Shown here one piece after another: positions 1 through 64,000 of a stretch of DNA of 64,000 nucleotides (positions within the stretch are counted from its first letter, which is position 1; each line of letters begins with the position of its first letter). The DNA is from an uncultured delta proteobacterium (GTDB taxonomy: Bacteria > Desulfobacterota > Binatia > Binatales > Binataceae): contig CAVQEQ010000003.1 in NCBI GenBank assembly GCA_963711565.1, positions 1,472,001 through 1,536,000 of the forward strand, given 5' to 3'. Below the pieces are notes generated by a model. It had not been told where the DNA came from, searched no databases, and saw only the letters and a list, made by a program, of their open reading frames with translations. Made by a program: the position numbers and the translations under genes.

Positions 1-68
1 CTCGCTTCGTTCGCAATCTCCGCCCCAAAGCCTGACTTCGCATCGCGCGCAATCAACATCAAATCGAG

Positions 69-1241
69 ATGCCGCTGGCTAGACAGCAAGCGCTCGCGGC
101 CCACGCGATCCGCGCCGTTGCCAACACGATCCTCCAGGGAGCGGCACGAAGCGCATGGCCGCGGGGGCGACCGCTCGAGGCGGACCGCGTCTGTATCTAC
201 CGGATCGGAAATATCGGCGACGCCACCTGCGCGATCCCCGCGATGCATGCGATTCGGCGCGCCTACCCCGCCGCGCATCTGACGCTGGTGACGTCACCGG
301 GCAAGGCGGGCTTAGTCGGCGCGCGCGAGCTGCTAGACGGCGTGAGCTGGCTCGATGAGATCGTCGTCTATCACGCCGAAGATATCGCGACCGCGCGGGG
401 CCGGCTCGAGCTGGTGCGCAACCTGCGCGCGCGCAAGTTCGATGTATGGATCGAGTTGCCGGTCGTCGCGGCTCCGCTGGCAACGTTATTCCGTAATCTG
501 CTTGTGGCGCGTTCGGCGGGCGTTCGATGGGGATTCGGGTGGCGCTACGAACCCCGGTTTGCGGCGCGGTCGCAAACTCTGTTCAACGATTTCCCCGACG
601 AGGTGGAGCGATTGCTCGCGATCGTACGGGCCGCAGGATTCGCGGCTGACGATGCCGAATTTCCGCTTGAGCTCGACGACTCGAATCGGCGAACCGTGAC
701 CGCGTTGCTCGATGAAGCGGGCATGGCCGAACCGATGATCGCGTTCGCGCCCGGAGCGAAGCTGGAACCGAATCGATGGCCCGTCGATCGGTTTATCGAG
801 GTTGGGAAAAGCCTGGCGGCGCGCGGCTACGCGATCGTCGTGCTCGGCGGCTCGTCCGAAGCCGCGATGTGCGAGCGGATCGCAAAGGCGATCGGCCGCA
901 ACTGCGCGAGCCTCGCGGGCAAAACCACGGTGCGCGATTCATGCGAAGTGCTCACGCGCTGCACGATGCTGGTGTGCAACGACTCCGGCGTGCAGCATCT
1001 TGCCGCCGCCGTCGGCACGCCGTGCGTCTCACTCTTCACCCGCCGCGAATTCCCCGGCATGTGGTGGCCGCACGGTCCGCAGCACGAAGTGCTGTTGAAG
1101 GACGTTGAGTGCCACACCTGCTTTCTCGATTCGTGCCCGTACGACAACAAATGCATCAAGGCGATCGGCGTCGATGAAGTATTCGCGGCGGCCGGGCGCG
1201 TCCTCGCGCGCCAACCCAGTTCGAAACCGCAGGTCGCGTGA
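69..1241 (+). CDS. Glycosyltransferase family 9 (heptosyltransferase-like)
   Basis: GNIGD N-terminal motif, APGAK..RW, NDSGVQHLAAAVGTPCVSLF, C-terminal CxxC..C..C; start uncertain. Confidence 0.88.
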   Translation: MPLARQQALAAHAIRAVANTILQGAARSAWPRGRPLEADRVCIYRIGNIGDATCAIPAMHAIRRAYPAAHLTLVTSPGKAGLVGARELLDGVSWLDEIVVYHAEDIATARGRLELVRNLRARKFDVWIELPVVAAPLATLFRNLLVARSAGVRWGFGWRYEPRFAARSQTLFNDFPDEVERLLAIVRAAGFAADDAEFPLELDDSNRRTVTALLDEAGMAEPMIAFAPGAKLEPNRWPVDRFIEVGKSLAARGYAIVVLGGSSEAAMCERIAKAIGRNCASLAGKTTVRDSCEVLTRCTMLVCNDSGVQHLAAAVGTPCVSLFTRREFPGMWWPHGPQHEVLLKDVECHTCFLDSCPYDNKCIKAIGVDEVFAAAGRVLARQPSSKPQVA

Positions 1242-1243
1242 GG

Positions 1244-2461
1244 ATGGACGGCAGCTACCGCGTCGCGTGCCTGGTCAGTCATCCGATCCAGTACCAGGCG
1301 CCGCTGTTCCGTTATCTTGCGGCGCATCCGGGAATCGATCTGACCGTTTTTTTCCTGAGCGACCTGTCGATCTACGCGTATCACGATTCGGGTTTTGGCG
1401 TGGACGTAAAGTGGGACGTGCCGCTGCTCGACGGCTACCGCCATGATTTTTTGCCGCGCATCGGCTCCGGGAGCGGGCTATCTTTCTGGCGGCCGTGGAC
1501 GTTCGGGCTGCGCACGCGACTGCGGCGCGGCCGCTTCGACGCGTTGTGGGTCCACGGCTATGCGCATCGCGGATGCCTCGCGGGTATCGCGGCGGCGAAG
1601 TCGCTTGGAATGCAAGTAATGCTGCGCGGGGAATCCAACCTGCCGAGCGAGACCGATGACGCGCTGAAGCTGGGCGTCAAGCGAGTCGCGATGCCCGCGC
1701 TGCTGCGGACGATTGACGGCGTGCTCGCGATCGGGCGGCTCAATCGCGAGTACTATCTTCATTACGGGGTCGAAGCCGGCCGGATTTTCCCGATGCCCTA
1801 CGCAGTGGACAACGAATTTTTTCGCTGTGCAGCGGAGCGCGCGCGGCCGCAGCGCGAAGAGTTGCGTGCGGAGCTTGGATTGAAGCCGGGACGCGCGGTG
1901 ATCCTGTTCGCCTCGAAGATGCAGCCGCACAAGCGCGCCGCCGACCTGCTCGAAGCCTACGCGCGACTGTCACCCAACGGCGTTGCCGAACCCGCGCCGT
2001 ACCTGGTCTTCGCCGGCGACGGCGAGGAGCGGGTTAATCTCGAACGCCGCGCGCGCGAACTGAAATGGGACTCGGTCCGCTTCATTGGCTTTCGCAACCA
2101 GTCCGAACTTCCGGCCCTGTACGATTTATGCGACGTGTTCGTGCTGCCCTCCGAGCACGAGCCGTGGGGACTCGTCGTCAACGAAGCGATGAACGCGGGC
2201 AAGCCGTTGGTCGTGAGCGATCGCGTAGGCGCGGGGCCGGATTTGATCGAGGACGGCGTCAGCGGATTCATATATCCGGTACGTGACATCGCATCGCTCG
2301 CGGATCGGCTGCGGCGGCTAATCGACAGCCCCGAGCATCGCATCGCGATGGGCGAGCGCTCGCTCGAAAAGGTGGCGCGCCTTGATTTCGCAGCGGATAG
2401 TCAGGGCCTGCTCAGCGCGCTCGATTCCATTGTCGGCAAGAAAGCGCGCGCCGCGGCGTGA
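1244..2461 (+). CDS. Glycosyltransferase family 4
   Basis: SHPIQYQAP N-terminus, LPSEHEPWGLVVNEAMNAG (EX7E); GTG at 1238 is an alternative start. Confidence 0.9.
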   Translation: MDGSYRVACLVSHPIQYQAPLFRYLAAHPGIDLTVFFLSDLSIYAYHDSGFGVDVKWDVPLLDGYRHDFLPRIGSGSGLSFWRPWTFGLRTRLRRGRFDALWVHGYAHRGCLAGIAAAKSLGMQVMLRGESNLPSETDDALKLGVKRVAMPALLRTIDGVLAIGRLNREYYLHYGVEAGRIFPMPYAVDNEFFRCAAERARPQREELRAELGLKPGRAVILFASKMQPHKRAADLLEAYARLSPNGVAEPAPYLVFAGDGEERVNLERRARELKWDSVRFIGFRNQSELPALYDLCDVFVLPSEHEPWGLVVNEAMNAGKPLVVSDRVGAGPDLIEDGVSGFIYPVRDIASLADRLRRLIDSPEHRIAMGERSLEKVARLDFAADSQGLLSALDSIVGKKARAAA

Positions 2462-2481
2462 AGTGATTGACGCCGCACTCA

Positions 2482-3828
2482 ATGAAGACTTTGCACCTTC
2501 CGTTCTGCTTCTATCCTGATCCGGTTGGTGGCACCGAGATTTACGTCGAAGCTCTCGCCGTCTGCCTGCGCAAGTTGGACGTTGAGGCGGAAGTCGCGGT
2601 ACCCGCCACTGACCAGCGTTCATATCGATACAACGACCTGACGGTGCATCGATTCGAGACCGGGACTCCCAGCTTGGCCGACTTATACGGCCCTGGCGAT
2701 CCGGTTGCGGCACGGTCGTTTGCAAAGGTCCTCGAGTCCTGCGCACCCGACGTGGTGCACCTGCATTCCTGGACCACCGGGGTATCACTCAGGCTGCTGC
2801 GCACCGTCAAAGCAGCGGGCATCCCGGTCGTGTTCACCTATCACACGCCCACCGTCACTTGCGCCCGCGGAACTCTGTTGCGATGGGGCAGCGAGCAATG
2901 CGATGGCGACCTCAAGTCGGCGCCATGTGCCGCTTGCATGCTTAACGGCAAAGGACTTAGTCGCGCACTCAGCACCGCGTTGGCCAGTATTCCTGTCGCC
3001 GTAGGCAAGCGCGTCGGCGAGCTCAGGCTGAATGGAAAACTAATGACCGCGGTCCGCGCGTCGGAGCTGATACAACTACACCACGACGCCGTGAAGGGTC
3101 TGTTCGCGGAAGCTGACGCAATCGTCGCGGTCAGCAACTGGGTTTACGATTTGATCGTGCGAAACGGTACGGACAAGTCCAAGCTGACGATCTCGCGTCA
3201 TGCGCTGCGCGACTCGGCTGAGTTGAATCATCCGGCCCAACCTCGAAGGGCTGATGAGGACATCCGCATCGCCTTCGTGGGGAGGCTGGCGCGCGAAAAA
3301 GGCATCGACATTCTCCTCGAGGCGATGCGGCGAATCACCAGCCCCCGCCTCAAGCTTGATATATTCGGCCTGGCAGTTGACAGCGAAGCGGAATCCCTCA
3401 AGCAGAGCGTGGTGAACGCCGGCGATCGACGCATCCGGCTGCTTCCGCCATTTCCCAACGCGAATGCGATTTCCGAACTTGGCGCGTACGATTGTCTCGC
3501 CGTCCCTTCGCAGTGGTTAGAGACGGGTCCGCTGGTAGTGCTGGAGGCATTCGCCGCGGGTATTCCGATCGTCGGCTCGAATTTAGGTGGAATCGCGGAG
3601 CTGGTGGAGGACGAGAAAAACGGATTGCTGGTCGAGCCTGCTTCGATCGAGGCCTGGGTCACGGCGTTCAATCGATTGCTCACGGAACCAGGGCTGTTGT
3701 CCCGGCTTCGACTTGGTATCCCGAAGGTTCGAACGATGGATCAAGTCGCGGTCGAGATGTTAGCCCTGTACCGCCGGCTTGCGCCGTCGGTTCTGCCGTT
3801 CACCGCGCTGGAAGAACGCCCGCAATGA
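2482..3828 (+). CDS. Glycosyltransferase family 4
   Basis: GGTEIY, PDVVHLH, VPSQWLETGPLVVLEAFAAG; ends EERPQ. Confidence 0.9.
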   Translation: MKTLHLPFCFYPDPVGGTEIYVEALAVCLRKLDVEAEVAVPATDQRSYRYNDLTVHRFETGTPSLADLYGPGDPVAARSFAKVLESCAPDVVHLHSWTTGVSLRLLRTVKAAGIPVVFTYHTPTVTCARGTLLRWGSEQCDGDLKSAPCAACMLNGKGLSRALSTALASIPVAVGKRVGELRLNGKLMTAVRASELIQLHHDAVKGLFAEADAIVAVSNWVYDLIVRNGTDKSKLTISRHALRDSAELNHPAQPRRADEDIRIAFVGRLAREKGIDILLEAMRRITSPRLKLDIFGLAVDSEAESLKQSVVNAGDRRIRLLPPFPNANAISELGAYDCLAVPSQWLETGPLVVLEAFAAGIPIVGSNLGGIAELVEDEKNGLLVEPASIEAWVTAFNRLLTEPGLLSRLRLGIPKVRTMDQVAVEMLALYRRLAPSVLPFTALEERPQ

Positions 3829-4856
3829 AAGTGTCAGTCGTGATCCCGACCTATAACGACGAAGGCACGATTGCGGCCACGGTCGGGAGCGCGCTGGCGC
3901 AGCGGTTCGACGGCGAGTTCGAGGTGATCGTCGTCAACGACGGATCGACCGACGGCACGCGCGCGGAACTCGCAAAGTTCGGCGATCGGATCCGGGTGAT
4001 CGATCAAGCGAACCGGGGCGTGTCGGCGGCACGCAACGCCGGCATCCAGGCGGCGGCGGGAGAATACATCGCGCTGCTGGACGGCGACGACACCTGGATG
4101 GAGGACAAGCTCGCGAAGACGGTGCCGGTCCTCGATAAAAATCCGGCGTGCGTGGCAGTGGCTTCGAACGTGATCGGCGTGGACGGCGCCGGCAGGGAAG
4201 TTTCGTATCCCGTCACTCCCGAATTCCGTCATTCGCCGACGCTCGACGAGATGCTCGACAAGTTGTGGGCGTACCTGCCCAGCGCGGTCGTCATACGACG
4301 GGAAACGCTGCAGGCGATCGGCGGCTTCTCGGAAGAATTCAAACCGGAGCATTACGCCTGCGAAGATACGTTCATCATGCTGCTGGTGCGCGAGCGCGGC
4401 GAGATCACCTACGTGCCTGATGTGCTGGTCCGGTACCGTTGCAGAGAATTCCACGCGCGCCTCGCCAATCGGCTGCGCAGCCGGCGTTTCGAGATCGATT
4501 CAGAGGATGCATTTCGCGAGTTCGAGCGCCGATACGAGGCCAATATTATTCTCGCGCGGCTGACGCGCGAGCATTTCGGCGCTCGTGGCCGCAAAATTGC
4601 CGCATTATCGATCGATAGCGTCGCCCGCGAGCTGGTCGGAGTCGGCTTGATGGCGATGCACCAGGGCGATCGCACGCTGGCGCAGCGAAGCTATCGCGCA
4701 TCGATTCGCTACAGCCCCCTGATGTTGAAAACCTGGTTGCGGCTCGGGTGGGCGATGCTTCCCGCCACAGCTGCGCGAACGCTCTCACCGATGTTTCCAC
4801 CGGGGTTGCGGCGCAGCCTCTCGGGTCCTCCAGTTATGGAGGAACGCCCGCAATGA
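3825..4856 (+). CDS. Glycosyltransferase family 2, tandem copy 1
   Basis: VSVVIPTYN, VVNDGSTD, LDGDD; ATG overlaps upstream TGA (ATGA). Confidence 0.92.
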   Translation: MKVSVVIPTYNDEGTIAATVGSALAQRFDGEFEVIVVNDGSTDGTRAELAKFGDRIRVIDQANRGVSAARNAGIQAAAGEYIALLDGDDTWMEDKLAKTVPVLDKNPACVAVASNVIGVDGAGREVSYPVTPEFRHSPTLDEMLDKLWAYLPSAVVIRRETLQAIGGFSEEFKPEHYACEDTFIMLLVRERGEITYVPDVLVRYRCREFHARLANRLRSRRFEIDSEDAFREFERRYEANIILARLTREHFGARGRKIAALSIDSVARELVGVGLMAMHQGDRTLAQRSYRASIRYSPLMLKTWLRLGWAMLPATAARTLSPMFPPGLRRSLSGPPVMEERPQ

Positions 4857-5896
4857 AAGTGTCGGCCGTGATCCCGGTCTACAACGCCCAGGGCACGATT
4901 GCGGCCGCAGTAGAGAGCGCGCTCGCGCAGCGGTTTGATGGCGGCTTAGAGGTTATCGTCGTCAACGACGGATCGACAGACGGCACGCCCGCGGTGCTGG
5001 AAAAATTCGGCGCTCGCATTGCCGTGATCGATCAGCCGCGGCAGGGCGTGTCCGCCGCGCGCAATGCCGGTATCAAGGCGGCGGCGGGCGAATATGTAGC
5101 GCTGCTGGACGCCGATGACGAGTGGACGGAGGACAAGCTCGCAAAGACGGCGCAGGTGCTCGAGCAGAACCCCTCGTGCGTCGCTGTATTCTCGGATGCG
5201 AGCGTCGTAAAAGTCCAGGGCAGGATCCTTCCGGCGAAGTATATCGGGAGTGGGTACGATCATTCGCCGACGCTCGACGAGCTGCTCAAGCCGGCGTCGT
5301 GGCCGATCCTGCCCAGCGCGACCGTGGCTCGGCGAAAGACGTTGCTTGAGATTGGAGGGTTTTCCGAGGAATTTGGAGCGGGCGACTATTACGGCGAAGA
5401 CACATTCGCGTTCTTGCTGGTGCGCGAGCGTGGCGAGATAGTCTTTGTGCCGGAGAACCTGGTGCGATACCGAATGCCGGAGTCGGAGGGAAAGCTTTCC
5501 AAGCGCATCGGCCCGCCCAATTCCAATGGCGGCCGGAATTTGCGCGGCCTCCGGGAAGATCCTCATCGGTACTTCAGAGGAAACCAGGTCTTTGCGCGGC
5601 TCATGCGCGAACGATTCGGCAATCGCGGACGCGGGCTGGCAAACGCCGCCGCCGGCGCGGCTGCGCATGGATTGGTGACGCTCGGCTTGATGGCGATGCA
5701 CGAGGACGATCGCGCGTACGCGCGGCGATGTTACCGCGCCTCGATTAGCTACAGTCCGCTGACGTTGAAAACCTGGTTCCGGCTCGGGTGGGCGATGCTT
5801 CCCGGCAAAGCTGCGCGAGTGCTGTCGCCGATTTTTCCGCCGGGCTTACGGAGGAGCTTGTCAGGTCCGCCGTTTTTGGAGGAACGCGCGCAGTGA
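4853..5896 (+). CDS. Glycosyltransferase family 2, tandem copy 2 (most divergent)
   Basis: VIPVYN, NDGSTD, LDADD; ATGA overlap, GGAGG SD. Confidence 0.92.
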   Translation: MKVSAVIPVYNAQGTIAAAVESALAQRFDGGLEVIVVNDGSTDGTPAVLEKFGARIAVIDQPRQGVSAARNAGIKAAAGEYVALLDADDEWTEDKLAKTAQVLEQNPSCVAVFSDASVVKVQGRILPAKYIGSGYDHSPTLDELLKPASWPILPSATVARRKTLLEIGGFSEEFGAGDYYGEDTFAFLLVRERGEIVFVPENLVRYRMPESEGKLSKRIGPPNSNGGRNLRGLREDPHRYFRGNQVFARLMRERFGNRGRGLANAAAGAAAHGLVTLGLMAMHEDDRAYARRCYRASISYSPLTLKTWFRLGWAMLPGKAARVLSPIFPPGLRRSLSGPPFLEERAQ

Positions 5897-6921
5897 AAGT
5901 GTCGGTCGTGATTCCGACCTATAACGACGAAGGCACGATTGCGGCCACGGTCGAGAGCGCGCTGGCACAGCGGTTCGAAGGCGAGTTCGAGGTGATCGTC
6001 GTCAACGACGGATCGACTGATGGCACGCGCGCGGAACTCGCGAAATTCGGCGATCGAATCCGGGTAATCGATCAGGAGAATGGTGGCGTATCGGTAGCGC
6101 GCAACGCCGGCATCAGAGCGGCAGCCGGAGAATATATCGCGCTGCTGGACGGCGACGATGCCTGGATGGAGGACAAGCTTAAGAAGACGGTACCGGTACT
6201 CGATAAAAATCCGGCGTGCGTGGCCGTCTTTACGAATGTGATCGGCGTGGACGGCGCGGGCCGGGAGGTTTGGCGCTATGTTTCGCCCGAATTCCAGCAT
6301 TCGCCGACCCTCGATGAGATGCTTGAGTGGCCGTGGCCGATTTTGCCCAGCGCGTTCGTCATACGGCGGGATACGCTGCAGGCGATCGGCGGCTTCTCAG
6401 AAGAATTCAAACCGCAGCATTGGGGCGGAGAAGACAATTTCCTGACGCTGCTGGTGCGGGAGCGCGGCGAAATCGCGTATGTGCCAGAGACGCTGGTCCA
6501 GTACCGCTGCCGGGACTTCCACGCACACTTCGCCAATCGGCTCCGCGGCCGGCGTTTCGAGGATTCAGCCGAGGCATTCCGCGAGTTCGAGCGCCGATTC
6601 GACGGCAGAACTATCCTTGCGCGATTGACGCTCGAGCACTTCGGCGCTCGCGGCCGCAAAATCGCCACATGGGCGATCGATACGGTCGCACGCGATCTGA
6701 TCGGAGTTGGGCTGATGGCGATGCACCAACACGATCGCGCGTTTGCACGGCGGTGCTACCTCGCATCGATTCGCCATCGTCCGCTGACGTTGAAAACCTG
6801 GTTCCGCCTCGGGTGGGCGATGCTTCCTGCCACGGCTGCGCGAACGCTCTCACCGATGTTTCCGCCGGGGTTGCGGCGCAGCCTGTCGGGTCCCCCAGTT
6901 TTGGAGGAACGCCCGCAGTGA
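5893..6921 (+). CDS. Glycosyltransferase family 2, tandem copy 3
   Basis: GTG start in GTGA overlap; same GT-A motifs. Confidence 0.92.
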   Translation: MKVSVVIPTYNDEGTIAATVESALAQRFEGEFEVIVVNDGSTDGTRAELAKFGDRIRVIDQENGGVSVARNAGIRAAAGEYIALLDGDDAWMEDKLKKTVPVLDKNPACVAVFTNVIGVDGAGREVWRYVSPEFQHSPTLDEMLEWPWPILPSAFVIRRDTLQAIGGFSEEFKPQHWGGEDNFLTLLVRERGEIAYVPETLVQYRCRDFHAHFANRLRGRRFEDSAEAFREFERRFDGRTILARLTLEHFGARGRKIATWAIDTVARDLIGVGLMAMHQHDRAFARRCYLASIRHRPLTLKTWFRLGWAMLPATAARTLSPMFPPGLRRSLSGPPVLEERPQ

Positions 6922-7949
6922 AGGTGTCGGTCGTGATTCCGACCTATAACGACGAAGGCACGATTGTGGCCACGGTCGAGAGCGCGCTGGCACAGCGGTT
7001 CGAAGGCGAATTCGAGGTGATCGTCGTCAACGACGGATCGACTGATGGTACGCGCGCGGAACTCGCAAAATTCGGCGATCGGATCCGGGTGCTCGATCAG
7101 GAGAATCGTGGCGTATCGGCGGCACGCAACGCCGGCATCCAGGCGGCGACGGGAGAATATGTCGCGCTGTTGGACGCCGACGATACGTGGACCGGGGACA
7201 AGCTCGCGAAGACGGTTCCGGTGCTCGATAGAAATCCGGCGTGTGTGGCCGTCTTTTCCAACGTAGTCGGCGTGGACGGCGCGGGCAGGGAAGTCTGGTA
7301 CTTCGTCGCGCCGGAATTCCGGCGTTCGCCCACACTCGACGAGATGCTCAATTTGTCCTGGCCGTATCTGCCCAGCGCGGTCGTCATACGGCGGGATACG
7401 CTGCTGGCGATCGGCGGCTTCTCCGAGGAATTCAAAGCTGAACATTGGGGCTGCGAAGACGTTTTCTTTATGATGATGGTGCGGGAACGCGGCGAAATCT
7501 TGTACGTGCCCGAGACGCTGGTCCGGTATCGCTGCAGAGACTTCCACGCACACTTCGCCAACCGGCTCCGCAACCGGCGTTTCGAGATGGACTCGGTGGA
7601 GGCATTCCGCGAGTTCGAGCGCCGATTCGAGGCAAACTTTATCTTTGCGCGTTTAATGCTCGAACACTTCGGCGCGCGCGGCCGCAAACATGCCACATGG
7701 GCGATCGATACCGTCGCACGCGATCTGATCGGGGTTGGGCTGATGGCGATGCATCAGGATGATCGCGCGTTTGCACGGCGGTGCTACCTCGCAGCAATTC
7801 GCCATCGTCCGCTGACGTTGAAGACCTACTGCCGACTCGCGTGGGCGATGCTTCCCGGCAAAGCAGCGCGAACGCTCTCACCGATGTTTCCACCGGGGTT
7901 GCGGCGCAGCCTGTCGGGTCCCCCAGTTTTGGAGGAACGCCCGCAATGA
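6918..7949 (+). CDS. Glycosyltransferase family 2, tandem copy 4
   Basis: GTG start in GTGA overlap; same GT-A motifs. Confidence 0.92.
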   Translation: MKVSVVIPTYNDEGTIVATVESALAQRFEGEFEVIVVNDGSTDGTRAELAKFGDRIRVLDQENRGVSAARNAGIQAATGEYVALLDADDTWTGDKLAKTVPVLDRNPACVAVFSNVVGVDGAGREVWYFVAPEFRRSPTLDEMLNLSWPYLPSAVVIRRDTLLAIGGFSEEFKAEHWGCEDVFFMMMVRERGEILYVPETLVRYRCRDFHAHFANRLRNRRFEMDSVEAFREFERRFEANFIFARLMLEHFGARGRKHATWAIDTVARDLIGVGLMAMHQDDRAFARRCYLAAIRHRPLTLKTYCRLAWAMLPGKAARTLSPMFPPGLRRSLSGPPVLEERPQ

Positions 7950-8767
7950 ACATCCTGGAGAGAGCCAGCGTTGCGATCCGGCACGCACCGGCGTTAGAAC
8001 GCGCGGACTGGTTATGGGACCGGATCCGGCCCGCGTACGACCGCATGCTGGCGACGGTCGCGCGAAGGCGCGGCCTCGAGCGCGTGATCAACGGCACCGA
8101 CCGGTTCCGGCTGAGTGCGCAGTCGCGCGGCTTCATCGCGGAAGAGTATGAGCCGGCGGTCTGGCGGCGGGTGATGCGCGAAGTCAGGGCGGGCGACCAC
8201 GTCGTGGAAGTCGGCGCGAACATGGGACTCTACGCACTGGCGTTCGCGGGACGAGTCAGAGCTGCGGGCCACGTGACGGCGTTCGAGCCCGATCCGGAGA
8301 GCGCATCAGCTCTGGAAGCCAACGTTGGCGTCAATGGCTGGCGGGACAGAGTCACCGTAATCAGAGCCGCGGTTGGTCAGAGCAACGGCCCAGTTCGATT
8401 TGCGGCGGCGCGAGGATTGGAGTCGCGAATCGAGACGCGTCCTGACGGCGGCAGCGGCGTAATCTCGGTGCCGATGGTTACGCTCGACGACGCGTTTGCG
8501 GGGCGGCGAATCGATGTCATCAAGATTGACGTTGAGGGCTTCGAGCAGAATGTAATCCAGGGCGCGCGAACCGTCCTGACGGAGGAGCGCGGGCGTCCTC
8601 GGGCGATCCTGATGGAAGTGCATCCTTTCGCGTGGGCGGAGACCGGCACGACCAGCGGGAGCTTGCTCGGTCTGCTCGACCAGGCGGGCTTCAGAGTCGA
8701 AGATATGCAAGGCGCCCCGGTTTCGAGCATCAGCGAGTACGGGCACGTTATCGCGCTGCGCAAATGA
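7946..8767 (+). CDS. FkbM-family methyltransferase
   Basis: VEVGANMGLY, AFEPDP, IDVIKIDVEGFE. Confidence 0.9.
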   Translation: MNILERASVAIRHAPALERADWLWDRIRPAYDRMLATVARRRGLERVINGTDRFRLSAQSRGFIAEEYEPAVWRRVMREVRAGDHVVEVGANMGLYALAFAGRVRAAGHVTAFEPDPESASALEANVGVNGWRDRVTVIRAAVGQSNGPVRFAAARGLESRIETRPDGGSGVISVPMVTLDDAFAGRRIDVIKIDVEGFEQNVIQGARTVLTEERGRPRAILMEVHPFAWAETGTTSGSLLGLLDQAGFRVEDMQGAPVSSISEYGHVIALRK

Positions 8768-9972
8768 AATCCCGATTACTTATCACTATATATGCTAATC
8801 CGGATTACTATCCGCCGACTGTGTATGCAGTCCGGATACTAAGTCAGTATTTCAAAATACATATTCTCAGCCGGAATATGGCCGAGCCGATCCAGGAATG
8901 GCCGCCCGATGTAACGGTCGAGCGAATGGGCGAGTACGCATCTGCACGCGGAAAAGAAGCGGCGAACCCGGGCGCAAAGCTGATCGAATACGCGAAATTT
9001 GCTGCGCGAACACGCGCGCTGATCAAGCAAATGCAGCCGGTGACCGTGTATTCGTACGACGCGCACGCCCTGGTCGCGAGCATCGCCGGGCGCGTGGGCC
9101 GGCGCTCGATACCGTTGATCTTTCAAGCCCACGAGTTGCCCGACACGCAGAAGCTCTCGTGGAGCTCGTTGGAAGGTTGGGTCCTACGGGCGGCGTTAAT
9201 CGGTACCAAGTCGGCCGATACAGTAATATTTCCGGAAAAGAACCGAGCCCGCCACTGGCTCACGGCCGCAGGCGATCCGCGCGCGCCGATAATCGTGCCG
9301 AATTGTCCCGATCGAGATTATTTTTCCCCGCCGGCAGATTGGAGCGAAACGATCGCTCGCAGGTATCGCGCACGCGAGGTGGTGTATGTCGGCTACGCGG
9401 GAGCCGAGAACGGCCACCTGGAAGGGCTGCGCGCGCTCGCGATGACGGAGGGCGGAATTCGAATGCGGGTGATTGGCGGTTATCGTCCGGAATTCAAGGC
9501 AAGCTTCAACTCGCTCGCGCGCGAGCTTGGCGTGACGGAGCGAGTCAGCCTCGATGGATGGCTGCGACAAGATGAATTGCTGGCGCGCGCGTCGGCGGCC
9601 AGCGCAGGGCTCTCGCTGCACAAAGCGACATCGAAAGGCCTCGAGTACCAGGGTTCGGCGAGCAACAAGTTGTTCGAATACGCCGCGCTGGGGTTGCCGG
9701 TGATAGTGCCGGAGCGCGCGAGCTACCGCGACTTCCTGGGCGATGCGGAATGGGTGACCTATGCGGACATCGACCAGCCGGAATCGATCGCGCACGCGAT
9801 CACGTCGCTCTTCGCGGACCGCGAGCGATACGTCGCAATGAGCCGCGCGGCGCGCCGCGCCTTCGAGGATCATTACAACTACGAGCGTATGTTCGCGCCC
9901 GCGCTCGAAAGAATCTGCACCCTCGCCGACGGCGTATCGCCCGGGATTCTCGCGCTGGCGAGTGGCGAGTGA
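8764..9972 (+). CDS. Glycosyltransferase (GT4-like)
   Basis: SNKLFEYAALGLPVI motif; ATGA coupling. Confidence 0.85.
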   Translation: MKSRLLITIYANPDYYPPTVYAVRILSQYFKIHILSRNMAEPIQEWPPDVTVERMGEYASARGKEAANPGAKLIEYAKFAARTRALIKQMQPVTVYSYDAHALVASIAGRVGRRSIPLIFQAHELPDTQKLSWSSLEGWVLRAALIGTKSADTVIFPEKNRARHWLTAAGDPRAPIIVPNCPDRDYFSPPADWSETIARRYRAREVVYVGYAGAENGHLEGLRALAMTEGGIRMRVIGGYRPEFKASFNSLARELGVTERVSLDGWLRQDELLARASAASAGLSLHKATSKGLEYQGSASNKLFEYAALGLPVIVPERASYRDFLGDAEWVTYADIDQPESIAHAITSLFADRERYVAMSRAARRAFEDHYNYERMFAPALERICTLADGVSPGILALASGE

Positions 9973-10856
9973 TGGAGTTGACCAGGGCAAAGCTCGATTA
10001 CCTGGTGCGCGTGGTTGGACATCGCCTGCGGCTGCAACCGCGAATCTGTCCGTACTGCCGCGAGGCGCGCGATCTGCGGCTGCTCGGCCGCAAGCAACTG
10101 ATCATTGAAATCTTCCGTTGCGAGCGCTGCGGCCTGATCTTCCGCTATCCCCTCGAGACCACCCGCGATAACGCCGAGCGCTACCAGACGATTTACGATC
10201 AGGCGGAAGTAACTGTGCTGCCGACAGAGAAAGAGCTCGCCCGCTTCGCTGCCGATGAGTTTCAAGGTGGTTCCGATTGTGGACCGAAGGTCAGTGCGCT
10301 GGCCGCCCTCGTGCCGTCGGGTCGCGTGCTCGATTTTGGCTGTTCCTGGGGGTATGGAGTCCATCAGCTCAGAAGTGCAGGCTTCGATGCGACGGGTTTC
10401 GAGATCTCCAGGCCACGCGCTCGATTCGGTCGAGAGAAACTGGGCGTGCCTATCATCGACGACCCGCCGGAGCTCGACGGACTTCCCGCGCACTCCTTCG
10501 ACGCGATCTTTTCAAGCCACGTCATCGAACATCTTCCCGACCTGGCAGCGGCGTTTGACCTGTTCAGCCGTCTATTGAATCCGCGCGGCCTGCTGTTTGC
10601 GACGATTCCGAATTTCAGCGGCAGCGCCGCGCGCGCCGGACTCTTCTGGCATTGGATCGGACAGGATCATCCGATCGCTCCCACCCACGAATTTCTGGCG
10701 CGCGCGCTGCTCGAGCATGGCTTTGCGAGCGTGCGCTTCGGCTCCGGGCCATTCGACGAACGCATGGTCGAGCGGCTTGCTGCGCGCGATTTCGACGCCC
10801 TCGATACCGAAGGCGAGGAGCTGCTGATAATCGGCAGGACGTCCGCGTCCCGCTGA
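9972..10856 (+). CDS. Class I SAM-dependent methyltransferase with N-terminal Zn ribbon
   Basis: CPYC...CERC, VLDFGCSWG, FDAIFSSHVIEHL. Confidence 0.88.
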   Translation: MELTRAKLDYLVRVVGHRLRLQPRICPYCREARDLRLLGRKQLIIEIFRCERCGLIFRYPLETTRDNAERYQTIYDQAEVTVLPTEKELARFAADEFQGGSDCGPKVSALAALVPSGRVLDFGCSWGYGVHQLRSAGFDATGFEISRPRARFGREKLGVPIIDDPPELDGLPAHSFDAIFSSHVIEHLPDLAAAFDLFSRLLNPRGLLFATIPNFSGSAARAGLFWHWIGQDHPIAPTHEFLARALLEHGFASVRFGSGPFDERMVERLAARDFDALDTEGEELLIIGRTSASR

Positions 10857-10867
10857 CGAGTCCATCG

Positions 10868-12040
10868 ATGAAAGTTGCGGTCGGCAGCGCTGGGCCCTTT
10901 TACACCTTCGATCTCGCGCGCCAGCTCGAGCGGCTCGGTCATCTCGATCGTCTCTACACCGCGTATCCGTCGTGGAAAGTGGAGGGGCTGCCGAAGGAAA
11001 AAGTGAGCACGTTTCCATGGTTGATGGCGCCCGCGATGCTCGCGAACCGCCTCGGACTCAACCGCGTGCGCGACAGCCTGAATTTTCCGATGATCGAGAC
11101 GTTCGATCGCTGGATGGCGGAGCGGCTCGCGCTCTGCGACGTGTTCCATTGCCTGTCCAGCTTTGGCTTGCAGAGCCATCGAGCGGCCCGCTCCAGGCAC
11201 GGCGCGCTCACGGTTTGCGATCGCGGTTCGACTCATATCGAATATCAGAACGAAATCATGCGCGAGGAATTTGCGCGGTTCGGCGCACGCTTCCCCGGCA
11301 TCGACTCGCGCATCGTCGAACGAGAACTCAAGGAGTACGAGTTTTGCGATCTGATCTCCGTGCCGTCGTCGTTCGCGATGCGCACGTTCATCGACAAGGG
11401 CGTGCCGCGCGAGAAGATTCGGCTCAATCCCTTCGGCGTGGATCTCACGATGTTTCATCGCGAACCGAAACGCGATCGCAAATTTCGCGTGTTGTTCGTC
11501 GGAACCGTATCGTTGCGAAAGGGGTTGCCGTACCTCTTCGAAGCGATCGCGGGAATTGGACATCCCGACGTCGAGCTGTGCGTGATCGGATCGCTCGAGG
11601 CCGAGATGCGCCCGATCATGGCGAAGTACGAGGGCATGTTCCGCTACGTCGGAGCGGTTGCGCGCGGCGAGCTGCACAAGCATTACAGTCAGGCGTCGTT
11701 GTTGGTGCTGCCATCGATCGAGGAAGGGCTCGCACTCGTGCAGGCGCAGGCAATGGCGTGCGGCGTGCCGGTGATCGCAACCGAAAACACCGGCGCCGCG
11801 GATTTGTTCAGCGACGGTGTCGAAGGGTTCATCGTTCCTATCCGCGACGCCAGCGCGATTCGCGAGAAAATTTTAACGCTGTACGAGAATCCCGCGACGC
11901 GCGAGCGGATGGGCGAAGCTGCCCTCGCGCGCGTGAGAAAGATCGGCGGATGGGACGACTACGGCGGGCGCGCGGCGGACTACTATCGCCAGGCGCTCGA
12001 GACGCGAGCGAGCGGGGCCGATGCGAATTTTCTACGCTGA
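10868..12040 (+). CDS. Glycosyltransferase family 4
   Basis: LFVGTVSLRKG, LPSIEEGLALVQAQAMACG. Confidence 0.9.
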   Translation: MKVAVGSAGPFYTFDLARQLERLGHLDRLYTAYPSWKVEGLPKEKVSTFPWLMAPAMLANRLGLNRVRDSLNFPMIETFDRWMAERLALCDVFHCLSSFGLQSHRAARSRHGALTVCDRGSTHIEYQNEIMREEFARFGARFPGIDSRIVERELKEYEFCDLISVPSSFAMRTFIDKGVPREKIRLNPFGVDLTMFHREPKRDRKFRVLFVGTVSLRKGLPYLFEAIAGIGHPDVELCVIGSLEAEMRPIMAKYEGMFRYVGAVARGELHKHYSQASLLVLPSIEEGLALVQAQAMACGVPVIATENTGAADLFSDGVEGFIVPIRDASAIREKILTLYENPATRERMGEAALARVRKIGGWDDYGGRAADYYRQALETRASGADANFLR

Positions 12041-13121
12041 AACCACCGCCTACGCCCCGTCGAGCGCGCACTTCCTGGAGGCTCTGGAAGCCGGCGCGGC
12101 GCGCGGCGCGCACGAGTTTCGATTTCTCGACGAGGCGGATTTCATCAAGCGCTCGCGGTCGATAGCGGAACGGATAGCCGATCGCGTCGCGGGGCGGCCG
12201 CTGAGCGGCTATCAGCAATTGAATCGCGCGCTGGTCGATCAGGCGGCGGTCTTCTCGCCCGATATCATTCTGATTGGCAAGGGCCGGTGGTTTACGCCGG
12301 CGGCGCTCGAAGCCGCCAGGAAAGTCAGCGGCGCGACACTGGCGAACTGGGCCACCGACGATCCGTTCAATCGCGCCGACAACTCGCGCGATCTGGTCAA
12401 ATCGATTCCGCTGTACGATCTGTATGTCTGCACCAAGAAGGACATCATGAGCGACGTGCGCCGCGCTGGATGCGCGAACGTCGCGTACGTGAGATTCGGC
12501 TACAAGCCGGAGGTACATTTTCCGGAGGCCCCGGCGACCGAGGAAGAGCGCGAGCAATTTGCTTGCGACGTGATGTTCATCGGCGGATGCGACGCTCATC
12601 GCAGTGCGTACTTCGAGGCGCTGATTCGCGCGATGCCCGAGGTGAAGCTTCGCTTGTACGGGATGTACTGGGAACGCGTGCGCGCGCTGCGGCCGTATGC
12701 GCGGGGATTCGCCGTGGGGCGCGAGTATCGGCTCGCGGTCGGCGGCGCAAAGATATCAGTGAACCTCGTAAGGCGCGCAAATCGAGACGATCACGTGATG
12801 CGCACGTTTGAAATTCCAGCCTGTGGCGGCTTCATGCTGACCGAGAGATCCTCGACGCACGACGAATTATTCCTCGAAGACCATGAAGCGGCATTTTTCG
12901 GATCGCCGGAAGAATTCGTCGCCAAGGTCCGCGGCTATCTCGCGCGTGACGAAGACCGAACCAGGATTGCCGCCGGGGGGCATCGCAAAATCACGCAGGG
13001 GCGGCATACTTACGCCGATCGGCTCGCGGAAATTATCGAAGCGGCGCGAACAGTCAGAGGATTGCAGAAGCGAATGACCGTTGGCGCGCCGCAAACCAGT
13101 GAGATCGAATCGAATGGCTGA
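12021..13121 (+). CDS. CgeB-like glycosyltransferase (Glyco_trans_1_2)
   Basis: WATDDP, MRTFEIPACGGFMLT, HTYADR. Confidence 0.85.
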   Translation: MRIFYAETTAYAPSSAHFLEALEAGAARGAHEFRFLDEADFIKRSRSIAERIADRVAGRPLSGYQQLNRALVDQAAVFSPDIILIGKGRWFTPAALEAARKVSGATLANWATDDPFNRADNSRDLVKSIPLYDLYVCTKKDIMSDVRRAGCANVAYVRFGYKPEVHFPEAPATEEEREQFACDVMFIGGCDAHRSAYFEALIRAMPEVKLRLYGMYWERVRALRPYARGFAVGREYRLAVGGAKISVNLVRRANRDDHVMRTFEIPACGGFMLTERSSTHDELFLEDHEAAFFGSPEEFVAKVRGYLARDEDRTRIAAGGHRKITQGRHTYADRLAEIIEAARTVRGLQKRMTVGAPQTSEIESNG

Positions 13122-14640
13122 AGCGCTCGAAGCGGGGCCGCCGCAGCCTGGCGATGAATGGTACGTGCTGGTCAGCCTGCCGAGGCCGGGTTCTGCGACT
13201 CTCGGCAACGCGCTGATGCTGGCGGCCTCGGTCGTAGTAGCGCTGGTCGCGCTGAATCTCTGGGCGCCCGCTCCGCCGACGATCCTCGAGCGGATCTTTG
13301 CCTCGGCGATAGTGGCGTCAATCGCGCTTCCGGTCTGGCTCTGGATGTCGGGCGCGGATCGAACGATTCCATTCATGCCGTTCCTGACACTGGTCTTTGC
13401 CTACTACTTCGCGCTGCCGGTCTTCCTGTTGAGACAATATGCCGTCGGCATGTTCAAGCCGCCCGTTCCCGCACCCTACATCGAACTCGCGCTTGAATAC
13501 TCACTGTTGGGACTCTACTGCCTATTCGCCGGATACTACGGACCGGCGAAATGGCTATTCGCGCCGATACTACCTCGATTCAACCTGCAATGGCGCGATA
13601 CCCGGGTAGTAAAGCTGGTAGCGCTGATACTTGGATTCGGTGGATTGCTCGTGTCGTCGTCGCGTGTGCTCGAGTCCCTGCCGGAAAGCCTTGCGCAAAT
13701 CGGCGTATTCGCAAGTGACCTCTCGCTGGTTGGAATCTGCGCGTTGGTCGCGCTTCACCTGGCGGGCAAACTGGATTGGATTACCGCAGCGTGCGTATGG
13801 GGCTTTCTGATTCCGGTCAGAATCGCAGTCGGCCTGGGCGAAGGCGCGGCCGCCAGCGGCCTGATAGTAGGCATCGCCGTCGTCATGATGTTCGCATCCG
13901 TGCGCCGCTCGATTCCATGGAAGATGATGTTGCTGGGAACCGTGGCGCTGTTCATCCTGCGTCCGGCCGAAGTGCCGTATCGCATGGCGATCTGGGGCGG
14001 GCGATTGACGGATGCGGGCCCGATCGAAAAGGCGCGCGCCTTCGGCGATATCGTTTACCGAATCACCATCGGCGGCGCCGTCGATCCACGAGCGCTGGTC
14101 GAAATGGCGAGCATGCGGCTGGCGCAGTTCACAGTGTTTGGCGAAGTGATCGGGGACACCCCCGGTATCGTGCCGTATTGGGATGGCGCGTCGTATTATC
14201 CGATCCTGTTCAAGCCCATCCCGCGCTTCATCATGCCTGACAAGCCCGAAGAAGTGAGTGGCGAATGGTTCGGCCATCGCTATGGACTGATCACCGAGCA
14301 AAACATCACGACCTCGATCAACCTTCCGCAGATAGTCGAGTTGTACGGCAACTTCGGGCTCATCGGAGTGCTCGTCGGGATGTTCCTGTTCGGGTTGATC
14401 TTCCGGCTGCTGATCGAGATGTACATCCACCCCGGCATGGGACTTGGCGCGCTGGTCGGCGGGGTTTACGTTTCGTCGCGAGTGCTGGATGTCGGCTCCG
14501 CCGCGTCGCTGACCCTTGGCGCGCTTCCATGGAGCATCCTGTTGATGGCGCTGATTCACGTCGTCGTCCAACTCGGTGAGATCGACGCGATGTGGTTCGA
14601 CTCGCGCGCCCAGGCGGGCGCAAAGGCGCGCACGACTTGA
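13114..14640 (+). CDS. Polytopic membrane protein, probable O-antigen/EPS polymerase (Wzy-like)
   Basis: ~10 hydrophobic segments, IPRFIMPDKP loop, ELYGNFGLIG motif, cluster context. Confidence 0.65.
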   Translation: MAEALEAGPPQPGDEWYVLVSLPRPGSATLGNALMLAASVVVALVALNLWAPAPPTILERIFASAIVASIALPVWLWMSGADRTIPFMPFLTLVFAYYFALPVFLLRQYAVGMFKPPVPAPYIELALEYSLLGLYCLFAGYYGPAKWLFAPILPRFNLQWRDTRVVKLVALILGFGGLLVSSSRVLESLPESLAQIGVFASDLSLVGICALVALHLAGKLDWITAACVWGFLIPVRIAVGLGEGAAASGLIVGIAVVMMFASVRRSIPWKMMLLGTVALFILRPAEVPYRMAIWGGRLTDAGPIEKARAFGDIVYRITIGGAVDPRALVEMASMRLAQFTVFGEVIGDTPGIVPYWDGASYYPILFKPIPRFIMPDKPEEVSGEWFGHRYGLITEQNITTSINLPQIVELYGNFGLIGVLVGMFLFGLIFRLLIEMYIHPGMGLGALVGGVYVSSRVLDVGSAASLTLGALPWSILLMALIHVVVQLGEIDAMWFDSRAQAGAKARTT

Positions 14641-14648
14641 CGCCGTCG

Positions 14649-15893
14649 ATGCAAGACGCAGTCGCGGATTTTGCGTCGATCGACGCGCGTGACTCGCGTG
14701 ACGCAGGCGATGCCAGGGTTGTGCGCGTCCTGCACGTAACTCCGTTCTTCGCGCCGGCGTGGTGTTATGGCGGCCTGCCCGAGGCGGCCTACCAATTCGC
14801 GCGGCATCTGTCGCGCGCGGGCGCTGCCGTCCGCGTGCTGACAACGGATGCGAACGGATGGGGAGCGCGGCTGGACGCCGCGGCGACGGCGGCGTATGCG
14901 CACTGCGACGGAGTCGAGGTTCGTTACTGCGCGCGCGTCGCGCGCCAGTCGGTGTCGCTCGAGCTGCTCGGCGCGCTGGCCGAACAGATGCGATGGGCCG
15001 ACGTGGTTCATTTGCATGCGGCGTACTCGTTCCCGACGATTCCAACTTTGCTCGCCGCGCGGGCGCAGAAGCGTCCGCTGGTATGGACTCCGCACGGCGC
15101 GCTGCAACGCTGGAGCGGCTCGCGGCGTGTGGGGTTCAAGTCATTGTGGGAGAAGGTTTGCATCGCCGTTGCTTCGCATGAGTTGACACTCCACCTGACC
15201 TCGCAGGACGAAGCCGCGGAAACGCGCGCCAGATTTCCGCGCGCCAATATCGAGCTGATTCCGAATGGCGTCGAGATTCCGGATACGCTTCATCGCGCGC
15301 CACGCGGCGCGCAGCTCCGGCTCGGATTCGTCGGGCGGCTCGATCCCAAGAAGGGAATTGAGAACCTGCTCGCCGCCTGCCGCATCTTGAAAGAGCGGAA
15401 CGCGCCGGATTTCTCGCTCGCGATCGCAGGCTCGGGTTCGACGGATTACGAAGCAAAGCTTCGCCGTGAGATCGATCGGCTGGAGCTCGGCAACGAGGTC
15501 ACGATGCTCGGCGACATCCGCGGCGAGGAAAAGCAGCGGATGTTCGAGCGGACTGACGTCGTCGTAGCGCCGTCGTTCACGGAAAATTTCGCGATCGTCG
15601 TAGCCGAAGCGCTCGCGCACGGCGCCGCCGTGATCGCGAGCACCGGCACTCCATGGAAAAACGTCGAGCGAGTAGGCTGCGGGCTGTGCGTCGCCAACGA
15701 TCCCGCAAGCCTCGCGGACGCAATCTCGAAAATAAACTCGATGCCGCTGGCCGAGATGGGCGAGCGCGGCCGCCGCTGGATGGCCGCGGATTTCTCGTGG
15801 GAAAAATGCGCGGCGGAAATGATCGCGCTTTACAAAACCCTGCTGACGCAGAGCAGAGACCGGCGGCTGGCCGCCGTGCCCCAGTTGAGGTAG
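14649..15893 (+). CDS. Glycosyltransferase family 4
   Basis: PAWCYGG, GRLDPKKG, PSFTENFAIVVAEALAHG; start uncertain (TTG 14637 possible). Confidence 0.9.
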   Translation: MQDAVADFASIDARDSRDAGDARVVRVLHVTPFFAPAWCYGGLPEAAYQFARHLSRAGAAVRVLTTDANGWGARLDAAATAAYAHCDGVEVRYCARVARQSVSLELLGALAEQMRWADVVHLHAAYSFPTIPTLLAARAQKRPLVWTPHGALQRWSGSRRVGFKSLWEKVCIAVASHELTLHLTSQDEAAETRARFPRANIELIPNGVEIPDTLHRAPRGAQLRLGFVGRLDPKKGIENLLAACRILKERNAPDFSLAIAGSGSTDYEAKLRREIDRLELGNEVTMLGDIRGEEKQRMFERTDVVVAPSFTENFAIVVAEALAHGAAVIASTGTPWKNVERVGCGLCVANDPASLADAISKINSMPLAEMGERGRRWMAADFSWEKCAAEMIALYKTLLTQSRDRRLAAVPQLR

Positions 15894-15904
15894 CGAGCGC
15901 CGAT

Positions 15905-16630
15905 ATGAAGCCAGTTCGGGCTCTGTTCTTTGATCTGGATGATACGCTGCTCGATGGCAGTGTCCGTCAAGAGTCAATCATCCGCACCTGTGAAATGATC
16001 GCTGCGAATCAGCCGGGACTGGATTCGGCTCGACTGATAAAGGCAAACGCTCAAATCTGGCCGGGCTACTTGCGAGAGGTAGATGAAAAGTGGACGCTGG
16101 GCGCGCTGGACACTGCGTCCGTGAGCCTCGAAGCATGGCGCCGCACGCTGGGCGCTTGCGGGTGCGGCGATGAGTCCCTCGCGCGGCGAGCATCGCAGAT
16201 TCATCTCCGGCTTGCTCTCGAGGCGCGTCATCTTTTCGACGATGTACTGGAATTGTTTGCCGCAGCGAAGAGAGCCCGGGTTCCGCTCGCACTCATTACG
16301 AACGGACCTTCCGATTTTCAGCGGGGTAAGCTGCGCCTTCACGGTCTGGAGCACTGGTTTGAAGTCGTCGTCATCTCCGGCGAGGTTGGCATCGCGAAAC
16401 CAAACGCATCCATTTTTGATTTAGCCCTTAACAAACTGGTTGTTGAACGAGAGAACGTCTGGCATGTCGGTGACAGCCTCACGGCGGACGTAGCCGGGGC
16501 GAAGGCCGCGGGGCTGACTGCGGTCTGGATAAACCGAAGCGGGCGCGTCCGTAGCGAAAGCGACCCCGTACCGGACCTCGAAATCCGCTCGTTATCGAAT
16601 CTTACGAGCTTCTTGTCGGTTCAGTCGTAA
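15905..16630 (+). CDS. HAD-superfamily hydrolase
   Basis: FDLDDTL, ITNG, KP, HVGDSLTADVAGA. Confidence 0.9.
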   Translation: MKPVRALFFDLDDTLLDGSVRQESIIRTCEMIAANQPGLDSARLIKANAQIWPGYLREVDEKWTLGALDTASVSLEAWRRTLGACGCGDESLARRASQIHLRLALEARHLFDDVLELFAAAKRARVPLALITNGPSDFQRGKLRLHGLEHWFEVVVISGEVGIAKPNASIFDLALNKLVVERENVWHVGDSLTADVAGAKAAGLTAVWINRSGRVRSESDPVPDLEIRSLSNLTSFLSVQS

Positions 16631-16650
16631 CGATCACTTCGCAATCATCA

Positions 16651-18423
16651 ATGTTAATCGTCGGAATCAACGCCTATCACGGCGACGCTAGCGCGGCCGC
16701 AATTGTGGACGGCAAGCTGGTTGCGGCCGCGGAGGAGGAGCGCTTCACGCGCATCAAGCACGCGGCCGGCTTTCCGGCCGAGGCTTTGAGGTACGTGGTG
16801 AAAGCCGCGGGTGCCGCGCCGCGCGATATCGACATCATTGCCGTCGCGCGCGATCCGTGGGCGCGAATCATGCGCAAGGCGTGGCACGCGCTTAAAATGC
16901 CGTCGCTCGCGCGCGAGCGGTTGAGCGCGCAATCGCATTTTGCGTCGATTGGCGCGGAAGCGGCGCGCGCTCTGGGAGCCGGCGAGGGCTCCATCACCGT
17001 CGGGCGCGTCGAGCATCATCGCGCTCACCTGGCGAGTTCGTTCCTGGTCTCACCGTTCGACGAGGCGGCGCTGTTCTCGATCGACGGGTTGGGCGACTTT
17101 GCCAGCGCTATGTGGGGCGTGGGCCGCGGCGGCACGATTTCGCCGATGGGCGTGGTGACGTTTCCGCATTCGCTCGGGATGTACTACACCGCGCTCACGC
17201 AGTACCTGGGATTTCCGAAATACGGCGACGAATACAAAGTGATGGGGCTGGCGTCGTACGGCGATCCGGAGATGCTCGAAGAATTCCGCAAGATCGTGAT
17301 CGCGCCCAACGGTGGACGCATGGATTTCATGCTCGCGCCGGAATATTTCACCTACCAGAAGTCGGGCGCAGAGATGACGTGGGGCGCGGGCGAGCCGACT
17401 ATCGGAAGGCTGTACTCGGACTTCCTGCCGACCCGGCTAGGCGCGGCGCGCGACGCGGCGGAGCCGGTGGATAAGCGCCATATCGCGATCGCGGCCTCGA
17501 TGCAGCGGCGGCTCGAGGAAGTGATAATCGATCGTCTGCGCAGCTTGCAGCGCGCGACCGGGCTCAAGAAGCTGTGCCTTGCGGGCGGCGTCGCCTACAA
17601 CTGCGTCGTCAACGGCAAAATCCTCGCGCAGACCGGCTTCGACAACGTCTATATACAGTCGGCGGCGGGCGACGCGGGACTGGCAATCGGCGCGGCCTTC
17701 GACCAGTGGCATTCGAGCGCCGTTCGCGAGCGTGAATTCGTGATGGAGCACGCGAATTGGGGTCCCGAATTCCGCGACGATGAGATCGCGGCATTACTCA
17801 GTTCGCGCGAAACTGAAATAGCAACTCAGGACTGCGTGATTAGCAAGATCGAAAATGAAGACGAGCTTTGCCGCGTGACTGCGGCGACGATCGCAGATGG
17901 GCTCGTCGTCGGATGGTTCCAGGGGCGGATGGAATGGGGTCCGCGCGCGCTCGGCAACCGCAGTATCCTGGCCGACCCGCGGCGGATCGAGATGCGCGAC
18001 ATCCTGAATTCGAAAATCAAGCGCCGCGAAATGTTCCGGCCGTTCGCACCTTCGATCCTCGAAGAAGCCGCCGGCGACTACTTCACGCAATCGTATCCGT
18101 CGCCATTCATGCTGATGGCATACTCGGTGCGGCCCGAAAAACGCGCGGCGATTCCCGCGACGACCCACGTTGACGGAACGGGACGCTTGCAGACGGTGAA
18201 CGCGAGGCAGAATCCGCTGTACTACAAACTGATCCGCGAGTTCGGCCGTCAGACTGGCGTGCCCGTGCTGCTCAACACCTCGTTCAATGAAAACGAGCCG
18301 GTTGTCTGCCGCCCCGAGGAAGCCCTCGATTGCTTTCTCAGAACCAGGATGGATCTGTTGGTGATGGGACATTTCACTGTTCGCCGGAGCAGCGAAAATC
18401 AGCTATCGTCGCGAGTGTCATAA
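16651..18423 (+). CDS. Carbamoyltransferase (NodU/CmcH family)
   Basis: EEERFTRIKH, EHHRAH, EYKVMGLA, GPRALGNRSILADP, LLNTSFN. Confidence 0.93.
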   Translation: MLIVGINAYHGDASAAAIVDGKLVAAAEEERFTRIKHAAGFPAEALRYVVKAAGAAPRDIDIIAVARDPWARIMRKAWHALKMPSLARERLSAQSHFASIGAEAARALGAGEGSITVGRVEHHRAHLASSFLVSPFDEAALFSIDGLGDFASAMWGVGRGGTISPMGVVTFPHSLGMYYTALTQYLGFPKYGDEYKVMGLASYGDPEMLEEFRKIVIAPNGGRMDFMLAPEYFTYQKSGAEMTWGAGEPTIGRLYSDFLPTRLGAARDAAEPVDKRHIAIAASMQRRLEEVIIDRLRSLQRATGLKKLCLAGGVAYNCVVNGKILAQTGFDNVYIQSAAGDAGLAIGAAFDQWHSSAVREREFVMEHANWGPEFRDDEIAALLSSRETEIATQDCVISKIENEDELCRVTAATIADGLVVGWFQGRMEWGPRALGNRSILADPRRIEMRDILNSKIKRREMFRPFAPSILEEAAGDYFTQSYPSPFMLMAYSVRPEKRAAIPATTHVDGTGRLQTVNARQNPLYYKLIREFGRQTGVPVLLNTSFNENEPVVCRPEEALDCFLRTRMDLLVMGHFTVRRSSENQLSSRVS

Positions 18424-18471
18424 CGTGCGTGACAGGGCGTTAGTTTTACAGGCAGTGGAGGGGAGGCCTAA

Positions 18472-19494
18472 ATGAAGAGAGTCCTTGTCACCGGAGCTGG
18501 TGGGTTCATCGGCCACCATCTGGTGAGTTATCTCAAGAAAAAGAGCTACTGGGTTCGCGGCGCCGATCTGAAACATCCTGAATATGAGCCGAGCGTCGCG
18601 GACGACTTTGCGCTGCTCGACCTGCGCCGCTGGGAAGACTGCCTGAAAGCCACCGATGGAATCGACGAGGTCTACGCGCTCGCCGCGGACATGGGAGGAA
18701 TGGGTTTCATTTCAGCGCATCATGCGGAAATTTTCCGCAACAATTCGTTGATCAACATTCACACCCTCGACGCGGCGCGCGAGAACGGCGCCAAGCGCTA
18801 CCTGTATGCTTCATCGGCCTGCGTCTATCCCGAGTATCGGCAGACCGACACCAGCGTGACCCCGCTCAAGGAAGAAGACGCGTACCCGGCCCAGCCGCAG
18901 GACGCGTACGGCTGGGAGAAGCTGGTGACCGAGCGTCTATGCACCCACTACCAGCAAGACTACGGTCTCGAGACGCGCATCGTGCGCTTCCATAATATCT
19001 TCGGTCCGCTGGGCACTTGGGACGGTGGTCGCGAGAAAGCGCCCGCGGCTCTCTGCCGCAAGGTATCGCTCGCCAAGCTCAGCGGCAATCGCGAGATTGA
19101 GATCTGGGGCGACGGCGAACAGACGCGCTCCTTCTGCTACATCGACGATTGCCTGGACGGAATCTACCGGCTGATGCGCTCGGACTACAAGGCGCCGCTC
19201 AACCTCGGCCAGGATCGACTGGTGACCATCAACGAACTCACCGACATGGTCGCCGCGATCGCCGGAATCAAAGTTACAAAGAAGCACATACCGGGACCGC
19301 AAGGCGTGCGCGGCCGCAATTCGGACAATACACGCCTGCGCAAAGTCCTTCGGTGGGAGCCGCAGATAAGCCTTGAAGAAGGTCTCAAGCGCACCTATCG
19401 ATGGATCGATCGCCAGGTCCGCGCGGAGCATCGTGGCGCCGCCGAGTCGTTGGAGCGACCGTCGAACGCGGGGCGCCGGGCGTCCGCATCGTAG
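18472..19494 (+). CDS. NAD-dependent epimerase, GDP-mannose 3,5-epimerase-like
   Basis: TGAGGFIG, LAADMGGMGFI, SSACVYP, YGWEK, GGREKAPAALCRK, GVRGRNSDN. Confidence 0.88.
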   Translation: MKRVLVTGAGGFIGHHLVSYLKKKSYWVRGADLKHPEYEPSVADDFALLDLRRWEDCLKATDGIDEVYALAADMGGMGFISAHHAEIFRNNSLINIHTLDAARENGAKRYLYASSACVYPEYRQTDTSVTPLKEEDAYPAQPQDAYGWEKLVTERLCTHYQQDYGLETRIVRFHNIFGPLGTWDGGREKAPAALCRKVSLAKLSGNREIEIWGDGEQTRSFCYIDDCLDGIYRLMRSDYKAPLNLGQDRLVTINELTDMVAAIAGIKVTKKHIPGPQGVRGRNSDNTRLRKVLRWEPQISLEEGLKRTYRWIDRQVRAEHRGAAESLERPSNAGRRASAS

Positions 19495-19500
19495 TCACGT

Positions 19501-20823
19501 ATGGCGGGCGCAGAAAAGCAAAGTGCCTTTTCCGGGACGACGACCCAGTCGGCCCGCGATTTGGACTTTGCCGCCGATTCACGCGAACGCTCCGTAGAGT
19601 CGAATATGCCGGCCGGTCGAACGCGAGTGTTGTTCTTGAACCGTTCGTTCTGGCCCGACCGCGAAGCCACCGGGCAATTCCTTACCGAACTCTGCGACGA
19701 TCTTTCGAGCGACCACGAAGTTACGATTGTGGCTGGACCATGCTGTCAGGACAAAGACAAGAATTCCGCCGGCTTTCGCTTATGGTCGCGCGAGCGTCGC
19801 GGCAAGGTTACGATCATTCGCACCTGGGGAACTCGATTTTCAAAGTCGAACCTCGCGGGCCGATTAGTCAATCTGGGCACCTACTACCTGTTGGCCGCAA
19901 TAGTGGCATTCCGACTGCCGCGACCGGATGTGATAGTCGCGGAGACCGATCCGCCCCTGCTCGGCGCGCTTGCGGCGGCGCTGAAGCGGCGCTGGCGATG
20001 CCGCCTGATTTACAACGTGCGCGACCTTTACCCCGATATCGCTGAAGTTACAGGCGGGGTACGCAGCCCGTTCCTGCTCGATCTGCTGCGCCGCGGCAAC
20101 GATTACGCCTACCGACGCGCCGATCTGATCGTAACGCTCGGCCATGATATGGCGCGGCGAATCGTCAACAAGGGCGTGCCGACCGACAAGGTGGTGGTGG
20201 TTCCCGATTGGGTGGACTGCGGGCGAATTCGTCCGCTCGACAGCAATCCGTTCCGCCGTAGTTTCGGTGATAAGTTCGTCGTGATGTATTCCGGGAACCT
20301 CGGACTTTCGCAGCAGCTCGAGGCCGTGCTCGAGGCGGCCGACCGGCTGCGCGACGACAATCGAATATTGTTCGCATTGATCGGCGAAGGCGCCCGCAAG
20401 AAATGGCTCGAGGAGCGGGCGCGTGCGATGGGCTTGACCAACGTGACCTTCCTGCCCTACCAGCCGCTCGAGAACCTCGGCGCGTCGTTGAGCGCCGCCG
20501 ATCTTCATCTCATTCCGCTCGCGCCGGGAGCCGCCGGATGTCTCGTGCCAAGCAAGATTTACGGAATCCTGGCGGCCAGGCCGTTCATCGCAATGATGGA
20601 AGAAAACGCCGAGGTCGCGCAAATCGCGCGCGAAGACGCGGTTGGCTTTGTCGTGCGGCCCGGCAACGTCGAGGCTCTGGTCGGCGCGATTCGCGAAGCC
20701 GTCAACACGCCGGAACATCTCAAGCAGATGGGTGCGCGTGCGCGGCGCCTGGCCGAGATGCGGTTCGATCGGATCAAGGTCACCAGTATGTTCGGCGCGA
20801 TGCTCGCCGGCGTCGCGACGTAA
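19501..20823 (+). CDS. Glycosyltransferase family 4 (WbuB/WcaI-like)
   Basis: FWPD..ATG, TDPP, DLYPD, YSGNLG, VPSKIYG; start may be ATG 19606. Confidence 0.88.
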   Translation: MAGAEKQSAFSGTTTQSARDLDFAADSRERSVESNMPAGRTRVLFLNRSFWPDREATGQFLTELCDDLSSDHEVTIVAGPCCQDKDKNSAGFRLWSRERRGKVTIIRTWGTRFSKSNLAGRLVNLGTYYLLAAIVAFRLPRPDVIVAETDPPLLGALAAALKRRWRCRLIYNVRDLYPDIAEVTGGVRSPFLLDLLRRGNDYAYRRADLIVTLGHDMARRIVNKGVPTDKVVVVPDWVDCGRIRPLDSNPFRRSFGDKFVVMYSGNLGLSQQLEAVLEAADRLRDDNRILFALIGEGARKKWLEERARAMGLTNVTFLPYQPLENLGASLSAADLHLIPLAPGAAGCLVPSKIYGILAARPFIAMMEENAEVAQIAREDAVGFVVRPGNVEALVGAIREAVNTPEHLKQMGARARRLAEMRFDRIKVTSMFGAMLAGVAT

Positions 20824-20839
20824 ATTTAACGGAGAAAAA

Positions 20840-21202
20840 ATGAATCGAGCAAGAAAGCCGATCCAGATTGTACCCAAGGGATGGGGCCGCGAAGTATGGA
20901 TCGCAAACGGCGATCTCTACTGCGGAAAAATCCTGGAAATTCGCAAGGGCAAGAAGTGTTCGCTGCACTTCCACAAGATCAAGACCGAATCGTTCTACCT
21001 GCGCAGTGGCAAACTGATCATTCGTGTAAAGGAGTCGCCGGAAAGCCCGACGCTCGAAGAGTTCGAATTGGTTGCGGGCGAATGCATGGACGTTCCGATC
21101 GGACTGGTGCATCAGATGGAAGCGCTCGAGGACGCCGAGCTGTTTGAATTCTCCACCCAGCACTTCGACAGCGATTCGCATCGGTTGGTCCCCGGCGACT
21201 GA
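20840..21202 (+). CDS. Cupin-domain protein (sugar-phosphate isomerase-like)
   Basis: KGWGRE, SLHFHKIKTESF, PIGLVHQ cupin metal motifs; GGAG SD. Confidence 0.8.
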   Translation: MNRARKPIQIVPKGWGREVWIANGDLYCGKILEIRKGKKCSLHFHKIKTESFYLRSGKLIIRVKESPESPTLEEFELVAGECMDVPIGLVHQMEALEDAELFEFSTQHFDSDSHRLVPGD

Positions 21203-21239
21203 ATAGCGAACCGGCGCAAATCGCTCGATGAGCCTGCAC

Positions 21240-21270
21240 AGGCGCGGCGAGATACGCCGCGCCTTTTTTG
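21240..21270 (+). terminator. Rho-independent terminator
   Basis: AGGCGCGGCG-AGATA-CGCCGCGCCT stem followed by T tract. Confidence 0.8.
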
Positions 21271-21343
21271 TTTGCAGGGGGCTGGTTTTTTGCGCTTGTA
21301 GCGACGTGATATATTTCCCGTCACCGCGCGACGCGGACAACAC

Positions 21344-22360
21344 ATGGCGCAAGTAGCATTAATCACCGGCGTGACCGGACAGGACGGTTCGTATCTCGCC
21401 GAGTTCCTGCTGAATAAGGGCTACGAAGTGCACGGCATGGTGCGCCGCACTTCGAGTTTCGCCACCGGCCGAATCGATCATCTGCGCAAGGGCTTCGGTC
21501 CCGGCTCCGAAGGCCTGCAACTGCACTACGGCGACCTCGGCGACGGCACCGGCCTCCGGCGCATCATCGAGCAGGTGCGTCCCGACGAGGTTTACAATCT
21601 CGCCGCGCAATCGCACGTGCGCATCTCGTTCGATCAACCGGAATACACCGCCGACGTGGTCGGCCTTGGCGCCCTGCGACTGCTTGAGGCGTTGCGCGAT
21701 CACAACAAGCGGCGCGGCCGCGCGGCGAAGCTGTACCAGGCGGGTTCGTCCGAGATGTTCGGCAAGGTAACCGAGAAGCCGCAGCGCGAGACCACGCCGT
21801 TTCACCCGCGCAGTCCCTATGCCTGCGCCAAGGTTTATGCGCACTGGCAGACGGTGAACTACCGCGAGGCCTATGGGCTGTTCGCGTGCAACGGGATCCT
21901 TTTCAACCACGAATCGCCCCGCCGCGGTGAGAATTTCGTGACGCGCAAGATCACGCGCAGCGCTACGCGCATCAAAGTGGGCATCCAGGAAAAGCTCGCA
22001 CTCGGCAACCTCGACGCGCATCGCGACTGGGGCTATGCCGGCGACTACGTCGAGGCGATGTGGCTGATGCTGCAGCAGGATCAGCCCGACGATTACGTAA
22101 TCGCGACCGGCGAGACTCACTCGGTCCAGGAGTTTCTCGAAGTCGTGTTCGATCGGCTGAAACTGAAATGGCAGGATCACGTCGAGATCGACCAGCGATT
22201 TTTCCGTCCCGCGGAAGTCGATCTGCTGATCGGCGACGCCTCGAAGGCGAAGCGCCAACTCGGATGGACGCCCAAAGTTAAGTTCGAGAGACTCGCCGAA
22301 TTGATGATCGAAGCGGATCTCGAACTTGCCGAGCGCGAACTACGCAGCAAGGCGCAGTAG
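21344..22360 (+). CDS. gmd: GDP-mannose 4,6-dehydratase
   Basis: [42 protein letters not shown]. Confidence 0.97.
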
Positions 22361-22380
22361 CAAATTCCTACAAAGTGAAA

Positions 22381-25300
22381 CTAGCCGGCCGCGCGCTTGA
22401 CGGCGGCGGCTTCGAACTCGCGCTCCAGCCGCTCGATGTCCGCCTGTGAGAGGCTGAAATATTTCGCCTCGGGATGATGTAAGACGACTGCGCTGACGGC
22501 GCTCTCCGGGTCCATCATGAAGCCGTCGGTCAACTGCACGCCGATCGCGTTCTTCTCGATTTCGAGCAGCCGGAACAACTGCTGCTGATCCTCCATCCGC
22601 GGGCACGCCGCATAGCCGAACGAGTAACGCTTGCCGTGGTAGTGCGCCTGCACGAGGTCCCTGAGCGAAAGCCCCGGCGCGTCGCCGATTCCCCACATCT
22701 GGCGAATCTTGATATGCAGCAGCTCGGCGAACGCCTCCGCGCCTTCGTTGGCGAGCACCTGCAGGATATGCGATCGGAGATAGTCGCCCTTGTTTTTCCA
22801 ATCCTCGGCGAGCGCGCGCACTCCCGTGCCGATCGTCGTGACGAACATGCACAGGTAATCGGTGCGGCCGGAATCGCGCGCGGCGACGTAGTCTGCCAGG
22901 CACAAATGCGGCGCGTCGCTCTGGCGCCCGAACGTGAACGACTCGATCACCGTCTTGCCGTCCGGCGAATAGATCATGACGGTGCGATCGCCGTCGGATT
23001 GCGCTCGGAAAAATCGGTAAACGGCGTTCGCCGAAATGTCTGCGCGCGCGAGCATCTCCTGCGCGACTTCCTCGACGCGCTCGTGAAGCTCGCGCGCCTT
23101 CGGGTCGCCCGCCTCGAACGCCTCGACATAATTCTGAAAGCCCAGATGCTTGGCGTACAGGCTCTTCGGATTGATGTACTCGAAGATCTCGCCAAGATCG
23201 TAGTTGCGAATCACATGAGTCTTGAGATCGGGCGGCTTCGGAATCTCAACGTCGCGACGCACCGATGAAGTGCGCGGCGTCGCGTCCGCCGGCGCATCTA
23301 CCACCTTCGGCGCCGCCTCGAGCATCTTCTTCGATTGCTCTGCGAGCACGTGCTTGAGCGATTCGCGCCGCTCGAAGTCCATGATCTGATTGGCGAGGTC
23401 CAGCCCGTTCATCGCGTCGTTGGCGTACGCGACCAGGCCGGGATACTCGGGCGCGATTTTCATCCGCGTGAAGCGGTTCGACAGCGCGGCGCCTCCCACC
23501 AGGATCGGACAATCGATCCCCGCGGTCTTCAAGTCCTGCGCCGTCGCGACCATCATCTGCGCCGACTTCACCAGCAGCCCCGACAGCCCAATCGCGTCGG
23601 GACCGTGCTCTCGGAACGCCTTGATCAGTTCCTCGGGCGGCACCTTGATCCCGAGATTAACGACGCGGTAGCCGTTGTTGCTGAGAATAATCTCGACCAG
23701 GTTCTTGCCGATATCGTGAACGTCGCCCTTGACCGTGGCGAGAATAATCTTTCCCTTGGTCGCGCTCTCGGACTTCTCCATGTGCGGTTCGAGATGCGCG
23801 ACCGCGGCCTTCATCGCCTCGGCCGATTGCAGCACTTCGGCCACGATCATCTGGTTGGCGTTGAACAGGCGCCCGACTTCGTCCATCCCCTTCATTAACG
23901 GGCCGTTGATGATTTCGAGCGCGCCGCGCGTTGTCAGCGCCTCGTTCAGGTCGTCGATGAGGCCGTCCTTCGAGCCTTCGAGGATGTAGCGCGCGAGGCG
24001 ATCTTCCAGCGGCATCGACTTGCGATCTTCGGCGGTGACGGTGCTTTTACGCTCGCGAAAATGCGCGGCGAATGCGGCAATGGGATCGTCCCCGCGCCAC
24101 CAGATCAAATCCTCGGCGAGCTTGCGCTCCTCTTCCGGAATCGACGGATAGCGATGCAGCTTCTCTGAATTAACGATCGCGAGATCGAGCCCCGCCTGCA
24201 CGCAATGATAAAGCATCACGGCGTTTAGCACTTCGCGGCCCGCCTCCGGCAATCCGAACGAGACGTTCGAGATACCGAGACTCGTCTTGCATCGGGGCAT
24301 CGCCTCTTTGATCAGCCGAATGCCTTCGATGGTCTCGATGCCGGCGCCGATATAGTTCTTGTCGCCGGTGCCGACCGGGAACACCAGCGGATCGAAGATG
24401 ATGTCTTCGGGCTCGACGCCGTACTTCTCGGTGAGCAGCTTGTACGAGCGCTCGGCGATTTGCAGCTTGCGCTGTCGGGTGACGGCCTGCGCCTGAAGCT
24501 TGTCCTCGTCGATACACATGACGACGAGCGCCGCGCCGTAGCGGTGCGCCAAGCGGATCACGGTCTGGAAGCGCTCGGCCTCCTCGCCGTCCTCGAGATT
24601 GATCGAATTGATCAGCGACTTGCCCGGCGTGCGCTTGAGCGATTCCTCGATCACGCGATGATCAGTCGAGTCGATCATCAGCGGCACTTTGACTTTCTTG
24701 ACCTCGATTTCGAGAAAGCGCGTGACATCCGCCATCTCGTCGCGATCGGGATCTTGCAGGCACACGTCGAGAATGTGCGCGCCGCGCCGCACCTGCACGC
24801 GCCCCACTTCCGAGGCTTCCTCGACCTTGCCCTCCGCGATCAGCCGCTTGAACTTGCGGCTGCCGAGCACGTTGGTCCGCTCGCCGACGATCACCGGCCG
24901 CGTGTCGTTGTCGATTACGAGTGTCTCGATTCCCGAAACGACCGATCGCCTGACCGTCGATCGCTCCCGCGGACGCTTGCCCGCAACCGCCTGTACCAAC
25001 AAGCGGATATGCTCCGGCGTGGTACCGCAGCATCCGCCGACTAAATTAACCCATCCGTTTTCGGCGAAGCGCGCGATCTTCCCCGCGAGCATCGCGGGCG
25101 TCTCATTATAATGTCCCTCTTCGTCAGGCAGCCCGGCGTTGGGCACGCACGCGACGAAAAATTTCGAAATGCCCGACAGCGTGCGTAGATGGTCGGTCAT
25201 GAAATCGGGACCAGTCGCGCAATTGAGCCCCATCCAGAGTAGATCGCGATGTGCGAGCGAAGTGTAAAACGCCTCGATATCCTGCCCGCTCAGCAGCGTG

Positions 25301-25914
25301 CCCATCGTCTCGATCGTTCCCGACACACAGACCGCGGGCGCGACGCCGAGTTTTGCGATCGCGGTCTCAATCGCGACGAGACCGGCCTTGCAGTTGAGCG
25401 TGTCGTTGACCGTTTCGAGGATCAGGATGTCGGCGCCGCCTTCGATCAACCCTTCGGCCTGGATCTGGTAGCCGTCGCGCATCTGATCGAAAGTGACCCC
25501 GCCCGTGACCGAGATACTCTTGGTCGTCGGCCCCATCGATCCCGCCACGAAGCGCGGGCGGTCAGCGGTGCTGAAGCGGGCGGCTTCCTCGCGCGCGAGC
25601 GTCGCAGCGAGCCGGTTGATCTCTCGCGTATCCTGCTCGAGGCCATACTCAGCGAGCACGACAGGACTGGCCTGGAAGCTCGCAGTCTCTATAATGTCGG
25701 CGCCCACTTCGAGAAAGCCGTCGTGCATACGGCGAATCAGGTCAGGCCGCGTGCGCACGACGTTCTCGTTGCATCCTTCGTATCGCGCGCCGCCGTAATC
25801 CGCCGCGCTCAGATTTTCGCCGAGCACAAACGTGCCGAACGCGCCGTCCAGAACAAGAATCCGTTCCGCGAGCATCTCCTTGAGGAGCTTGATCCTGTGC
25901 GCATCGGTGGTCAT
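22381..25914 (-). CDS. metH: Cobalamin-dependent methionine synthase
   Basis: LDGAFGT, GGCCGT, GERTN, KGDVHDIGKN B12-binding motif, C-terminal activation domain. Confidence 0.97.
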   Translation of the reverse strand: MTTDAHRIKLLKEMLAERILVLDGAFGTFVLGENLSAADYGGARYEGCNENVVRTRPDLIRRMHDGFLEVGADIIETASFQASPVVLAEYGLEQDTREINRLAATLAREEAARFSTADRPRFVAGSMGPTTKSISVTGGVTFDQMRDGYQIQAEGLIEGGADILILETVNDTLNCKAGLVAIETAIAKLGVAPAVCVSGTIETMGTLLSGQDIEAFYTSLAHRDLLWMGLNCATGPDFMTDHLRTLSGISKFFVACVPNAGLPDEEGHYNETPAMLAGKIARFAENGWVNLVGGCCGTTPEHIRLLVQAVAGKRPRERSTVRRSVVSGIETLVIDNDTRPVIVGERTNVLGSRKFKRLIAEGKVEEASEVGRVQVRRGAHILDVCLQDPDRDEMADVTRFLEIEVKKVKVPLMIDSTDHRVIEESLKRTPGKSLINSINLEDGEEAERFQTVIRLAHRYGAALVVMCIDEDKLQAQAVTRQRKLQIAERSYKLLTEKYGVEPEDIIFDPLVFPVGTGDKNYIGAGIETIEGIRLIKEAMPRCKTSLGISNVSFGLPEAGREVLNAVMLYHCVQAGLDLAIVNSEKLHRYPSIPEEERKLAEDLIWWRGDDPIAAFAAHFRERKSTVTAEDRKSMPLEDRLARYILEGSKDGLIDDLNEALTTRGALEIINGPLMKGMDEVGRLFNANQMIVAEVLQSAEAMKAAVAHLEPHMEKSESATKGKIILATVKGDVHDIGKNLVEIILSNNGYRVVNLGIKVPPEELIKAFREHGPDAIGLSGLLVKSAQMMVATAQDLKTAGIDCPILVGGAALSNRFTRMKIAPEYPGLVAYANDAMNGLDLANQIMDFERRESLKHVLAEQSKKMLEAAPKVVDAPADATPRTSSVRRDVEIPKPPDLKTHVIRNYDLGEIFEYINPKSLYAKHLGFQNYVEAFEAGDPKARELHERVEEVAQEMLARADISANAVYRFFRAQSDGDRTVMIYSPDGKTVIESFTFGRQSDAPHLCLADYVAARDSGRTDYLCMFVTTIGTGVRALAEDWKNKGDYLRSHILQVLANEGAEAFAELLHIKIRQMWGIGDAPGLSLRDLVQAHYHGKRYSFGYAACPRMEDQQQLFRLLEIEKNAIGVQLTDGFMMDPESAVSAVVLHHPEAKYFSLSQADIERLEREFEAAAVKRAAG

Positions 25915-26009
25915 TGTTGGATGCCCGCAAAGATGCGGGCAGCAACGAACTAAGTTATCCTAGCGATGCAAACCGCGCAATTTTGCCTGATTCGCGTGCG
26001 CTTCTCTCA

Positions 26010-26927
26010 ATGAGCACCAATTCGCAATCGCAAGGACGTCTCGTGCTGGTGACCGGCGGCGCCGGCTTTATCGGATCGCATCTCGTGGACGCGCTCGTCG
26101 CCGCCGGATTGCGCGTGCGGACGATCGACAACTTTGCCACCGGCCGGCGCGATCTCGTGAACCGCGCGGCCGAGATCGTCGAAGGCGATATCCGCGACGC
26201 GTCCTCGATTGAGGGCGCATTCGACGGCGTCGATACCGTCTTCCACGTCGCGGCGCAGCCGCGGATTCCGCTCTCGATCGCCAAGCCGGTCGAAACGCAC
26301 ATGACCAATGTGGTCGGCACGTTGAACGTGCTGATCGCCGCGCGCGATCGCAAGGTGCGGCGCGTCGTGTACTCGGGCTCGTCGTCGGTGTACGGCGACC
26401 AGCCGAAGATTCCGCTGGTCGAGACGATGACGCCGAATCCGCTCAACCCGTACGCGCTGCAAAAGTACGTCAGCGAGCAGTACGCGCGGATGTTCCATCG
26501 GTTGTTCGGGATGCAGACGATCACGCTGCGCTACTTTGGCGTGTACGGCCCGCGGATGCCGCAAGAGGGCTCCTACATGCTGGCGATCGCGGCGTTTCTG
26601 AAGTCGCGCCGCGAGGGCCGCCCGCTCGACATCTACGGCGACGGCGAGCAGACGCGGGACTTCACCCACGTCAGCGACGTGGTGTCCGCCAACATGCTCG
26701 CGATGGACTCCGAGATCGCCGACGGCCGTGCGCTCAACATCGGCCGCGGCGAGAACGTCAGCCTGAATCGAATCGCCGCGATGATCGGCGGCCCGACGGT
26801 CCATCACGAAGCCCGCCCCGGCGACATGCGCGACACGCTCGCAGATCGCACCCAAGCCGCGCGTGTCCTCGGATGGCGCCCCCGCGTCTCGATCGAAGAA
26901 GGCATCGCAGAGCTCCTGAAGGGGTAG
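26010..26927 (+). CDS. NAD-dependent sugar epimerase/dehydratase
   Basis: TGGAGFIGSH, SSSVYG, YALQK, GDGEQTRDF. Confidence 0.9.
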   Translation: MSTNSQSQGRLVLVTGGAGFIGSHLVDALVAAGLRVRTIDNFATGRRDLVNRAAEIVEGDIRDASSIEGAFDGVDTVFHVAAQPRIPLSIAKPVETHMTNVVGTLNVLIAARDRKVRRVVYSGSSSVYGDQPKIPLVETMTPNPLNPYALQKYVSEQYARMFHRLFGMQTITLRYFGVYGPRMPQEGSYMLAIAAFLKSRREGRPLDIYGDGEQTRDFTHVSDVVSANMLAMDSEIADGRALNIGRGENVSLNRIAAMIGGPTVHHEARPGDMRDTLADRTQAARVLGWRPRVSIEEGIAELLKG

Positions 26928-27002
26928 CGACTCAGAACGAATGTAGTCGGATTGCGCGATACTTGATAAACTAGCCGTCCGCAACCGCCGAGGAGAAACA
27001 GA

Positions 27003-27260
27003 ATGGCGAGCTACCTCGAATATCTAAACGCTGCGATGAAGAAAGCCCAATTCGAGCGAATGGAAAATGGAGACTACTTCGGGAGCATTGCCGGGTTCGA
27101 CGGGCTATGGGCAAGCGGACATACGCGCGAAGAAGCGGCCCGTGACCTGTATTCTGCCCTGGATGGCTGGCTCGACGTTCATCTGAGGATTGGCCGGCAA
27201 TCGATTCCACCGGTTGAAGGAGTAGACCTCAACAGTCTTCCGCGGTTGGTTGAGGATTGA
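27003..27260 (+). CDS. hicB: HicB-like antitoxin
   Basis: YFGSIAGFDGLWASGHTREEA..L..AL..W, IP motif. Confidence 0.75.
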   Translation: MASYLEYLNAAMKKAQFERMENGDYFGSIAGFDGLWASGHTREEAARDLYSALDGWLDVHLRIGRQSIPPVEGVDLNSLPRLVED

Positions 27261-27277
27261 AGCACTAGCCGCGATCC

Positions 27278-27514
27278 ATGCCAGGCCTCACGCCCTGTAA
27301 ACGTCGCGAGTTCATCCGCAAGCTTAGAGCACTTCATTATGCCGGACCCTACAGCGGCGGCAATCACAGTTTCATGGAGAGAACGGCCGCGGTAACAATC
27401 TCCGGAGCTGCGCAGACAATCAGAGTACCGAACACGGATCTCGACGACGTTGGATTGCTGAAGCGTATTTTACGAAACGCGGGCATCCCGGACGACGCCT
27501 TCATCAGCGCCTAA
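27278..27514 (+). CDS. hicA: HicA-like toxin
   Basis: FIRKLRAL, GGNHSFM (catalytic His), VPN, LLKRILRNAGI. Confidence 0.75.
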   Translation: MPGLTPCKRREFIRKLRALHYAGPYSGGNHSFMERTAAVTISGAAQTIRVPNTDLDDVGLLKRILRNAGIPDDAFISA

Positions 27515-27553
27515 AAAAAGCGAAGGCCGCTCGGAGTTTTCGATCGGCCTTCG
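27513..27553 (-). terminator. Terminator hairpin between convergent hicA and ADH
   Basis: CGAAGGCCG...CGGCCTTCG stem with A7 on the + strand side (U tract on -). Confidence 0.65.
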
Positions 27554-27564
27554 GTGTATCGGAA

Positions 27565-27600
27565 CCTAACCCTAACCCCTTCCCCTGGTGGAAGGGGAAG
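27565..27600. repeat. REP-like palindrome
   Basis: CCTAACCCTAA-CCCCTTCC-CCTGGT-GGAAGGGG. Confidence 0.45.
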
Positions 27601-27622
27601 CGGATTTGAGAGTCGGTGCGTC

Positions 27623-28708
27623 CTACTCGAACATCAGGACTGTGCGCGCGACTTCGCCGGCCTTCATCGCGCGGAATGCCTCGTTGACATCCTCCAGTTT
27701 GCCGCGCCGCGTGATCATATCGTCGAGGTCGAGCCGCCCTTGCTGATAGAGCTCGATGATGCGCGGCATGTCGATGCGGAAGCGGTTCGACCCCATGAAG
27801 CATCCCTGGATGCGCTTCTCGTACAGCAGCGAGAAGCCCTCGACGTTGACCTTCTGCCCGATCGGGACCATCCCGACGATCGTCGCGATGCCGCCCGAGG
27901 CGAGCGCTTGATAAGCCTGCTCGGCCGCGACCTTGAGTCCGATCGCTTCGAACGAGTACTCGACGCCACCGCCGGTGAGCTCGCGAATCTGAGCTACCGC
28001 GTCGCCCTTCGACGCGTTAACGGCGTGAGTCGCGCCGAGCTTCTTGGCGAGCTCGAGCTTGGAGGCGAACTTGTTGACCGCGATGATCATGCGCGCGCCC
28101 GCGATTCGCGCGCCCTGGATGATCGCGAGGCCGACGCCGCCGGCTCCGAACACGGCGACCGTCGATCCCGGCGCAACCTTCGCGGTGTTGAGCGCGGCGC
28201 CGACGCCCGTCATCACGCCGCATCCGATCAGCGCCGCGCGATCGAGCGGCACGTCGTTGCCAATCTTCACCAGCGCGTTTTCATGCAGCAGCATTTTTTC
28301 CGCGTAGCCCGACAGGTCGGCGAACTGATTGACCATCTTGCCCTTCTGCGAGAGGCGCGGCTTGTCGCCGGCGCCGCGCTGCGTGGCGGCCTTGTTCGAG
28401 CAGAGATTGGGATGGCCCGACATGCAGTCCTCGCAGTAGCCGCAGAAGACCGAGAGGCACGCGATCACGTGATCGCCGGGCTTGAGGTACGAGACCTGCG
28501 ATCCGACTTTCTCGACGACGCCGGCCGCCTCGTGGCCGAGCACCGCGGGCGTCGGCCACATGTAGAGGCCGTCCACGAAATGGAGATCGCTGTGACAGAC
28601 GCCGCTCGCGACCGTGCGCACGACGACTTCGCGCTCTTTGGGTTCGTCGATATCGACCTGCTCGATAGTGAGTGGCTGACCGGGACCGTGGAAGACAGCA
28701 GCTTTCAT
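27623..28708 (-). CDS. Zn-dependent alcohol dehydrogenase (copy B)
   Basis: GVCHSD, GHE, CxxxCxxCxxC..C, GAGGVG. Confidence 0.93.
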   Translation of the reverse strand: MKAAVFHGPGQPLTIEQVDIDEPKEREVVVRTVASGVCHSDLHFVDGLYMWPTPAVLGHEAAGVVEKVGSQVSYLKPGDHVIACLSVFCGYCEDCMSGHPNLCSNKAATQRGAGDKPRLSQKGKMVNQFADLSGYAEKMLLHENALVKIGNDVPLDRAALIGCGVMTGVGAALNTAKVAPGSTVAVFGAGGVGLAIIQGARIAGARMIIAVNKFASKLELAKKLGATHAVNASKGDAVAQIRELTGGGVEYSFEAIGLKVAAEQAYQALASGGIATIVGMVPIGQKVNVEGFSLLYEKRIQGCFMGSNRFRIDMPRIIELYQQGRLDLDDMITRRGKLEDVNEAFRAMKAGEVARTVLMFE

Positions 28709-28753
28709 TTGGATTGCTCCTTGAATTCTATTTTCGTTTCGCGCGGGCGCGAG

Positions 28754-29842
28754 TTAGTTGAACATCAACACCGTGCGCGCGACCTCGCCCGCCTTCATCG
28801 CGCGGAATGCGTCGTTGACGTCTTCGAGTTTGCGGCGCTGGCTGATCATGTCGTCGAGATTGAGGCGCCCCTGCAAGTAGAAGTCGATGTACTTGGGCAT
28901 GTCGATGCGGAAGCGGTTCGAGCCCATGTTCGAGCCTTGCAGTTTGCGCTCGGTGAGAAACATGTAGCCGTCGAGTTCGACCTTCTGGCCGACGGGGATC
29001 ATGCCGATCACGGTTGCGGTGCCGCCGGGCTTGATCGCGAGGAAGGCCTGCTCGGCGACCTTCTTGAGTCCGATCGCTTCGAACGAGTAGTCGACGCCCG
29101 CGCCGTCGGTCAGCTTTCTGATCTCATCGACGGCGTCGCTGCTCGACGCGTCAACGGTGTCGGTCGCGCCCAGCCGCTTGGCCATCGCGAGCTTGCCCTC
29201 AAACATATCGACCGCGATTATCTTGCGCGCACCCGCAATTCGCGCGCCCTGGATTGCCGCGAGTCCGACGCCGCCCGCGCCGAACACCGCGACCGTCGAT
29301 CCGGGCTCGATCTTCGCCGTGTTGAGCACCGCGCCGACGCCGGTGGTGACGCCGCATCCGATGAGCGCGGCGCGATCGAGCGGCAGGTCTTCGCGAATCT
29401 TCACCACCGCGTTCTCATGCAGCAGCATCTTCTCGCAGTACGACGAGATGTCGAGGAACTGGTTGACGGGCTGGCCCTTCTGCGAGATGCGCGGCTTGTC
29501 GCCGGGCTTGCGCTGCGTGGCGGCCTTGTTCGAGCATCGATTCGGATGCCCCGACATGCACTGCTCGCAATTGCCGCAGAACACCGACAGGCAGCAGATC
29601 ACGTGGTCGCCGGGCTTCACGTAGGTCACCTGTTTGCCGACTTCCTCGATGATGCCGGCGGCCTCGTGGCCGAGAACCGCGGGGGCAGCGTATGGGTAGA
29701 GACCTTCGACGAAATGGAGATCGCTGTGGCACACGCCACTCGCAACGGTTTTGATCAGGACTTCGCGGTCCTGCGGTTTGTCGAGTTCGACGTCCTCGAT
29801 ACTGAGGGGCAACTTGGGCCCGTGGAAGACTGCGGCTTTCAT
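28754..29842 (-). CDS. Zn-dependent alcohol dehydrogenase (copy A)
   Basis: Same motifs; close tandem paralogue with the same TCAAGGAGCA RBS. Confidence 0.93.
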   Translation of the reverse strand: MKAAVFHGPKLPLSIEDVELDKPQDREVLIKTVASGVCHSDLHFVEGLYPYAAPAVLGHEAAGIIEEVGKQVTYVKPGDHVICCLSVFCGNCEQCMSGHPNRCSNKAATQRKPGDKPRISQKGQPVNQFLDISSYCEKMLLHENAVVKIREDLPLDRAALIGCGVTTGVGAVLNTAKIEPGSTVAVFGAGGVGLAAIQGARIAGARKIIAVDMFEGKLAMAKRLGATDTVDASSSDAVDEIRKLTDGAGVDYSFEAIGLKKVAEQAFLAIKPGGTATVIGMIPVGQKVELDGYMFLTERKLQGSNMGSNRFRIDMPKYIDFYLQGRLNLDDMISQRRKLEDVNDAFRAMKAGEVARTVLMFN

Positions 29843-29998
29843 TCTGAGTGCTCCTTGAGTGTGGCGATAAAGTTGGCCGCGCGCGCGATTGATGACATCT
29901 GCCGCGCGAGCGCCGTGGCGATCACTTTACTTACCACACTGACGGCGCATTTCCAGCGCTTTCACGCACTGAGTCGGGCGCGCTAGCGATTGTGGCGA

Positions 29999-30427
29999 TC
30001 AGCGCTTGACGAACGAGTATTTCTTTGGCGCGTGCTCGCGAAGATAATTGCGCAGCGAGTCCATGCCCCGGTCGCGAACCGTTGCTTGCCAACCTCGCGC
30101 GGACTTCTCTTCGATCCACCATTCGTTGGCGGCCAGCCTGATATAGACGATCATCGTGTAGCTGATCTCGGCGCTGCCGCGACCGCCAAAATGGGTCAAC
30201 GGCAGGTCGAACTCATCGAACAGTTCCTGCCAGTAAGTCCAGGTCAGGCCAAAAGGCTTTGACGTCGTCGCCGGACCGTCAGGAACATCCTGAGATTTTA
30301 TGTCGAAGCGCCGCATCAACGCTTTCTGCAAGCGGTACGCCGCCTCGGCCTCTGCCGCGAGGGCTCCGTTATCTGTGCTGACCTTGCGCAGCAGTGCGAT
30401 CTTTCGCAGTGCGTCTTCGACGGTCAT
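29999..30427 (-). CDS. Hypothetical protein with DUF2786-like N-terminal helix pair
   Basis: LRKIALLRK...AEAEAA...LMRRFDI resembles DUF2786. Confidence 0.5.
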   Translation of the reverse strand: MTVEDALRKIALLRKVSTDNGALAAEAEAAYRLQKALMRRFDIKSQDVPDGPATTSKPFGLTWTYWQELFDEFDLPLTHFGGRGSAEISYTMIVYIRLAANEWWIEEKSARGWQATVRDRGMDSLRNYLREHAPKKYSFVKR

Positions 30428-30542
30428 CGACTTCCCCAACAGGTTGGCAGTCCCCCCAAATCGGCCGTAAAGTTACCCATATCGCGCGTAAGACGCAAGT
30501 TCCTTTTGATAACTGGTCTAAATTCCAGGAAATGGGTGATCG

Positions 30543-32096
30543 TTATGGGAAAAATGAGGGCTTGGCCGTGCCCTTGAACGGTACGCCTTCGAGGCGCGCG
30601 GCAGGTGAGTCTGCGCGCGCGTAAAGCCGGGCAACGTCGTCGCTGTAGATAAGCCGCCAATCGGGTTGGGAATCCATCAGCTTCGACTGCGGCCAATCCC
30701 GCTTCATCAAAACGAAATCAGTCGGATAGGCGACGAGCGTATGCACGCCGCCCGGCTTGCCTCGATCCAGCGCCATGAAGTCCGCGATTACTTTCGGTGG
30801 ATAGCCGAGATCGTAGCGGCTGTCGATGAAGACCCGGGTGCCTGGTTGGGCGTGCCAAAGTACGTACTCACCCCAAGCGTAGTTGGGCAGCACGTTTCCC
30901 ACCAACCCGTGGCTGTTCATGAAATCGACGGCTTCGGCAGGATTGCCTGACGCGTCAATTCCAGGCTTCAGGATTCCGCTGTAGCGCGCGAACCCGAGCG
31001 CAACGCAGGCTATCACAAGTTCCATGATCCATCGGCCTGCACGCGGTACGGCTCGCGCGGCTGGGGCGAAGGAGGCCTCGCGTGGGCGTAGCAGCAAACC
31101 CAGGTGGTAGGCGAACACCGGAACGATCGCGATCGTTGCGATCGCGATATTGCGCTGGGCCTTGAACGCGCTCGCGAGCAGTACGGCGGCGACGGCCACT
31201 ATCGGCGCGTCCGCGATCCTCGGTCTTAAGATCACAGATACAACCGCCGCGGCAAAAAAGAGCATCACCATGACGAAATACTTTTGCTCGAGGCTGCCGG
31301 GAGGTGCGGTCGTCAGAGAAGCAATCAGCGGCTTCCAATCGACAATGTCGCCGGGCGTCATCGGGTTGCGGATCGAATAGATCAGCGTGTACCAGGTCTC
31401 GCGCGCAGGCGGGATCAGAAACGTGCACAACGTCGATGCGGCAGCGGCCGCCGTGATCGCAATGACGACGAGGCCGCGACGCGGCCCGCGGCCGGTCAAA
31501 ATGTCGGACACGACGGCTATCGCTCCGTACGCGCCCATCGCGACCAGGCCGATGAAAAATCCGCCGTGAAGATTGCTCCAGATCGCCATGATCGGAATTG
31601 CAAGCCACAGCGGCGCCGAACCGCGCCAGTTGTGACGAGCAAGCATCGTGACAATTGCCGACAACAAGATGAAATCGAATAGCTGCGGCCGGAACTGCAT
31701 CGAAGGAACAATCACCAGGGCCGCGATCAGAGTGATTACCGCCTGCACGCCCGCCGGCGCGCCGGTTTCGGACTCGGCGAGCACGATAAAGGAGATGGTG
31801 CCGGCCGTGCAGAGGAACTTGAGCAGCTTCAGCCCGAAGGGTCCGAAGCGGTCGAAAATCGCGCTCATCACGACTTCGCTCAACCATTCATGGTGCAGCC
31901 AGCGGAAGTCCGGCGCGGAATACGAGTAGATGTTGTTGGGCGGCAGCGAACCATGCGCGAGCAGCGCGCGGCCCCAGAGAATGTGGCCCCACAAATCGGG
32001 ATCGCTGAGCTGGCGGATGTCCGCGATCACGATCGCGAACAGGACGAGGGCCGGCGAGTAGCGCCAGAGCGAGACGCGAGCGGGACTGTCGGCCAC
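30543..32096 (-). CDS. Polytopic membrane protein, GT-C-fold glycosyltransferase-like
   Basis: DPDLWGH..G, HEWLSE, RPQLF, WSNLHGGF, FIDSRYD. Confidence 0.65.
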   Translation of the reverse strand: MADSPARVSLWRYSPALVLFAIVIADIRQLSDPDLWGHILWGRALLAHGSLPPNNIYSYSAPDFRWLHHEWLSEVVMSAIFDRFGPFGLKLLKFLCTAGTISFIVLAESETGAPAGVQAVITLIAALVIVPSMQFRPQLFDFILLSAIVTMLARHNWRGSAPLWLAIPIMAIWSNLHGGFFIGLVAMGAYGAIAVVSDILTGRGPRRGLVVIAITAAAAASTLCTFLIPPARETWYTLIYSIRNPMTPGDIVDWKPLIASLTTAPPGSLEQKYFVMVMLFFAAAVVSVILRPRIADAPIVAVAAVLLASAFKAQRNIAIATIAIVPVFAYHLGLLLRPREASFAPAARAVPRAGRWIMELVIACVALGFARYSGILKPGIDASGNPAEAVDFMNSHGLVGNVLPNYAWGEYVLWHAQPGTRVFIDSRYDLGYPPKVIADFMALDRGKPGGVHTLVAYPTDFVLMKRDWPQSKLMDSQPDWRLIYSDDVARLYARADSPAARLEGVPFKGTAKPSFFP

Positions 32097-32108
32097 CGTA
32101 GTATCGCG

Positions 32109-32963
32109 CTATGCGCGCGCGCCGAAGCAGATGGTCTCGTTGCTTAGCCGCACGACGCCGCCGGCCGTCGCGTATTCCCGCGCCGACGCTACGACTGCGT
32201 CGCGCACTTGGCGAGCAGCCTCGGCTGGCATTTTGGAGAGCATCGCGCGAGTGCCGCCGATCTGGCCGCGGAAGTCCGCGAATGCGTCCGCCGACGGAAA
32301 TTCGAACGTGACGATCAGTCGTTCGACGGCTACGTCGTGAAAGCCTGCGCCGCCCAGAGCGCGCTCGAGGATCGAAGTATCTGCAAGCCGGATCGGGTCC
32401 GGCGCGTTCGGCGGCGGCGCGATTCCCGTAATCCGCCGAATCGCGTCGCGTGCGAGGCCACACATCGGCACCTTGTCCGCGACCGACCAGACTGCTGTGG
32501 CAAAGCGGCCGCCCGGCTTGAGTGCACGATGCATTGCGCGAACGACGCCGTCGAGGTCAGGCATGAACATGAGACCCCAGCGGCACAGCACGGCGTCGAA
32601 GGAATGGGCGTCGAGGCTTAGAGACTCGGCGTCGGACTCGACGAGTTCGACGTTCTTCAGGCCCGCCGCATCGACTCGCTCGCGCGCGATCGCGAGCATT
32701 CCCGGCGACATATCGACGGCGACGACTCGTCCCGATTGTCCAGCCGCGCGCGCCGCGGTCAACGCGGGCTCGCCGCTACCGGTTGCGATGTCGAGCACAC
32801 GATTGCCGGGGCGCACGTTCGCCAGCTCGACGAGCCGATCGTTTACCGTCTGCGCAGCGCGCTCGAAGGTCGGCCACCACCGCTTCCACCCCTCGGCGCT
32901 GTCATCCCACGCGGCCTTTTGCTGACCTTTTATTTTCAAATCGTCCGCATTCTGATCGCTCAT
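32109..32963 (-). CDS. Class I SAM-dependent methyltransferase (UbiE-like)
   Basis: VLDIATGSGEP, FDAVLCRWGLMF, LKPGGRF. Confidence 0.88.
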   Translation of the reverse strand: MSDQNADDLKIKGQQKAAWDDSAEGWKRWWPTFERAAQTVNDRLVELANVRPGNRVLDIATGSGEPALTAARAAGQSGRVVAVDMSPGMLAIARERVDAAGLKNVELVESDAESLSLDAHSFDAVLCRWGLMFMPDLDGVVRAMHRALKPGGRFATAVWSVADKVPMCGLARDAIRRITGIAPPPNAPDPIRLADTSILERALGGAGFHDVAVERLIVTFEFPSADAFADFRGQIGGTRAMLSKMPAEAARQVRDAVVASAREYATAGGVVRLSNETICFGARA

Positions 32964-32970
32964 TGTCGTT

Positions 32971-34455
32971 TCACCTTCGCAGCACCGTTACGCCGCGCAG
33001 GCGCGCGACCGTTTGCGGATAATCCTTTCTATATGACTGGACGCCGGCGGGCGCGAGGCTCTGGTCGCCAAGAATTAAAACGGCAGCCGGCGGCCCCGAC
33101 GGATCATATCGAACCGCGCGATTCTGTTGATCGGCAGGCAGATAATATCTGAGCACTTCGATCGCGTACGACGGGACTGCCGTCATGAGTTCGCCCGGCT
33201 TGAGCGCGGACTCGGCCGCCGCAATTGCTTCGCGATATTGCGCGTCATGCGGCTTGCGATCGTACGAAACGATATGGCCGACCGAGAATGCGACCGCGAG
33301 CGCGAGCCCCCCGACGCGGACGAGATCGCCGGGCAACTCGAATATTCCCAACGCGGCGAGGATGAAGAACGGGACGAAGCACGACAGCGCGTAACGCTCG
33401 ACGAATACTGGCGCGATCGCGTACGACGCGACGACCATCATGAGCGGTGGCGCCCACATCCACAGCAGCGCGAAATTAGTTGCGTCATGTGCGCCGCGGC
33501 GCCATCCGCGGACCACGCCCCAAATCGCGAGCGCCGCGAGGATCGGGAACGCGAAGCTGCCGGTGGCCTTGTTGAACAGCGCGAAGGGTTCGTACAGCGC
33601 GGGAGGCTTGCGCCATCCGCCGACGCTGCCGGCAGAAGCGCTGCGCAGAGACGAAAAAAGCTTCCGCATGAGAATCAACCCTGCTACGGCGAGCGCAATC
33701 GCGATCGTCCATGCGCGCCGCGCGTTCAGATCCTCAGGACGCCATCCTGCGCGCGCGATTATGAAGACGAGCCACAGTCCTTCGGTCGCCGGTATCAGCA
33801 CTGCGGTGAAGTTCGAGGCGATTGCGATTGCCGTCAGAACCACGACGGCCGCGTAGTTCGCGAGGCCGCCGACGCGGATCGCGCGGAGGAACATCGCCAC
33901 TTGCGCGAGAATCGCCGCGAGCATCAGCGGATACATCCGCGCCTCGCGCGAGTACTTGATCGTCACGAGGTTCACGGCGAAGAGCAGCGCGGCGAGCCCC
34001 GCAATCATCCCGATGTCGTCATTGCTCAGCGCTGAGTCCTTTTCCGAACCCGTCACGAACAATTCGATTACAACTATATAGACCAGAGCTATCGACAGGA
34101 CGCCCAAGGCTGCCGACAGCGCGCGCATCGCGGCAATGCTCGAGCCGAACAGCGCGATCCAGCCGTGCAGCAGTAGATCATGCACCGGCAGCTCGCCCGG
34201 ATTTAGCGACGGCTGGCGTGCGATCACTTCGGCGGCGGTCGGCGCGGACGCCGCCGCCCATGACGCGGCTTCGTCGGGCGACATTTCGAGCGCGCCGAGA
34301 TTGTTGAAGCGGATTGCGCTCCCCGCGGCGAGGGCGACTATCAGCAGCAGGAGACTCAGCGCACGGGCCGAAACGATCGGGCGGGAGGTCGTTGGAGCGG
34401 GCGGATGACCGCGTGGCTGATCGCGCTCGTCCGCTTTGGGGGCGGCCGTCGTCAG
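32971..34455 (-). CDS. GT39/PMT-like membrane glycosyltransferase
   Basis: IRFNNLG...SPDE, YSREARMY motifs; frame is open upstream of ATG 34284 to a CTG at 34455. Confidence 0.7.
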   Translation of the reverse strand: MTTAAPKADERDQPRGHPPAPTTSRPIVSARALSLLLLIVALAAGSAIRFNNLGALEMSPDEAASWAAASAPTAAEVIARQPSLNPGELPVHDLLLHGWIALFGSSIAAMRALSAALGVLSIALVYIVVIELFVTGSEKDSALSNDDIGMIAGLAALLFAVNLVTIKYSREARMYPLMLAAILAQVAMFLRAIRVGGLANYAAVVVLTAIAIASNFTAVLIPATEGLWLVFIIARAGWRPEDLNARRAWTIAIALAVAGLILMRKLFSSLRSASAGSVGGWRKPPALYEPFALFNKATGSFAFPILAALAIWGVVRGWRRGAHDATNFALLWMWAPPLMMVVASYAIAPVFVERYALSCFVPFFILAALGIFELPGDLVRVGGLALAVAFSVGHIVSYDRKPHDAQYREAIAAAESALKPGELMTAVPSYAIEVLRYYLPADQQNRAVRYDPSGPPAAVLILGDQSLAPAGVQSYRKDYPQTVARLRGVTVLRR

Positions 34456-34721
34456 AGACCTTTCCTTAGCTCCGGCGCCGGACGAAAGCCGACTGTGCGA
34501 GCCGCAGGAATCGTCATGGGCGCGTTGGTGCGCGGATTGAATCCCGCGCGGGCCTTGCGCCGGCGCACGGAGAAAGTGCCGAAGCCGGGAACCCAGAAGC
34601 GCTTGTCCTTGCGAATCGAGCGCGCGATTTGTTCGAACGCGAGGTCCAGGGTCGTGGCGACCACCTTTTTGGGCTGGTCGGTGGACTTGGCGATCGTATC
34701 GATCAATTCCGCTTTGGTCAT
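34452..34721 (-). CDS. hup: HU DNA-binding protein
   Basis: MTKAELID, PGFGTF, RKARAGFNPRT, FRPAPELR; GGAGG SD. Confidence 0.92.
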   Translation of the reverse strand: MTKAELIDTIAKSTDQPKKVVATTLDLAFEQIARSIRKDKRFWVPGFGTFSVRRRKARAGFNPRTNAPMTIPAARTVGFRPAPELRKGL

Positions 34722-34743
34722 CGACGGGACCTCCAGCGATTTT

Positions 34744-36108
34744 CTATAGCCCAAGTTCGCGCGGAGCCATAGGTGCGGCCAGCTCGATTGGATTACGTTC
34801 GACCTGATTGCGATCGATCCATCCGTCGATCGCCGCCAGCGCGCGGTTACCCATCTCTATCTTTTTTTCCCGGCCGCGGGCACGGATCTTCAGGTCAGGC
34901 ATCAGGCCGTAATTCGCGTTCATCGGCTGGAAATCGCGCCGCGCGGAATCGGTGATGTACGCGACCAACGATCCAATCGCGGTCTCCGGCGGCGGCACAA
35001 CCAGCTCGCGATTCATCACGATGTTCGCGGCGTTGATCCCGGCGAGCAATCCCGCCGCCGCGGACTCGACGTAGCCTTCGACCCCGACCATCTGGCCGGC
35101 CAGGAACAAATCGTCGCGCGTCTTGAGCTGGAGCGTTGGGCGGAGCAGACGCGGCGAATCGACAAACGTGTTGCGATGGATCGAGCCGAGGCGCACGAAC
35201 TCGGCCTTTTCCAGTCCGGGAATCATGCGCAGCGCGCGCCGCTGTTCGGAGTAGGTCATCTTGGTTTGGAAGCCGACCATGTTATAAAGACGGGCTTCGG
35301 CATCGTCCTGCCGCAACTGCACTACCGCGAAAGGGCGCCGGCCGCTGTGCGGCTCTGAGAGCCCAACCGGACGCATCGGTCCGAACGCGAGCGTCATTGG
35401 ACCGCGGCGCGCCATTTCCTCGATCGGCATGCATCCTTCGAAATATACCGGCTTCTCGAACGGGTGCAGCTCCATCTTTTCGGCCGCCACGACGGCGGCG
35501 ACGAAGGCTTCGTACTGGACTGCGGTCATCGGGCAATTGATGTAGTCGTCGCCGCCCTTGCCGTAGCGCGAGGCCATGAACGCCACGCTCATGTCGATCG
35601 AATCGGCGGCGACGATTGGCGCGATCGCATCATAGAAATACAAGTTGCGCGGACCGATCACGCGGTTCAGCGCCTCGCCAAGGTCCGGGCTCGTCAGAGG
35701 ACCGGTGGCGAGAATCGTGAAACCGGCCGGTATCTCCGATGCCTCGGCGCGTGAGATCTCGACCATCGGATGATCTTCGAGCGCCGCAGTGATGGCGCGC
35801 GAGAAGTCATTTCTATCGACGGCGAGCGCGGAGCCCGCCGGCACCCGCGCGCGGTCCGCGGCGGAGATTACGAGCGAGCCGAGCCGGCGCATCTCCTCTT
35901 TCAGCACGCCGACTGCCGTCTCCATCGAGTCGTTGCGGAGCGAATTCGAGCAGACCAGCTCCGCAAAATCCGCCGTCCGATGAGCTTCAGTCATCTTGAC
36001 CGGACGCATCTCGACCAGCCGCACGGGGATGCCGCGGCGCGCAAGCTGCCAGGCAGCCTCGCTGCCCGCGAGTCCCGCTCCGACAACGGTTACCTTGCTT
36101 TCACTCAT
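34744..36108 (-). CDS. trmFO: tRNA m5U54 methyltransferase, FAD-dependent
   Basis: VGAGLAGSEAAWQ, AELVCSNS, YFYDAIAPI, GVEGYVES, FQPMNANYG. Confidence 0.96.
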   Translation of the reverse strand: MSESKVTVVGAGLAGSEAAWQLARRGIPVRLVEMRPVKMTEAHRTADFAELVCSNSLRNDSMETAVGVLKEEMRRLGSLVISAADRARVPAGSALAVDRNDFSRAITAALEDHPMVEISRAEASEIPAGFTILATGPLTSPDLGEALNRVIGPRNLYFYDAIAPIVAADSIDMSVAFMASRYGKGGDDYINCPMTAVQYEAFVAAVVAAEKMELHPFEKPVYFEGCMPIEEMARRGPMTLAFGPMRPVGLSEPHSGRRPFAVVQLRQDDAEARLYNMVGFQTKMTYSEQRRALRMIPGLEKAEFVRLGSIHRNTFVDSPRLLRPTLQLKTRDDLFLAGQMVGVEGYVESAAAGLLAGINAANIVMNRELVVPPPETAIGSLVAYITDSARRDFQPMNANYGLMPDLKIRARGREKKIEMGNRALAAIDGWIDRNQVERNPIELAAPMAPRELGL

Positions 36109-36165
36109 AGCGCAGATGCGGCGAAAGTTGATCGTGGCGTTTTTCGGCGGTCGTGTAAACCAGGA

Positions 36166-36192
36166 TGTCGATCCTGCATGTCGCCATTCGAC
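36166..36192 (+). promoter_or_regulatory. ECF42-type promoter
   Basis: TGTCGA-N17-CGAC upstream of the DGPF genes; matches the ECF42 consensus as I recall it (TGTCGA / CGAC-CGTC). Confidence 0.7.
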
Positions 36193-36233
36193 TAACATCT
36201 GAAAGCCCAAATCGGGCAACGAGGAGAGCAGCG

Positions 36234-36584
36234 ATGGAATACGTGCTTTTGATCTACAACAGCGAGGCAGAAGGGAAAAAGATGAGCGCGGCCGAACAGG
36301 GTGAGATTTTCCAGGGGTATATGGCGTTCACGCAGGACTTGACGAAGAGCGGAAAGAACAAGGGTGGCAATGCGCTCGAGCAGACCTCGACTGCGACCAC
36401 CGTCCGCGTGCGCAATGGCAAGACCGCAGTGACCGACGGGCCGTTTGCTGAGACCAAGGAGCAGCTCGGCGGCTACTACCTGGTCGAGGCGAAAGATCTG
36501 GACGAAGCGATTTCGATTGCCGCACGGATTCCGGGAGCGAAGCACGGCTCAATCGAAGTGCGGCCAGTCAGGAAGATCAACTAG
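36234..36584 (+). CDS. YciI/DGPF-domain protein
   Basis: TDGPFAETKEQLGGYY, IEVRP. Confidence 0.92.
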   Translation: MEYVLLIYNSEAEGKKMSAAEQGEIFQGYMAFTQDLTKSGKNKGGNALEQTSTATTVRVRNGKTAVTDGPFAETKEQLGGYYLVEAKDLDEAISIAARIPGAKHGSIEVRPVRKIN

Positions 36585-36617
36585 GCGGCCTGCGACCGTT
36601 CGCCGAGGGAGACGACG

Positions 36618-37406
36618 ATGAAGTACCTGATCATGGGCGCAGAGGCGCGCGGAGAATCTGACCGTATCGACGCGGAGGAAATGAATCGGCGCGTCGGGCA
36701 CCATCAGCAGAAGCTCGACGAGCTTCTCCGCGCGCGCGTGCGCGGCGGAAAGCCGGGGCTAGTATTGGTCTCGGTGGGGCTCGGCCGCGACCGCGAGACG
36801 GTCACCGTGAAGAATCGCGACGGCAAGCATCTGCGAATCGACGGCCCGTTCCCGGAAACCAAGGAGCTGGTGGGAGGCTTCGACGTAATCGACTTCGACT
36901 CGTACGAAGAAGCCGTCGAGTTCGCGAAATACGAGCATGCGCATCAGAGTCTCGTAAGCGAGCTCAGGCCGATCCGCGAGTTCTGGTGGATTTCGCAGAC
37001 CTTCGGGCAGGCCGCGTCGAAGATATTCATGCTCACCTCGGTCGAGGACGAGCGCGGCGCACTCAGCCTGCCCGAGCAGGAACGCACGCAAATCATGCGA
37101 CGGCATCAGGACGTTGGCGCAGAGTACGTCGCAAGCCGCGCGATGCTGGATCAGGAGCCGGGGCTGTGGGTCGGCGCGCGTCTGCAAGTATCCGAGCAGG
37201 CGAAAACGATCCGATGGAAAGATGGCGGGCGGGTCGTCACAGATGGACCGTTCGCGGAGACCAAGGAAGTCGCGGGGGGCTTCAACATGGTCGCGTGCGC
37301 GTCGATCGACGAGGCGATCACGTGGGCGAACAAGCTGGCGGCGCGCGACGGTGACGCGATCGAAGTCAGGCCGGTCGAGGGATGCTGGTGGATCTATCAC
37401 GAATGA
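36618..37406 (+). CDS. Double YciI/DGPF-domain protein
   Basis: Two repeats: DGPFPETKE and DGPFAETKE. Confidence 0.88.
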   Translation: MKYLIMGAEARGESDRIDAEEMNRRVGHHQQKLDELLRARVRGGKPGLVLVSVGLGRDRETVTVKNRDGKHLRIDGPFPETKELVGGFDVIDFDSYEEAVEFAKYEHAHQSLVSELRPIREFWWISQTFGQAASKIFMLTSVEDERGALSLPEQERTQIMRRHQDVGAEYVASRAMLDQEPGLWVGARLQVSEQAKTIRWKDGGRVVTDGPFAETKEVAGGFNMVACASIDEAITWANKLAARDGDAIEVRPVEGCWWIYHE

Positions 37407-37463
37407 GTTCGCGGTAGCGGCATGCGCGGCGGGCGGCTAGCCTGCCATCGGACGTAATTTCCG

Positions 37464-38720
37464 ATGGACAACACTGCCGCCGGCATCGAGAGTTTTTATC
37501 GCGAGGAGTTCGGGCGAATTCTCGCCACGCTCATTCGCGTGCTGGGCGATTTCGACCTGGCGGAAGACGCGGCGCAGGACGCGTTCGCGAGCGCGGTCGA
37601 ACAATGGCATCGCGACGGACTGCCGGAGAATCCGCGCGCCTGGGTAATCGGCGTCGCGCGCCACAAGGCGATCGATCGAATCCGCAGGCAGACCCGCTTC
37701 AACGATCGCCGCGAGGAATTGATCCGCATGGCTGAGAGCGGTGGCGACGATGATGAAATCGACGCGGCGGGCGCGCTGCCCGACGAGCGACTGCGGCTCA
37801 TCTTCACCTGTTGCCATCCGGCGCTGGCCGACGACGCACGCGTCGCACTGTCGCTGCGCACGCTGTGCGGGCTCACGACGGAGGAAATCGCGCGCGCGTT
37901 CCTGACCGCGCCGGCGACGATGGCGCAGCGGTTGGTCCGCGCCAAGCGCAAGATTCGTGCGGCGCGCATTCCTTACGAGGTGCCGTCGCCAGAGTTGATC
38001 GCGGAGCGGCTGGACGCCGTGATGGCGGTAATCTACCTCGTTTTCAACGAGGGCTATGCGGCGAGCTCGGGCGACCGGCTGCTGCGAACGGATCTGTGCG
38101 CGGAGGCGATTCGCCTCGCGCGCATGCTGGTCGCGCTGATGCCCACCGAGGCCGAGCCGCGCGGATTGCTGGCGATGATGCTGCTGCATGACGCGCGGCG
38201 CGACGCGCGAATCGACGAGCGCGGCGAACTCGTGCTGCTCGAGCAGCAGAACCGCGCGCGCTGGGATCGCGCGCAGATTGCCGAAGGCCTCATTCACTCG
38301 GAAGCCGCGATGGGCCCCAATGCGCAAGGGCCGTACGCAATTCAGTCGGCGATTGCGGCGGTTCACTCGCGCGCCGAAAGCGCAGCCGCAACGGACTGGC
38401 GCGCGATAGCGGATCTTTACGCACGCCTGATTGCGATTCGTCCCTCATCGGTGATCGAGTTGAATCGAGCGGTCGCGGTCGCGATGGCCGACGGTCCCGC
38501 GGCAGGACTCGAATTGATCGACGCAATCGCAGCCAGCGGTGAGCTGCGCGATTACTATTTGATGTGGTCGGCGCGCGCCGATTTGCTGCGTCGGCTGGAG
38601 CGATGGAGCGAGGCGGCCGAGTCGTATCGCGCGGCGCTGGCGCGCGTGGGCAGCGCACCGGAGCGGCGATTTCTACGGCGGCGGCTGGAGGAGATGTCGG
38701 CGAAGATTACTCAGTCGTAG
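37464..38720 (+). CDS. ECF42-like sigma factor with C-terminal TPR extension
   Basis: DLAEDAAQDAF, LRLIFTCCHPAL, MAQRLVRAK, YLVFNEGY, LNRAVA. Confidence 0.92.
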   Translation: MDNTAAGIESFYREEFGRILATLIRVLGDFDLAEDAAQDAFASAVEQWHRDGLPENPRAWVIGVARHKAIDRIRRQTRFNDRREELIRMAESGGDDDEIDAAGALPDERLRLIFTCCHPALADDARVALSLRTLCGLTTEEIARAFLTAPATMAQRLVRAKRKIRAARIPYEVPSPELIAERLDAVMAVIYLVFNEGYAASSGDRLLRTDLCAEAIRLARMLVALMPTEAEPRGLLAMMLLHDARRDARIDERGELVLLEQQNRARWDRAQIAEGLIHSEAAMGPNAQGPYAIQSAIAAVHSRAESAAATDWRAIADLYARLIAIRPSSVIELNRAVAVAMADGPAAGLELIDAIAASGELRDYYLMWSARADLLRRLERWSEAAESYRAALARVGSAPERRFLRRRLEEMSAKITQS

Positions 38721-38728
38721 TCGCGTCG

Positions 38729-39652
38729 CTACTTAGTAGAGTTCATCGCCTCGACCGCGGGCCAGTAGGGACTCTTTGCGAGTTGCGCGCGAAATTCCCG
38801 CGCGAAGGCGTCTTTGCCTTGCACTTTCGCGGGCCACGCCTGGTCGAGGAACTTCCACGCGTCGTCGGCATGCCTGCTGTAAATCAGATCGAGCATCGTA
38901 CCCCATAACTGCGGCGAGACTTTGGCATGAGGCCATTCACCGCCCTCGGCGCTAGGCGCGTAGCTCCTGACGGCGTTGGCGCGCGCCACAAGATCGCCGG
39001 CGTTGGGGGCCAGAGTGCGCATCAGGTCGGGTGCGACGCGATATGCATTGTCCGTGAAGCGCAGAATGACTTTTGGCGCGGGCGAGTCGGCGAAATCAGT
39101 GTTCCAGTTGGCGAAGGTCCAGTCGTGAATCTGTATCACGAGTCCCGTGCTCTTCGAATCCTTGTCGGGAGGCAAGAAGTGCGGGCCCGAGTCTCCGAAT
39201 TCCGCGTCTATCGTGCCGATTTTCCTGAAAGTCGGGCCGATCTCGAAGATGTGAAGCACCAGGCAGCAGTTCGCGAAGCCGGTATACTCGGAGATCACCA
39301 GGTCGGGCTGACCGTCGCCGGTGATGTCCATCCCCATCTTGATCATCGCTGCGTCGGGATCGTCCTTGTACATTGTGCCGATAAAAAATTTCTCGCCCTT
39401 CGTCTTAGCCTTCTGCACGTAAACGCTTTTGCCGTCTTTCAGAATCTCGAAGTAGGAATCGCTCCCGTCTTTCGCCTTCGCATCGAAGTAGATGCGCGCG
39501 ACATAGGGAGCGACCGTCTCCTCCTGATGAGGGATAACTACGACCGGAGTTTCGGCACGAGCCGGAGCCGCGAATGCCGCCGTCAGCGCGACCACCAGCA
39601 CGGCAAACATCGCATCGGCGACGGTATCGACGAATCGGCGTGAATCTGGCAC
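38729..39652 (-). CDS. Exported hypothetical protein
   Basis: Signal peptide ending APARA, DITGDGQPDL Ca-binding-like motif; start uncertain. Confidence 0.65.
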   Translation of the reverse strand: MPDSRRFVDTVADAMFAVLVVALTAAFAAPARAETPVVVIPHQEETVAPYVARIYFDAKAKDGSDSYFEILKDGKSVYVQKAKTKGEKFFIGTMYKDDPDAAMIKMGMDITGDGQPDLVISEYTGFANCCLVLHIFEIGPTFRKIGTIDAEFGDSGPHFLPPDKDSKSTGLVIQIHDWTFANWNTDFADSPAPKVILRFTDNAYRVAPDLMRTLAPNAGDLVARANAVRSYAPSAEGGEWPHAKVSPQLWGTMLDLIYSRHADDAWKFLDQAWPAKVQGKDAFAREFRAQLAKSPYWPAVEAMNSTK

Positions 39653-39667
39653 GGCGAAACAGGAGCG

Positions 39668-41986
39668 CTACGCTGGCGGTGTCGAGGCAGGCGCCGGTTC
39701 GGGCTGCGCAACGACGGGCGCGGGAGCTTTGTAGCCGCATTCCTTGTTGGCGCATTGCCAGGTGATGCCGGTGCGCTTCAGGTCCTTCTCGACCATGTAG
39801 TTCGCGCCGCAAGACGGGCACGGCTGCAGCACGACTTTGTTCCAGGCGGCGAATTTACATTTGGGATAGCGGCCGCATCCGAAGAAAATCTTTCCACGGC
39901 GGCTGCGCCGTTCGAGGATTTCGCCCTCTTTGCATTCCGGGCAGGCGACTCCGGTCTTGACCGGGTCTGATTGCAGGCGCTTGATTCCGTCGCAATCCGG
40001 ATACCCCGAGCATCCCAGGAATTCACCGAAGCGCGAGCGGCGCTTGACCATCGGCTTGCCGCACTTCTCGCAAACTTCGTCGGAGGGCACCGGCGCGGAC
40101 GGCGCCTTCATCGTGATGTTGCCCTGATCGTCGCGCGCGATCTCGCCGGTGTTGGTGCATTTGGGGTAGTTCGAGCAGGCGAGGAACTCGCCGTTGCGCC
40201 CCCATTTGATCACCATGTCGCCACCGTCGAGCTCGCACTTGAGCCCAGTGGGCAGGCCCTTGTGCTTGACCTCGGGCATCTTCTTTTTCGCGTCGGCAAG
40301 GTCCTTCGCGAACGGCCCGTAGAACCGCTTCATCGTCTTGACCCAGTTCTCGGCGCCCTCTTCAACCTTGTCGAGGTCTTCTTCGAACTGGGCGGTGAAG
40401 CTGGATTCGAGGATGTCGGGAAACGCCTTCACCAGCATGTCGTTGACGACGCGCCCGAGCGACGTCGGCCGCATCCGCTTGCTCTCATCCTCTTCGACGT
40501 ACTCGACGCGCAGGATGCTCGTCATGATCGCGGCGTAGGTCGAGGGTCGGCCTATCCCCTGCTCTTCGAGCACCTTGATGAGCGTGGCCTGCGTGTAGCG
40601 CGGCGGCGGCTGGGTGAAATGCTGCTCCGGGTCGAGACCCAGCAAAGTCAGCGTCTCTCCTTCGTCGAGCATCGGCAGCGTGCCCTCTTCGTCTTCGGGC
40701 TCGTCCTGGCCCTCGATATACACGCGCATGAAGCCGTCGAACTTCATCACCTGCCCGGTCGCGCGGAAAATTGCGTCGGCCGATTCGATGTCCACGGTCG
40801 TGCGGTCGTACACCGCCGGCATCATCTGGCTCGAAACGAAGCGGTTATAGATAAGGGTGTAGAGCGCGAGCATGTCCTTGTCGAGGTAGCGCGCGATCGA
40901 CTCGGGATCGCGCTCGACGGCGGTCGGGCGAATCGCTTCGTGCGCGCCCTGCGACTGCTTGCCGGATTTATAGAAATTCGGCTGATCGGGGATGTACTCC
41001 TTCCCGTAGCGCGAGCCGATATGGTTGCGGACGGATTCGAGCGCCTGGTCGGAGACGCGCGGCGAGTCGGTACGCATATAAGTGATAAGACCGACCGCGC
41101 CCTCCTCGCCCAGCTCGACGCCCTCGTACAGCTTCTGCGCTATCTGCATCGTGCGCCGCGGCTGATAGTACAGCTTGCGCGACGCCTCTTGCTGAAGCCG
41201 CGAAGTGATGAACGGAGGCGCGGGACTGCGGCGGACTTCCTTGCGCTCGATGCTCTTTACAGTGAAGGGCGCCTTCTCAACAGCCGCGATGATCTCCCGG
41301 GCCTGCGCTTCGGGCAGCTTGTATGCCTTATTGTCGATGCGATCGTCTTTGTAGCTGTAGAGGCGCGCCTTGAACGGGGGCGGATTTTTTCCGGTGAGAC
41401 GCGCGTCGAGGGTCCAGTATTCCTCGGCGCGGAATGCCTCGCGTTCGCGCTCGCGGTCGACGATTATCCTGAGCGCGACCGACTGCACGCGCCCGGCGCT
41501 GATGCCGCGCTTGACCTTGTCCCACAGCAGCGGGCTGAGCTTGTATCCGACCAGCCGGTCCAGCACCCGCCGCGCCTGGTACGCGTCGAACAGGTTGTGA
41601 TCGAGCTTCGAGGGGTTGGCGACCGCCTCTTTGACGGCGGCGGACGTGATTTCATGCAGCAGCACGCGGCTGACCTTGGACTTGGTCTTGCCGAGATGCT
41701 CGGATATATGCCACGCGATCGCCTCGCCTTCGCGGTCGGGGTCGCTGGCAAGGTAGATGTTGTCCTTGCCCTTGGCGGCGGTTTTGATCTCGCCGAGTAT
41801 CTTCTCTTTGCCCTTGATTGTGACGAAATCGGGGGCGAAATTGTGCTCGATATCGACCCCCAGCTTGCTCTTGGGCAGATCGACGACGTGGCCGACCGAG
41901 GGCATGACCTGGTAGTCGCTACCGAGATAGCGCTTGATTGTTTTCGCCTTTGCAGGCGATTCGACGATTACGAGATTTTTTGCCAC
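39668..41986 (-). CDS. topA: DNA topoisomerase I
   Basis: LVIVESPAKAK, DPDREGE, SAGRVQS, ITYMRTDS, C-terminal Zn ribbons. Confidence 0.97.
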   Translation of the reverse strand: MAKNLVIVESPAKAKTIKRYLGSDYQVMPSVGHVVDLPKSKLGVDIEHNFAPDFVTIKGKEKILGEIKTAAKGKDNIYLASDPDREGEAIAWHISEHLGKTKSKVSRVLLHEITSAAVKEAVANPSKLDHNLFDAYQARRVLDRLVGYKLSPLLWDKVKRGISAGRVQSVALRIIVDREREREAFRAEEYWTLDARLTGKNPPPFKARLYSYKDDRIDNKAYKLPEAQAREIIAAVEKAPFTVKSIERKEVRRSPAPPFITSRLQQEASRKLYYQPRRTMQIAQKLYEGVELGEEGAVGLITYMRTDSPRVSDQALESVRNHIGSRYGKEYIPDQPNFYKSGKQSQGAHEAIRPTAVERDPESIARYLDKDMLALYTLIYNRFVSSQMMPAVYDRTTVDIESADAIFRATGQVMKFDGFMRVYIEGQDEPEDEEGTLPMLDEGETLTLLGLDPEQHFTQPPPRYTQATLIKVLEEQGIGRPSTYAAIMTSILRVEYVEEDESKRMRPTSLGRVVNDMLVKAFPDILESSFTAQFEEDLDKVEEGAENWVKTMKRFYGPFAKDLADAKKKMPEVKHKGLPTGLKCELDGGDMVIKWGRNGEFLACSNYPKCTNTGEIARDDQGNITMKAPSAPVPSDEVCEKCGKPMVKRRSRFGEFLGCSGYPDCDGIKRLQSDPVKTGVACPECKEGEILERRSRRGKIFFGCGRYPKCKFAAWNKVVLQPCPSCGANYMVEKDLKRTGITWQCANKECGYKAPAPVVAQPEPAPASTPPA

Positions 41987-42076
41987 CGAATTAGGCGCCT
42001 CCAGTCCCGTACCCAGCCCAGCAGGTTTCGCGCCAGCCAAAATCCCCGACGCTACAGGGCTTACACCCTGCCAGAG

Positions 42077-43268
42077 TCATGCAAGCGAGAAAAGCTTGCC
42101 TGGATGCTGGGTGACGCGACCTTCGAGTTCAAGTTCCAACAGTAACCTAAGCACGGTTTGGGCATTTAGCCCGGAGGACTCGATGATCGAGTCGACGTGG
42201 AGTCTTTCAGAATCTTTTAGATTATTCAAGATTGTCATAGCACTTTCTGTAACTGCTCCGAGTGTCTTGGCGCCTTCGGTAGCTCGAGCGAAGGGAGCTA
42301 CTTCAACCTTTGCAGTTCTATTAGACGTTAGCTGCGTGGGAGTCGATTCGGCAGGCACTTCGGGCGGGCTCGCAGACGAGCGCGGTCCAGTCATCTGAGG
42401 CGCGAGCTCTTCGATCACGTCCTCGACGCATTCGACCAGTTTCGCGCCCTCCTTCAACAGGCGATTGCTGCCGCGAGTCTTGCCGCTAAGCGGGCTGCCG
42501 GGGACGGCGAAAACCTGGCGATCCTGTTCGAGCGCCATCCGCGCCGTGATCAGCGATCCGCTTTTCTCGGCCGCCTCGACGATTACGACGCCCAGGCACA
42601 ATCCCGACAGGATGCGGTTGCGAGTCGGGAAATTTTCCGCCAATGGTTGCGTTCCAATCGGGAGCTCGCTGATGATCGCGCCGCCGCTTTCGATTATCGC
42701 CTCGGCGAGCTTGCGATGCTCGGCAGGGTAGATTACATCGACGCCGCATCCGAGCACTGCAATCGTCTTGCCGTGCGCGTCGAGGGCGCCTTGGTGCGCC
42801 TCGCCGTCGATTCCGCGCGCCAACCCGCTCACGACGCCGAAGCCCTTGGCGGCGAGCTCGAGACCGAGCCTATTCGCCATACGGCGTCCGATATCGCTGG
42901 CCGCGCGCGCACCGACGATTGCGATGTAGTTGGCGTCAGTCAGTTGCGCACTGCCGCGCACGAACAGGAACGGCGGCGGGTCGGCGATCTGGCGCAAGTT
43001 CGGCGGATAGTCGGCGTCGGTCCACTTGACGACGCGCGCGCCGATATTCGGCAGCTCGCATAGTTCTTTCTTCGAGCGATTCGAAATCGCGAAATTCGGC
43101 GATATTTCGTGCCGTGTTGCGCGGAACTCCAGCCGCCGCGATCTCGTCGGCATTGAGCTGGAATATTTTCTCTGGCGCGCCGAACTTCTCGATCAGCAGC
43201 TTGCACGTTCGCGGACCGACCCCGTGCGCTCGTCTCAATGCGAGCCAGTAAACATCCGGTGAAGGCAT
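42077..43268 (-). pseudogene. dprA: DNA-processing protein DprA, split by a +1 frameshift near 43070
   Basis: N-terminus (WLAL..GVGP) in one frame, YPPNLRQIADPP/VSGLARGID/FPTRNRI in another. Confidence 0.85.
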
Positions 43269-43367
43269 ATAGATAAATTGTTCTCAACGCCGGGGATACG
43301 CAACCATCTCGTCCACGCGGCGTATTCCCAGGGACGGTCAGGAGGGCTTTGCGGCGGCCACGTTTTG

Positions 43368-43396
43368 TTGACCGTGCGATACGAATCGCATAAGTT
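43368..43396 (+). promoter_or_regulatory. Putative sigma70 promoter with TGCGA-N6-TCGCA palindrome in the spacer
   Basis: TTGACC-N17-TAAGTT; palindrome at 43375-43390. Confidence 0.45.
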
Positions 43397-43467
43397 ACGC
43401 GCAACCGTCTTATCTGCTACTATTAGACATTCGGCATCCTGTTTTGACGGCTGACGGAGGACGAGTA

Positions 43468-44052
43468 TTGGGCGCTACATCACTTGGTTCGATGGATTTC
43501 ACGGGAATGTCCCCGGCGGACAAGCAGATTCTCATCTTCAGCTTTTATCGCGATGCAGAATTGCGCGGTGCGCGTTTGCTCTTCAATCTTCTGTCACACA
43601 TGAAAGACGGTGAGTCGCAACTCAAGATGACGGCTCATCTGGCGGATGAAACGCGCCATGCTTACCTGTGGACCAAGCGAATCTCGGACCTCGGCGGCGC
43701 GCCCATCTTGATCGACGACGGTTACCAGCGCCGGCTGGGTCTGCGGACCGGCGTGCCGAAGACGATCATCGATCTGCTCGCGTTGACGGTCGTGGTCGAG
43801 GAGCGCGCGCAGAGCCGCTACAACGCGCACATGGCGCTGCCGAACGTCGATGCGGAAACGATGGAAGTGCTGAAGTCGGTCACCAAGGACGAATCGTGGC
43901 ATCTGTCGTGGATTGAAAAGGAGATGCACGAGCTTGCGAAAGCACAGGGCCACGAAGAGCAGGCCGAAAAGTCGCTCGATCGGTATCGCAAGATCGATCG
44001 CGAAGTTTACGCCACTATCGCCGCCGACGAAGCCGAGCTGATGCGCGCGTAA
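43468..44052 (+). CDS. Ferritin-like (di-iron four-helix) protein
   Basis: E...DETRH and EE...DESWH ligand pattern; TTG start after GGAGG. Confidence 0.8.
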   Translation: MGATSLGSMDFTGMSPADKQILIFSFYRDAELRGARLLFNLLSHMKDGESQLKMTAHLADETRHAYLWTKRISDLGGAPILIDDGYQRRLGLRTGVPKTIIDLLALTVVVEERAQSRYNAHMALPNVDAETMEVLKSVTKDESWHLSWIEKEMHELAKAQGHEEQAEKSLDRYRKIDREVYATIAADEAELMRA

Positions 44053-44081
44053 GAGCGAGCATCCCGTTCAACCCGATCTTT

Positions 44082-44858
44082 GTGCGTTCATTGCAAGCAG
44101 CCGTCGGCGCATTTGCAGCCGCGATTTTTCTATGTCTCGCCCCGTCGGCTCACGCCGGATGGATTCCCGGTGAATTCACCTCCGACGGCAAACCGGTTCA
44201 TGAATACCATTGTGTGCCGAAGGGCAGCGGGCCGCATCCCGCGGTCGTGCTTCTGCATGGTGCGTCGGCGCGCAAGGACGTCGGCAATGCCGACTTCGAA
44301 GAGATGTGCGGCAAGCTCGCCGACCTCGGCTATTACACCGAATTCATCGAGTACTTCAGTCAGACCGATGCGGTCGGCGCGGGCCAGCTCGATCAGATCA
44401 GGCAAGACTTCCCGATCTGGCTCGACGAGATTCATTCGGGCCTCGACGCACTCGAGAAGAATCCCGCGGTCGATCCTCATCGCGTCGCCCTCATGGGATT
44501 CTCGCTCGGCTCGTTCCTGTCGCTCTCAATGGGCGCGATAGATCCGAGCCAGATCGCGGCGATCGTCGAGTACTACGGCGGACTCCCGCCGAACCTGAGT
44601 GACGGCGCCAGGGCGATGCCGCCAGTGTTGATCCTGCACGGGGACAAGGACGTGCTGGTGCCGGTGGCTCAGGCGCACGCACTCGACGAGATGCTGACGA
44701 AGTACAAACGTCCGCACGAAATAAAGATCTACGCGGGCGCGAATCACGCCTTCAACTTCCCCGGGCTTGCCTTCTGGTACAACGCCGCCGATGCGCAAGA
44801 CGCATGGAATCGCAGCAGCAAGTTCCTGGTGGCGAATCTCAACAACCCCGCCAAATAG
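44082..44858 (+). CDS. Secreted dienelactone hydrolase-family alpha/beta hydrolase
   Basis: Signal peptide, GFSLG, HGDKD, YAGANHAF. Confidence 0.88.
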   Translation: MRSLQAAVGAFAAAIFLCLAPSAHAGWIPGEFTSDGKPVHEYHCVPKGSGPHPAVVLLHGASARKDVGNADFEEMCGKLADLGYYTEFIEYFSQTDAVGAGQLDQIRQDFPIWLDEIHSGLDALEKNPAVDPHRVALMGFSLGSFLSLSMGAIDPSQIAAIVEYYGGLPPNLSDGARAMPPVLILHGDKDVLVPVAQAHALDEMLTKYKRPHEIKIYAGANHAFNFPGLAFWYNAADAQDAWNRSSKFLVANLNNPAK

Positions 44859-44913
44859 TGGGTGCAGGGGTCACCCCTGCCGAAGGAAGCGTGAAACCCA
44901 TCGCGGGTTTCAC
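44858..44913. repeat. Twin hairpins between convergent genes (REP-like or terminator)
   Basis: GCAGGGG-TCA-CCCCTGC and GTGAAACCC-ATCGC-GGGTTTCAC. Confidence 0.55.
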
Positions 44914-44932
44914 ATTCGATTAAGTTCCAAGG

Positions 44933-45817
44933 TTAAGCGGTGCGCGCTAGCTTTTGCCCGCGCTGCGCCGCGAGCGCGGCGTTGATCTGCAGGCGCATCG
45001 CCTCGGCGTATTCGGCGGCGGCCTCGACGGGCTTGGCGCCGTCTTTCTTCTTATACGCATACATCAGGCTGCGGCTCGCATTCACGATGAACCCGGTGCC
45101 GTCGGCGCGCGCCGACGCGACCGCGTCCGCCGCCGTTCCGCCTTGCGTGTCGTAGCCCGGCACGAGGATCGTCGCCGCCGGCATCAGTTCGCGCGCGCGC
45201 CGCGCCTGCACCGGAAACGTCGCGCCGACCACGGCGCCAACGGAGCTGAGCCCGCTTGCGCCGATAAAATCGCCGCCCCATCCGTTCACGCGCTCCGCCA
45301 CCGATTCCCAAATCGGGTGATTCGGCGCGTCACGATCCTGAAATTCTCCCGACGAGGGATTCGAAGTCTTCACGAGCACGAATACGCCGCGGCCGTTTTT
45401 GACCTTCGCGATAAACGGCATCAGCGCGTCGCTGCCCTGGTACGGATTGACCGTCACGGCGTCGCAATTGAAATCGCCGTCGCCGAGAAACGCCTCCGCG
45501 TATGCGGCCGACGTGGTGCCGATATCGCCGCGCTTCGCATCCGCGATCGTAATTAAGCCAAGCCGCCGGGCCGTTTTTACGACCTCGCAAAACGCTCGCA
45601 TCCCATCGAGTCCGCGCGCCTCGTAAAACGCAAGCTGCGGCTTGACCGCGATCGCGGAGCGCGCGCATGCCTCGACGATCTCGCAACAAAAGCGCGCGAG
45701 CGTGTAGCCGGACGGGATTCCCGGAGCGCCGGGCGTATCCAGCTGGGGATCGATACCGAGCACGACCACGCTGTCCTTGAGGCGCGAGGCGGAGGCGAGA
45801 CGGTCGGCAAAGTTCAT
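44933..45817 (-). CDS. pyrF: Orotidine-5'-phosphate decarboxylase
   Basis: LGIDP, KPQLAFYE, DAKRGDIGTT, VKTSNP, VNASRS. Confidence 0.95.
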   Translation of the reverse strand: MNFADRLASASRLKDSVVVLGIDPQLDTPGAPGIPSGYTLARFCCEIVEACARSAIAVKPQLAFYEARGLDGMRAFCEVVKTARRLGLITIADAKRGDIGTTSAAYAEAFLGDGDFNCDAVTVNPYQGSDALMPFIAKVKNGRGVFVLVKTSNPSSGEFQDRDAPNHPIWESVAERVNGWGGDFIGASGLSSVGAVVGATFPVQARRARELMPAATILVPGYDTQGGTAADAVASARADGTGFIVNASRSLMYAYKKKDGAKPVEAAAEYAEAMRLQINAALAAQRGQKLARTA

Positions 45818-45916
45818 CGCGCGCATTATTGCATAGCGCGGCGCGGAGGTCACATCGGGCGTTGCCTTTTCGCATCCGCCGCGGGCATCCTTTGAGACAA
45901 CGACGGGAAAAACCGC

Positions 45917-46624
45917 ATGAACAACCTGACTATCGTTACCAAGCTTCGTTTCATGGCCGCGATCGCGCCGGCGATCCTGTTGCTCGTGGCAGCGCTGATT
46001 GTGGGCGCGTTTCACGTATTCGGCACGACACCGCAGGAAATCTACGACAACGAGTACGCGGCGGCGCGCGCGGCCCAGGGGATGGAGACCGCGCTTTACA
46101 AAATGGATTGGGGACGCACACAGCCCGAGGCCTCGCAAATCGTGATGGATCAGCAGCGCGGATTCATTTCTGAGATCGAGGTCGCGCGCCAGCACATCGG
46201 AAGCACCGAGCAGGCCCAGAGCCTTGAGAAAATCGCCAACGACGCGCGGCCGCTGTTCGACGCGATGCGAACGGCATCGCCGAGCGACGACAGCCTCGAG
46301 CCGAAGCTCCGCGATCTGCAGGGAGCGGTAGCGGATCTGATGAGCCTCGACGACGCGGCCCTGATAGCGGTCGCCAACAACGCCGAAGCGCAATCCCGCA
46401 CGATGATCGCGATTACAGTCGTGGGACTGGTGGTCGTCCCGTGGATTTGTTTCGTAGTGATCGCACGCCTGTCCGGCAATCTCTACAAGGAACTCAAGGC
46501 GATGCGTCGCCGCGTCGAAGCTCTAACAGAGCGCGAGCCGTCTCCGTCCGCCGACACGCAAGCCCTCGACGAATCCCTGTCAAAGCTGGGCTTCCCAAAA
46601 CCAAACCCAATGCTCGCCGAGTAG
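45917..46624 (+). CDS. Two-TM membrane protein with helical extracytoplasmic domain
   Basis: TM-helical domain-TM topology, short C-terminal tail. Confidence 0.7.
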   Translation: MNNLTIVTKLRFMAAIAPAILLLVAALIVGAFHVFGTTPQEIYDNEYAAARAAQGMETALYKMDWGRTQPEASQIVMDQQRGFISEIEVARQHIGSTEQAQSLEKIANDARPLFDAMRTASPSDDSLEPKLRDLQGAVADLMSLDDAALIAVANNAEAQSRTMIAITVVGLVVVPWICFVVIARLSGNLYKELKAMRRRVEALTEREPSPSADTQALDESLSKLGFPKPNPMLAE

Positions 46625-46650
46625 CAGGAGTAGTAGAGGAGTATTTTATA

Positions 46651-47055
46651 ATGTCCACTCCGTTCTTTGGTGGATGCGCCTGTGGCGCCATTCGTTACAG
46701 CGCTGAAGGGGAGCCGCTCTACTCAGTGAATTGTCACTGCCGGGATTGTCAACGTGAAACCGGGAGCGCCTATGCCCCCGTCCTTGGTGTTCCCCGCCCA
46801 AACTTCAGCGTGAGAAAAGGGATCCCAAGGTACTTTGAAGTCAAGGCGGATAGTGGGCGTTTCACCAGGAGAGCCTTCTGCGCCGACTGCGGATCGACTC
46901 TCTTCGGCTACGGCGATGAGTTCGTCTCGATTAGAGTCGGCAGCCTGGACGATCCAAGCATCTTTCACCCCAGCCGGGATATTTACACTTCGAGTGCTCA
47001 GCCGTGGGACTACATGAACCCGGACTTGCCGAAAGCTTCTAAGCTGCCAGGCTGA
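46651..47055 (+). CDS. GFA/CENP-V family protein
   Basis: GGCACGAIRY, CHCRDCQR, FCADCGS. Confidence 0.9.
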   Translation: MSTPFFGGCACGAIRYSAEGEPLYSVNCHCRDCQRETGSAYAPVLGVPRPNFSVRKGIPRYFEVKADSGRFTRRAFCADCGSTLFGYGDEFVSIRVGSLDDPSIFHPSRDIYTSSAQPWDYMNPDLPKASKLPG

Positions 47056-47076
47056 TTGAGAAATTCGCGGGAGACT

Positions 47077-47751
47077 CTACCGCTTCTTGCGCTTCGCGAT
47101 TTTCTTCGGCTTTGTCTCGCCGTCGGGTAGCACGATGTCGAGGCTGCGCCATAGGTACCATGCTGCCGCCGTCCTGTACGGACGCCATCGCTCGGCGTGC
47201 TTTAGCAGGCGCTTGCGATTCGGCCGTTGGCGCATCCTGTAGTGCCGCCTGACTGCGTTCTGGACGCCCAGGTCGTCGGCGGGCATCACGTCAGGCCGAC
47301 CCAGGTGGAACATCAAAAACATCTCGGCGGTCCACTTGCCGATTCCCTTGACCTGCGTCAGATGGGCGACGATGTCGTCGTCGGTCATGCGATGGAACAG
47401 ATGGAAGTTGAGCTTGCCGTCGCGAATGTGCGCGGCGAGGTCCTTTATGTAGAGCGCTTTCTTTTCGGAGAGGCCAACTGCGCGCAGCTCGGCGTCCGTT
47501 TTGGCGAGCACCCGTTCCGGCGTCGGGAATTCCACATCGGGGAACAATCCGACGAAGCGGCCGTAGATCGCGTTGGCGGCCGCGCCCGCGAGCTGCTGGA
47601 AAATGATCGCTCGCGCCAGCGCCTGGAAACGCTCGCGCCGCGGCTGGATTCCGAGCGGACCGACCTCGGCAATAATCCGTGCGAGGACCGGATCGGCCTT
47701 GCTAAGATGCGTCCGCGCTTTGCGCGCATACGGGACTCTGTTGGTTGCCAT
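47077..47751 (-). CDS. DNA-3-methyladenine glycosylase (AlkA/HhH-GPD)
   Basis: IIFQQL, LTQVKGIGKWTAEM, PADDLG, WRPYRT. Confidence 0.9.
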   Translation of the reverse strand: MATNRVPYARKARTHLSKADPVLARIIAEVGPLGIQPRRERFQALARAIIFQQLAGAAANAIYGRFVGLFPDVEFPTPERVLAKTDAELRAVGLSEKKALYIKDLAAHIRDGKLNFHLFHRMTDDDIVAHLTQVKGIGKWTAEMFLMFHLGRPDVMPADDLGVQNAVRRHYRMRQRPNRKRLLKHAERWRPYRTAAAWYLWRSLDIVLPDGETKPKKIAKRKKR

Positions 47752-47811
47752 TTGACTGAAGCCGCGGTTCGCCGAATCTTGCACGCCTGCTAAAGTCGTT
47801 CAATCGGTACG

Positions 47812-48261
47812 ATGAGCGAAGACACCAGACTTCCGATGTGCCCCGAGAACCTGTATGAAGGGATGCGCCTCGGCCCGATTCATTATGTCCTCACGCCGGA
47901 GCGGGCGCGCACATTTTCTGATGCGGTCAAGGCGACGAGTCCTGAATTCATTGTCGATGAACGCAATCCCGACGCGATCGTGTCGCCCACGATGCGCCTG
48001 CCCGATTACGCGCTGCTCATCGCGGCTCATCTGAAGGGCGGCAAGGGCGGAGTCCATGCCAAGCACTGGTGCGAGTTTCATGAGCCGATGCGCGTCGGGC
48101 AGGCAATCAAGACCGAGGGCCGAATTACCGCGACGTATCGCAAGCGCGGCAAGTTTTATTTCACGCTCGAGTATGAATCGCGCGACGCGGTGACGAATCA
48201 ACTGCTGGTGCGCCAGGCGATTACGTCGGTACTGCTGAACGACAAGGGGGAGATGCAATGA
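47812..48261 (+). CDS. Hot-dog fold (MaoC-like) protein
   Basis: GVHAK..CEFHEPMRVG...GRI...YRKRGK. Confidence 0.7.
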   Translation: MSEDTRLPMCPENLYEGMRLGPIHYVLTPERARTFSDAVKATSPEFIVDERNPDAIVSPTMRLPDYALLIAAHLKGGKGGVHAKHWCEFHEPMRVGQAIKTEGRITATYRKRGKFYFTLEYESRDAVTNQLLVRQAITSVLLNDKGEMQ

Positions 48262-48695
48262 GCGCGGCGCCCCGCGAGATTCGAATCGGCGCGGAGCTGG
48301 CTTCGGCGCCGTACCTCCTCGACGCGGCCGCGGCAAAGGCCTACCACGACGGTATCGAACTGCCGCCGCGGCGCCGTCCGCCGCGCGGTATCCACGACGA
48401 CACGGACGCGGCGCGCAAGGCTGGTTTCACCGCGCCGATCGCCGGCGGCGCGCAGACTATCGCGGTAATCGCGCAATTCCTCGCCGACACCTTCGGCATG
48501 CGCTTCGTGCGCGGCGGACGTATCGAAGTATCGCTCACGAAGCCGGTCCTATTTGGCGACACTTTGACCTCGCACGCGAAAATCGTTTCCGTCGATCAGA
48601 ATGCGAATCGCGCCGCGCTGCAGATTCACGTCGAGAATCAGCGCGGGGAACAGGTGCTGATGGGCACCGCCGCAGTGAGGATGAGCGACGGATGA
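48258..48695 (+). CDS. MaoC-family dehydratase-like protein
   Basis: IHDD..AARKAGF.APIA.G, KPVLFGDTL. Confidence 0.8.
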   Translation: MSAAPREIRIGAELASAPYLLDAAAAKAYHDGIELPPRRRPPRGIHDDTDAARKAGFTAPIAGGAQTIAVIAQFLADTFGMRFVRGGRIEVSLTKPVLFGDTLTSHAKIVSVDQNANRAALQIHVENQRGEQVLMGTAAVRMSDG

Positions 48696-49726
48696 GCGCT
48701 GGAACCATTCCAAGTTCGAGCGATCCGCTGCGCGATGAGATTCCAGTGGCGCGCGCGACACCGCTCTGGCGCAAGGCGATTCCGTATCTCGGCACGCTCG
48801 CGATCTTTGCGCTGATCTTCTGGCGCATCCCGATACGCAAAGTCGAGCAGGCGCTGTCGCAGGTGCCGATACTCGATTTTCTGGCGGTGTTCATGCCGTA
48901 CTCGCTCTTTTACTGCGCGATCGATTCGGCTTGCCTCACCTGGGTGGTGCGCCGCTTCAACGCGCGCATGCGCTACAGCGACATCCTGCCGATTCGCGCG
49001 AGCATGTACGTGCTGGCGCTGATCAACACCAGCCTCGCACAAGGCGGCGTCGCGTATTACCTGCATCGCAAGGCGGGAGTCACGTTCCTGAGCGCGCTGA
49101 GCTCGGTGCTCTTCATTGCGATGCTCGAAATCTACCAGCTCTTTCTGTTTTCGACGCTCGGCGTGATCTTTTACACACCGGTCGGCGTCGCGCAGACCAG
49201 GATCGTCGCGATTCTTCGGGTCGTGTACATCGCGGCGTGGGCTCTGCTGGCGGGAATCATGATTTTCTTCGCGATCGCCCGCCGCAGCGCGCGGATACGC
49301 AACTGGGTCGAGAATGGAAGAGCTGGCGCACTGCTCGCGACGTTTATACAGGCGCGTCCGCTCGACTACCTGGTGGTGCTGGCGATCAAAGCGCCGACGT
49401 TTCTCGCGTCGGTCGTAGCGCAGTACTACGCGCTGGCGCTGTACGGAATCGCGATCCCGTTCGTTAAGTTGATGCTCTTTCTGCCGCTGGTGTTCCTCGC
49501 CGCGGCGCTGCCGATCTCCGTGGCTCATCTCGGTACCAGCCAGGCGGCTTGGTTGCTGTTCTTCTCGACCAACGCGTCGCCAGCAAAGATTGTCGCCTAC
49601 AGCCTGGCGGCGCAACTCACCTTCATGCTGTGCAATGCGTTGATCGGGCTGGTGTTCCTGCCGCGCGCCAGCCGCGAACTAACAGAACTCCGCGCGGAGC
49701 CGGCGAGCAGTTCCGCGACCGCGTGA
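48692..49726 (+). CDS. Lysylphosphatidylglycerol synthase TM/flippase-like membrane protein
   Basis: ~8 TM segments, LPISVAHLGTSQAAW. Confidence 0.7.
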   Translation: MSAGTIPSSSDPLRDEIPVARATPLWRKAIPYLGTLAIFALIFWRIPIRKVEQALSQVPILDFLAVFMPYSLFYCAIDSACLTWVVRRFNARMRYSDILPIRASMYVLALINTSLAQGGVAYYLHRKAGVTFLSALSSVLFIAMLEIYQLFLFSTLGVIFYTPVGVAQTRIVAILRVVYIAAWALLAGIMIFFAIARRSARIRNWVENGRAGALLATFIQARPLDYLVVLAIKAPTFLASVVAQYYALALYGIAIPFVKLMLFLPLVFLAAALPISVAHLGTSQAAWLLFFSTNASPAKIVAYSLAAQLTFMLCNALIGLVFLPRASRELTELRAEPASSSATA

Positions 49727-49729
49727 AGC

Positions 49730-50158
49730 TTACCGCACGCCGAGGACGGGAAAGCCCTCGCGCCGAGCCGCTTCAGCAAGTCTGCGATCCAGAGTAACGA
49801 GTTCCAGAGATTGTGGGTCGCCATCCGCGGCAACGAGTGCGGCGCCAAGCTGGAGGGCGTCTGCCGTCCGCAGCGGATGGTCCATGACGATGCGCTCAGC
49901 ATGAATGCGGGCTGCCGCCGCATCGTAAATTTCAATCCATCTCAATGCGACTTCATTCACGTCACTTACTGCGCGGTTCCACAGTGCGACCATATCCGGA
50001 CGCTCACGTTTCTTTCGCGCGATCGCCGCAAGTACTTCGACCCGCGTCATCATCCAGGTTGTGATGCCCGGATCAGCGGCTCGCCACTCCTCAACTTCTG
50101 CGGTCGCTGGTTCTTTGATGAATATCGGGACGAGCGCCGAGGAGTCCCAAAATCTCAC
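49730..50158 (-). CDS. vapC: VapC PIN-domain toxin
   Basis: FWDSSALV, E, LRTADALQLGAA, TLDRRL. Confidence 0.9.
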   Translation of the reverse strand: MRFWDSSALVPIFIKEPATAEVEEWRAADPGITTWMMTRVEVLAAIARKKRERPDMVALWNRAVSDVNEVALRWIEIYDAAAARIHAERIVMDHPLRTADALQLGAALVAADGDPQSLELVTLDRRLAEAARREGFPVLGVR

Positions 50159-50466
50159 CGACCGCTTTCTCGCTCCTCTAACAATGCTTGCAGGACGCCA
50201 GCTCCCCCAGGGATCTCGATAGGCTTATGAGTTTTAAACCACTCAGCCATATCGCCGGTGCCGCGCCTGATAGCACCCTTGCGCTCGAGGCGCTGGAGGC
50301 GTTCCTCGTCTAGATCCTCCTTGCTCCGGGCCTTGTGCCTTTTGAGAGGAACGATCTCGGCGATTGGGGTGTCGCGATCGTACACGACGACCGACCCTCC
50401 TGCGCGGACGTGATTGAGATAGCGCGAAAGCCCATTACGCAGTTCCGCGATTTTGGCTTTTTTCAT
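50155..50466 (-). CDS. Phd/YefM-type antitoxin
   Basis: IAELRNGLSRYL..VRAG..V.V.DRDTPIA.IVP. Confidence 0.88.
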   Translation of the reverse strand: MKKAKIAELRNGLSRYLNHVRAGGSVVVYDRDTPIAEIVPLKRHKARSKEDLDEERLQRLERKGAIRRGTGDMAEWFKTHKPIEIPGGAGVLQALLEERESGR

Positions 50467-50509
50467 GACTCCCGGATTATAGCCAAGTTGGCGCTGTCGG
50501 GGCTACGAA

Positions 50510-51376
50510 TCAGGTCGAGAAGACTTTCGCCAGTGCAGAGGCCTCGAGGCGGATGCCGACGTAGAAGGGACCGAACTTCGCGTACGATGCGCTGGCCTCG
50601 TCGAAGCGCATCTCGTAGACGAGCTTCTTGAACACGATCGGATCGTCGGCGAAGAGATCGACGCCCCATTCCCAATTGTCGAATCCGATCGAGCCTGAAA
50701 TGATCTGCGTCACTTCGCCGGCGAAATGCCGCCCGACCATGCCATGGTCGTGCATGAGGCGCTGGCGATCCTCGATTGGCAGGCGATACCAGTTGTCGGC
50801 GCCGTCGCGTTTTTTGTCCATCGGATAGAAGCACAGGTAGGGCCGCGCGGGAATTTTCGGAAACAGGCGCGGCGAAATCTTGTCGCGCTGGCGGGCAAGC
50901 TCGGACTCGATTTCAGATTTCCATTGCGGCGAATGCGGTCCGACGCCATTCTCGACGAGCTTGCGATAGAGCGCGACGGTCGCTTCGTAAAGGCCAATCT
51001 CAATCACCGACAAGTACGATGTCGTCGGTTCCAGGTAATCGCTGAGCGCGAGCGCGGCGATCGCGTGTTCGGCCTGTGCCAGTTCCTCGAAGCTGCGGCG
51101 GAAGTGGATGATCATCAGATCGCCCTTATGCCCGAGCGCGGAAAAGAGCGCGGTCTCGCCGTCCTCGCGCCGTGCCATCTCGCCGAACAATTTCGACGCG
51201 TCCTTGACGGCGACGTCGCGTTTGGCGGCGGCGAGCGCGCGCAATTCGCGCCGCCGCACGCGAAACATCTGATGGAGGATGCCGTAGCCTTCGAGGGTAA
51301 GAGGCGCGGCCGGAAAATCGCCGGGAATCTTCGCACGGTCCTTGCCTCGATTTTGCTCTGCGCGGTCGCTGCTCAT
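50510..51376 (-). CDS. chdC: Coproheme decarboxylase / heme-dependent peroxidase
   Basis: TLEGYGILHQ, GHKGDL, FYPMDKKR, NWY, HG..GR, EWGVDLF, YEMRFDEAS. Confidence 0.88.
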   Translation of the reverse strand: MSSDRAEQNRGKDRAKIPGDFPAAPLTLEGYGILHQMFRVRRRELRALAAAKRDVAVKDASKLFGEMARREDGETALFSALGHKGDLMIIHFRRSFEELAQAEHAIAALALSDYLEPTTSYLSVIEIGLYEATVALYRKLVENGVGPHSPQWKSEIESELARQRDKISPRLFPKIPARPYLCFYPMDKKRDGADNWYRLPIEDRQRLMHDHGMVGRHFAGEVTQIISGSIGFDNWEWGVDLFADDPIVFKKLVYEMRFDEASASYAKFGPFYVGIRLEASALAKVFST

Positions 51377-51393
51377 GGCCGCAATTCTAGACG

Positions 51394-52806
51394 CTACGCG
51401 GCCGGTTGTCTTGCCACGCGCGAACGAACGCATGCACCGACAAGAGCCTCCGCGACGGCGGGATTCGATGCCCAATGCGCGTGAACGTATGACGCGAGAA
51501 CGTTTCCGACGCGATAGCCTTCGGCGAACGGAGCACCGCCCCATCGCGGCACCACGCTATAGACGGTATCGATCCGACCCCCGCTGTCAGCACCTTCGAG
51601 AGTCGAGTGTCGAAACTGATGCCCTCGAAATCGCGCGTGCGCTGGACCAAGAATCGAGTCAGCGCGCGTCTCGACTTCGACATAGCCGATCGCCTGCAGT
51701 CTGTCAGACATCACGGCGACGCCCGGAATGATCGCAGCCATCGGCCATTGCTCGCCGTCGAGCGTGCGGATGGCAGCCGTCAAGTACATCAGGCCGCCAC
51801 ACTCGGCGTAGATGACGCCGCCGCGACCCGCGAAGCTGCGGATCGCCGAGAGCATCGCGCTGTTCGAAGACAGCTCGTGCGCGAATGCCTCGGGATACCC
51901 GCCGCCGAAGTAAAGTCCGTCAACTTCGGGCAACTCGCGATCGTGGATTGGCGAGAAGTTGATGAGCTCGGCGCCGAGCGCGCGGAGACGATTCAGATTG
52001 TCTTCATAATAGAAGTGAAACGCGGCGTCATACGCGATGCCGATTCGGCACCGCGAGCGAGCCGACGAATCGATTCTATATGAACCAGAAGCATTACCAA
52101 CTTCGAGATCTGGCGCGGACCGCGCGATTTCGATGATAGCGTCGAGGTCCAGCCATTCGGTGGCCAGCTGGCTCCATCCGTCGATCAGTCGTTGCGGCAC
52201 ATTCGATTCGTCCGCCACGAGCAGGCCGAGATGCCGCTCGGGAAAGGCGAGATCAGCACTGGCAGGGAATCCACCGACGATGGGAACCTCGGGACGCACG
52301 GCGCGCAGCAGGTCGAGATGCCCGCGCCCGCCGACGCGGTTGCAGATCATGGCGGCAACACGAACGGCGGAATCGAAACGCGCGAAACCCGCGGCCACCG
52401 CGGCGATCGTGCGCGCAACGCCCGAGGCGTCGGTGACGAGGATCACAGGAGCGTCGAGCCACTTGGCGATCTGCGCGGTCGAGCCGTCGTCGCCGGTCGC
52501 AGTCGCGGAATCGAACAGACCCATCATGCCCTCAATCACCGCGATGTCGGCGCCGGCGGACGCGCGCGCAAAAGTCGCGACTACCGCGTCGCGACCCATC
52601 ATCCAGCCGTCGAGGTTGTGCGATCGAACACCGGCGGCGCGTTCGTGGTAGGTGGGATCGAGATAGTCGGGGCCGCACTTGAACGCCGCGACCTTCAGGC
52701 CGCGCGCGCGCATCGCACCTATCAGCGCGACGGTCGCGGTTGTCTTGCCCACGCCGCTGCCGGTGGCAGCGATAACGACGCGAGGAATCTTGCCCGAGAG
52801 AGCCAT
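51394..52806 (-). CDS. cobB: Cobyrinate a,c-diamide synthase
   Basis: SGVGKTT, KCGPDYLDP, IEGMMGLFD, ERHLGL, YAECGGLMYL. Confidence 0.9.
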   Translation of the reverse strand: MALSGKIPRVVIAATGSGVGKTTATVALIGAMRARGLKVAAFKCGPDYLDPTYHERAAGVRSHNLDGWMMGRDAVVATFARASAGADIAVIEGMMGLFDSATATGDDGSTAQIAKWLDAPVILVTDASGVARTIAAVAAGFARFDSAVRVAAMICNRVGGRGHLDLLRAVRPEVPIVGGFPASADLAFPERHLGLLVADESNVPQRLIDGWSQLATEWLDLDAIIEIARSAPDLEVGNASGSYRIDSSARSRCRIGIAYDAAFHFYYEDNLNRLRALGAELINFSPIHDRELPEVDGLYFGGGYPEAFAHELSSNSAMLSAIRSFAGRGGVIYAECGGLMYLTAAIRTLDGEQWPMAAIIPGVAVMSDRLQAIGYVEVETRADSILGPAHARFRGHQFRHSTLEGADSGGRIDTVYSVVPRWGGAPFAEGYRVGNVLASYVHAHWASNPAVAEALVGACVRSRVARQPAA

Positions 52807-52832
52807 CGCGATGCGATACTACTACAACACAA

Positions 52833-53603
52833 TCATGCGAACCTTATGCGCGCGCTTTGCAGGAGTGCGGGATCCATCTTCGTTGGGTTTGCGCCCGCAT
52901 TTGCGAGAACGACCTCGAACGGCGATTGACCGTGATCGCGAATCCACTGTGCCAGTGGGCCATTGTCAGTTTTCGACGCGAGCAACTGCAATTCATTCGG
53001 ACCCATTGTGAAAGTGACACCCGCCGCTTCGAGATCGGCGCGCTCGACGAACGCGCCGGGACGACCCAGCACACGCGCATAGTAGCGACTGGTCACGCCT
53101 GGATCGTCCACCGCGATCGCAAGAGTGCGGATGCCAGCCGCGCCGTTACGATGCGAGCGCTCACGCGGGACGCGCTCGTCGCGGGGAGTGTCGTCCTTGA
53201 TCAGAAACGGCACCTGACCGTTGAAGGGCGGAGCGGGAATCGCGAGCACCCAACTCAGGTGATAGCCGTCGGGCCGATCGCGCGTCAGCGGAGACGGATC
53301 GCCAATCCTTGCGCCCGCGCGGCGCATCGACTCGACGTCCGCCGCGAGATCGTCGGTCCGCATGCTAAAATCGACGATGCCGCCGCCCTTCTCGAGCGCC
53401 GCTTGCCAGGGATGGCCCGTGTGAGGTTTGAGGAATGCGATCAGTTCGAAATAGCTGCCGTCCGCAAATGCGATCAGCGCGTTGTGAGTCCCGATCGGAT
53501 GTTTGCCGCCGCGGACAACGGTGAATCCTGCGCGCGAGTAACTTGCAATCGCGGCTTCGAGCTCGTTAACGACGATCGCGACATGATCGATCCCGGCGAA
53601 CAT
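52833..53603 (-). CDS. VOC/glyoxalase-like protein
   Basis: IDHVAI, GGKHPIGTHNAL, YFELI, PFLI, HRNG. Confidence 0.85.
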   Translation of the reverse strand: MFAGIDHVAIVVNELEAAIASYSRAGFTVVRGGKHPIGTHNALIAFADGSYFELIAFLKPHTGHPWQAALEKGGGIVDFSMRTDDLAADVESMRRAGARIGDPSPLTRDRPDGYHLSWVLAIPAPPFNGQVPFLIKDDTPRDERVPRERSHRNGAAGIRTLAIAVDDPGVTSRYYARVLGRPGAFVERADLEAAGVTFTMGPNELQLLASKTDNGPLAQWIRDHGQSPFEVVLANAGANPTKMDPALLQSARIRFA

Positions 53604-53651
53604 GCATTCGAAATACTAGAAACTCGATCAGGCCGGCAAGCGACACTCTGA

Positions 53652-54518
53652 CTAGCCGCTGGATCGAGCATCCCTGTGAAGGAAAATTCGCTGCTCGCTC
53701 GCCTGAACTCTACGCGCGTAGCGAGCGCCGAGGTCGAACCATTCCAAGCCAGGCAGGCGCGCGATAGCTCTGTCAACGGTCGCAAGACGCTCGACTCCGC
53801 TGTCCCCCGGAAACAAGTACGCGCACACGCGGCGCATCGAGGGATCGCCACGGACGGTCACGCCTACTGGAGTCCAGAAGTTGCGCACCAGGAACGCCGT
53901 CAACCGCCGCGCGGCGGGCGCGCGAAGCCGGCACCGCGCCTGATTGAAGTAGAAAGCAAAGTGGCGGCGTTCGTCCTTGATGATTCGCTCCAGAATCGTC
54001 GTCAGCAGCGGACGCGGGCTGTCAGAGCGGTCGCGCGCTGAATCGGTGCGGCTGATCAAAGCCTGGTAGCCGGTCAGCGTCGAGATCTCGTTGATCGCGC
54101 CGAACGTCATGTGCACGGCGGGAAAATGACGCGTAGCGCGCGACAGGATCGCGACGCCGGGGCGGATTACGCGATCGGCGAGACTGGTTTGGCCGCGCAA
54201 ATCGGCGAAGCGCTGATCGTCGATTGCAACTCCCTGCGTCGCGAGAAAGCGGCGGAGCAGCAGCGAGTGAAAAAATTCCTCGTAGGCCCAGCACGACAGG
54301 AATGCGGTGACTTCGTTGTCGCGCACCACGCGCGTCAACAGCAAGTCGCGCAGATAGACGATAGTGTGCGACTCGATGTCCATCATGTAGGCGATCGTGA
54401 AAAGAGCGTCGTCACTCAGCCGCGGCTGTGGCGTTGTCCAATCGAAACAATCCGGCTTGGTCGCGCCGCACACTCGCAGGTAACGATCGAGGTCGAAGGC
54501 GGTTTCGTTCGCGTCCAT
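53652..54518 (-). CDS. Ferritin-like di-iron protein (desaturase-like fold)
   Basis: DIE, WAYEEFFH, NE, KDERRH. Confidence 0.8.
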   Translation of the reverse strand: MDANETAFDLDRYLRVCGATKPDCFDWTTPQPRLSDDALFTIAYMMDIESHTIVYLRDLLLTRVVRDNEVTAFLSCWAYEEFFHSLLLRRFLATQGVAIDDQRFADLRGQTSLADRVIRPGVAILSRATRHFPAVHMTFGAINEISTLTGYQALISRTDSARDRSDSPRPLLTTILERIIKDERRHFAFYFNQARCRLRAPAARRLTAFLVRNFWTPVGVTVRGDPSMRRVCAYLFPGDSGVERLATVDRAIARLPGLEWFDLGARYARRVQASEQRIFLHRDARSSG

Positions 54519-54524
54519 GCCCGA

Positions 54525-54553
54525 GATACGGGCGCAATGCGGAATCGGATTGC
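54525..54553 (-). promoter_or_regulatory. Putative SigK-like ECF promoter, copy 2
   Basis: GCAATCC-N16-CGTATC ending 6 nt before the ATG at 54518. Confidence 0.65.
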
Positions 54554-54569
54554 GCGCGCGAAACCTTCG

Positions 54570-55427
54570 TTAGCGGCGCGGAAAATCGCCCTTCAAGTAC
54601 ATCGCACCGGTCGGCTTCTCGACGCCGCCAACAGGCTCGAGTGTGATCGCGCTGGCCAGCACTACTTCACCCGGCGGCGGCAGGTCGAGCGAGACAATCG
54701 TGGCGCCATTACTCGACGGCTGAAACAACCCCGCCCTCAGCGGGCCCTGCTTTTCCCCGATCCACCAGACCTCGTACTCCTTGTCGTCGGGCGTTGGCGG
54801 GAGACCGTTCACTTCGAGCATCGCGGTGCCCTGACTATTGCTGAGCGCGACGGTGCCGTTGGCGGAAGGGGCTGCGGGAAGACCCGCGAGACGAACCACG
54901 CGCGCGTCGGGACCGAGGCTTGCCAGAGTCAGATCCGTGGTCTGCGCAACCCTGGCCTGCAGCGCCGCGAGTTGGTCACCGGTGGCGTCGAGGCTGCGCT
55001 GGATCTCGATCACTTTGGCGGTGAGCGAGGCGACCTCATTTGAAGTGTCGCTGGTGACGTTGCTTACGCGAGAATTGAAGAGAGCGTAACTGACTCCGAT
55101 CGCGACGACCGCAGCCGCGGCCGCCGACCCAAGCATCGCGAAGCCGCGCCCACGTGAGGATTCACGCACCGGGAGATCTTCAAGTCGTCGCGGCGGACGG
55201 TCCTCGTCCAGCCGAGCTTGCAGGCGACTCCAGATCCGATCGGAGGGACCGTCGCCGCCGCTTTCGACCATCGCCATCGCCGCGAGCGCTTCCGCAAACG
55301 ACGCCAGCTCGCGCTCGCATTCGTCGCATCCGACGGCCAGATGCTCGTCAACCGCGCGCGCTTCATCGCCGTCGAGCCGCGAAAGCGCCTTGAGCGGGAT
55401 CAGGTCTTTGATTTCCGCGTGGTCCAT
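54570..55427 (-). CDS. RskA-like anti-sigma factor
   Basis: HLAVGCDEC zinc-finger, one TM, YEVWWI, AITLEP.GG..KPTG. Confidence 0.88.
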   Translation of the reverse strand: MDHAEIKDLIPLKALSRLDGDEARAVDEHLAVGCDECERELASFAEALAAMAMVESGGDGPSDRIWSRLQARLDEDRPPRRLEDLPVRESSRGRGFAMLGSAAAAAVVAIGVSYALFNSRVSNVTSDTSNEVASLTAKVIEIQRSLDATGDQLAALQARVAQTTDLTLASLGPDARVVRLAGLPAAPSANGTVALSNSQGTAMLEVNGLPPTPDDKEYEVWWIGEKQGPLRAGLFQPSSNGATIVSLDLPPPGEVVLASAITLEPVGGVEKPTGAMYLKGDFPRR

Positions 55428-55433
55428 CTCTGC

Positions 55434-55988
55434 CTACTTGGCACTCGCTTGGAGTGCGTCGCGAAGTCTGATCAAACCGCTGCGCATCCTGCTCTTCACG
55501 GTGCCAAGCGGAATGCTGGTGCGCTCGGCGATCTCGGATTGCGAGAGATCGGAAAAATACGCGAGCCGCAGCAAGTCGCGCTCTCCGTCGTTCAAGGTTG
55601 CGAGTGCTACCTCAACCCGATGGCGCTGCTCAGCGCTGTGGATCTCGCTTGATGGATCATCCGCGACTTTAGAGTCGGTAGCATTGTCGCCGCGAGGTTC
55701 GCGAGCCTTGCGGGCGCGCAGTCGATCGATTGCACGGCTTCGCACTGTCATCATTATCCACGCGCCAACCGAGCCGCGACCCCGATCGAACCGCGACGCC
55801 TCGCGCCAGAGTTGCCACAACACATCCGCCGCGACTTCTTCGGCGTCGGCCTTGTCGCGCAGAATTCTATCCGCGACCGCGCACAGCGCACGGCCGTAGC
55901 GTTGATTCAGCGCGGCCAGAGCGTCCTGGTCGCGCGCGGCCATCGCGGATACGAGTGCTGCATCGCTAATCCTGTTGTCGGCCGCCAT
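55434..55988 (-). CDS. ECF sigma factor (SigK-like)
   Basis: DAEEV, RSRAIDRLR, LAYFSDLSQSEIA, PLGTVKSRMR. Confidence 0.92.
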   Translation of the reverse strand: MAADNRISDAALVSAMAARDQDALAALNQRYGRALCAVADRILRDKADAEEVAADVLWQLWREASRFDRGRGSVGAWIMMTVRSRAIDRLRARKAREPRGDNATDSKVADDPSSEIHSAEQRHRVEVALATLNDGERDLLRLAYFSDLSQSEIAERTSIPLGTVKSRMRSGLIRLRDALQASAK

Positions 55989-56008
55989 CGCCACCCGGCT
56001 TCTACTTC

Positions 56009-56037
56009 GATACGTCGCGCGACGGTTTCCGGATTGC
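56009..56037 (-). promoter_or_regulatory. Putative SigK-like ECF autoregulatory promoter, copy 1
   Basis: GCAATCC-N16-CGTATC upstream of the sigma gene. Confidence 0.65.
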
Positions 56038-56042
56038 CGCGG

Positions 56043-57260
56043 CTAGCCGAGCGCACCCGACGCCACCAATTCGCTAATCCGCGTTTCGTCGTAGCCGAGG
56101 ATGCTTTCGAGGACGTGCTGATTGTCCTGGCCCAGGCTCGGAGCGGCGCGACCAACGTCGGCCGGGGTGCGCGAGAGTTTCGCGCGCGGGCCTTCGACGG
56201 TGAATTTGCCGAGGCTGGGATGCTCGAGCGCGACGAAATGGCCGCGATGCGTGAACTGCGGATCGGCGTACGCGTCGGCGCTGTTCTGCACTCGATGAGC
56301 GGGAACGCCGTGCGATTGAAGGCGCGATTCGATCGCGCCGCGATCGAGTTTGCGGCTCCAAGTGGCAATCGCAGAGTCGATAGCGTCGCGATGCTCAAGC
56401 CGGCCCGCGGCGGACGCATAGCGCGGGTCGCGCGCGAGGCCTTCATTTTCCATTGCGGCGCAAAGGCGGCGCCAATCGTCGTCGTCGCGGCATACGATCG
56501 CGACCCACTGGTCATCACCGGCCGCTGGATAGACGCCGTGAGGTGCGAAAGCGGCGTCAGAATTTCCGACTCGTTCGTCAACGCGGCCATTCACCATGTA
56601 GTCGAGAACCGCGGGCCCAAGAAAGTGTATCGAGCATTCAGCCTGCGACTGATCGATATACTGGCCCTGGCCCGTGCGGCGCCGATGATCGAGCGCCGCG
56701 AGAATCGCCGCCGCAGTAAAACGCGGCGACACGTAGTCCGTGTAGGCGCCGAAGACGCCCGCCGGAGCCCGGTCGGGCCATCCGGCGAGATTGTGAAAGC
56801 CCGAAATCGCCGCGGCCATATTTCCGAAGCCGGCGATTTTCGCGAGCGGCCCCGTCTGTCCCATCAGGCACGAGCTCAGCATGATGAGACCGGGGTTGAC
56901 CTTGCGCAGCGATTCGTAGTCGAAACCCCACGCGCGCATCGCCTTGGGCGAGAAGGACTCGGTGACAACGTCGGCCCATCGCACGAGATCGTGCACGACC
57001 GCGCGCGCGGTGGGATTGCCGAGGTCCAGCGAGATTCCGAATTTGCCGGCGTTGCAATTGGCAAACAGACCCGACGCATCGGGACCGAACTGGTTACCAA
57101 AATAGGGTTGCAGCGTACGCGCGGTATCGACGCGGGTGGGTGACTCGATTCGCACGACGGTCGCGCCATAGTCGGCGAGAATCCGCGTCGACGCGGGACC
57201 CGCCATCACCCACATGAAATCGCAAATCTTGACGTCCTTGAGCGGCAGCTCGTTTGGCAT
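56043..57260 (-). CDS. Class III (CaiB/BaiF) CoA-transferase, Asp-containing subunit
   Basis: DFMWVMAGP, LADYGA, ADVVTESF, AYTDY, APSLGQD. Confidence 0.9.
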   Translation of the reverse strand: MPNELPLKDVKICDFMWVMAGPASTRILADYGATVVRIESPTRVDTARTLQPYFGNQFGPDASGLFANCNAGKFGISLDLGNPTARAVVHDLVRWADVVTESFSPKAMRAWGFDYESLRKVNPGLIMLSSCLMGQTGPLAKIAGFGNMAAAISGFHNLAGWPDRAPAGVFGAYTDYVSPRFTAAAILAALDHRRRTGQGQYIDQSQAECSIHFLGPAVLDYMVNGRVDERVGNSDAAFAPHGVYPAAGDDQWVAIVCRDDDDWRRLCAAMENEGLARDPRYASAAGRLEHRDAIDSAIATWSRKLDRGAIESRLQSHGVPAHRVQNSADAYADPQFTHRGHFVALEHPSLGKFTVEGPRAKLSRTPADVGRAAPSLGQDNQHVLESILGYDETRISELVASGALG

Positions 57261-58507
57261 TAGATGATTCCCGCCCGCGTCAGTTCCGCGATCTGCCCTT
57301 CGCTCAAGCCGAGTTCGTCCCGGTAGATTTCGGAATTGTGCTCGCCGACGGTCGGCGGCCTTCTTCGATACTCGATCGGCGTCGCGCTGAATTTCGCAAA
57401 CGGGCCGGGGTAGCGGAACGACTCGCCAAGTTCCGGATGCGCGACGTTCTGGAAGTAATTGCGCGATGCGAATTGCGGGCTCTCGACTACTTCCTCGATA
57501 GTGGCGACCGGTGTGATCAGAAATCCGCGCTCGAGCGCGAGCCGGAGCAGTTCGGCCTTGGTGTAGCTGCGGGTGAACTTTCTGACGAGTTCCTTCACGC
57601 GCTCGAATTCCGCAAGCGGTTCGACGCCGCTGAAAAGCTGCTCGCCGTACGCGATCCAATCCTTGTCGCGCGTGGTCTCGTCGCAAAAGCCGCGCTCGCA
57701 GATGTAATGCATCAGCCTGGCAGTGAAGACACCGAGCGCCGAGCCGAACAGAAACGTCATCGCGACGTAGCCGTCGCCGGCCGGCCACACCAGCGGAAGA
57801 TCGATCGGACCCATCTTCACGCCACCGGACATCCGTCGCGGTTCAACCGAACCGAGGGCCGCCGCGAGTATGTTCGATTGCGTCGCCATCGCGACCGATT
57901 GCTGGGCCGCGACGTCGATGTGTTGCCCAAGTCCCGAGCGCACCCGCTCGTGATGCGCCGCGAGCGCCGCTACCGCAGCGTCGGCGGAAGCGTGCAGGTA
58001 AGCCTGCGGAATACAGAGGCGCACGGGCGGGCGATCGGCGTCACCGGCCAGGATCAGAGGCCCGCCCGCGGCCATGACGATCAGATCGCTATCGGCGTAA
58101 GTGGCCTTGGGCCCGTCCTGTCCGAACGGCGTGATCGAAACGTAGATGAGCGCGGGATTTATCTTCACAAGGTCGGCGTAACCGAGGCTACGCTGCGACA
58201 GGTAGCCGGGATTGTGCGACTCGATTAGAAAATCCGCGCGCCCGACCAAGCGACGCAGAAGGTCGCGGCCGGTATCGCGCTCGATGTCGAGCGTGATCGC
58301 GCGCTTGTTGCGATTGTACGCCCACCAGTAGAGCGAGCGGTCGGGATGCGGCACGTCCTTGTAGAACGGCCCGATATTGCGCGCTGACGAACCGCCCGGC
58401 GGCTCAACCTTGATGACGTCGGCGCCCATGTCGGCCAGCATCTGGCCGCACAGGAGACCGCGCTCGGTCGTGAGATCGAGCACGCGATATGGACTCAGCA
58501 TCGACAT
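57260..58507 (-). CDS. Class III CoA-transferase, partner subunit
   Basis: VLDLT, LADMGADVIKVEPP, NRNKR, ITPFGQDGP, PTVGEHN. Confidence 0.9.
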   Translation of the reverse strand: MSMLSPYRVLDLTTERGLLCGQMLADMGADVIKVEPPGGSSARNIGPFYKDVPHPDRSLYWWAYNRNKRAITLDIERDTGRDLLRRLVGRADFLIESHNPGYLSQRSLGYADLVKINPALIYVSITPFGQDGPKATYADSDLIVMAAGGPLILAGDADRPPVRLCIPQAYLHASADAAVAALAAHHERVRSGLGQHIDVAAQQSVAMATQSNILAAALGSVEPRRMSGGVKMGPIDLPLVWPAGDGYVAMTFLFGSALGVFTARLMHYICERGFCDETTRDKDWIAYGEQLFSGVEPLAEFERVKELVRKFTRSYTKAELLRLALERGFLITPVATIEEVVESPQFASRNYFQNVAHPELGESFRYPGPFAKFSATPIEYRRRPPTVGEHNSEIYRDELGLSEGQIAELTRAGII

Positions 58508-58554
58508 GAAAATTCAGCGCCGCCCGATCCTTAACACTGTCGGACGGTCTCGCG

Positions 58555-60969
58555 TCAACGGGAGATGCGATGGCGCCCAGGACCGAACTCGCCGCCTATG
58601 AGATGAGCGTCATCGAACCGCACGAGCGCTGTCACGCCGTCGAGAATCGCGATCTCGCCGCCGTTTTCGCGATCGAGCTTCATTTGGATTAGCCCATGCG
58701 GTGTCGGTACGCGGCCCTCGAGATGCTTGAGCGAACCGAAGTGCGGCGCGATTTCCGCGCGCGAGTAGCCCGGCGCGGCTGGCCGCACGCCGAGAACCCA
58801 GGTGGTCAAATCGTAGGTGGGCGTTGCCGACCACGCATGACATCGGCTCCCGGAGCCGGCGCGCGCGTCCCAGTATTCCTCGAACGCGGTGTCGCCACGC
58901 TCGATCTGCGGCCACCATTTCATGCATCGCGCGGGAATCAGGTCGCGGCGGCCCGCGCGGACGAGCGCGTCGTGCAGGATGTGCGAGAAGAACGGCTGCG
59001 CGGCGACGACGTTGCGCTCAACGTCGAAGGTCATGTGCTCGGCGGGATCCATTCGCTGTTTCACGTACGCGGTCATGTTGTCGGAAATCGTCGGCGTGAT
59101 GACAACGCGCGAATCATCGAGGATGTAGTCGAGCATCCGGGGCCAACGCGCGCGCGGGGCGCATCCGGCGACAATCGCGATCGCGTTGGTTTGCTGGCTG
59201 ACGCGGCGGTGCGGGCCGTTGCGATCGGCGGCGTCCACGTAAACGCCCGCAGCCTCGTCCCACAGCAACTCGAATGCGCGCCTCGTCCGCTCTGCGTGCG
59301 CACGAGCGTCTGCGGCAGAGCGCGAATCCGCCAGCACGGTCTCGGCGAGCGACGCGTAGTCGTCGAGCGCCGCGGCGTACAGTGCATCGAGCGCGCCGGT
59401 TACTTCGGAGCGCTCGGTCATCGCCCAGTCGATGAAAATCCAACCCGGCATTCCGCGAATGAGTCCGTCAGGGGCGCGGTAGCGCTCGAAGGCGGCGATT
59501 ATGCCGGCCGCGGTCGGCATCAGCTCGCGCACTGTCGCGGCGTCGCCAGAATAATCGAAGTAGCGGGCGAGCGCGCGAATCCAGTGCAACGAGTAATCGG
59601 GAATCGTGGTCGAAGAAATCGCAAAATCGCACGCTGCGGCCATCGCCAGCAGTCCGTCGCCGCGCCGCGATTGCGCGCAGATTCGCAGATGCCGTCGCAC
59701 GAGGCGCCAATCGGTGTTGGTCACGTAGGTCAACAGGGCGTGGATGTAGGAATCGCCGAGCCACGCACGCTGTTCGCGGCCGGGGCAGTCGATGAAGGCG
59801 TCGGTCGAGCAGAGCTCCAGCGTGCGCGCGCCGACCCTCCAGATTTTGTTGAGCGCAGGGTCGTCGCATTCGAAGTACGCCTCGTCGCCGCGCGGATAAC
59901 GCCGCTCGACCGCGCCGGCCGACTCGATCTGCGCGCCGCCGCGCGCGACGATCGACAGATGGCGGAAGCCGACCGCCTCGTAGGACTCGACGCGTTCCGC
60001 GCCGTCGCCGCGCAGGATATAGCGCATCGCAAACTGGCGCGGTTGCGTCTCCGCGCTGCCGTCCGCGCGCACGTCCTCCCCGCAGTAGACATCCACAGTC
60101 GAGCCTGCGGGACCGTGCACGACGGCCCAGGGCGTCGCGAGCGTTATCATTCCCGCGTCGAAATTCGCGATTGTGTCGGGACCGTCAGCGGACTGCTCCA
60201 CAGTTGGATATGAACCGCGCGGATCGTCGCTGTTGAGTGCGGCCACTGCGCGGCGGGAAAGTTCGTTCATCGCGATCGGAATCGAGGTGAGCGGCGCGAT
60301 CTCGTCGTGCTCGGGCGCGGTGAAAGGCTCGACCGGGATTCGCGTGCGATTGTACGAAAGCGTTGCGGCCGACAATTCGACGGCGGGAATCCAGTCGGAA
60401 TCGTCGAAGGCCGCGTCGTTCCATCCGGCGGGAATCGCGGCGCCGTCGAGGATTTCGGTTGGCGGCACCGGCAGCGCCGCGCCGCGCACCACGTCCTGCC
60501 GATAAGGCGCGGCGCGGCCCTTCCAGGTCGCGTCTGAAATCACGCCGATAGAGGGAGACTCAAACGCGAACGATCCAAAACCGAGCAGGAAGCTCGGCGA
60601 CGCCGGCCGCCACCATGGTCCCGGCACGCCGTAAAAGCGCACCAGCGCCGCGATTGCGTTTCGGCCCGCGCGAAGATACGGCGCGAGATCGATTTCCGTC
60701 CATGCGAGGCGCTCGGGTATCGAGCGCGCCGGTCCGCGCGCGACTTCGACGCCGTTGACGAACATCACGAAGCGCGAGTCGGCCGTCACTCGCGCGGGAA
60801 CCGATACGGAAACCGAGTCGAGTTGAACCGTGCGGCGCAGGTAGCAGAAGCGATTCCAGGTTTCTTTCGGCGGAATTCCGGCCGCGCCGATCGGAGAAAC
60901 CGGCAAGGGCGCGGGTCCGGCCCAAATCCATCGCGCATCCCACATGATCGGCCATTTCGATCCAGTCAT
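58555..60969 (-). CDS. Alpha-L-rhamnosidase-like glycoside hydrolase (GH78)
   Basis: ARWIW, ADSRF, DCPGREQRAWLGD, FIDW, SRCHAWSA, VPTPHG. Confidence 0.88.
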   Translation of the reverse strand: MTGSKWPIMWDARWIWAGPAPLPVSPIGAAGIPPKETWNRFCYLRRTVQLDSVSVSVPARVTADSRFVMFVNGVEVARGPARSIPERLAWTEIDLAPYLRAGRNAIAALVRFYGVPGPWWRPASPSFLLGFGSFAFESPSIGVISDATWKGRAAPYRQDVVRGAALPVPPTEILDGAAIPAGWNDAAFDDSDWIPAVELSAATLSYNRTRIPVEPFTAPEHDEIAPLTSIPIAMNELSRRAVAALNSDDPRGSYPTVEQSADGPDTIANFDAGMITLATPWAVVHGPAGSTVDVYCGEDVRADGSAETQPRQFAMRYILRGDGAERVESYEAVGFRHLSIVARGGAQIESAGAVERRYPRGDEAYFECDDPALNKIWRVGARTLELCSTDAFIDCPGREQRAWLGDSYIHALLTYVTNTDWRLVRRHLRICAQSRRGDGLLAMAAACDFAISSTTIPDYSLHWIRALARYFDYSGDAATVRELMPTAAGIIAAFERYRAPDGLIRGMPGWIFIDWAMTERSEVTGALDALYAAALDDYASLAETVLADSRSAADARAHAERTRRAFELLWDEAAGVYVDAADRNGPHRRVSQQTNAIAIVAGCAPRARWPRMLDYILDDSRVVITPTISDNMTAYVKQRMDPAEHMTFDVERNVVAAQPFFSHILHDALVRAGRRDLIPARCMKWWPQIERGDTAFEEYWDARAGSGSRCHAWSATPTYDLTTWVLGVRPAAPGYSRAEIAPHFGSLKHLEGRVPTPHGLIQMKLDRENGGEIAILDGVTALVRFDDAHLIGGEFGPGRHRISR

Positions 60970-60973
60970 GCTG

Positions 60974-61467
60974 CTACCGTGTTCGGGGCAGAGGTAACGG
61001 GAACTTGAGCAGGGCCACGACCGGATCCGCGGAACGATCCGTCATGCTGGCAATCTCGCGCCGCGCCATCTCGAACAGCGCCGACTCGTGTTCGACCATC
61101 GACTGGGCCATCTCCCGATCTTCACCGGCGCCATCGCCGCGATTTCCTTAAAGCGTGGAATAAACCGGTCGCGGAGCGCATCGTGGATGACCGTCATCTT
61201 GTCCAGCCATTTCATCGGCCGCAGGTTCTCGGCCAGCGACACACCCTCCGCCCGTACCGCGGCGTCTTCGGAGAGGTCGAGCCGATGACGGAACAGCCAT
61301 GGCCTGAGGCGCGCTTTGGTTTCGCTTTCCAACTGGAGCATCGTGCCCAGCTTGTAGCGCTGATCATCGTCTTCGGCTGCCGGCAAAAGCCCGGTGAATA
61401 ACACCTCGCCCAGGATCTCGCCCTGGTAAAGCTCCATTACTCCTTTCAGAAATTCCGAATCCGCCAT
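60974..61467 (-). pseudogene. Ferritin-like protein with a -1 frameshift near 61127
   Basis: GEILGE..LESETK; the alternate frame continues GEDREMAQSMVEHESALFEMARRE to TAG at 60974. Confidence 0.65.
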
Positions 61468-61482
61468 CGTTACCTCTCCATA

Positions 61483-61908
61483 TCAGTTGGACGGGGTGGT
61501 TGTATCCGGCACCGTCACGGTCTGCGGCGGCGCGCCTGATGGGCCGACCCAGTCGGGCAAACTCTGGAGCCCGCCGAGGTGGACGCTCGGCGCCGGATTT
61601 ACAACCGATTGCCCGCTGTCGCCCTCCTCGCCGTTGTCGTCCTGTTTCCCCTCCTCGTCCTTGTAGTGCTGCATCACCTGCTTCTTCACATCGTCGGTCA
61701 ACAACTGCGGCTGCATCCCCTGGCTATGTGCGAAATCCTCGCGGCTCTCGGCGTCCATGTGGAGCCAGATCTGACTGGCCTGCGCGCTGTTGCCGTGACT
61801 CATCGCTTCCACAAACTTTTGCTGCTGGGTCTCATGCGAACATCCCGCGAGCGCAAATGCGCACGTGGCAATTGACAGTACGATCGCGCGTTTTATTTTT
61901 TCCGGCAT
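61483..61908 (-). CDS. Putative lipoprotein
   Basis: Basic N-terminus, hydrophobic stretch, LAGC lipobox. Confidence 0.7.
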   Translation of the reverse strand: MPEKIKRAIVLSIATCAFALAGCSHETQQQKFVEAMSHGNSAQASQIWLHMDAESREDFAHSQGMQPQLLTDDVKKQVMQHYKDEEGKQDDNGEEGDSGQSVVNPAPSVHLGGLQSLPDWVGPSGAPPQTVTVPDTTTPSN

Positions 61909-61926
61909 CAGCACGCCACTCATCGC

Positions 61927-63036
61927 CTAAAATGTCACCACGCTGCGAATCGACTTGCCTTCGTGCATCAAGTGGAAGGCGTCGTCGATTTTTTGGAGCG
62001 GCATCACGTGCGTGATCAGATCATCGATGTTGATCCTGCCTTCCATATACCAATCGACAATTTTCGGGACGTCGCGACGGCCGCGCGCGCCGCCAAACGC
62101 CGTGCCCTTCCACGTTCGTCCGGTCACGAGCTGAAACGGTCGCGTCGAAATCTCCTGCCCCGCGCCCGCGACGCCGATAATCACGCTGGTGCCCCATCCG
62201 CGCTGACAGCATTCGAGCGCCTGGCGCATCAGCTTGACGTTACCGACGCATTCGAAGGAAAAATCCGCGCCGCCGCGTGTCAGGTTGACGATGTGCGGCA
62301 CCAGTTCGCCCTCAACCTCCGCGGGATTTAAAAAATGAGTCACGCCGAACTTCTCGGCGATCGCCTTGCGCGCGGGATTGAGATCGACGCCGACGATCAT
62401 CGACGCGCCGGCAATCCTCGCGCCCTGCACGACGTTGAGGCCGATGCCGCCGAGCCCGAACACGACCACCCGGTCGCCGGCGCTCACGTTGGCGGTGTTG
62501 AGGACGGCGCCGATTCCGGTCGTCACGCCGCATCCGATGTAGCAAATCTTTTCGAACGGCGCGTCTTCGCGGACCTTTGCCAGCGCGATCTCAGGCACGA
62601 CGGTGAAGTTCGCGAAGGTCGAGGCGCCCATGTAGTGATGCAGCGGCTTGCCGCCGCGCGCGAATCTGCTGGTGCCGTCGGGCATGACGCCGCGGCCCTG
62701 CGTCTCGCGAATCGCGGTGCATAGATTCGTTTTGCCGGAGAGGCACGCCGGGCAGTTGCGGCATTCGGGAATGTAGAGCGGGATGACGTGGTCGCCGCGT
62801 TTCAGAGTCGTCACGCCCGGCCCCGTTTCGATCACGATGCCGGCGCCCTCATGTCCAAGAATCGAGGGGAACAAACCTTCGGGGTCGGCGCCCGACAAAG
62901 TGTAGGCGTCGGTGTGGCAGACGCCAGTGGCCTTGATTTCGACCAAGACTTCGCCGGCCTTGGGACCTTCGAGGTCAACGCTTGCGACTTCGAGCGGTTC
63001 GCCGGCCTTGTTCGCGATTGCAGCTTTTACTTTCAC
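61927..63036 (-). CDS. frmA: S-(hydroxymethyl)glutathione dehydrogenase / class III ADH
   Basis: GVCHTDAYTLSGADPEG, LSGKTNLC, EISTRPFQLVTGR.WKGTAFGG. Confidence 0.95.
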   Translation of the reverse strand: MKVKAAIANKAGEPLEVASVDLEGPKAGEVLVEIKATGVCHTDAYTLSGADPEGLFPSILGHEGAGIVIETGPGVTTLKRGDHVIPLYIPECRNCPACLSGKTNLCTAIRETQGRGVMPDGTSRFARGGKPLHHYMGASTFANFTVVPEIALAKVREDAPFEKICYIGCGVTTGIGAVLNTANVSAGDRVVVFGLGGIGLNVVQGARIAGASMIVGVDLNPARKAIAEKFGVTHFLNPAEVEGELVPHIVNLTRGGADFSFECVGNVKLMRQALECCQRGWGTSVIIGVAGAGQEISTRPFQLVTGRTWKGTAFGGARGRRDVPKIVDWYMEGRINIDDLITHVMPLQKIDDAFHLMHEGKSIRSVVTF

Positions 63037-63173
63037 GATTCCAGCGCGTCGTCCGCAATATAATACGCTGCCGCCTCGCGCGGCGAACACCTCGCGCGGC
63101 ACGCTTGATGGATGTCGCAAATGCTGCCAAACCTCATCAGGCCGACCAGCAATCGCGCCAATGGAGAAACAAA

Positions 63174-63551
63174 ATGGCCGACAAAGCACTCTCGCCTGAC
63201 CAGGTGATCGCATCGCTGCTCGAAGGCAAGTCGCGGCGCGAGATGATGGTGATCCTCGCGCGGCTCGAGCATGGCGGCGCCGGTATCTACCAGTCGTTCG
63301 CTGCGAGCGAACGCAACGAGAAGGCGCGCGCGGCCTTGCTCGCGGGGGCGGAGCGAGAGGAGCAGAACTCCGCGTTGCTCAAGACGATGACGCAGGTCAA
63401 GGACAAGTGCGAGAAATGCGGCAAGGCGCTGGCGCCTCCTGCGGCGGCGCAGTGCTGTTCATTTCAATGCACGTTCTGCCCCGACTGCGCTGACGAAATG
63501 AAGCATGTGTGTCCGAATTGTTCGGGCGAGCTGACGGCCCGCAGTGTCTAA
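63174..63551 (+). CDS. Small fusion: ferritin/rubrerythrin-like helix pair plus DUF1272 Cys-rich domain
   Basis: LE..GA..Y...A.REEQN; CEKC...CSFQCTFCPDC...CPNCSGEL. Confidence 0.7.
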   Translation: MADKALSPDQVIASLLEGKSRREMMVILARLEHGGAGIYQSFAASERNEKARAALLAGAEREEQNSALLKTMTQVKDKCEKCGKALAPPAAAQCCSFQCTFCPDCADEMKHVCPNCSGELTARSV

Positions 63552-63573
63552 GTGGCACAGGCTTTAGCCTGTG
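63552..63573 (+). repeat. REP-like palindrome
   Basis: GTGG foot plus CACAGGC-TTTA-GCCTGTG. Confidence 0.45.
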
Positions 63574-63592
63574 ATTTTCAGGGGAATCTGCC

Positions 63593-64000
63593 ATGCACAT
63601 AATCGGCACGGTCAAGGAAATTTGGCGCTACCCGGTCAAGTCGATGGCGGGCGAGCGCTTGCAGCGCGCCGACATCAGCGTGCGCGGAATCTACGGCGAT
63701 CGCGGATGGGCGATTCGCGATGAAAAAGCCGGCGAGATTCGCAACGCTCGCAAGCTGCCCGCGCTGCTGCATTGCACCGCCGTGTATCTGCGCGAGCCGA
63801 GCGCCGACGACGCGCCGCCGGCGCAAATCACGCTGCCTGACGGGACAACGTTTCGCTCCGATTCCGCCGAGGCCAACGCCAGGTTGTCCGAGCTGCTCGG
63901 GCGTAGCGTCTCGATCTGGCCGATCCAGCCGCCATCCGAGCGCGACCTGCTTCGACGCGCTGCGCCCGACAATCCCGACATGCGCGCCGAGATGCGCGAG
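63593..64000 (+). CDS. MOSC-domain protein (partial, runs off the window)
   Basis: IWRYPVKSMAGE, GDRGWA. Confidence 0.88.
   Translation, partial: MHIIGTVKEIWRYPVKSMAGERLQRADISVRGIYGDRGWAIRDEKAGEIRNARKLPALLHCTAVYLREPSADDAPPAQITLPDGTTFRSDSAEANARLSELLGRSVSIWPIQPPSERDLLRRAAPDNPDMRAEMRE

Follow-up and report, generated by a model that had tools for sequence, protein, structure and literature searches.

Four GT2 glycosyltransferase genes lie in tandem in the DNA examined here (a 64,000-nt stretch, hereafter the window), and comparison with related genomes makes it quite probable that their conserved ends are where crossovers take place in ordinary recombination of the RecA type, through which genes would slowly be gained, lost and swapped.

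Organization of the array

The four genes (GT2a to GT2d) share one orientation but are not identical (68 to 87% nucleotide identity over their whole length, 78 to 97% in 100-nt windows at their ends). They stand between a GT4 gene and a gene for an FkbM-family methyltransferase. The family assignments of the initial annotation agreed with Pfam (PF00534 for GT4, PF00535 for the four GT2 genes, and PF05050 for FkbM).

2482..3828, + strand: GT4b, GT4 glycosyltransferase, 448 aa, PF00534, unrelated to the GT2 genes
3793..3828, + strand: tail of GT4b, ca. 36 nt, homologous to the "long" GT2 tail (PPFxxLxD/ERPQ), holding the SD and start of GT2a
3808..3828, + strand: 21-mer copy 1, end of GT4b, SD GGAAGA, ATGA overlap
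3825..4856, + strand: GT2a, 343 aa, PF00535
4836..4856, + strand: 21-mer copy 2, end of GT2a
4853..5896, + strand: GT2b, 347 aa, body of another GT2 subfamily, tail of the type found in the studied genome (G000) and in G062
5876..5896, + strand: 21-mer copy 3, end of GT2b
5893..6921, + strand: GT2c, 342 aa, GTG start, PF00535
6571..6602, + strand: 32-nt stretch in GT2c with a perfect copy at 7599-7630, place where a contig of run X10 skips one unit
6901..6921, + strand: 21-mer copy 4, end of GT2c
6918..7949, + strand: GT2d, 343 aa, GTG start, PF00535
7929..7949, + strand: 21-mer copy 5, end of GT2d, with the SD and start of FkbM
7946..8767, + strand: FkbM-family methyltransferase, 273 aa, PF05050

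The coordinates and letters first reported for the five 21-mers were all correct, and each copy does encode EER(P/A)Q and a stop while containing the SD and the stop-overlapping start of the next gene. In all five, the SD (GGAGGA, or GGAAGA at 3808) lies 9 nt 5' of the ATG or GTG that overlaps the stop. When the 4.84-Mb genome was searched on both strands for the 21-mer at other gene junctions, as had been proposed, exactly these five matches appeared at up to three mismatches, with none elsewhere (6 matches at four mismatches and 15 at five). Hence, the presence of the motif on the GT4 gene is not due to chance. A role as a general junction signal across the genome is ruled out, the other junctions lacking the motif. 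The original picture of five repeats held only in part: all five are present, but four of them are the ends of 1.03-kb GT2 genes that are paralogous over their whole length, and only the GT4 copy is isolated.

All four GT2 proteins scored 117 to 127 bits against PF00535 (cut-off, 23.3), a match that spans residues 4 to ca. 115 to 163 and corresponds to the N-terminal GT-A core; matches to eight solved GT2 relatives were likewise confined to residues ca. 1 to 133. The heads and tails of the paralogues share identical runs of up to 53 bp. Just upstream of the window there are capsule-type genes, namely a Poly_export/SLBB exporter (PF02563 and PF10531), Wzi (PF14052), and a NusG-family gene, so the array likely sits in a predicted capsule operon of the Wza/Wzi type. 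Neither promoters (0 found versus 1.5 expected) nor terminators (4 versus 5.7) were in excess.

Copy number and the empty junction

The host is an uncultured soil bacterium of the genus "Ca. Binatus." As anticipated, the number of GT2 copies varies among relatives, from zero to five over the 23 loci that are complete with both flanks: none in 3 genomes, two in 8, three in 7, four in 4, and five in 1. Loci lacking a flank (G011, G023, and the short contigs of G024 and G030) were excluded from these counts, and G026 (locus L042), with one distant GT2 gene in a different context, was omitted.

An empty GT4-FkbM junction, which had been predicted, exists in G065. Here, FkbM begins 14 nt after GT4b, and the junction consists of the GT4b tail, the usual spacer, and the FkbM head; no match to the GT2 tail was found elsewhere in this genome (96% complete). 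In most relatives this short spacer shifts the FkbM start 14 nt downstream, and it is absent from the studied genome and G062. G065 is a candidate for a 4-kb deletion across an imperfect match of at most ca. 36 nt. Loss is the likely rather than the certain direction of change, because a tree with all GT2a-linked GT4b genes in one clade that excludes G065 was not rejected (p-AU 0.061).

GT4b was found in 6 of the 47 genomes of the genus. Compared with 15 long GT2 tails, the six GT4b genes had a mean identity of 0.84 to 0.98 at 28 to 33 nt from the stop and of 0.64 at 34 to 36 nt, and beyond this point values were mostly 0.07 to 0.68. A GT2-like tail was present only in close GT4 homologues (≥76% identical) and absent from the 104 ranked 17 to 120, from which we infer that the GT4b tail was borrowed from a GT2 gene. 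In the topA species tree the carriers of GT4b belong to two clades, a division that the GT4b DNA tree repeats. Therefore, the distribution is consistent with vertical inheritance and losses and does not require transfer, although this does not fix the direction at G065.

Unrelated genes between tail copies

In several relatives, genes with no relationship to the GT2 family are bounded by copies of the GT2 tail 100 to 178 bp long. A PMT_2-family gene is enclosed in this way in G002 (94% identity over 100 nt), G005 (95%, 115 nt), and G061 (89%, 101 nt), a second FkbM gene in G005 and L063 (96.5% over 115 nt in the latter), and a methyltransferase gene in G061 (97.8%, 178 nt). Before FkbM, the PMT_2 and second FkbM cassettes occur singly (the former in G002 and G061, the latter in L063), together (G005), or not at all. 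Orphan tail copies adjoin unrelated genes, some of them read in another frame, and the left flanks of inserted genes repeat the first 20 to 30 nt of FkbM. We also found a radical-SAM gene fused to a GT2 C terminus in a chimeric gene and, in G002 and G005, a chimeric GT2 gene that carries a paralogue-like head on a middle ca. 55% divergent. The expectation that rearranged products would stay coupled by stop and start was borne out in these relatives. Among the contigs of GTDB genomes, the FkbM-head pattern was found in 14 stretches on 9 contigs, all titled as Binatus, Binataceae, or deltaproteobacterial MAGs, and none of the 14 had a new architecture.

The 21-mer itself did not prove to be the recombining unit that it had been taken for: the flanks of inserted genes are 100 to 178 bp long, perfect runs between the heads and tails of paralogues extend to as much as 53 bp, and the one joint detected within the species falls mid-gene. 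For the most part it is the longer conserved tail and head that work as the repeat, and the 21-mer would be the SD-bearing core of the tail. Only the GT4 junction depends on a short match (≤ca. 36 nt).

These observations suggest how the array may change. The ribosome-binding site of each gene lies within the last codons of the preceding one, so any insertion or replacement that preserves translation of the operon would have to keep or duplicate the tail, and selection would leave tail copies behind, which could in turn serve as recombination sites. GT4b likely gained its 36-nt tail once, replacing older GT2 genes in an ancestor, and in G065 a crossover within the short tail match likely removed the whole array. 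For RecA, an imperfect match of ≤36 nt is short. The genome contains recA, dprA, and a ComEC-family gene. The likely outcome would be a surface glycan that is slowly diversified between strains and species.

Variation within the species

A faster process, in which the array expands and contracts within populations in the manner of phase variation, as in S. aureus csa1, appears unlikely. Conspecific metagenome contigs from eight runs were mostly four-copy. In run X10, a single contig (388 nt, depth 4.6) leads from GT2c directly into GT2d and skips exactly 1028 nt, as such a process would produce, but the join passes through the 32-nt identity listed above, which is just above a typical assembly word length, and for this reason and its low depth it may be a chimera. 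No unit-skipping joint was found in the contigs of the other seven runs, nor a GT4b-FkbM join in any of the eight; the data are contigs, and no crossover was caught in reads. Differences cluster in the GT2 genes, with 11 to 18 per 0.6 to 1.1 kb in three of the four GT2 pieces of run X4 versus 5 in 1.4 kb of GT4b, and among the 30 strain differences listed for the GT2 genes, 15 match the letter of a paralogue; with 111 rows beyond this list, the count is no measure of conversion. The differences would also fit rapid exchange. However, the paralogues are 13 to 32% divergent with perfect runs of ≤53 nt.

Histories of gene ends and middles

Gene ends group by lineage and middles by orthology. In the tree of middles (26 genes), a clade of the four G000 paralogues was rejected (p-AU 2e-7), and the GT2a middle grouped with the first GT2 gene after GT4b in G062, G002, G005, and G061 (support, 99/95). 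This orthologue clade was in turn rejected by the head (p-AU 0.0003) and tail (p-AU 0.004) of the same 26 genes, the groups tested on heads and tails having been picked from the middle tree. Similarly, the GT2b middle grouped with genes of G068, G022, G066, and G003 (100/99), a group rejected on the tail (p-AU 4.8e-5). Among 56 genes, the nearest neighbor came from the same genome for 8.5 by head and 8.2 by tail versus 2.0 by middle.

The trees bear on a simpler explanation, plain tandem duplication and loss under purifying selection, in which the 21-mer is merely a conserved C terminus with a ribosome-binding site and the ends do not recombine repeatedly. Whole-gene paralogy does account for four of the five 21-mer copies, and conservation of the N-terminal catalytic core (PF00535) is to be expected. 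A runs test for mosaicism among GT2a, GT2c, and GT2d alone was not significant either (p 0.15 and 0.10). Nevertheless, selection by itself does not place lineage-grouped ends on orthology-grouped middles, and the orphan tails beside unrelated genes and the empty junction of G065 stay unexplained. The AU tests and orphan tails largely refute this explanation, and we regard it as improbable. At four-fold sites, 4 to 6 of 32 to 33 positions differ between heads of the G000 paralogues, about as many as between orthologues of other species, which together with the nonsignificant runs test indicates that homogenization is old or rare.

Recombinases and assembly

If a dedicated recombinase acted in trans, with the GT2 tail for its attachment site, and captured unrelated glycan-modifying genes as cassettes, the locus would be an integron-like capsule diversifier that attaches its cassettes within protein-coding DNA, and G065 would represent the empty site. 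The PMT_2 and second FkbM cassettes, mutually unrelated, have an identical end point in the tail, to the base, which is unexpected under random illegitimate joining, and G008 has a near-identical right-hand boundary. When the retrieved loci were each compared with themselves, such a flanking duplication was absent from all other coding junctions, bar one 24-nt repeat in G008. The genome also has nine tyrosine-recombinase matches and one serine-recombinase match. However, the nearest tyrosine recombinase is ca. 240 kb from the array, and, as the initial annotation had stated, there is none nearby (64 ORFs in the window plus 20 kb upstream). The integron integrase IntI (TIGR02249) gave no match over the cut-off in this genome (95% complete). 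The GTTRRRY/RYYYAAC cores that mark attC sites were absent within 60 nt of any of the five junctions, and eight folds of the repeat gave differing structures (z from +0.4 to −2.1) with no conserved hairpin. Moreover, the tail flanks vary in length (36, ca. 75, 178, and ca. 330 nt), and the junction pattern had no matches in viral contigs. A cassette enzyme is thus improbable, and ordinary recombination between shared gene ends is the likely alternative to it.

An assembly artifact can be practically dismissed, since the copies are only 68 to 87% identical, in independent studies a separate contig covers each of the four GT2 middles at comparable depth (in run X4, 164 to 176 versus 153 for GT4 and 187 for FkbM), and a further 22 genomes with both flanks have related arrays, two to five GT2 genes being present in 19.

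Comparison with known systems

Integrons (attC/IntI) acquire and lose gene cassettes singly at a site that is repeated, and the combinations vary. The "Ca. Binatus" array resembles them in that single genes are gained and lost at a repeated site in differing combinations, but it lacks IntI, attC cores, and a conserved hairpin, its boundaries are variable, and its repeat is coding sequence. Its mechanism is otherwise that of the known paralogue accordions; what sets the array apart is that genes outside the GT2 family enter it by bearing the junction. With its ribosome-binding site, the tail of the GT2 genes would be a common hinge, and unrelated enzymes that acquire it would become removable units, providing a well-resolved natural case of a polysaccharide operon that gains and loses genes with translation kept. 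A testable rule follows, namely that insertions in stop/start-coupled operons should bear a duplicated junction. Gene loss in the Neisseria lgt locus reportedly occurs by recombination between paralogues.

Like lgt (PMC2192810) and the H. pylori jhp0562/beta-1,3-galT genes, reported to recombine into chimeric alleles (PMC5381349), the array consists of adjacent homologous glycosyltransferases in variable number; in those systems the variation is among strains and alters surface glycans. These are, however, a five-gene locus and a two-gene pair of pathogens, for which the sections of these reports considered here do not describe capture of unrelated genes through a shared SD and stop/start tail (PMC5381349, PMC2192810).

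In the immunity arrays esaG of S. aureus and tipC of Streptococcus, tandem paralogues recombine through conserved end blocks (PMC9484751). With these and csa1 the array shares adjacent, non-identical paralogues in one orientation, conserved blocks, discordant segment phylogenies, and a copy number that varies among relatives. Unlike esaG and tipC, the genes here are glycosyltransferases that overlap at stop and start with no intergenic DNA, and unrelated genes (GT4, FkbM, PMT_2, methyltransferase, and radical SAM) bear the tail and come and go as units; our comparison is also between species rather than clones. The csa1 and lpl "gene accordions" of S. aureus are likewise clusters of tandem paralogues for a surface trait, and homologous recombination alters their copy number (PMC7360770, PMC2568036). 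Changes in csa1 arise within cultures and infections, whereas the "Ca. Binatus" variation is known from comparison between species, and lpl has its conserved block in the center and its variation at the ends (PMC7360770, PMC2568036), the reverse of the present array with its constant junction and varying middle.

Organization of the array

The array of the window's own genome (G000, "Ca. Binatus") comprises the following genes.

2482-3828, GT4 gene (GT4b)
3825-4856, GT2a
4853-5896, GT2b
5893-6921, GT2c
6918-7949, GT2d
7946-8767, FkbM methyltransferase

The initial annotation had reported five 21-bp repeats at the stop/start junctions and proposed them as crossover sites of an "accordion." All five were found as described, each providing the gene end EER(P/A)Q-stop and the overlapping ATG or GTG of the next gene, with GGAGGA 9 nt ahead of the start (GGAAGA in the first copy). 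A search of the whole genome for the motif at other junctions retrieved only these five, at ≤3 mismatches. The four GT2 genes are similar throughout (68 to 87% identity over their full length), with the closest similarity at the two ends. Four of the repeats are thus simply the ends of paralogues, and the GT4 copy alone needs a separate explanation.

Copy number among relatives and within the species

A query built from the tail (3' end, including the SD and start of the next gene) and head (5' end) of the GT2 genes matched 25 of 47 genomes of the genus. Across the 23 loci in which a single contig carries both flanks, and counting two frameshift-split genes as genes, there were zero (3 loci), two (8), three (7), four (4), or five (1) full-length GT2 genes, the variation that an accordion predicts. 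The expected empty GT4-FkbM junction exists in the relative G065, where FkbM lies 14 nt after GT4b, via a spacer that in most relatives comes after the last GT2; the tail/head query of this genome gave no GT2-tail match other than that junction. Since an orthologous GT2a comes next in the other five GT4b carriers (5/5) and GT4b of G065 nests among them (support of 89/92 for protein and 92/90 for unrooted DNA), deletion appears the more parsimonious origin on phylogenetic grounds, with the alternative tree not rejected (p-AU 0.061). A head-to-tail fusion at a short stretch of shared sequence removed the array from G014, and most of FkbM has been lost from G062. An internal junction of G022 consists of a GT2 tail, ca. 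30 nt from the head of FkbM, and the start of a GT2 gene.

Part of the window stretch was contained in 20 of the 24 metagenome runs listed, of which eight were aligned as contigs only. The GT4b-FkbM joint appeared in none of these eight, and in run X4 every GT2 middle was covered at similar depths. One contig of X10 carries a 1028-nt skip from GT2c to GT2d across a 32-nt identical stretch, joined mid-gene and away from the 21-mer, and may reflect either a strain with three copies or a chimeric assembly. The accordion prediction largely holds on the evolutionary scale; within the species, one ambiguous unit skip was seen among the eight runs.

Probable recombination at the GT2 ends

Among 62 GT2 genes extracted, 56 were used for nearest-neighbor comparison, and the neighbor came from the same genome for 8.5 heads and 8.2 tails, against 2.0 middles. 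Segment trees were built with a subset of 26 genes, from which the divergent x/y types were omitted, as were some genomes. The middle tree rejected a clade uniting the four G000 paralogues (p-AU 2e-7). It supported a group of GT2a orthologues (99/95) as well as GT2b as a subfamily of its own (100/99). Both groups were rejected by head (p-AU 0.0003 and 0.024, respectively) and tail (0.004 and 5e-5), neither of which rejected the G000 clade (0.14 and 0.37). As read from these trees, GT2 ends recombine and middles retain lineage. A fast process is disfavored by the 4 to 6 of 32 to 33 four-fold sites that still differ among the G000 GT2a, GT2c, and GT2d heads, the perfect runs of at most 53 nt between paralogues, and a nonsignificant mosaic test restricted to these three genes.

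A second G000 cluster (C4:618000-629000) comprises four GT2 genes that are more distant and lie in both orientations. It contains an inverted repeat of 66 nt (94%) and a tandem duplication with a period of ca. 0.88 kb (70%); similar clusters are present in most genomes of the genus.

Origin of the GT4b tail

Close GT4b homologues carry the NCBI name "Ca. Binatus." An EERPQ-like end was found by inspection in 15 of the 16 top-ranked homologues (76 to 100% identity; 11/16 by strict pattern), and the strict pattern in none of the 104 lower-ranked ones among the best 120 (one being a truncated close homologue). When six genomic GT4b tails were compared with the "long" GT2 tail (15 genes), they agreed over ca. 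36 nt, beyond which similarity drops away. In genomes lacking GT4b, a divergent GT2 directly after another GT4 gene, GT4a, opens the array, and GT4b of G065 comes after the first codons of the upstream region of the divergent GT2, as seen in G014. We infer that the GT4b tail was borrowed from a GT2 gene: GT4b would have replaced older GT2 genes, once, and kept the final 36 nt of one of them, a segment that contained the ribosome-binding site of the following gene.

In G002 (L031:6754-9198), GT4b runs in frame into GT2a (815 aa) owing to one additional base close to the end of GT4b, likely a sequencing error since the end of homologue P0002 is normal.

Unrelated genes between tail copies

Two inserts in G005, a second FkbM and a PMT_2-family gene, are each flanked by repeats of ca. 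100 to 115 bp, made up of the last ca. 75 nt of GT2, the spacer, and the first 20 to 30 nt of FkbM. PMT_2 occurs without the second FkbM in G002 and G061, the reverse holds for metagenome locus L063, and the rest have neither; the metagenome scan gave nine loci on five contigs, of which two match G005 exactly. G061 also has a methyltransferase between 178-bp repeats (97.8% identity), and a radical-SAM frame is fused to a GT2 C terminus in G002, G005, and one G030 contig. PMT_2 is read through the tail in a different frame and its stop falls on the start of FkbM, so coupling is preserved. The inserted FkbM of G005 has its own SD (L032:13850-13870), which shares 11 nt with the 21-mer, either by chance or as a further tail remnant.

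The junctions around GT4a form a second insertion hotspot, between GT9/GT4a and the array (L034, L048, L052, L053, L051, and L049), with a sulfatase-like gene plus a lipoprotein-like one in G036, G067, and G062 (labels from reading translations), a Kelch-like Thr-rich protein in G068, membrane proteins in G065 and G008, and a methyltransferase in G002, G005, G065, and G014. A REP-like short palindrome of the TGAAACCC...GGGTTTCA type, intergenic after GT4a in L034, recurs at intergenic spots of the locus in many "Ca. Binatus" genomes (L035, L037, L038, L039, L031, L032, and L052). At window positions 2461-2478, the conspecific runs X4 and X6 contain additional letters that the window lacks.

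Mechanism

Units are probably added, removed, and swapped by homologous recombination acting on the conserved tails and heads, foreign genes being flanked by junction copies because selection, we propose, maintains continued translation of the operon. Crossovers would occur within one chromosome or with related-strain DNA. A RecA step, an initial capture event for every foreign gene, and an effect on the glycan are presumed. The genome contains recA, a ComEC-family gene, and dprA. As initially noted, no recombinase is adjacent (window and 20 kb upstream), the nearest tyrosine recombinase being ca. 240 kb away. A dedicated system acting at the GT2 tail seems very improbable, and keeps that small chance because a pair of unrelated cassettes have their ends at one and the same tail base. 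An integron was rejected, since the genome search gave no integrase match above the cut-off and the junctions have neither attC cores nor a shared hairpin.

The feature is real and its mechanism already known, with a twist. Recombination of this type resembles that of esaG/tipC arrays (PMC9484751), csa1/lpl accordions (PMC7360770 and PMC2568036), and Helicobacter pylori jhp0562/galT (PMC5381349). A literature search, poor in subscription journals, found no paper on this locus.

The surrounding glycan cluster

Several ORFs within 27554-34284 of the window (27554-29983, 30546-32096, and 32974-34284) gave no Pfam match at E 1e-8. The GT4, GT2, and FkbM genes are part of a long glycan cluster. Immediately upstream of the window is its head.

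L066:11973-18952, NusG-family gene, then 1046-aa Poly_export/SLBB protein, lytic transglycosylase, and Wzi

Given the NusG-family gene, the exporter, and Wzi, the product is likely a capsule, and the cluster likely an antitermination-controlled capsule operon. The 508-aa membrane protein at 13114-14640, conserved genus-wide and without a Pfam hit, is by its position suggestive of a putative Wzy-like polymerase.
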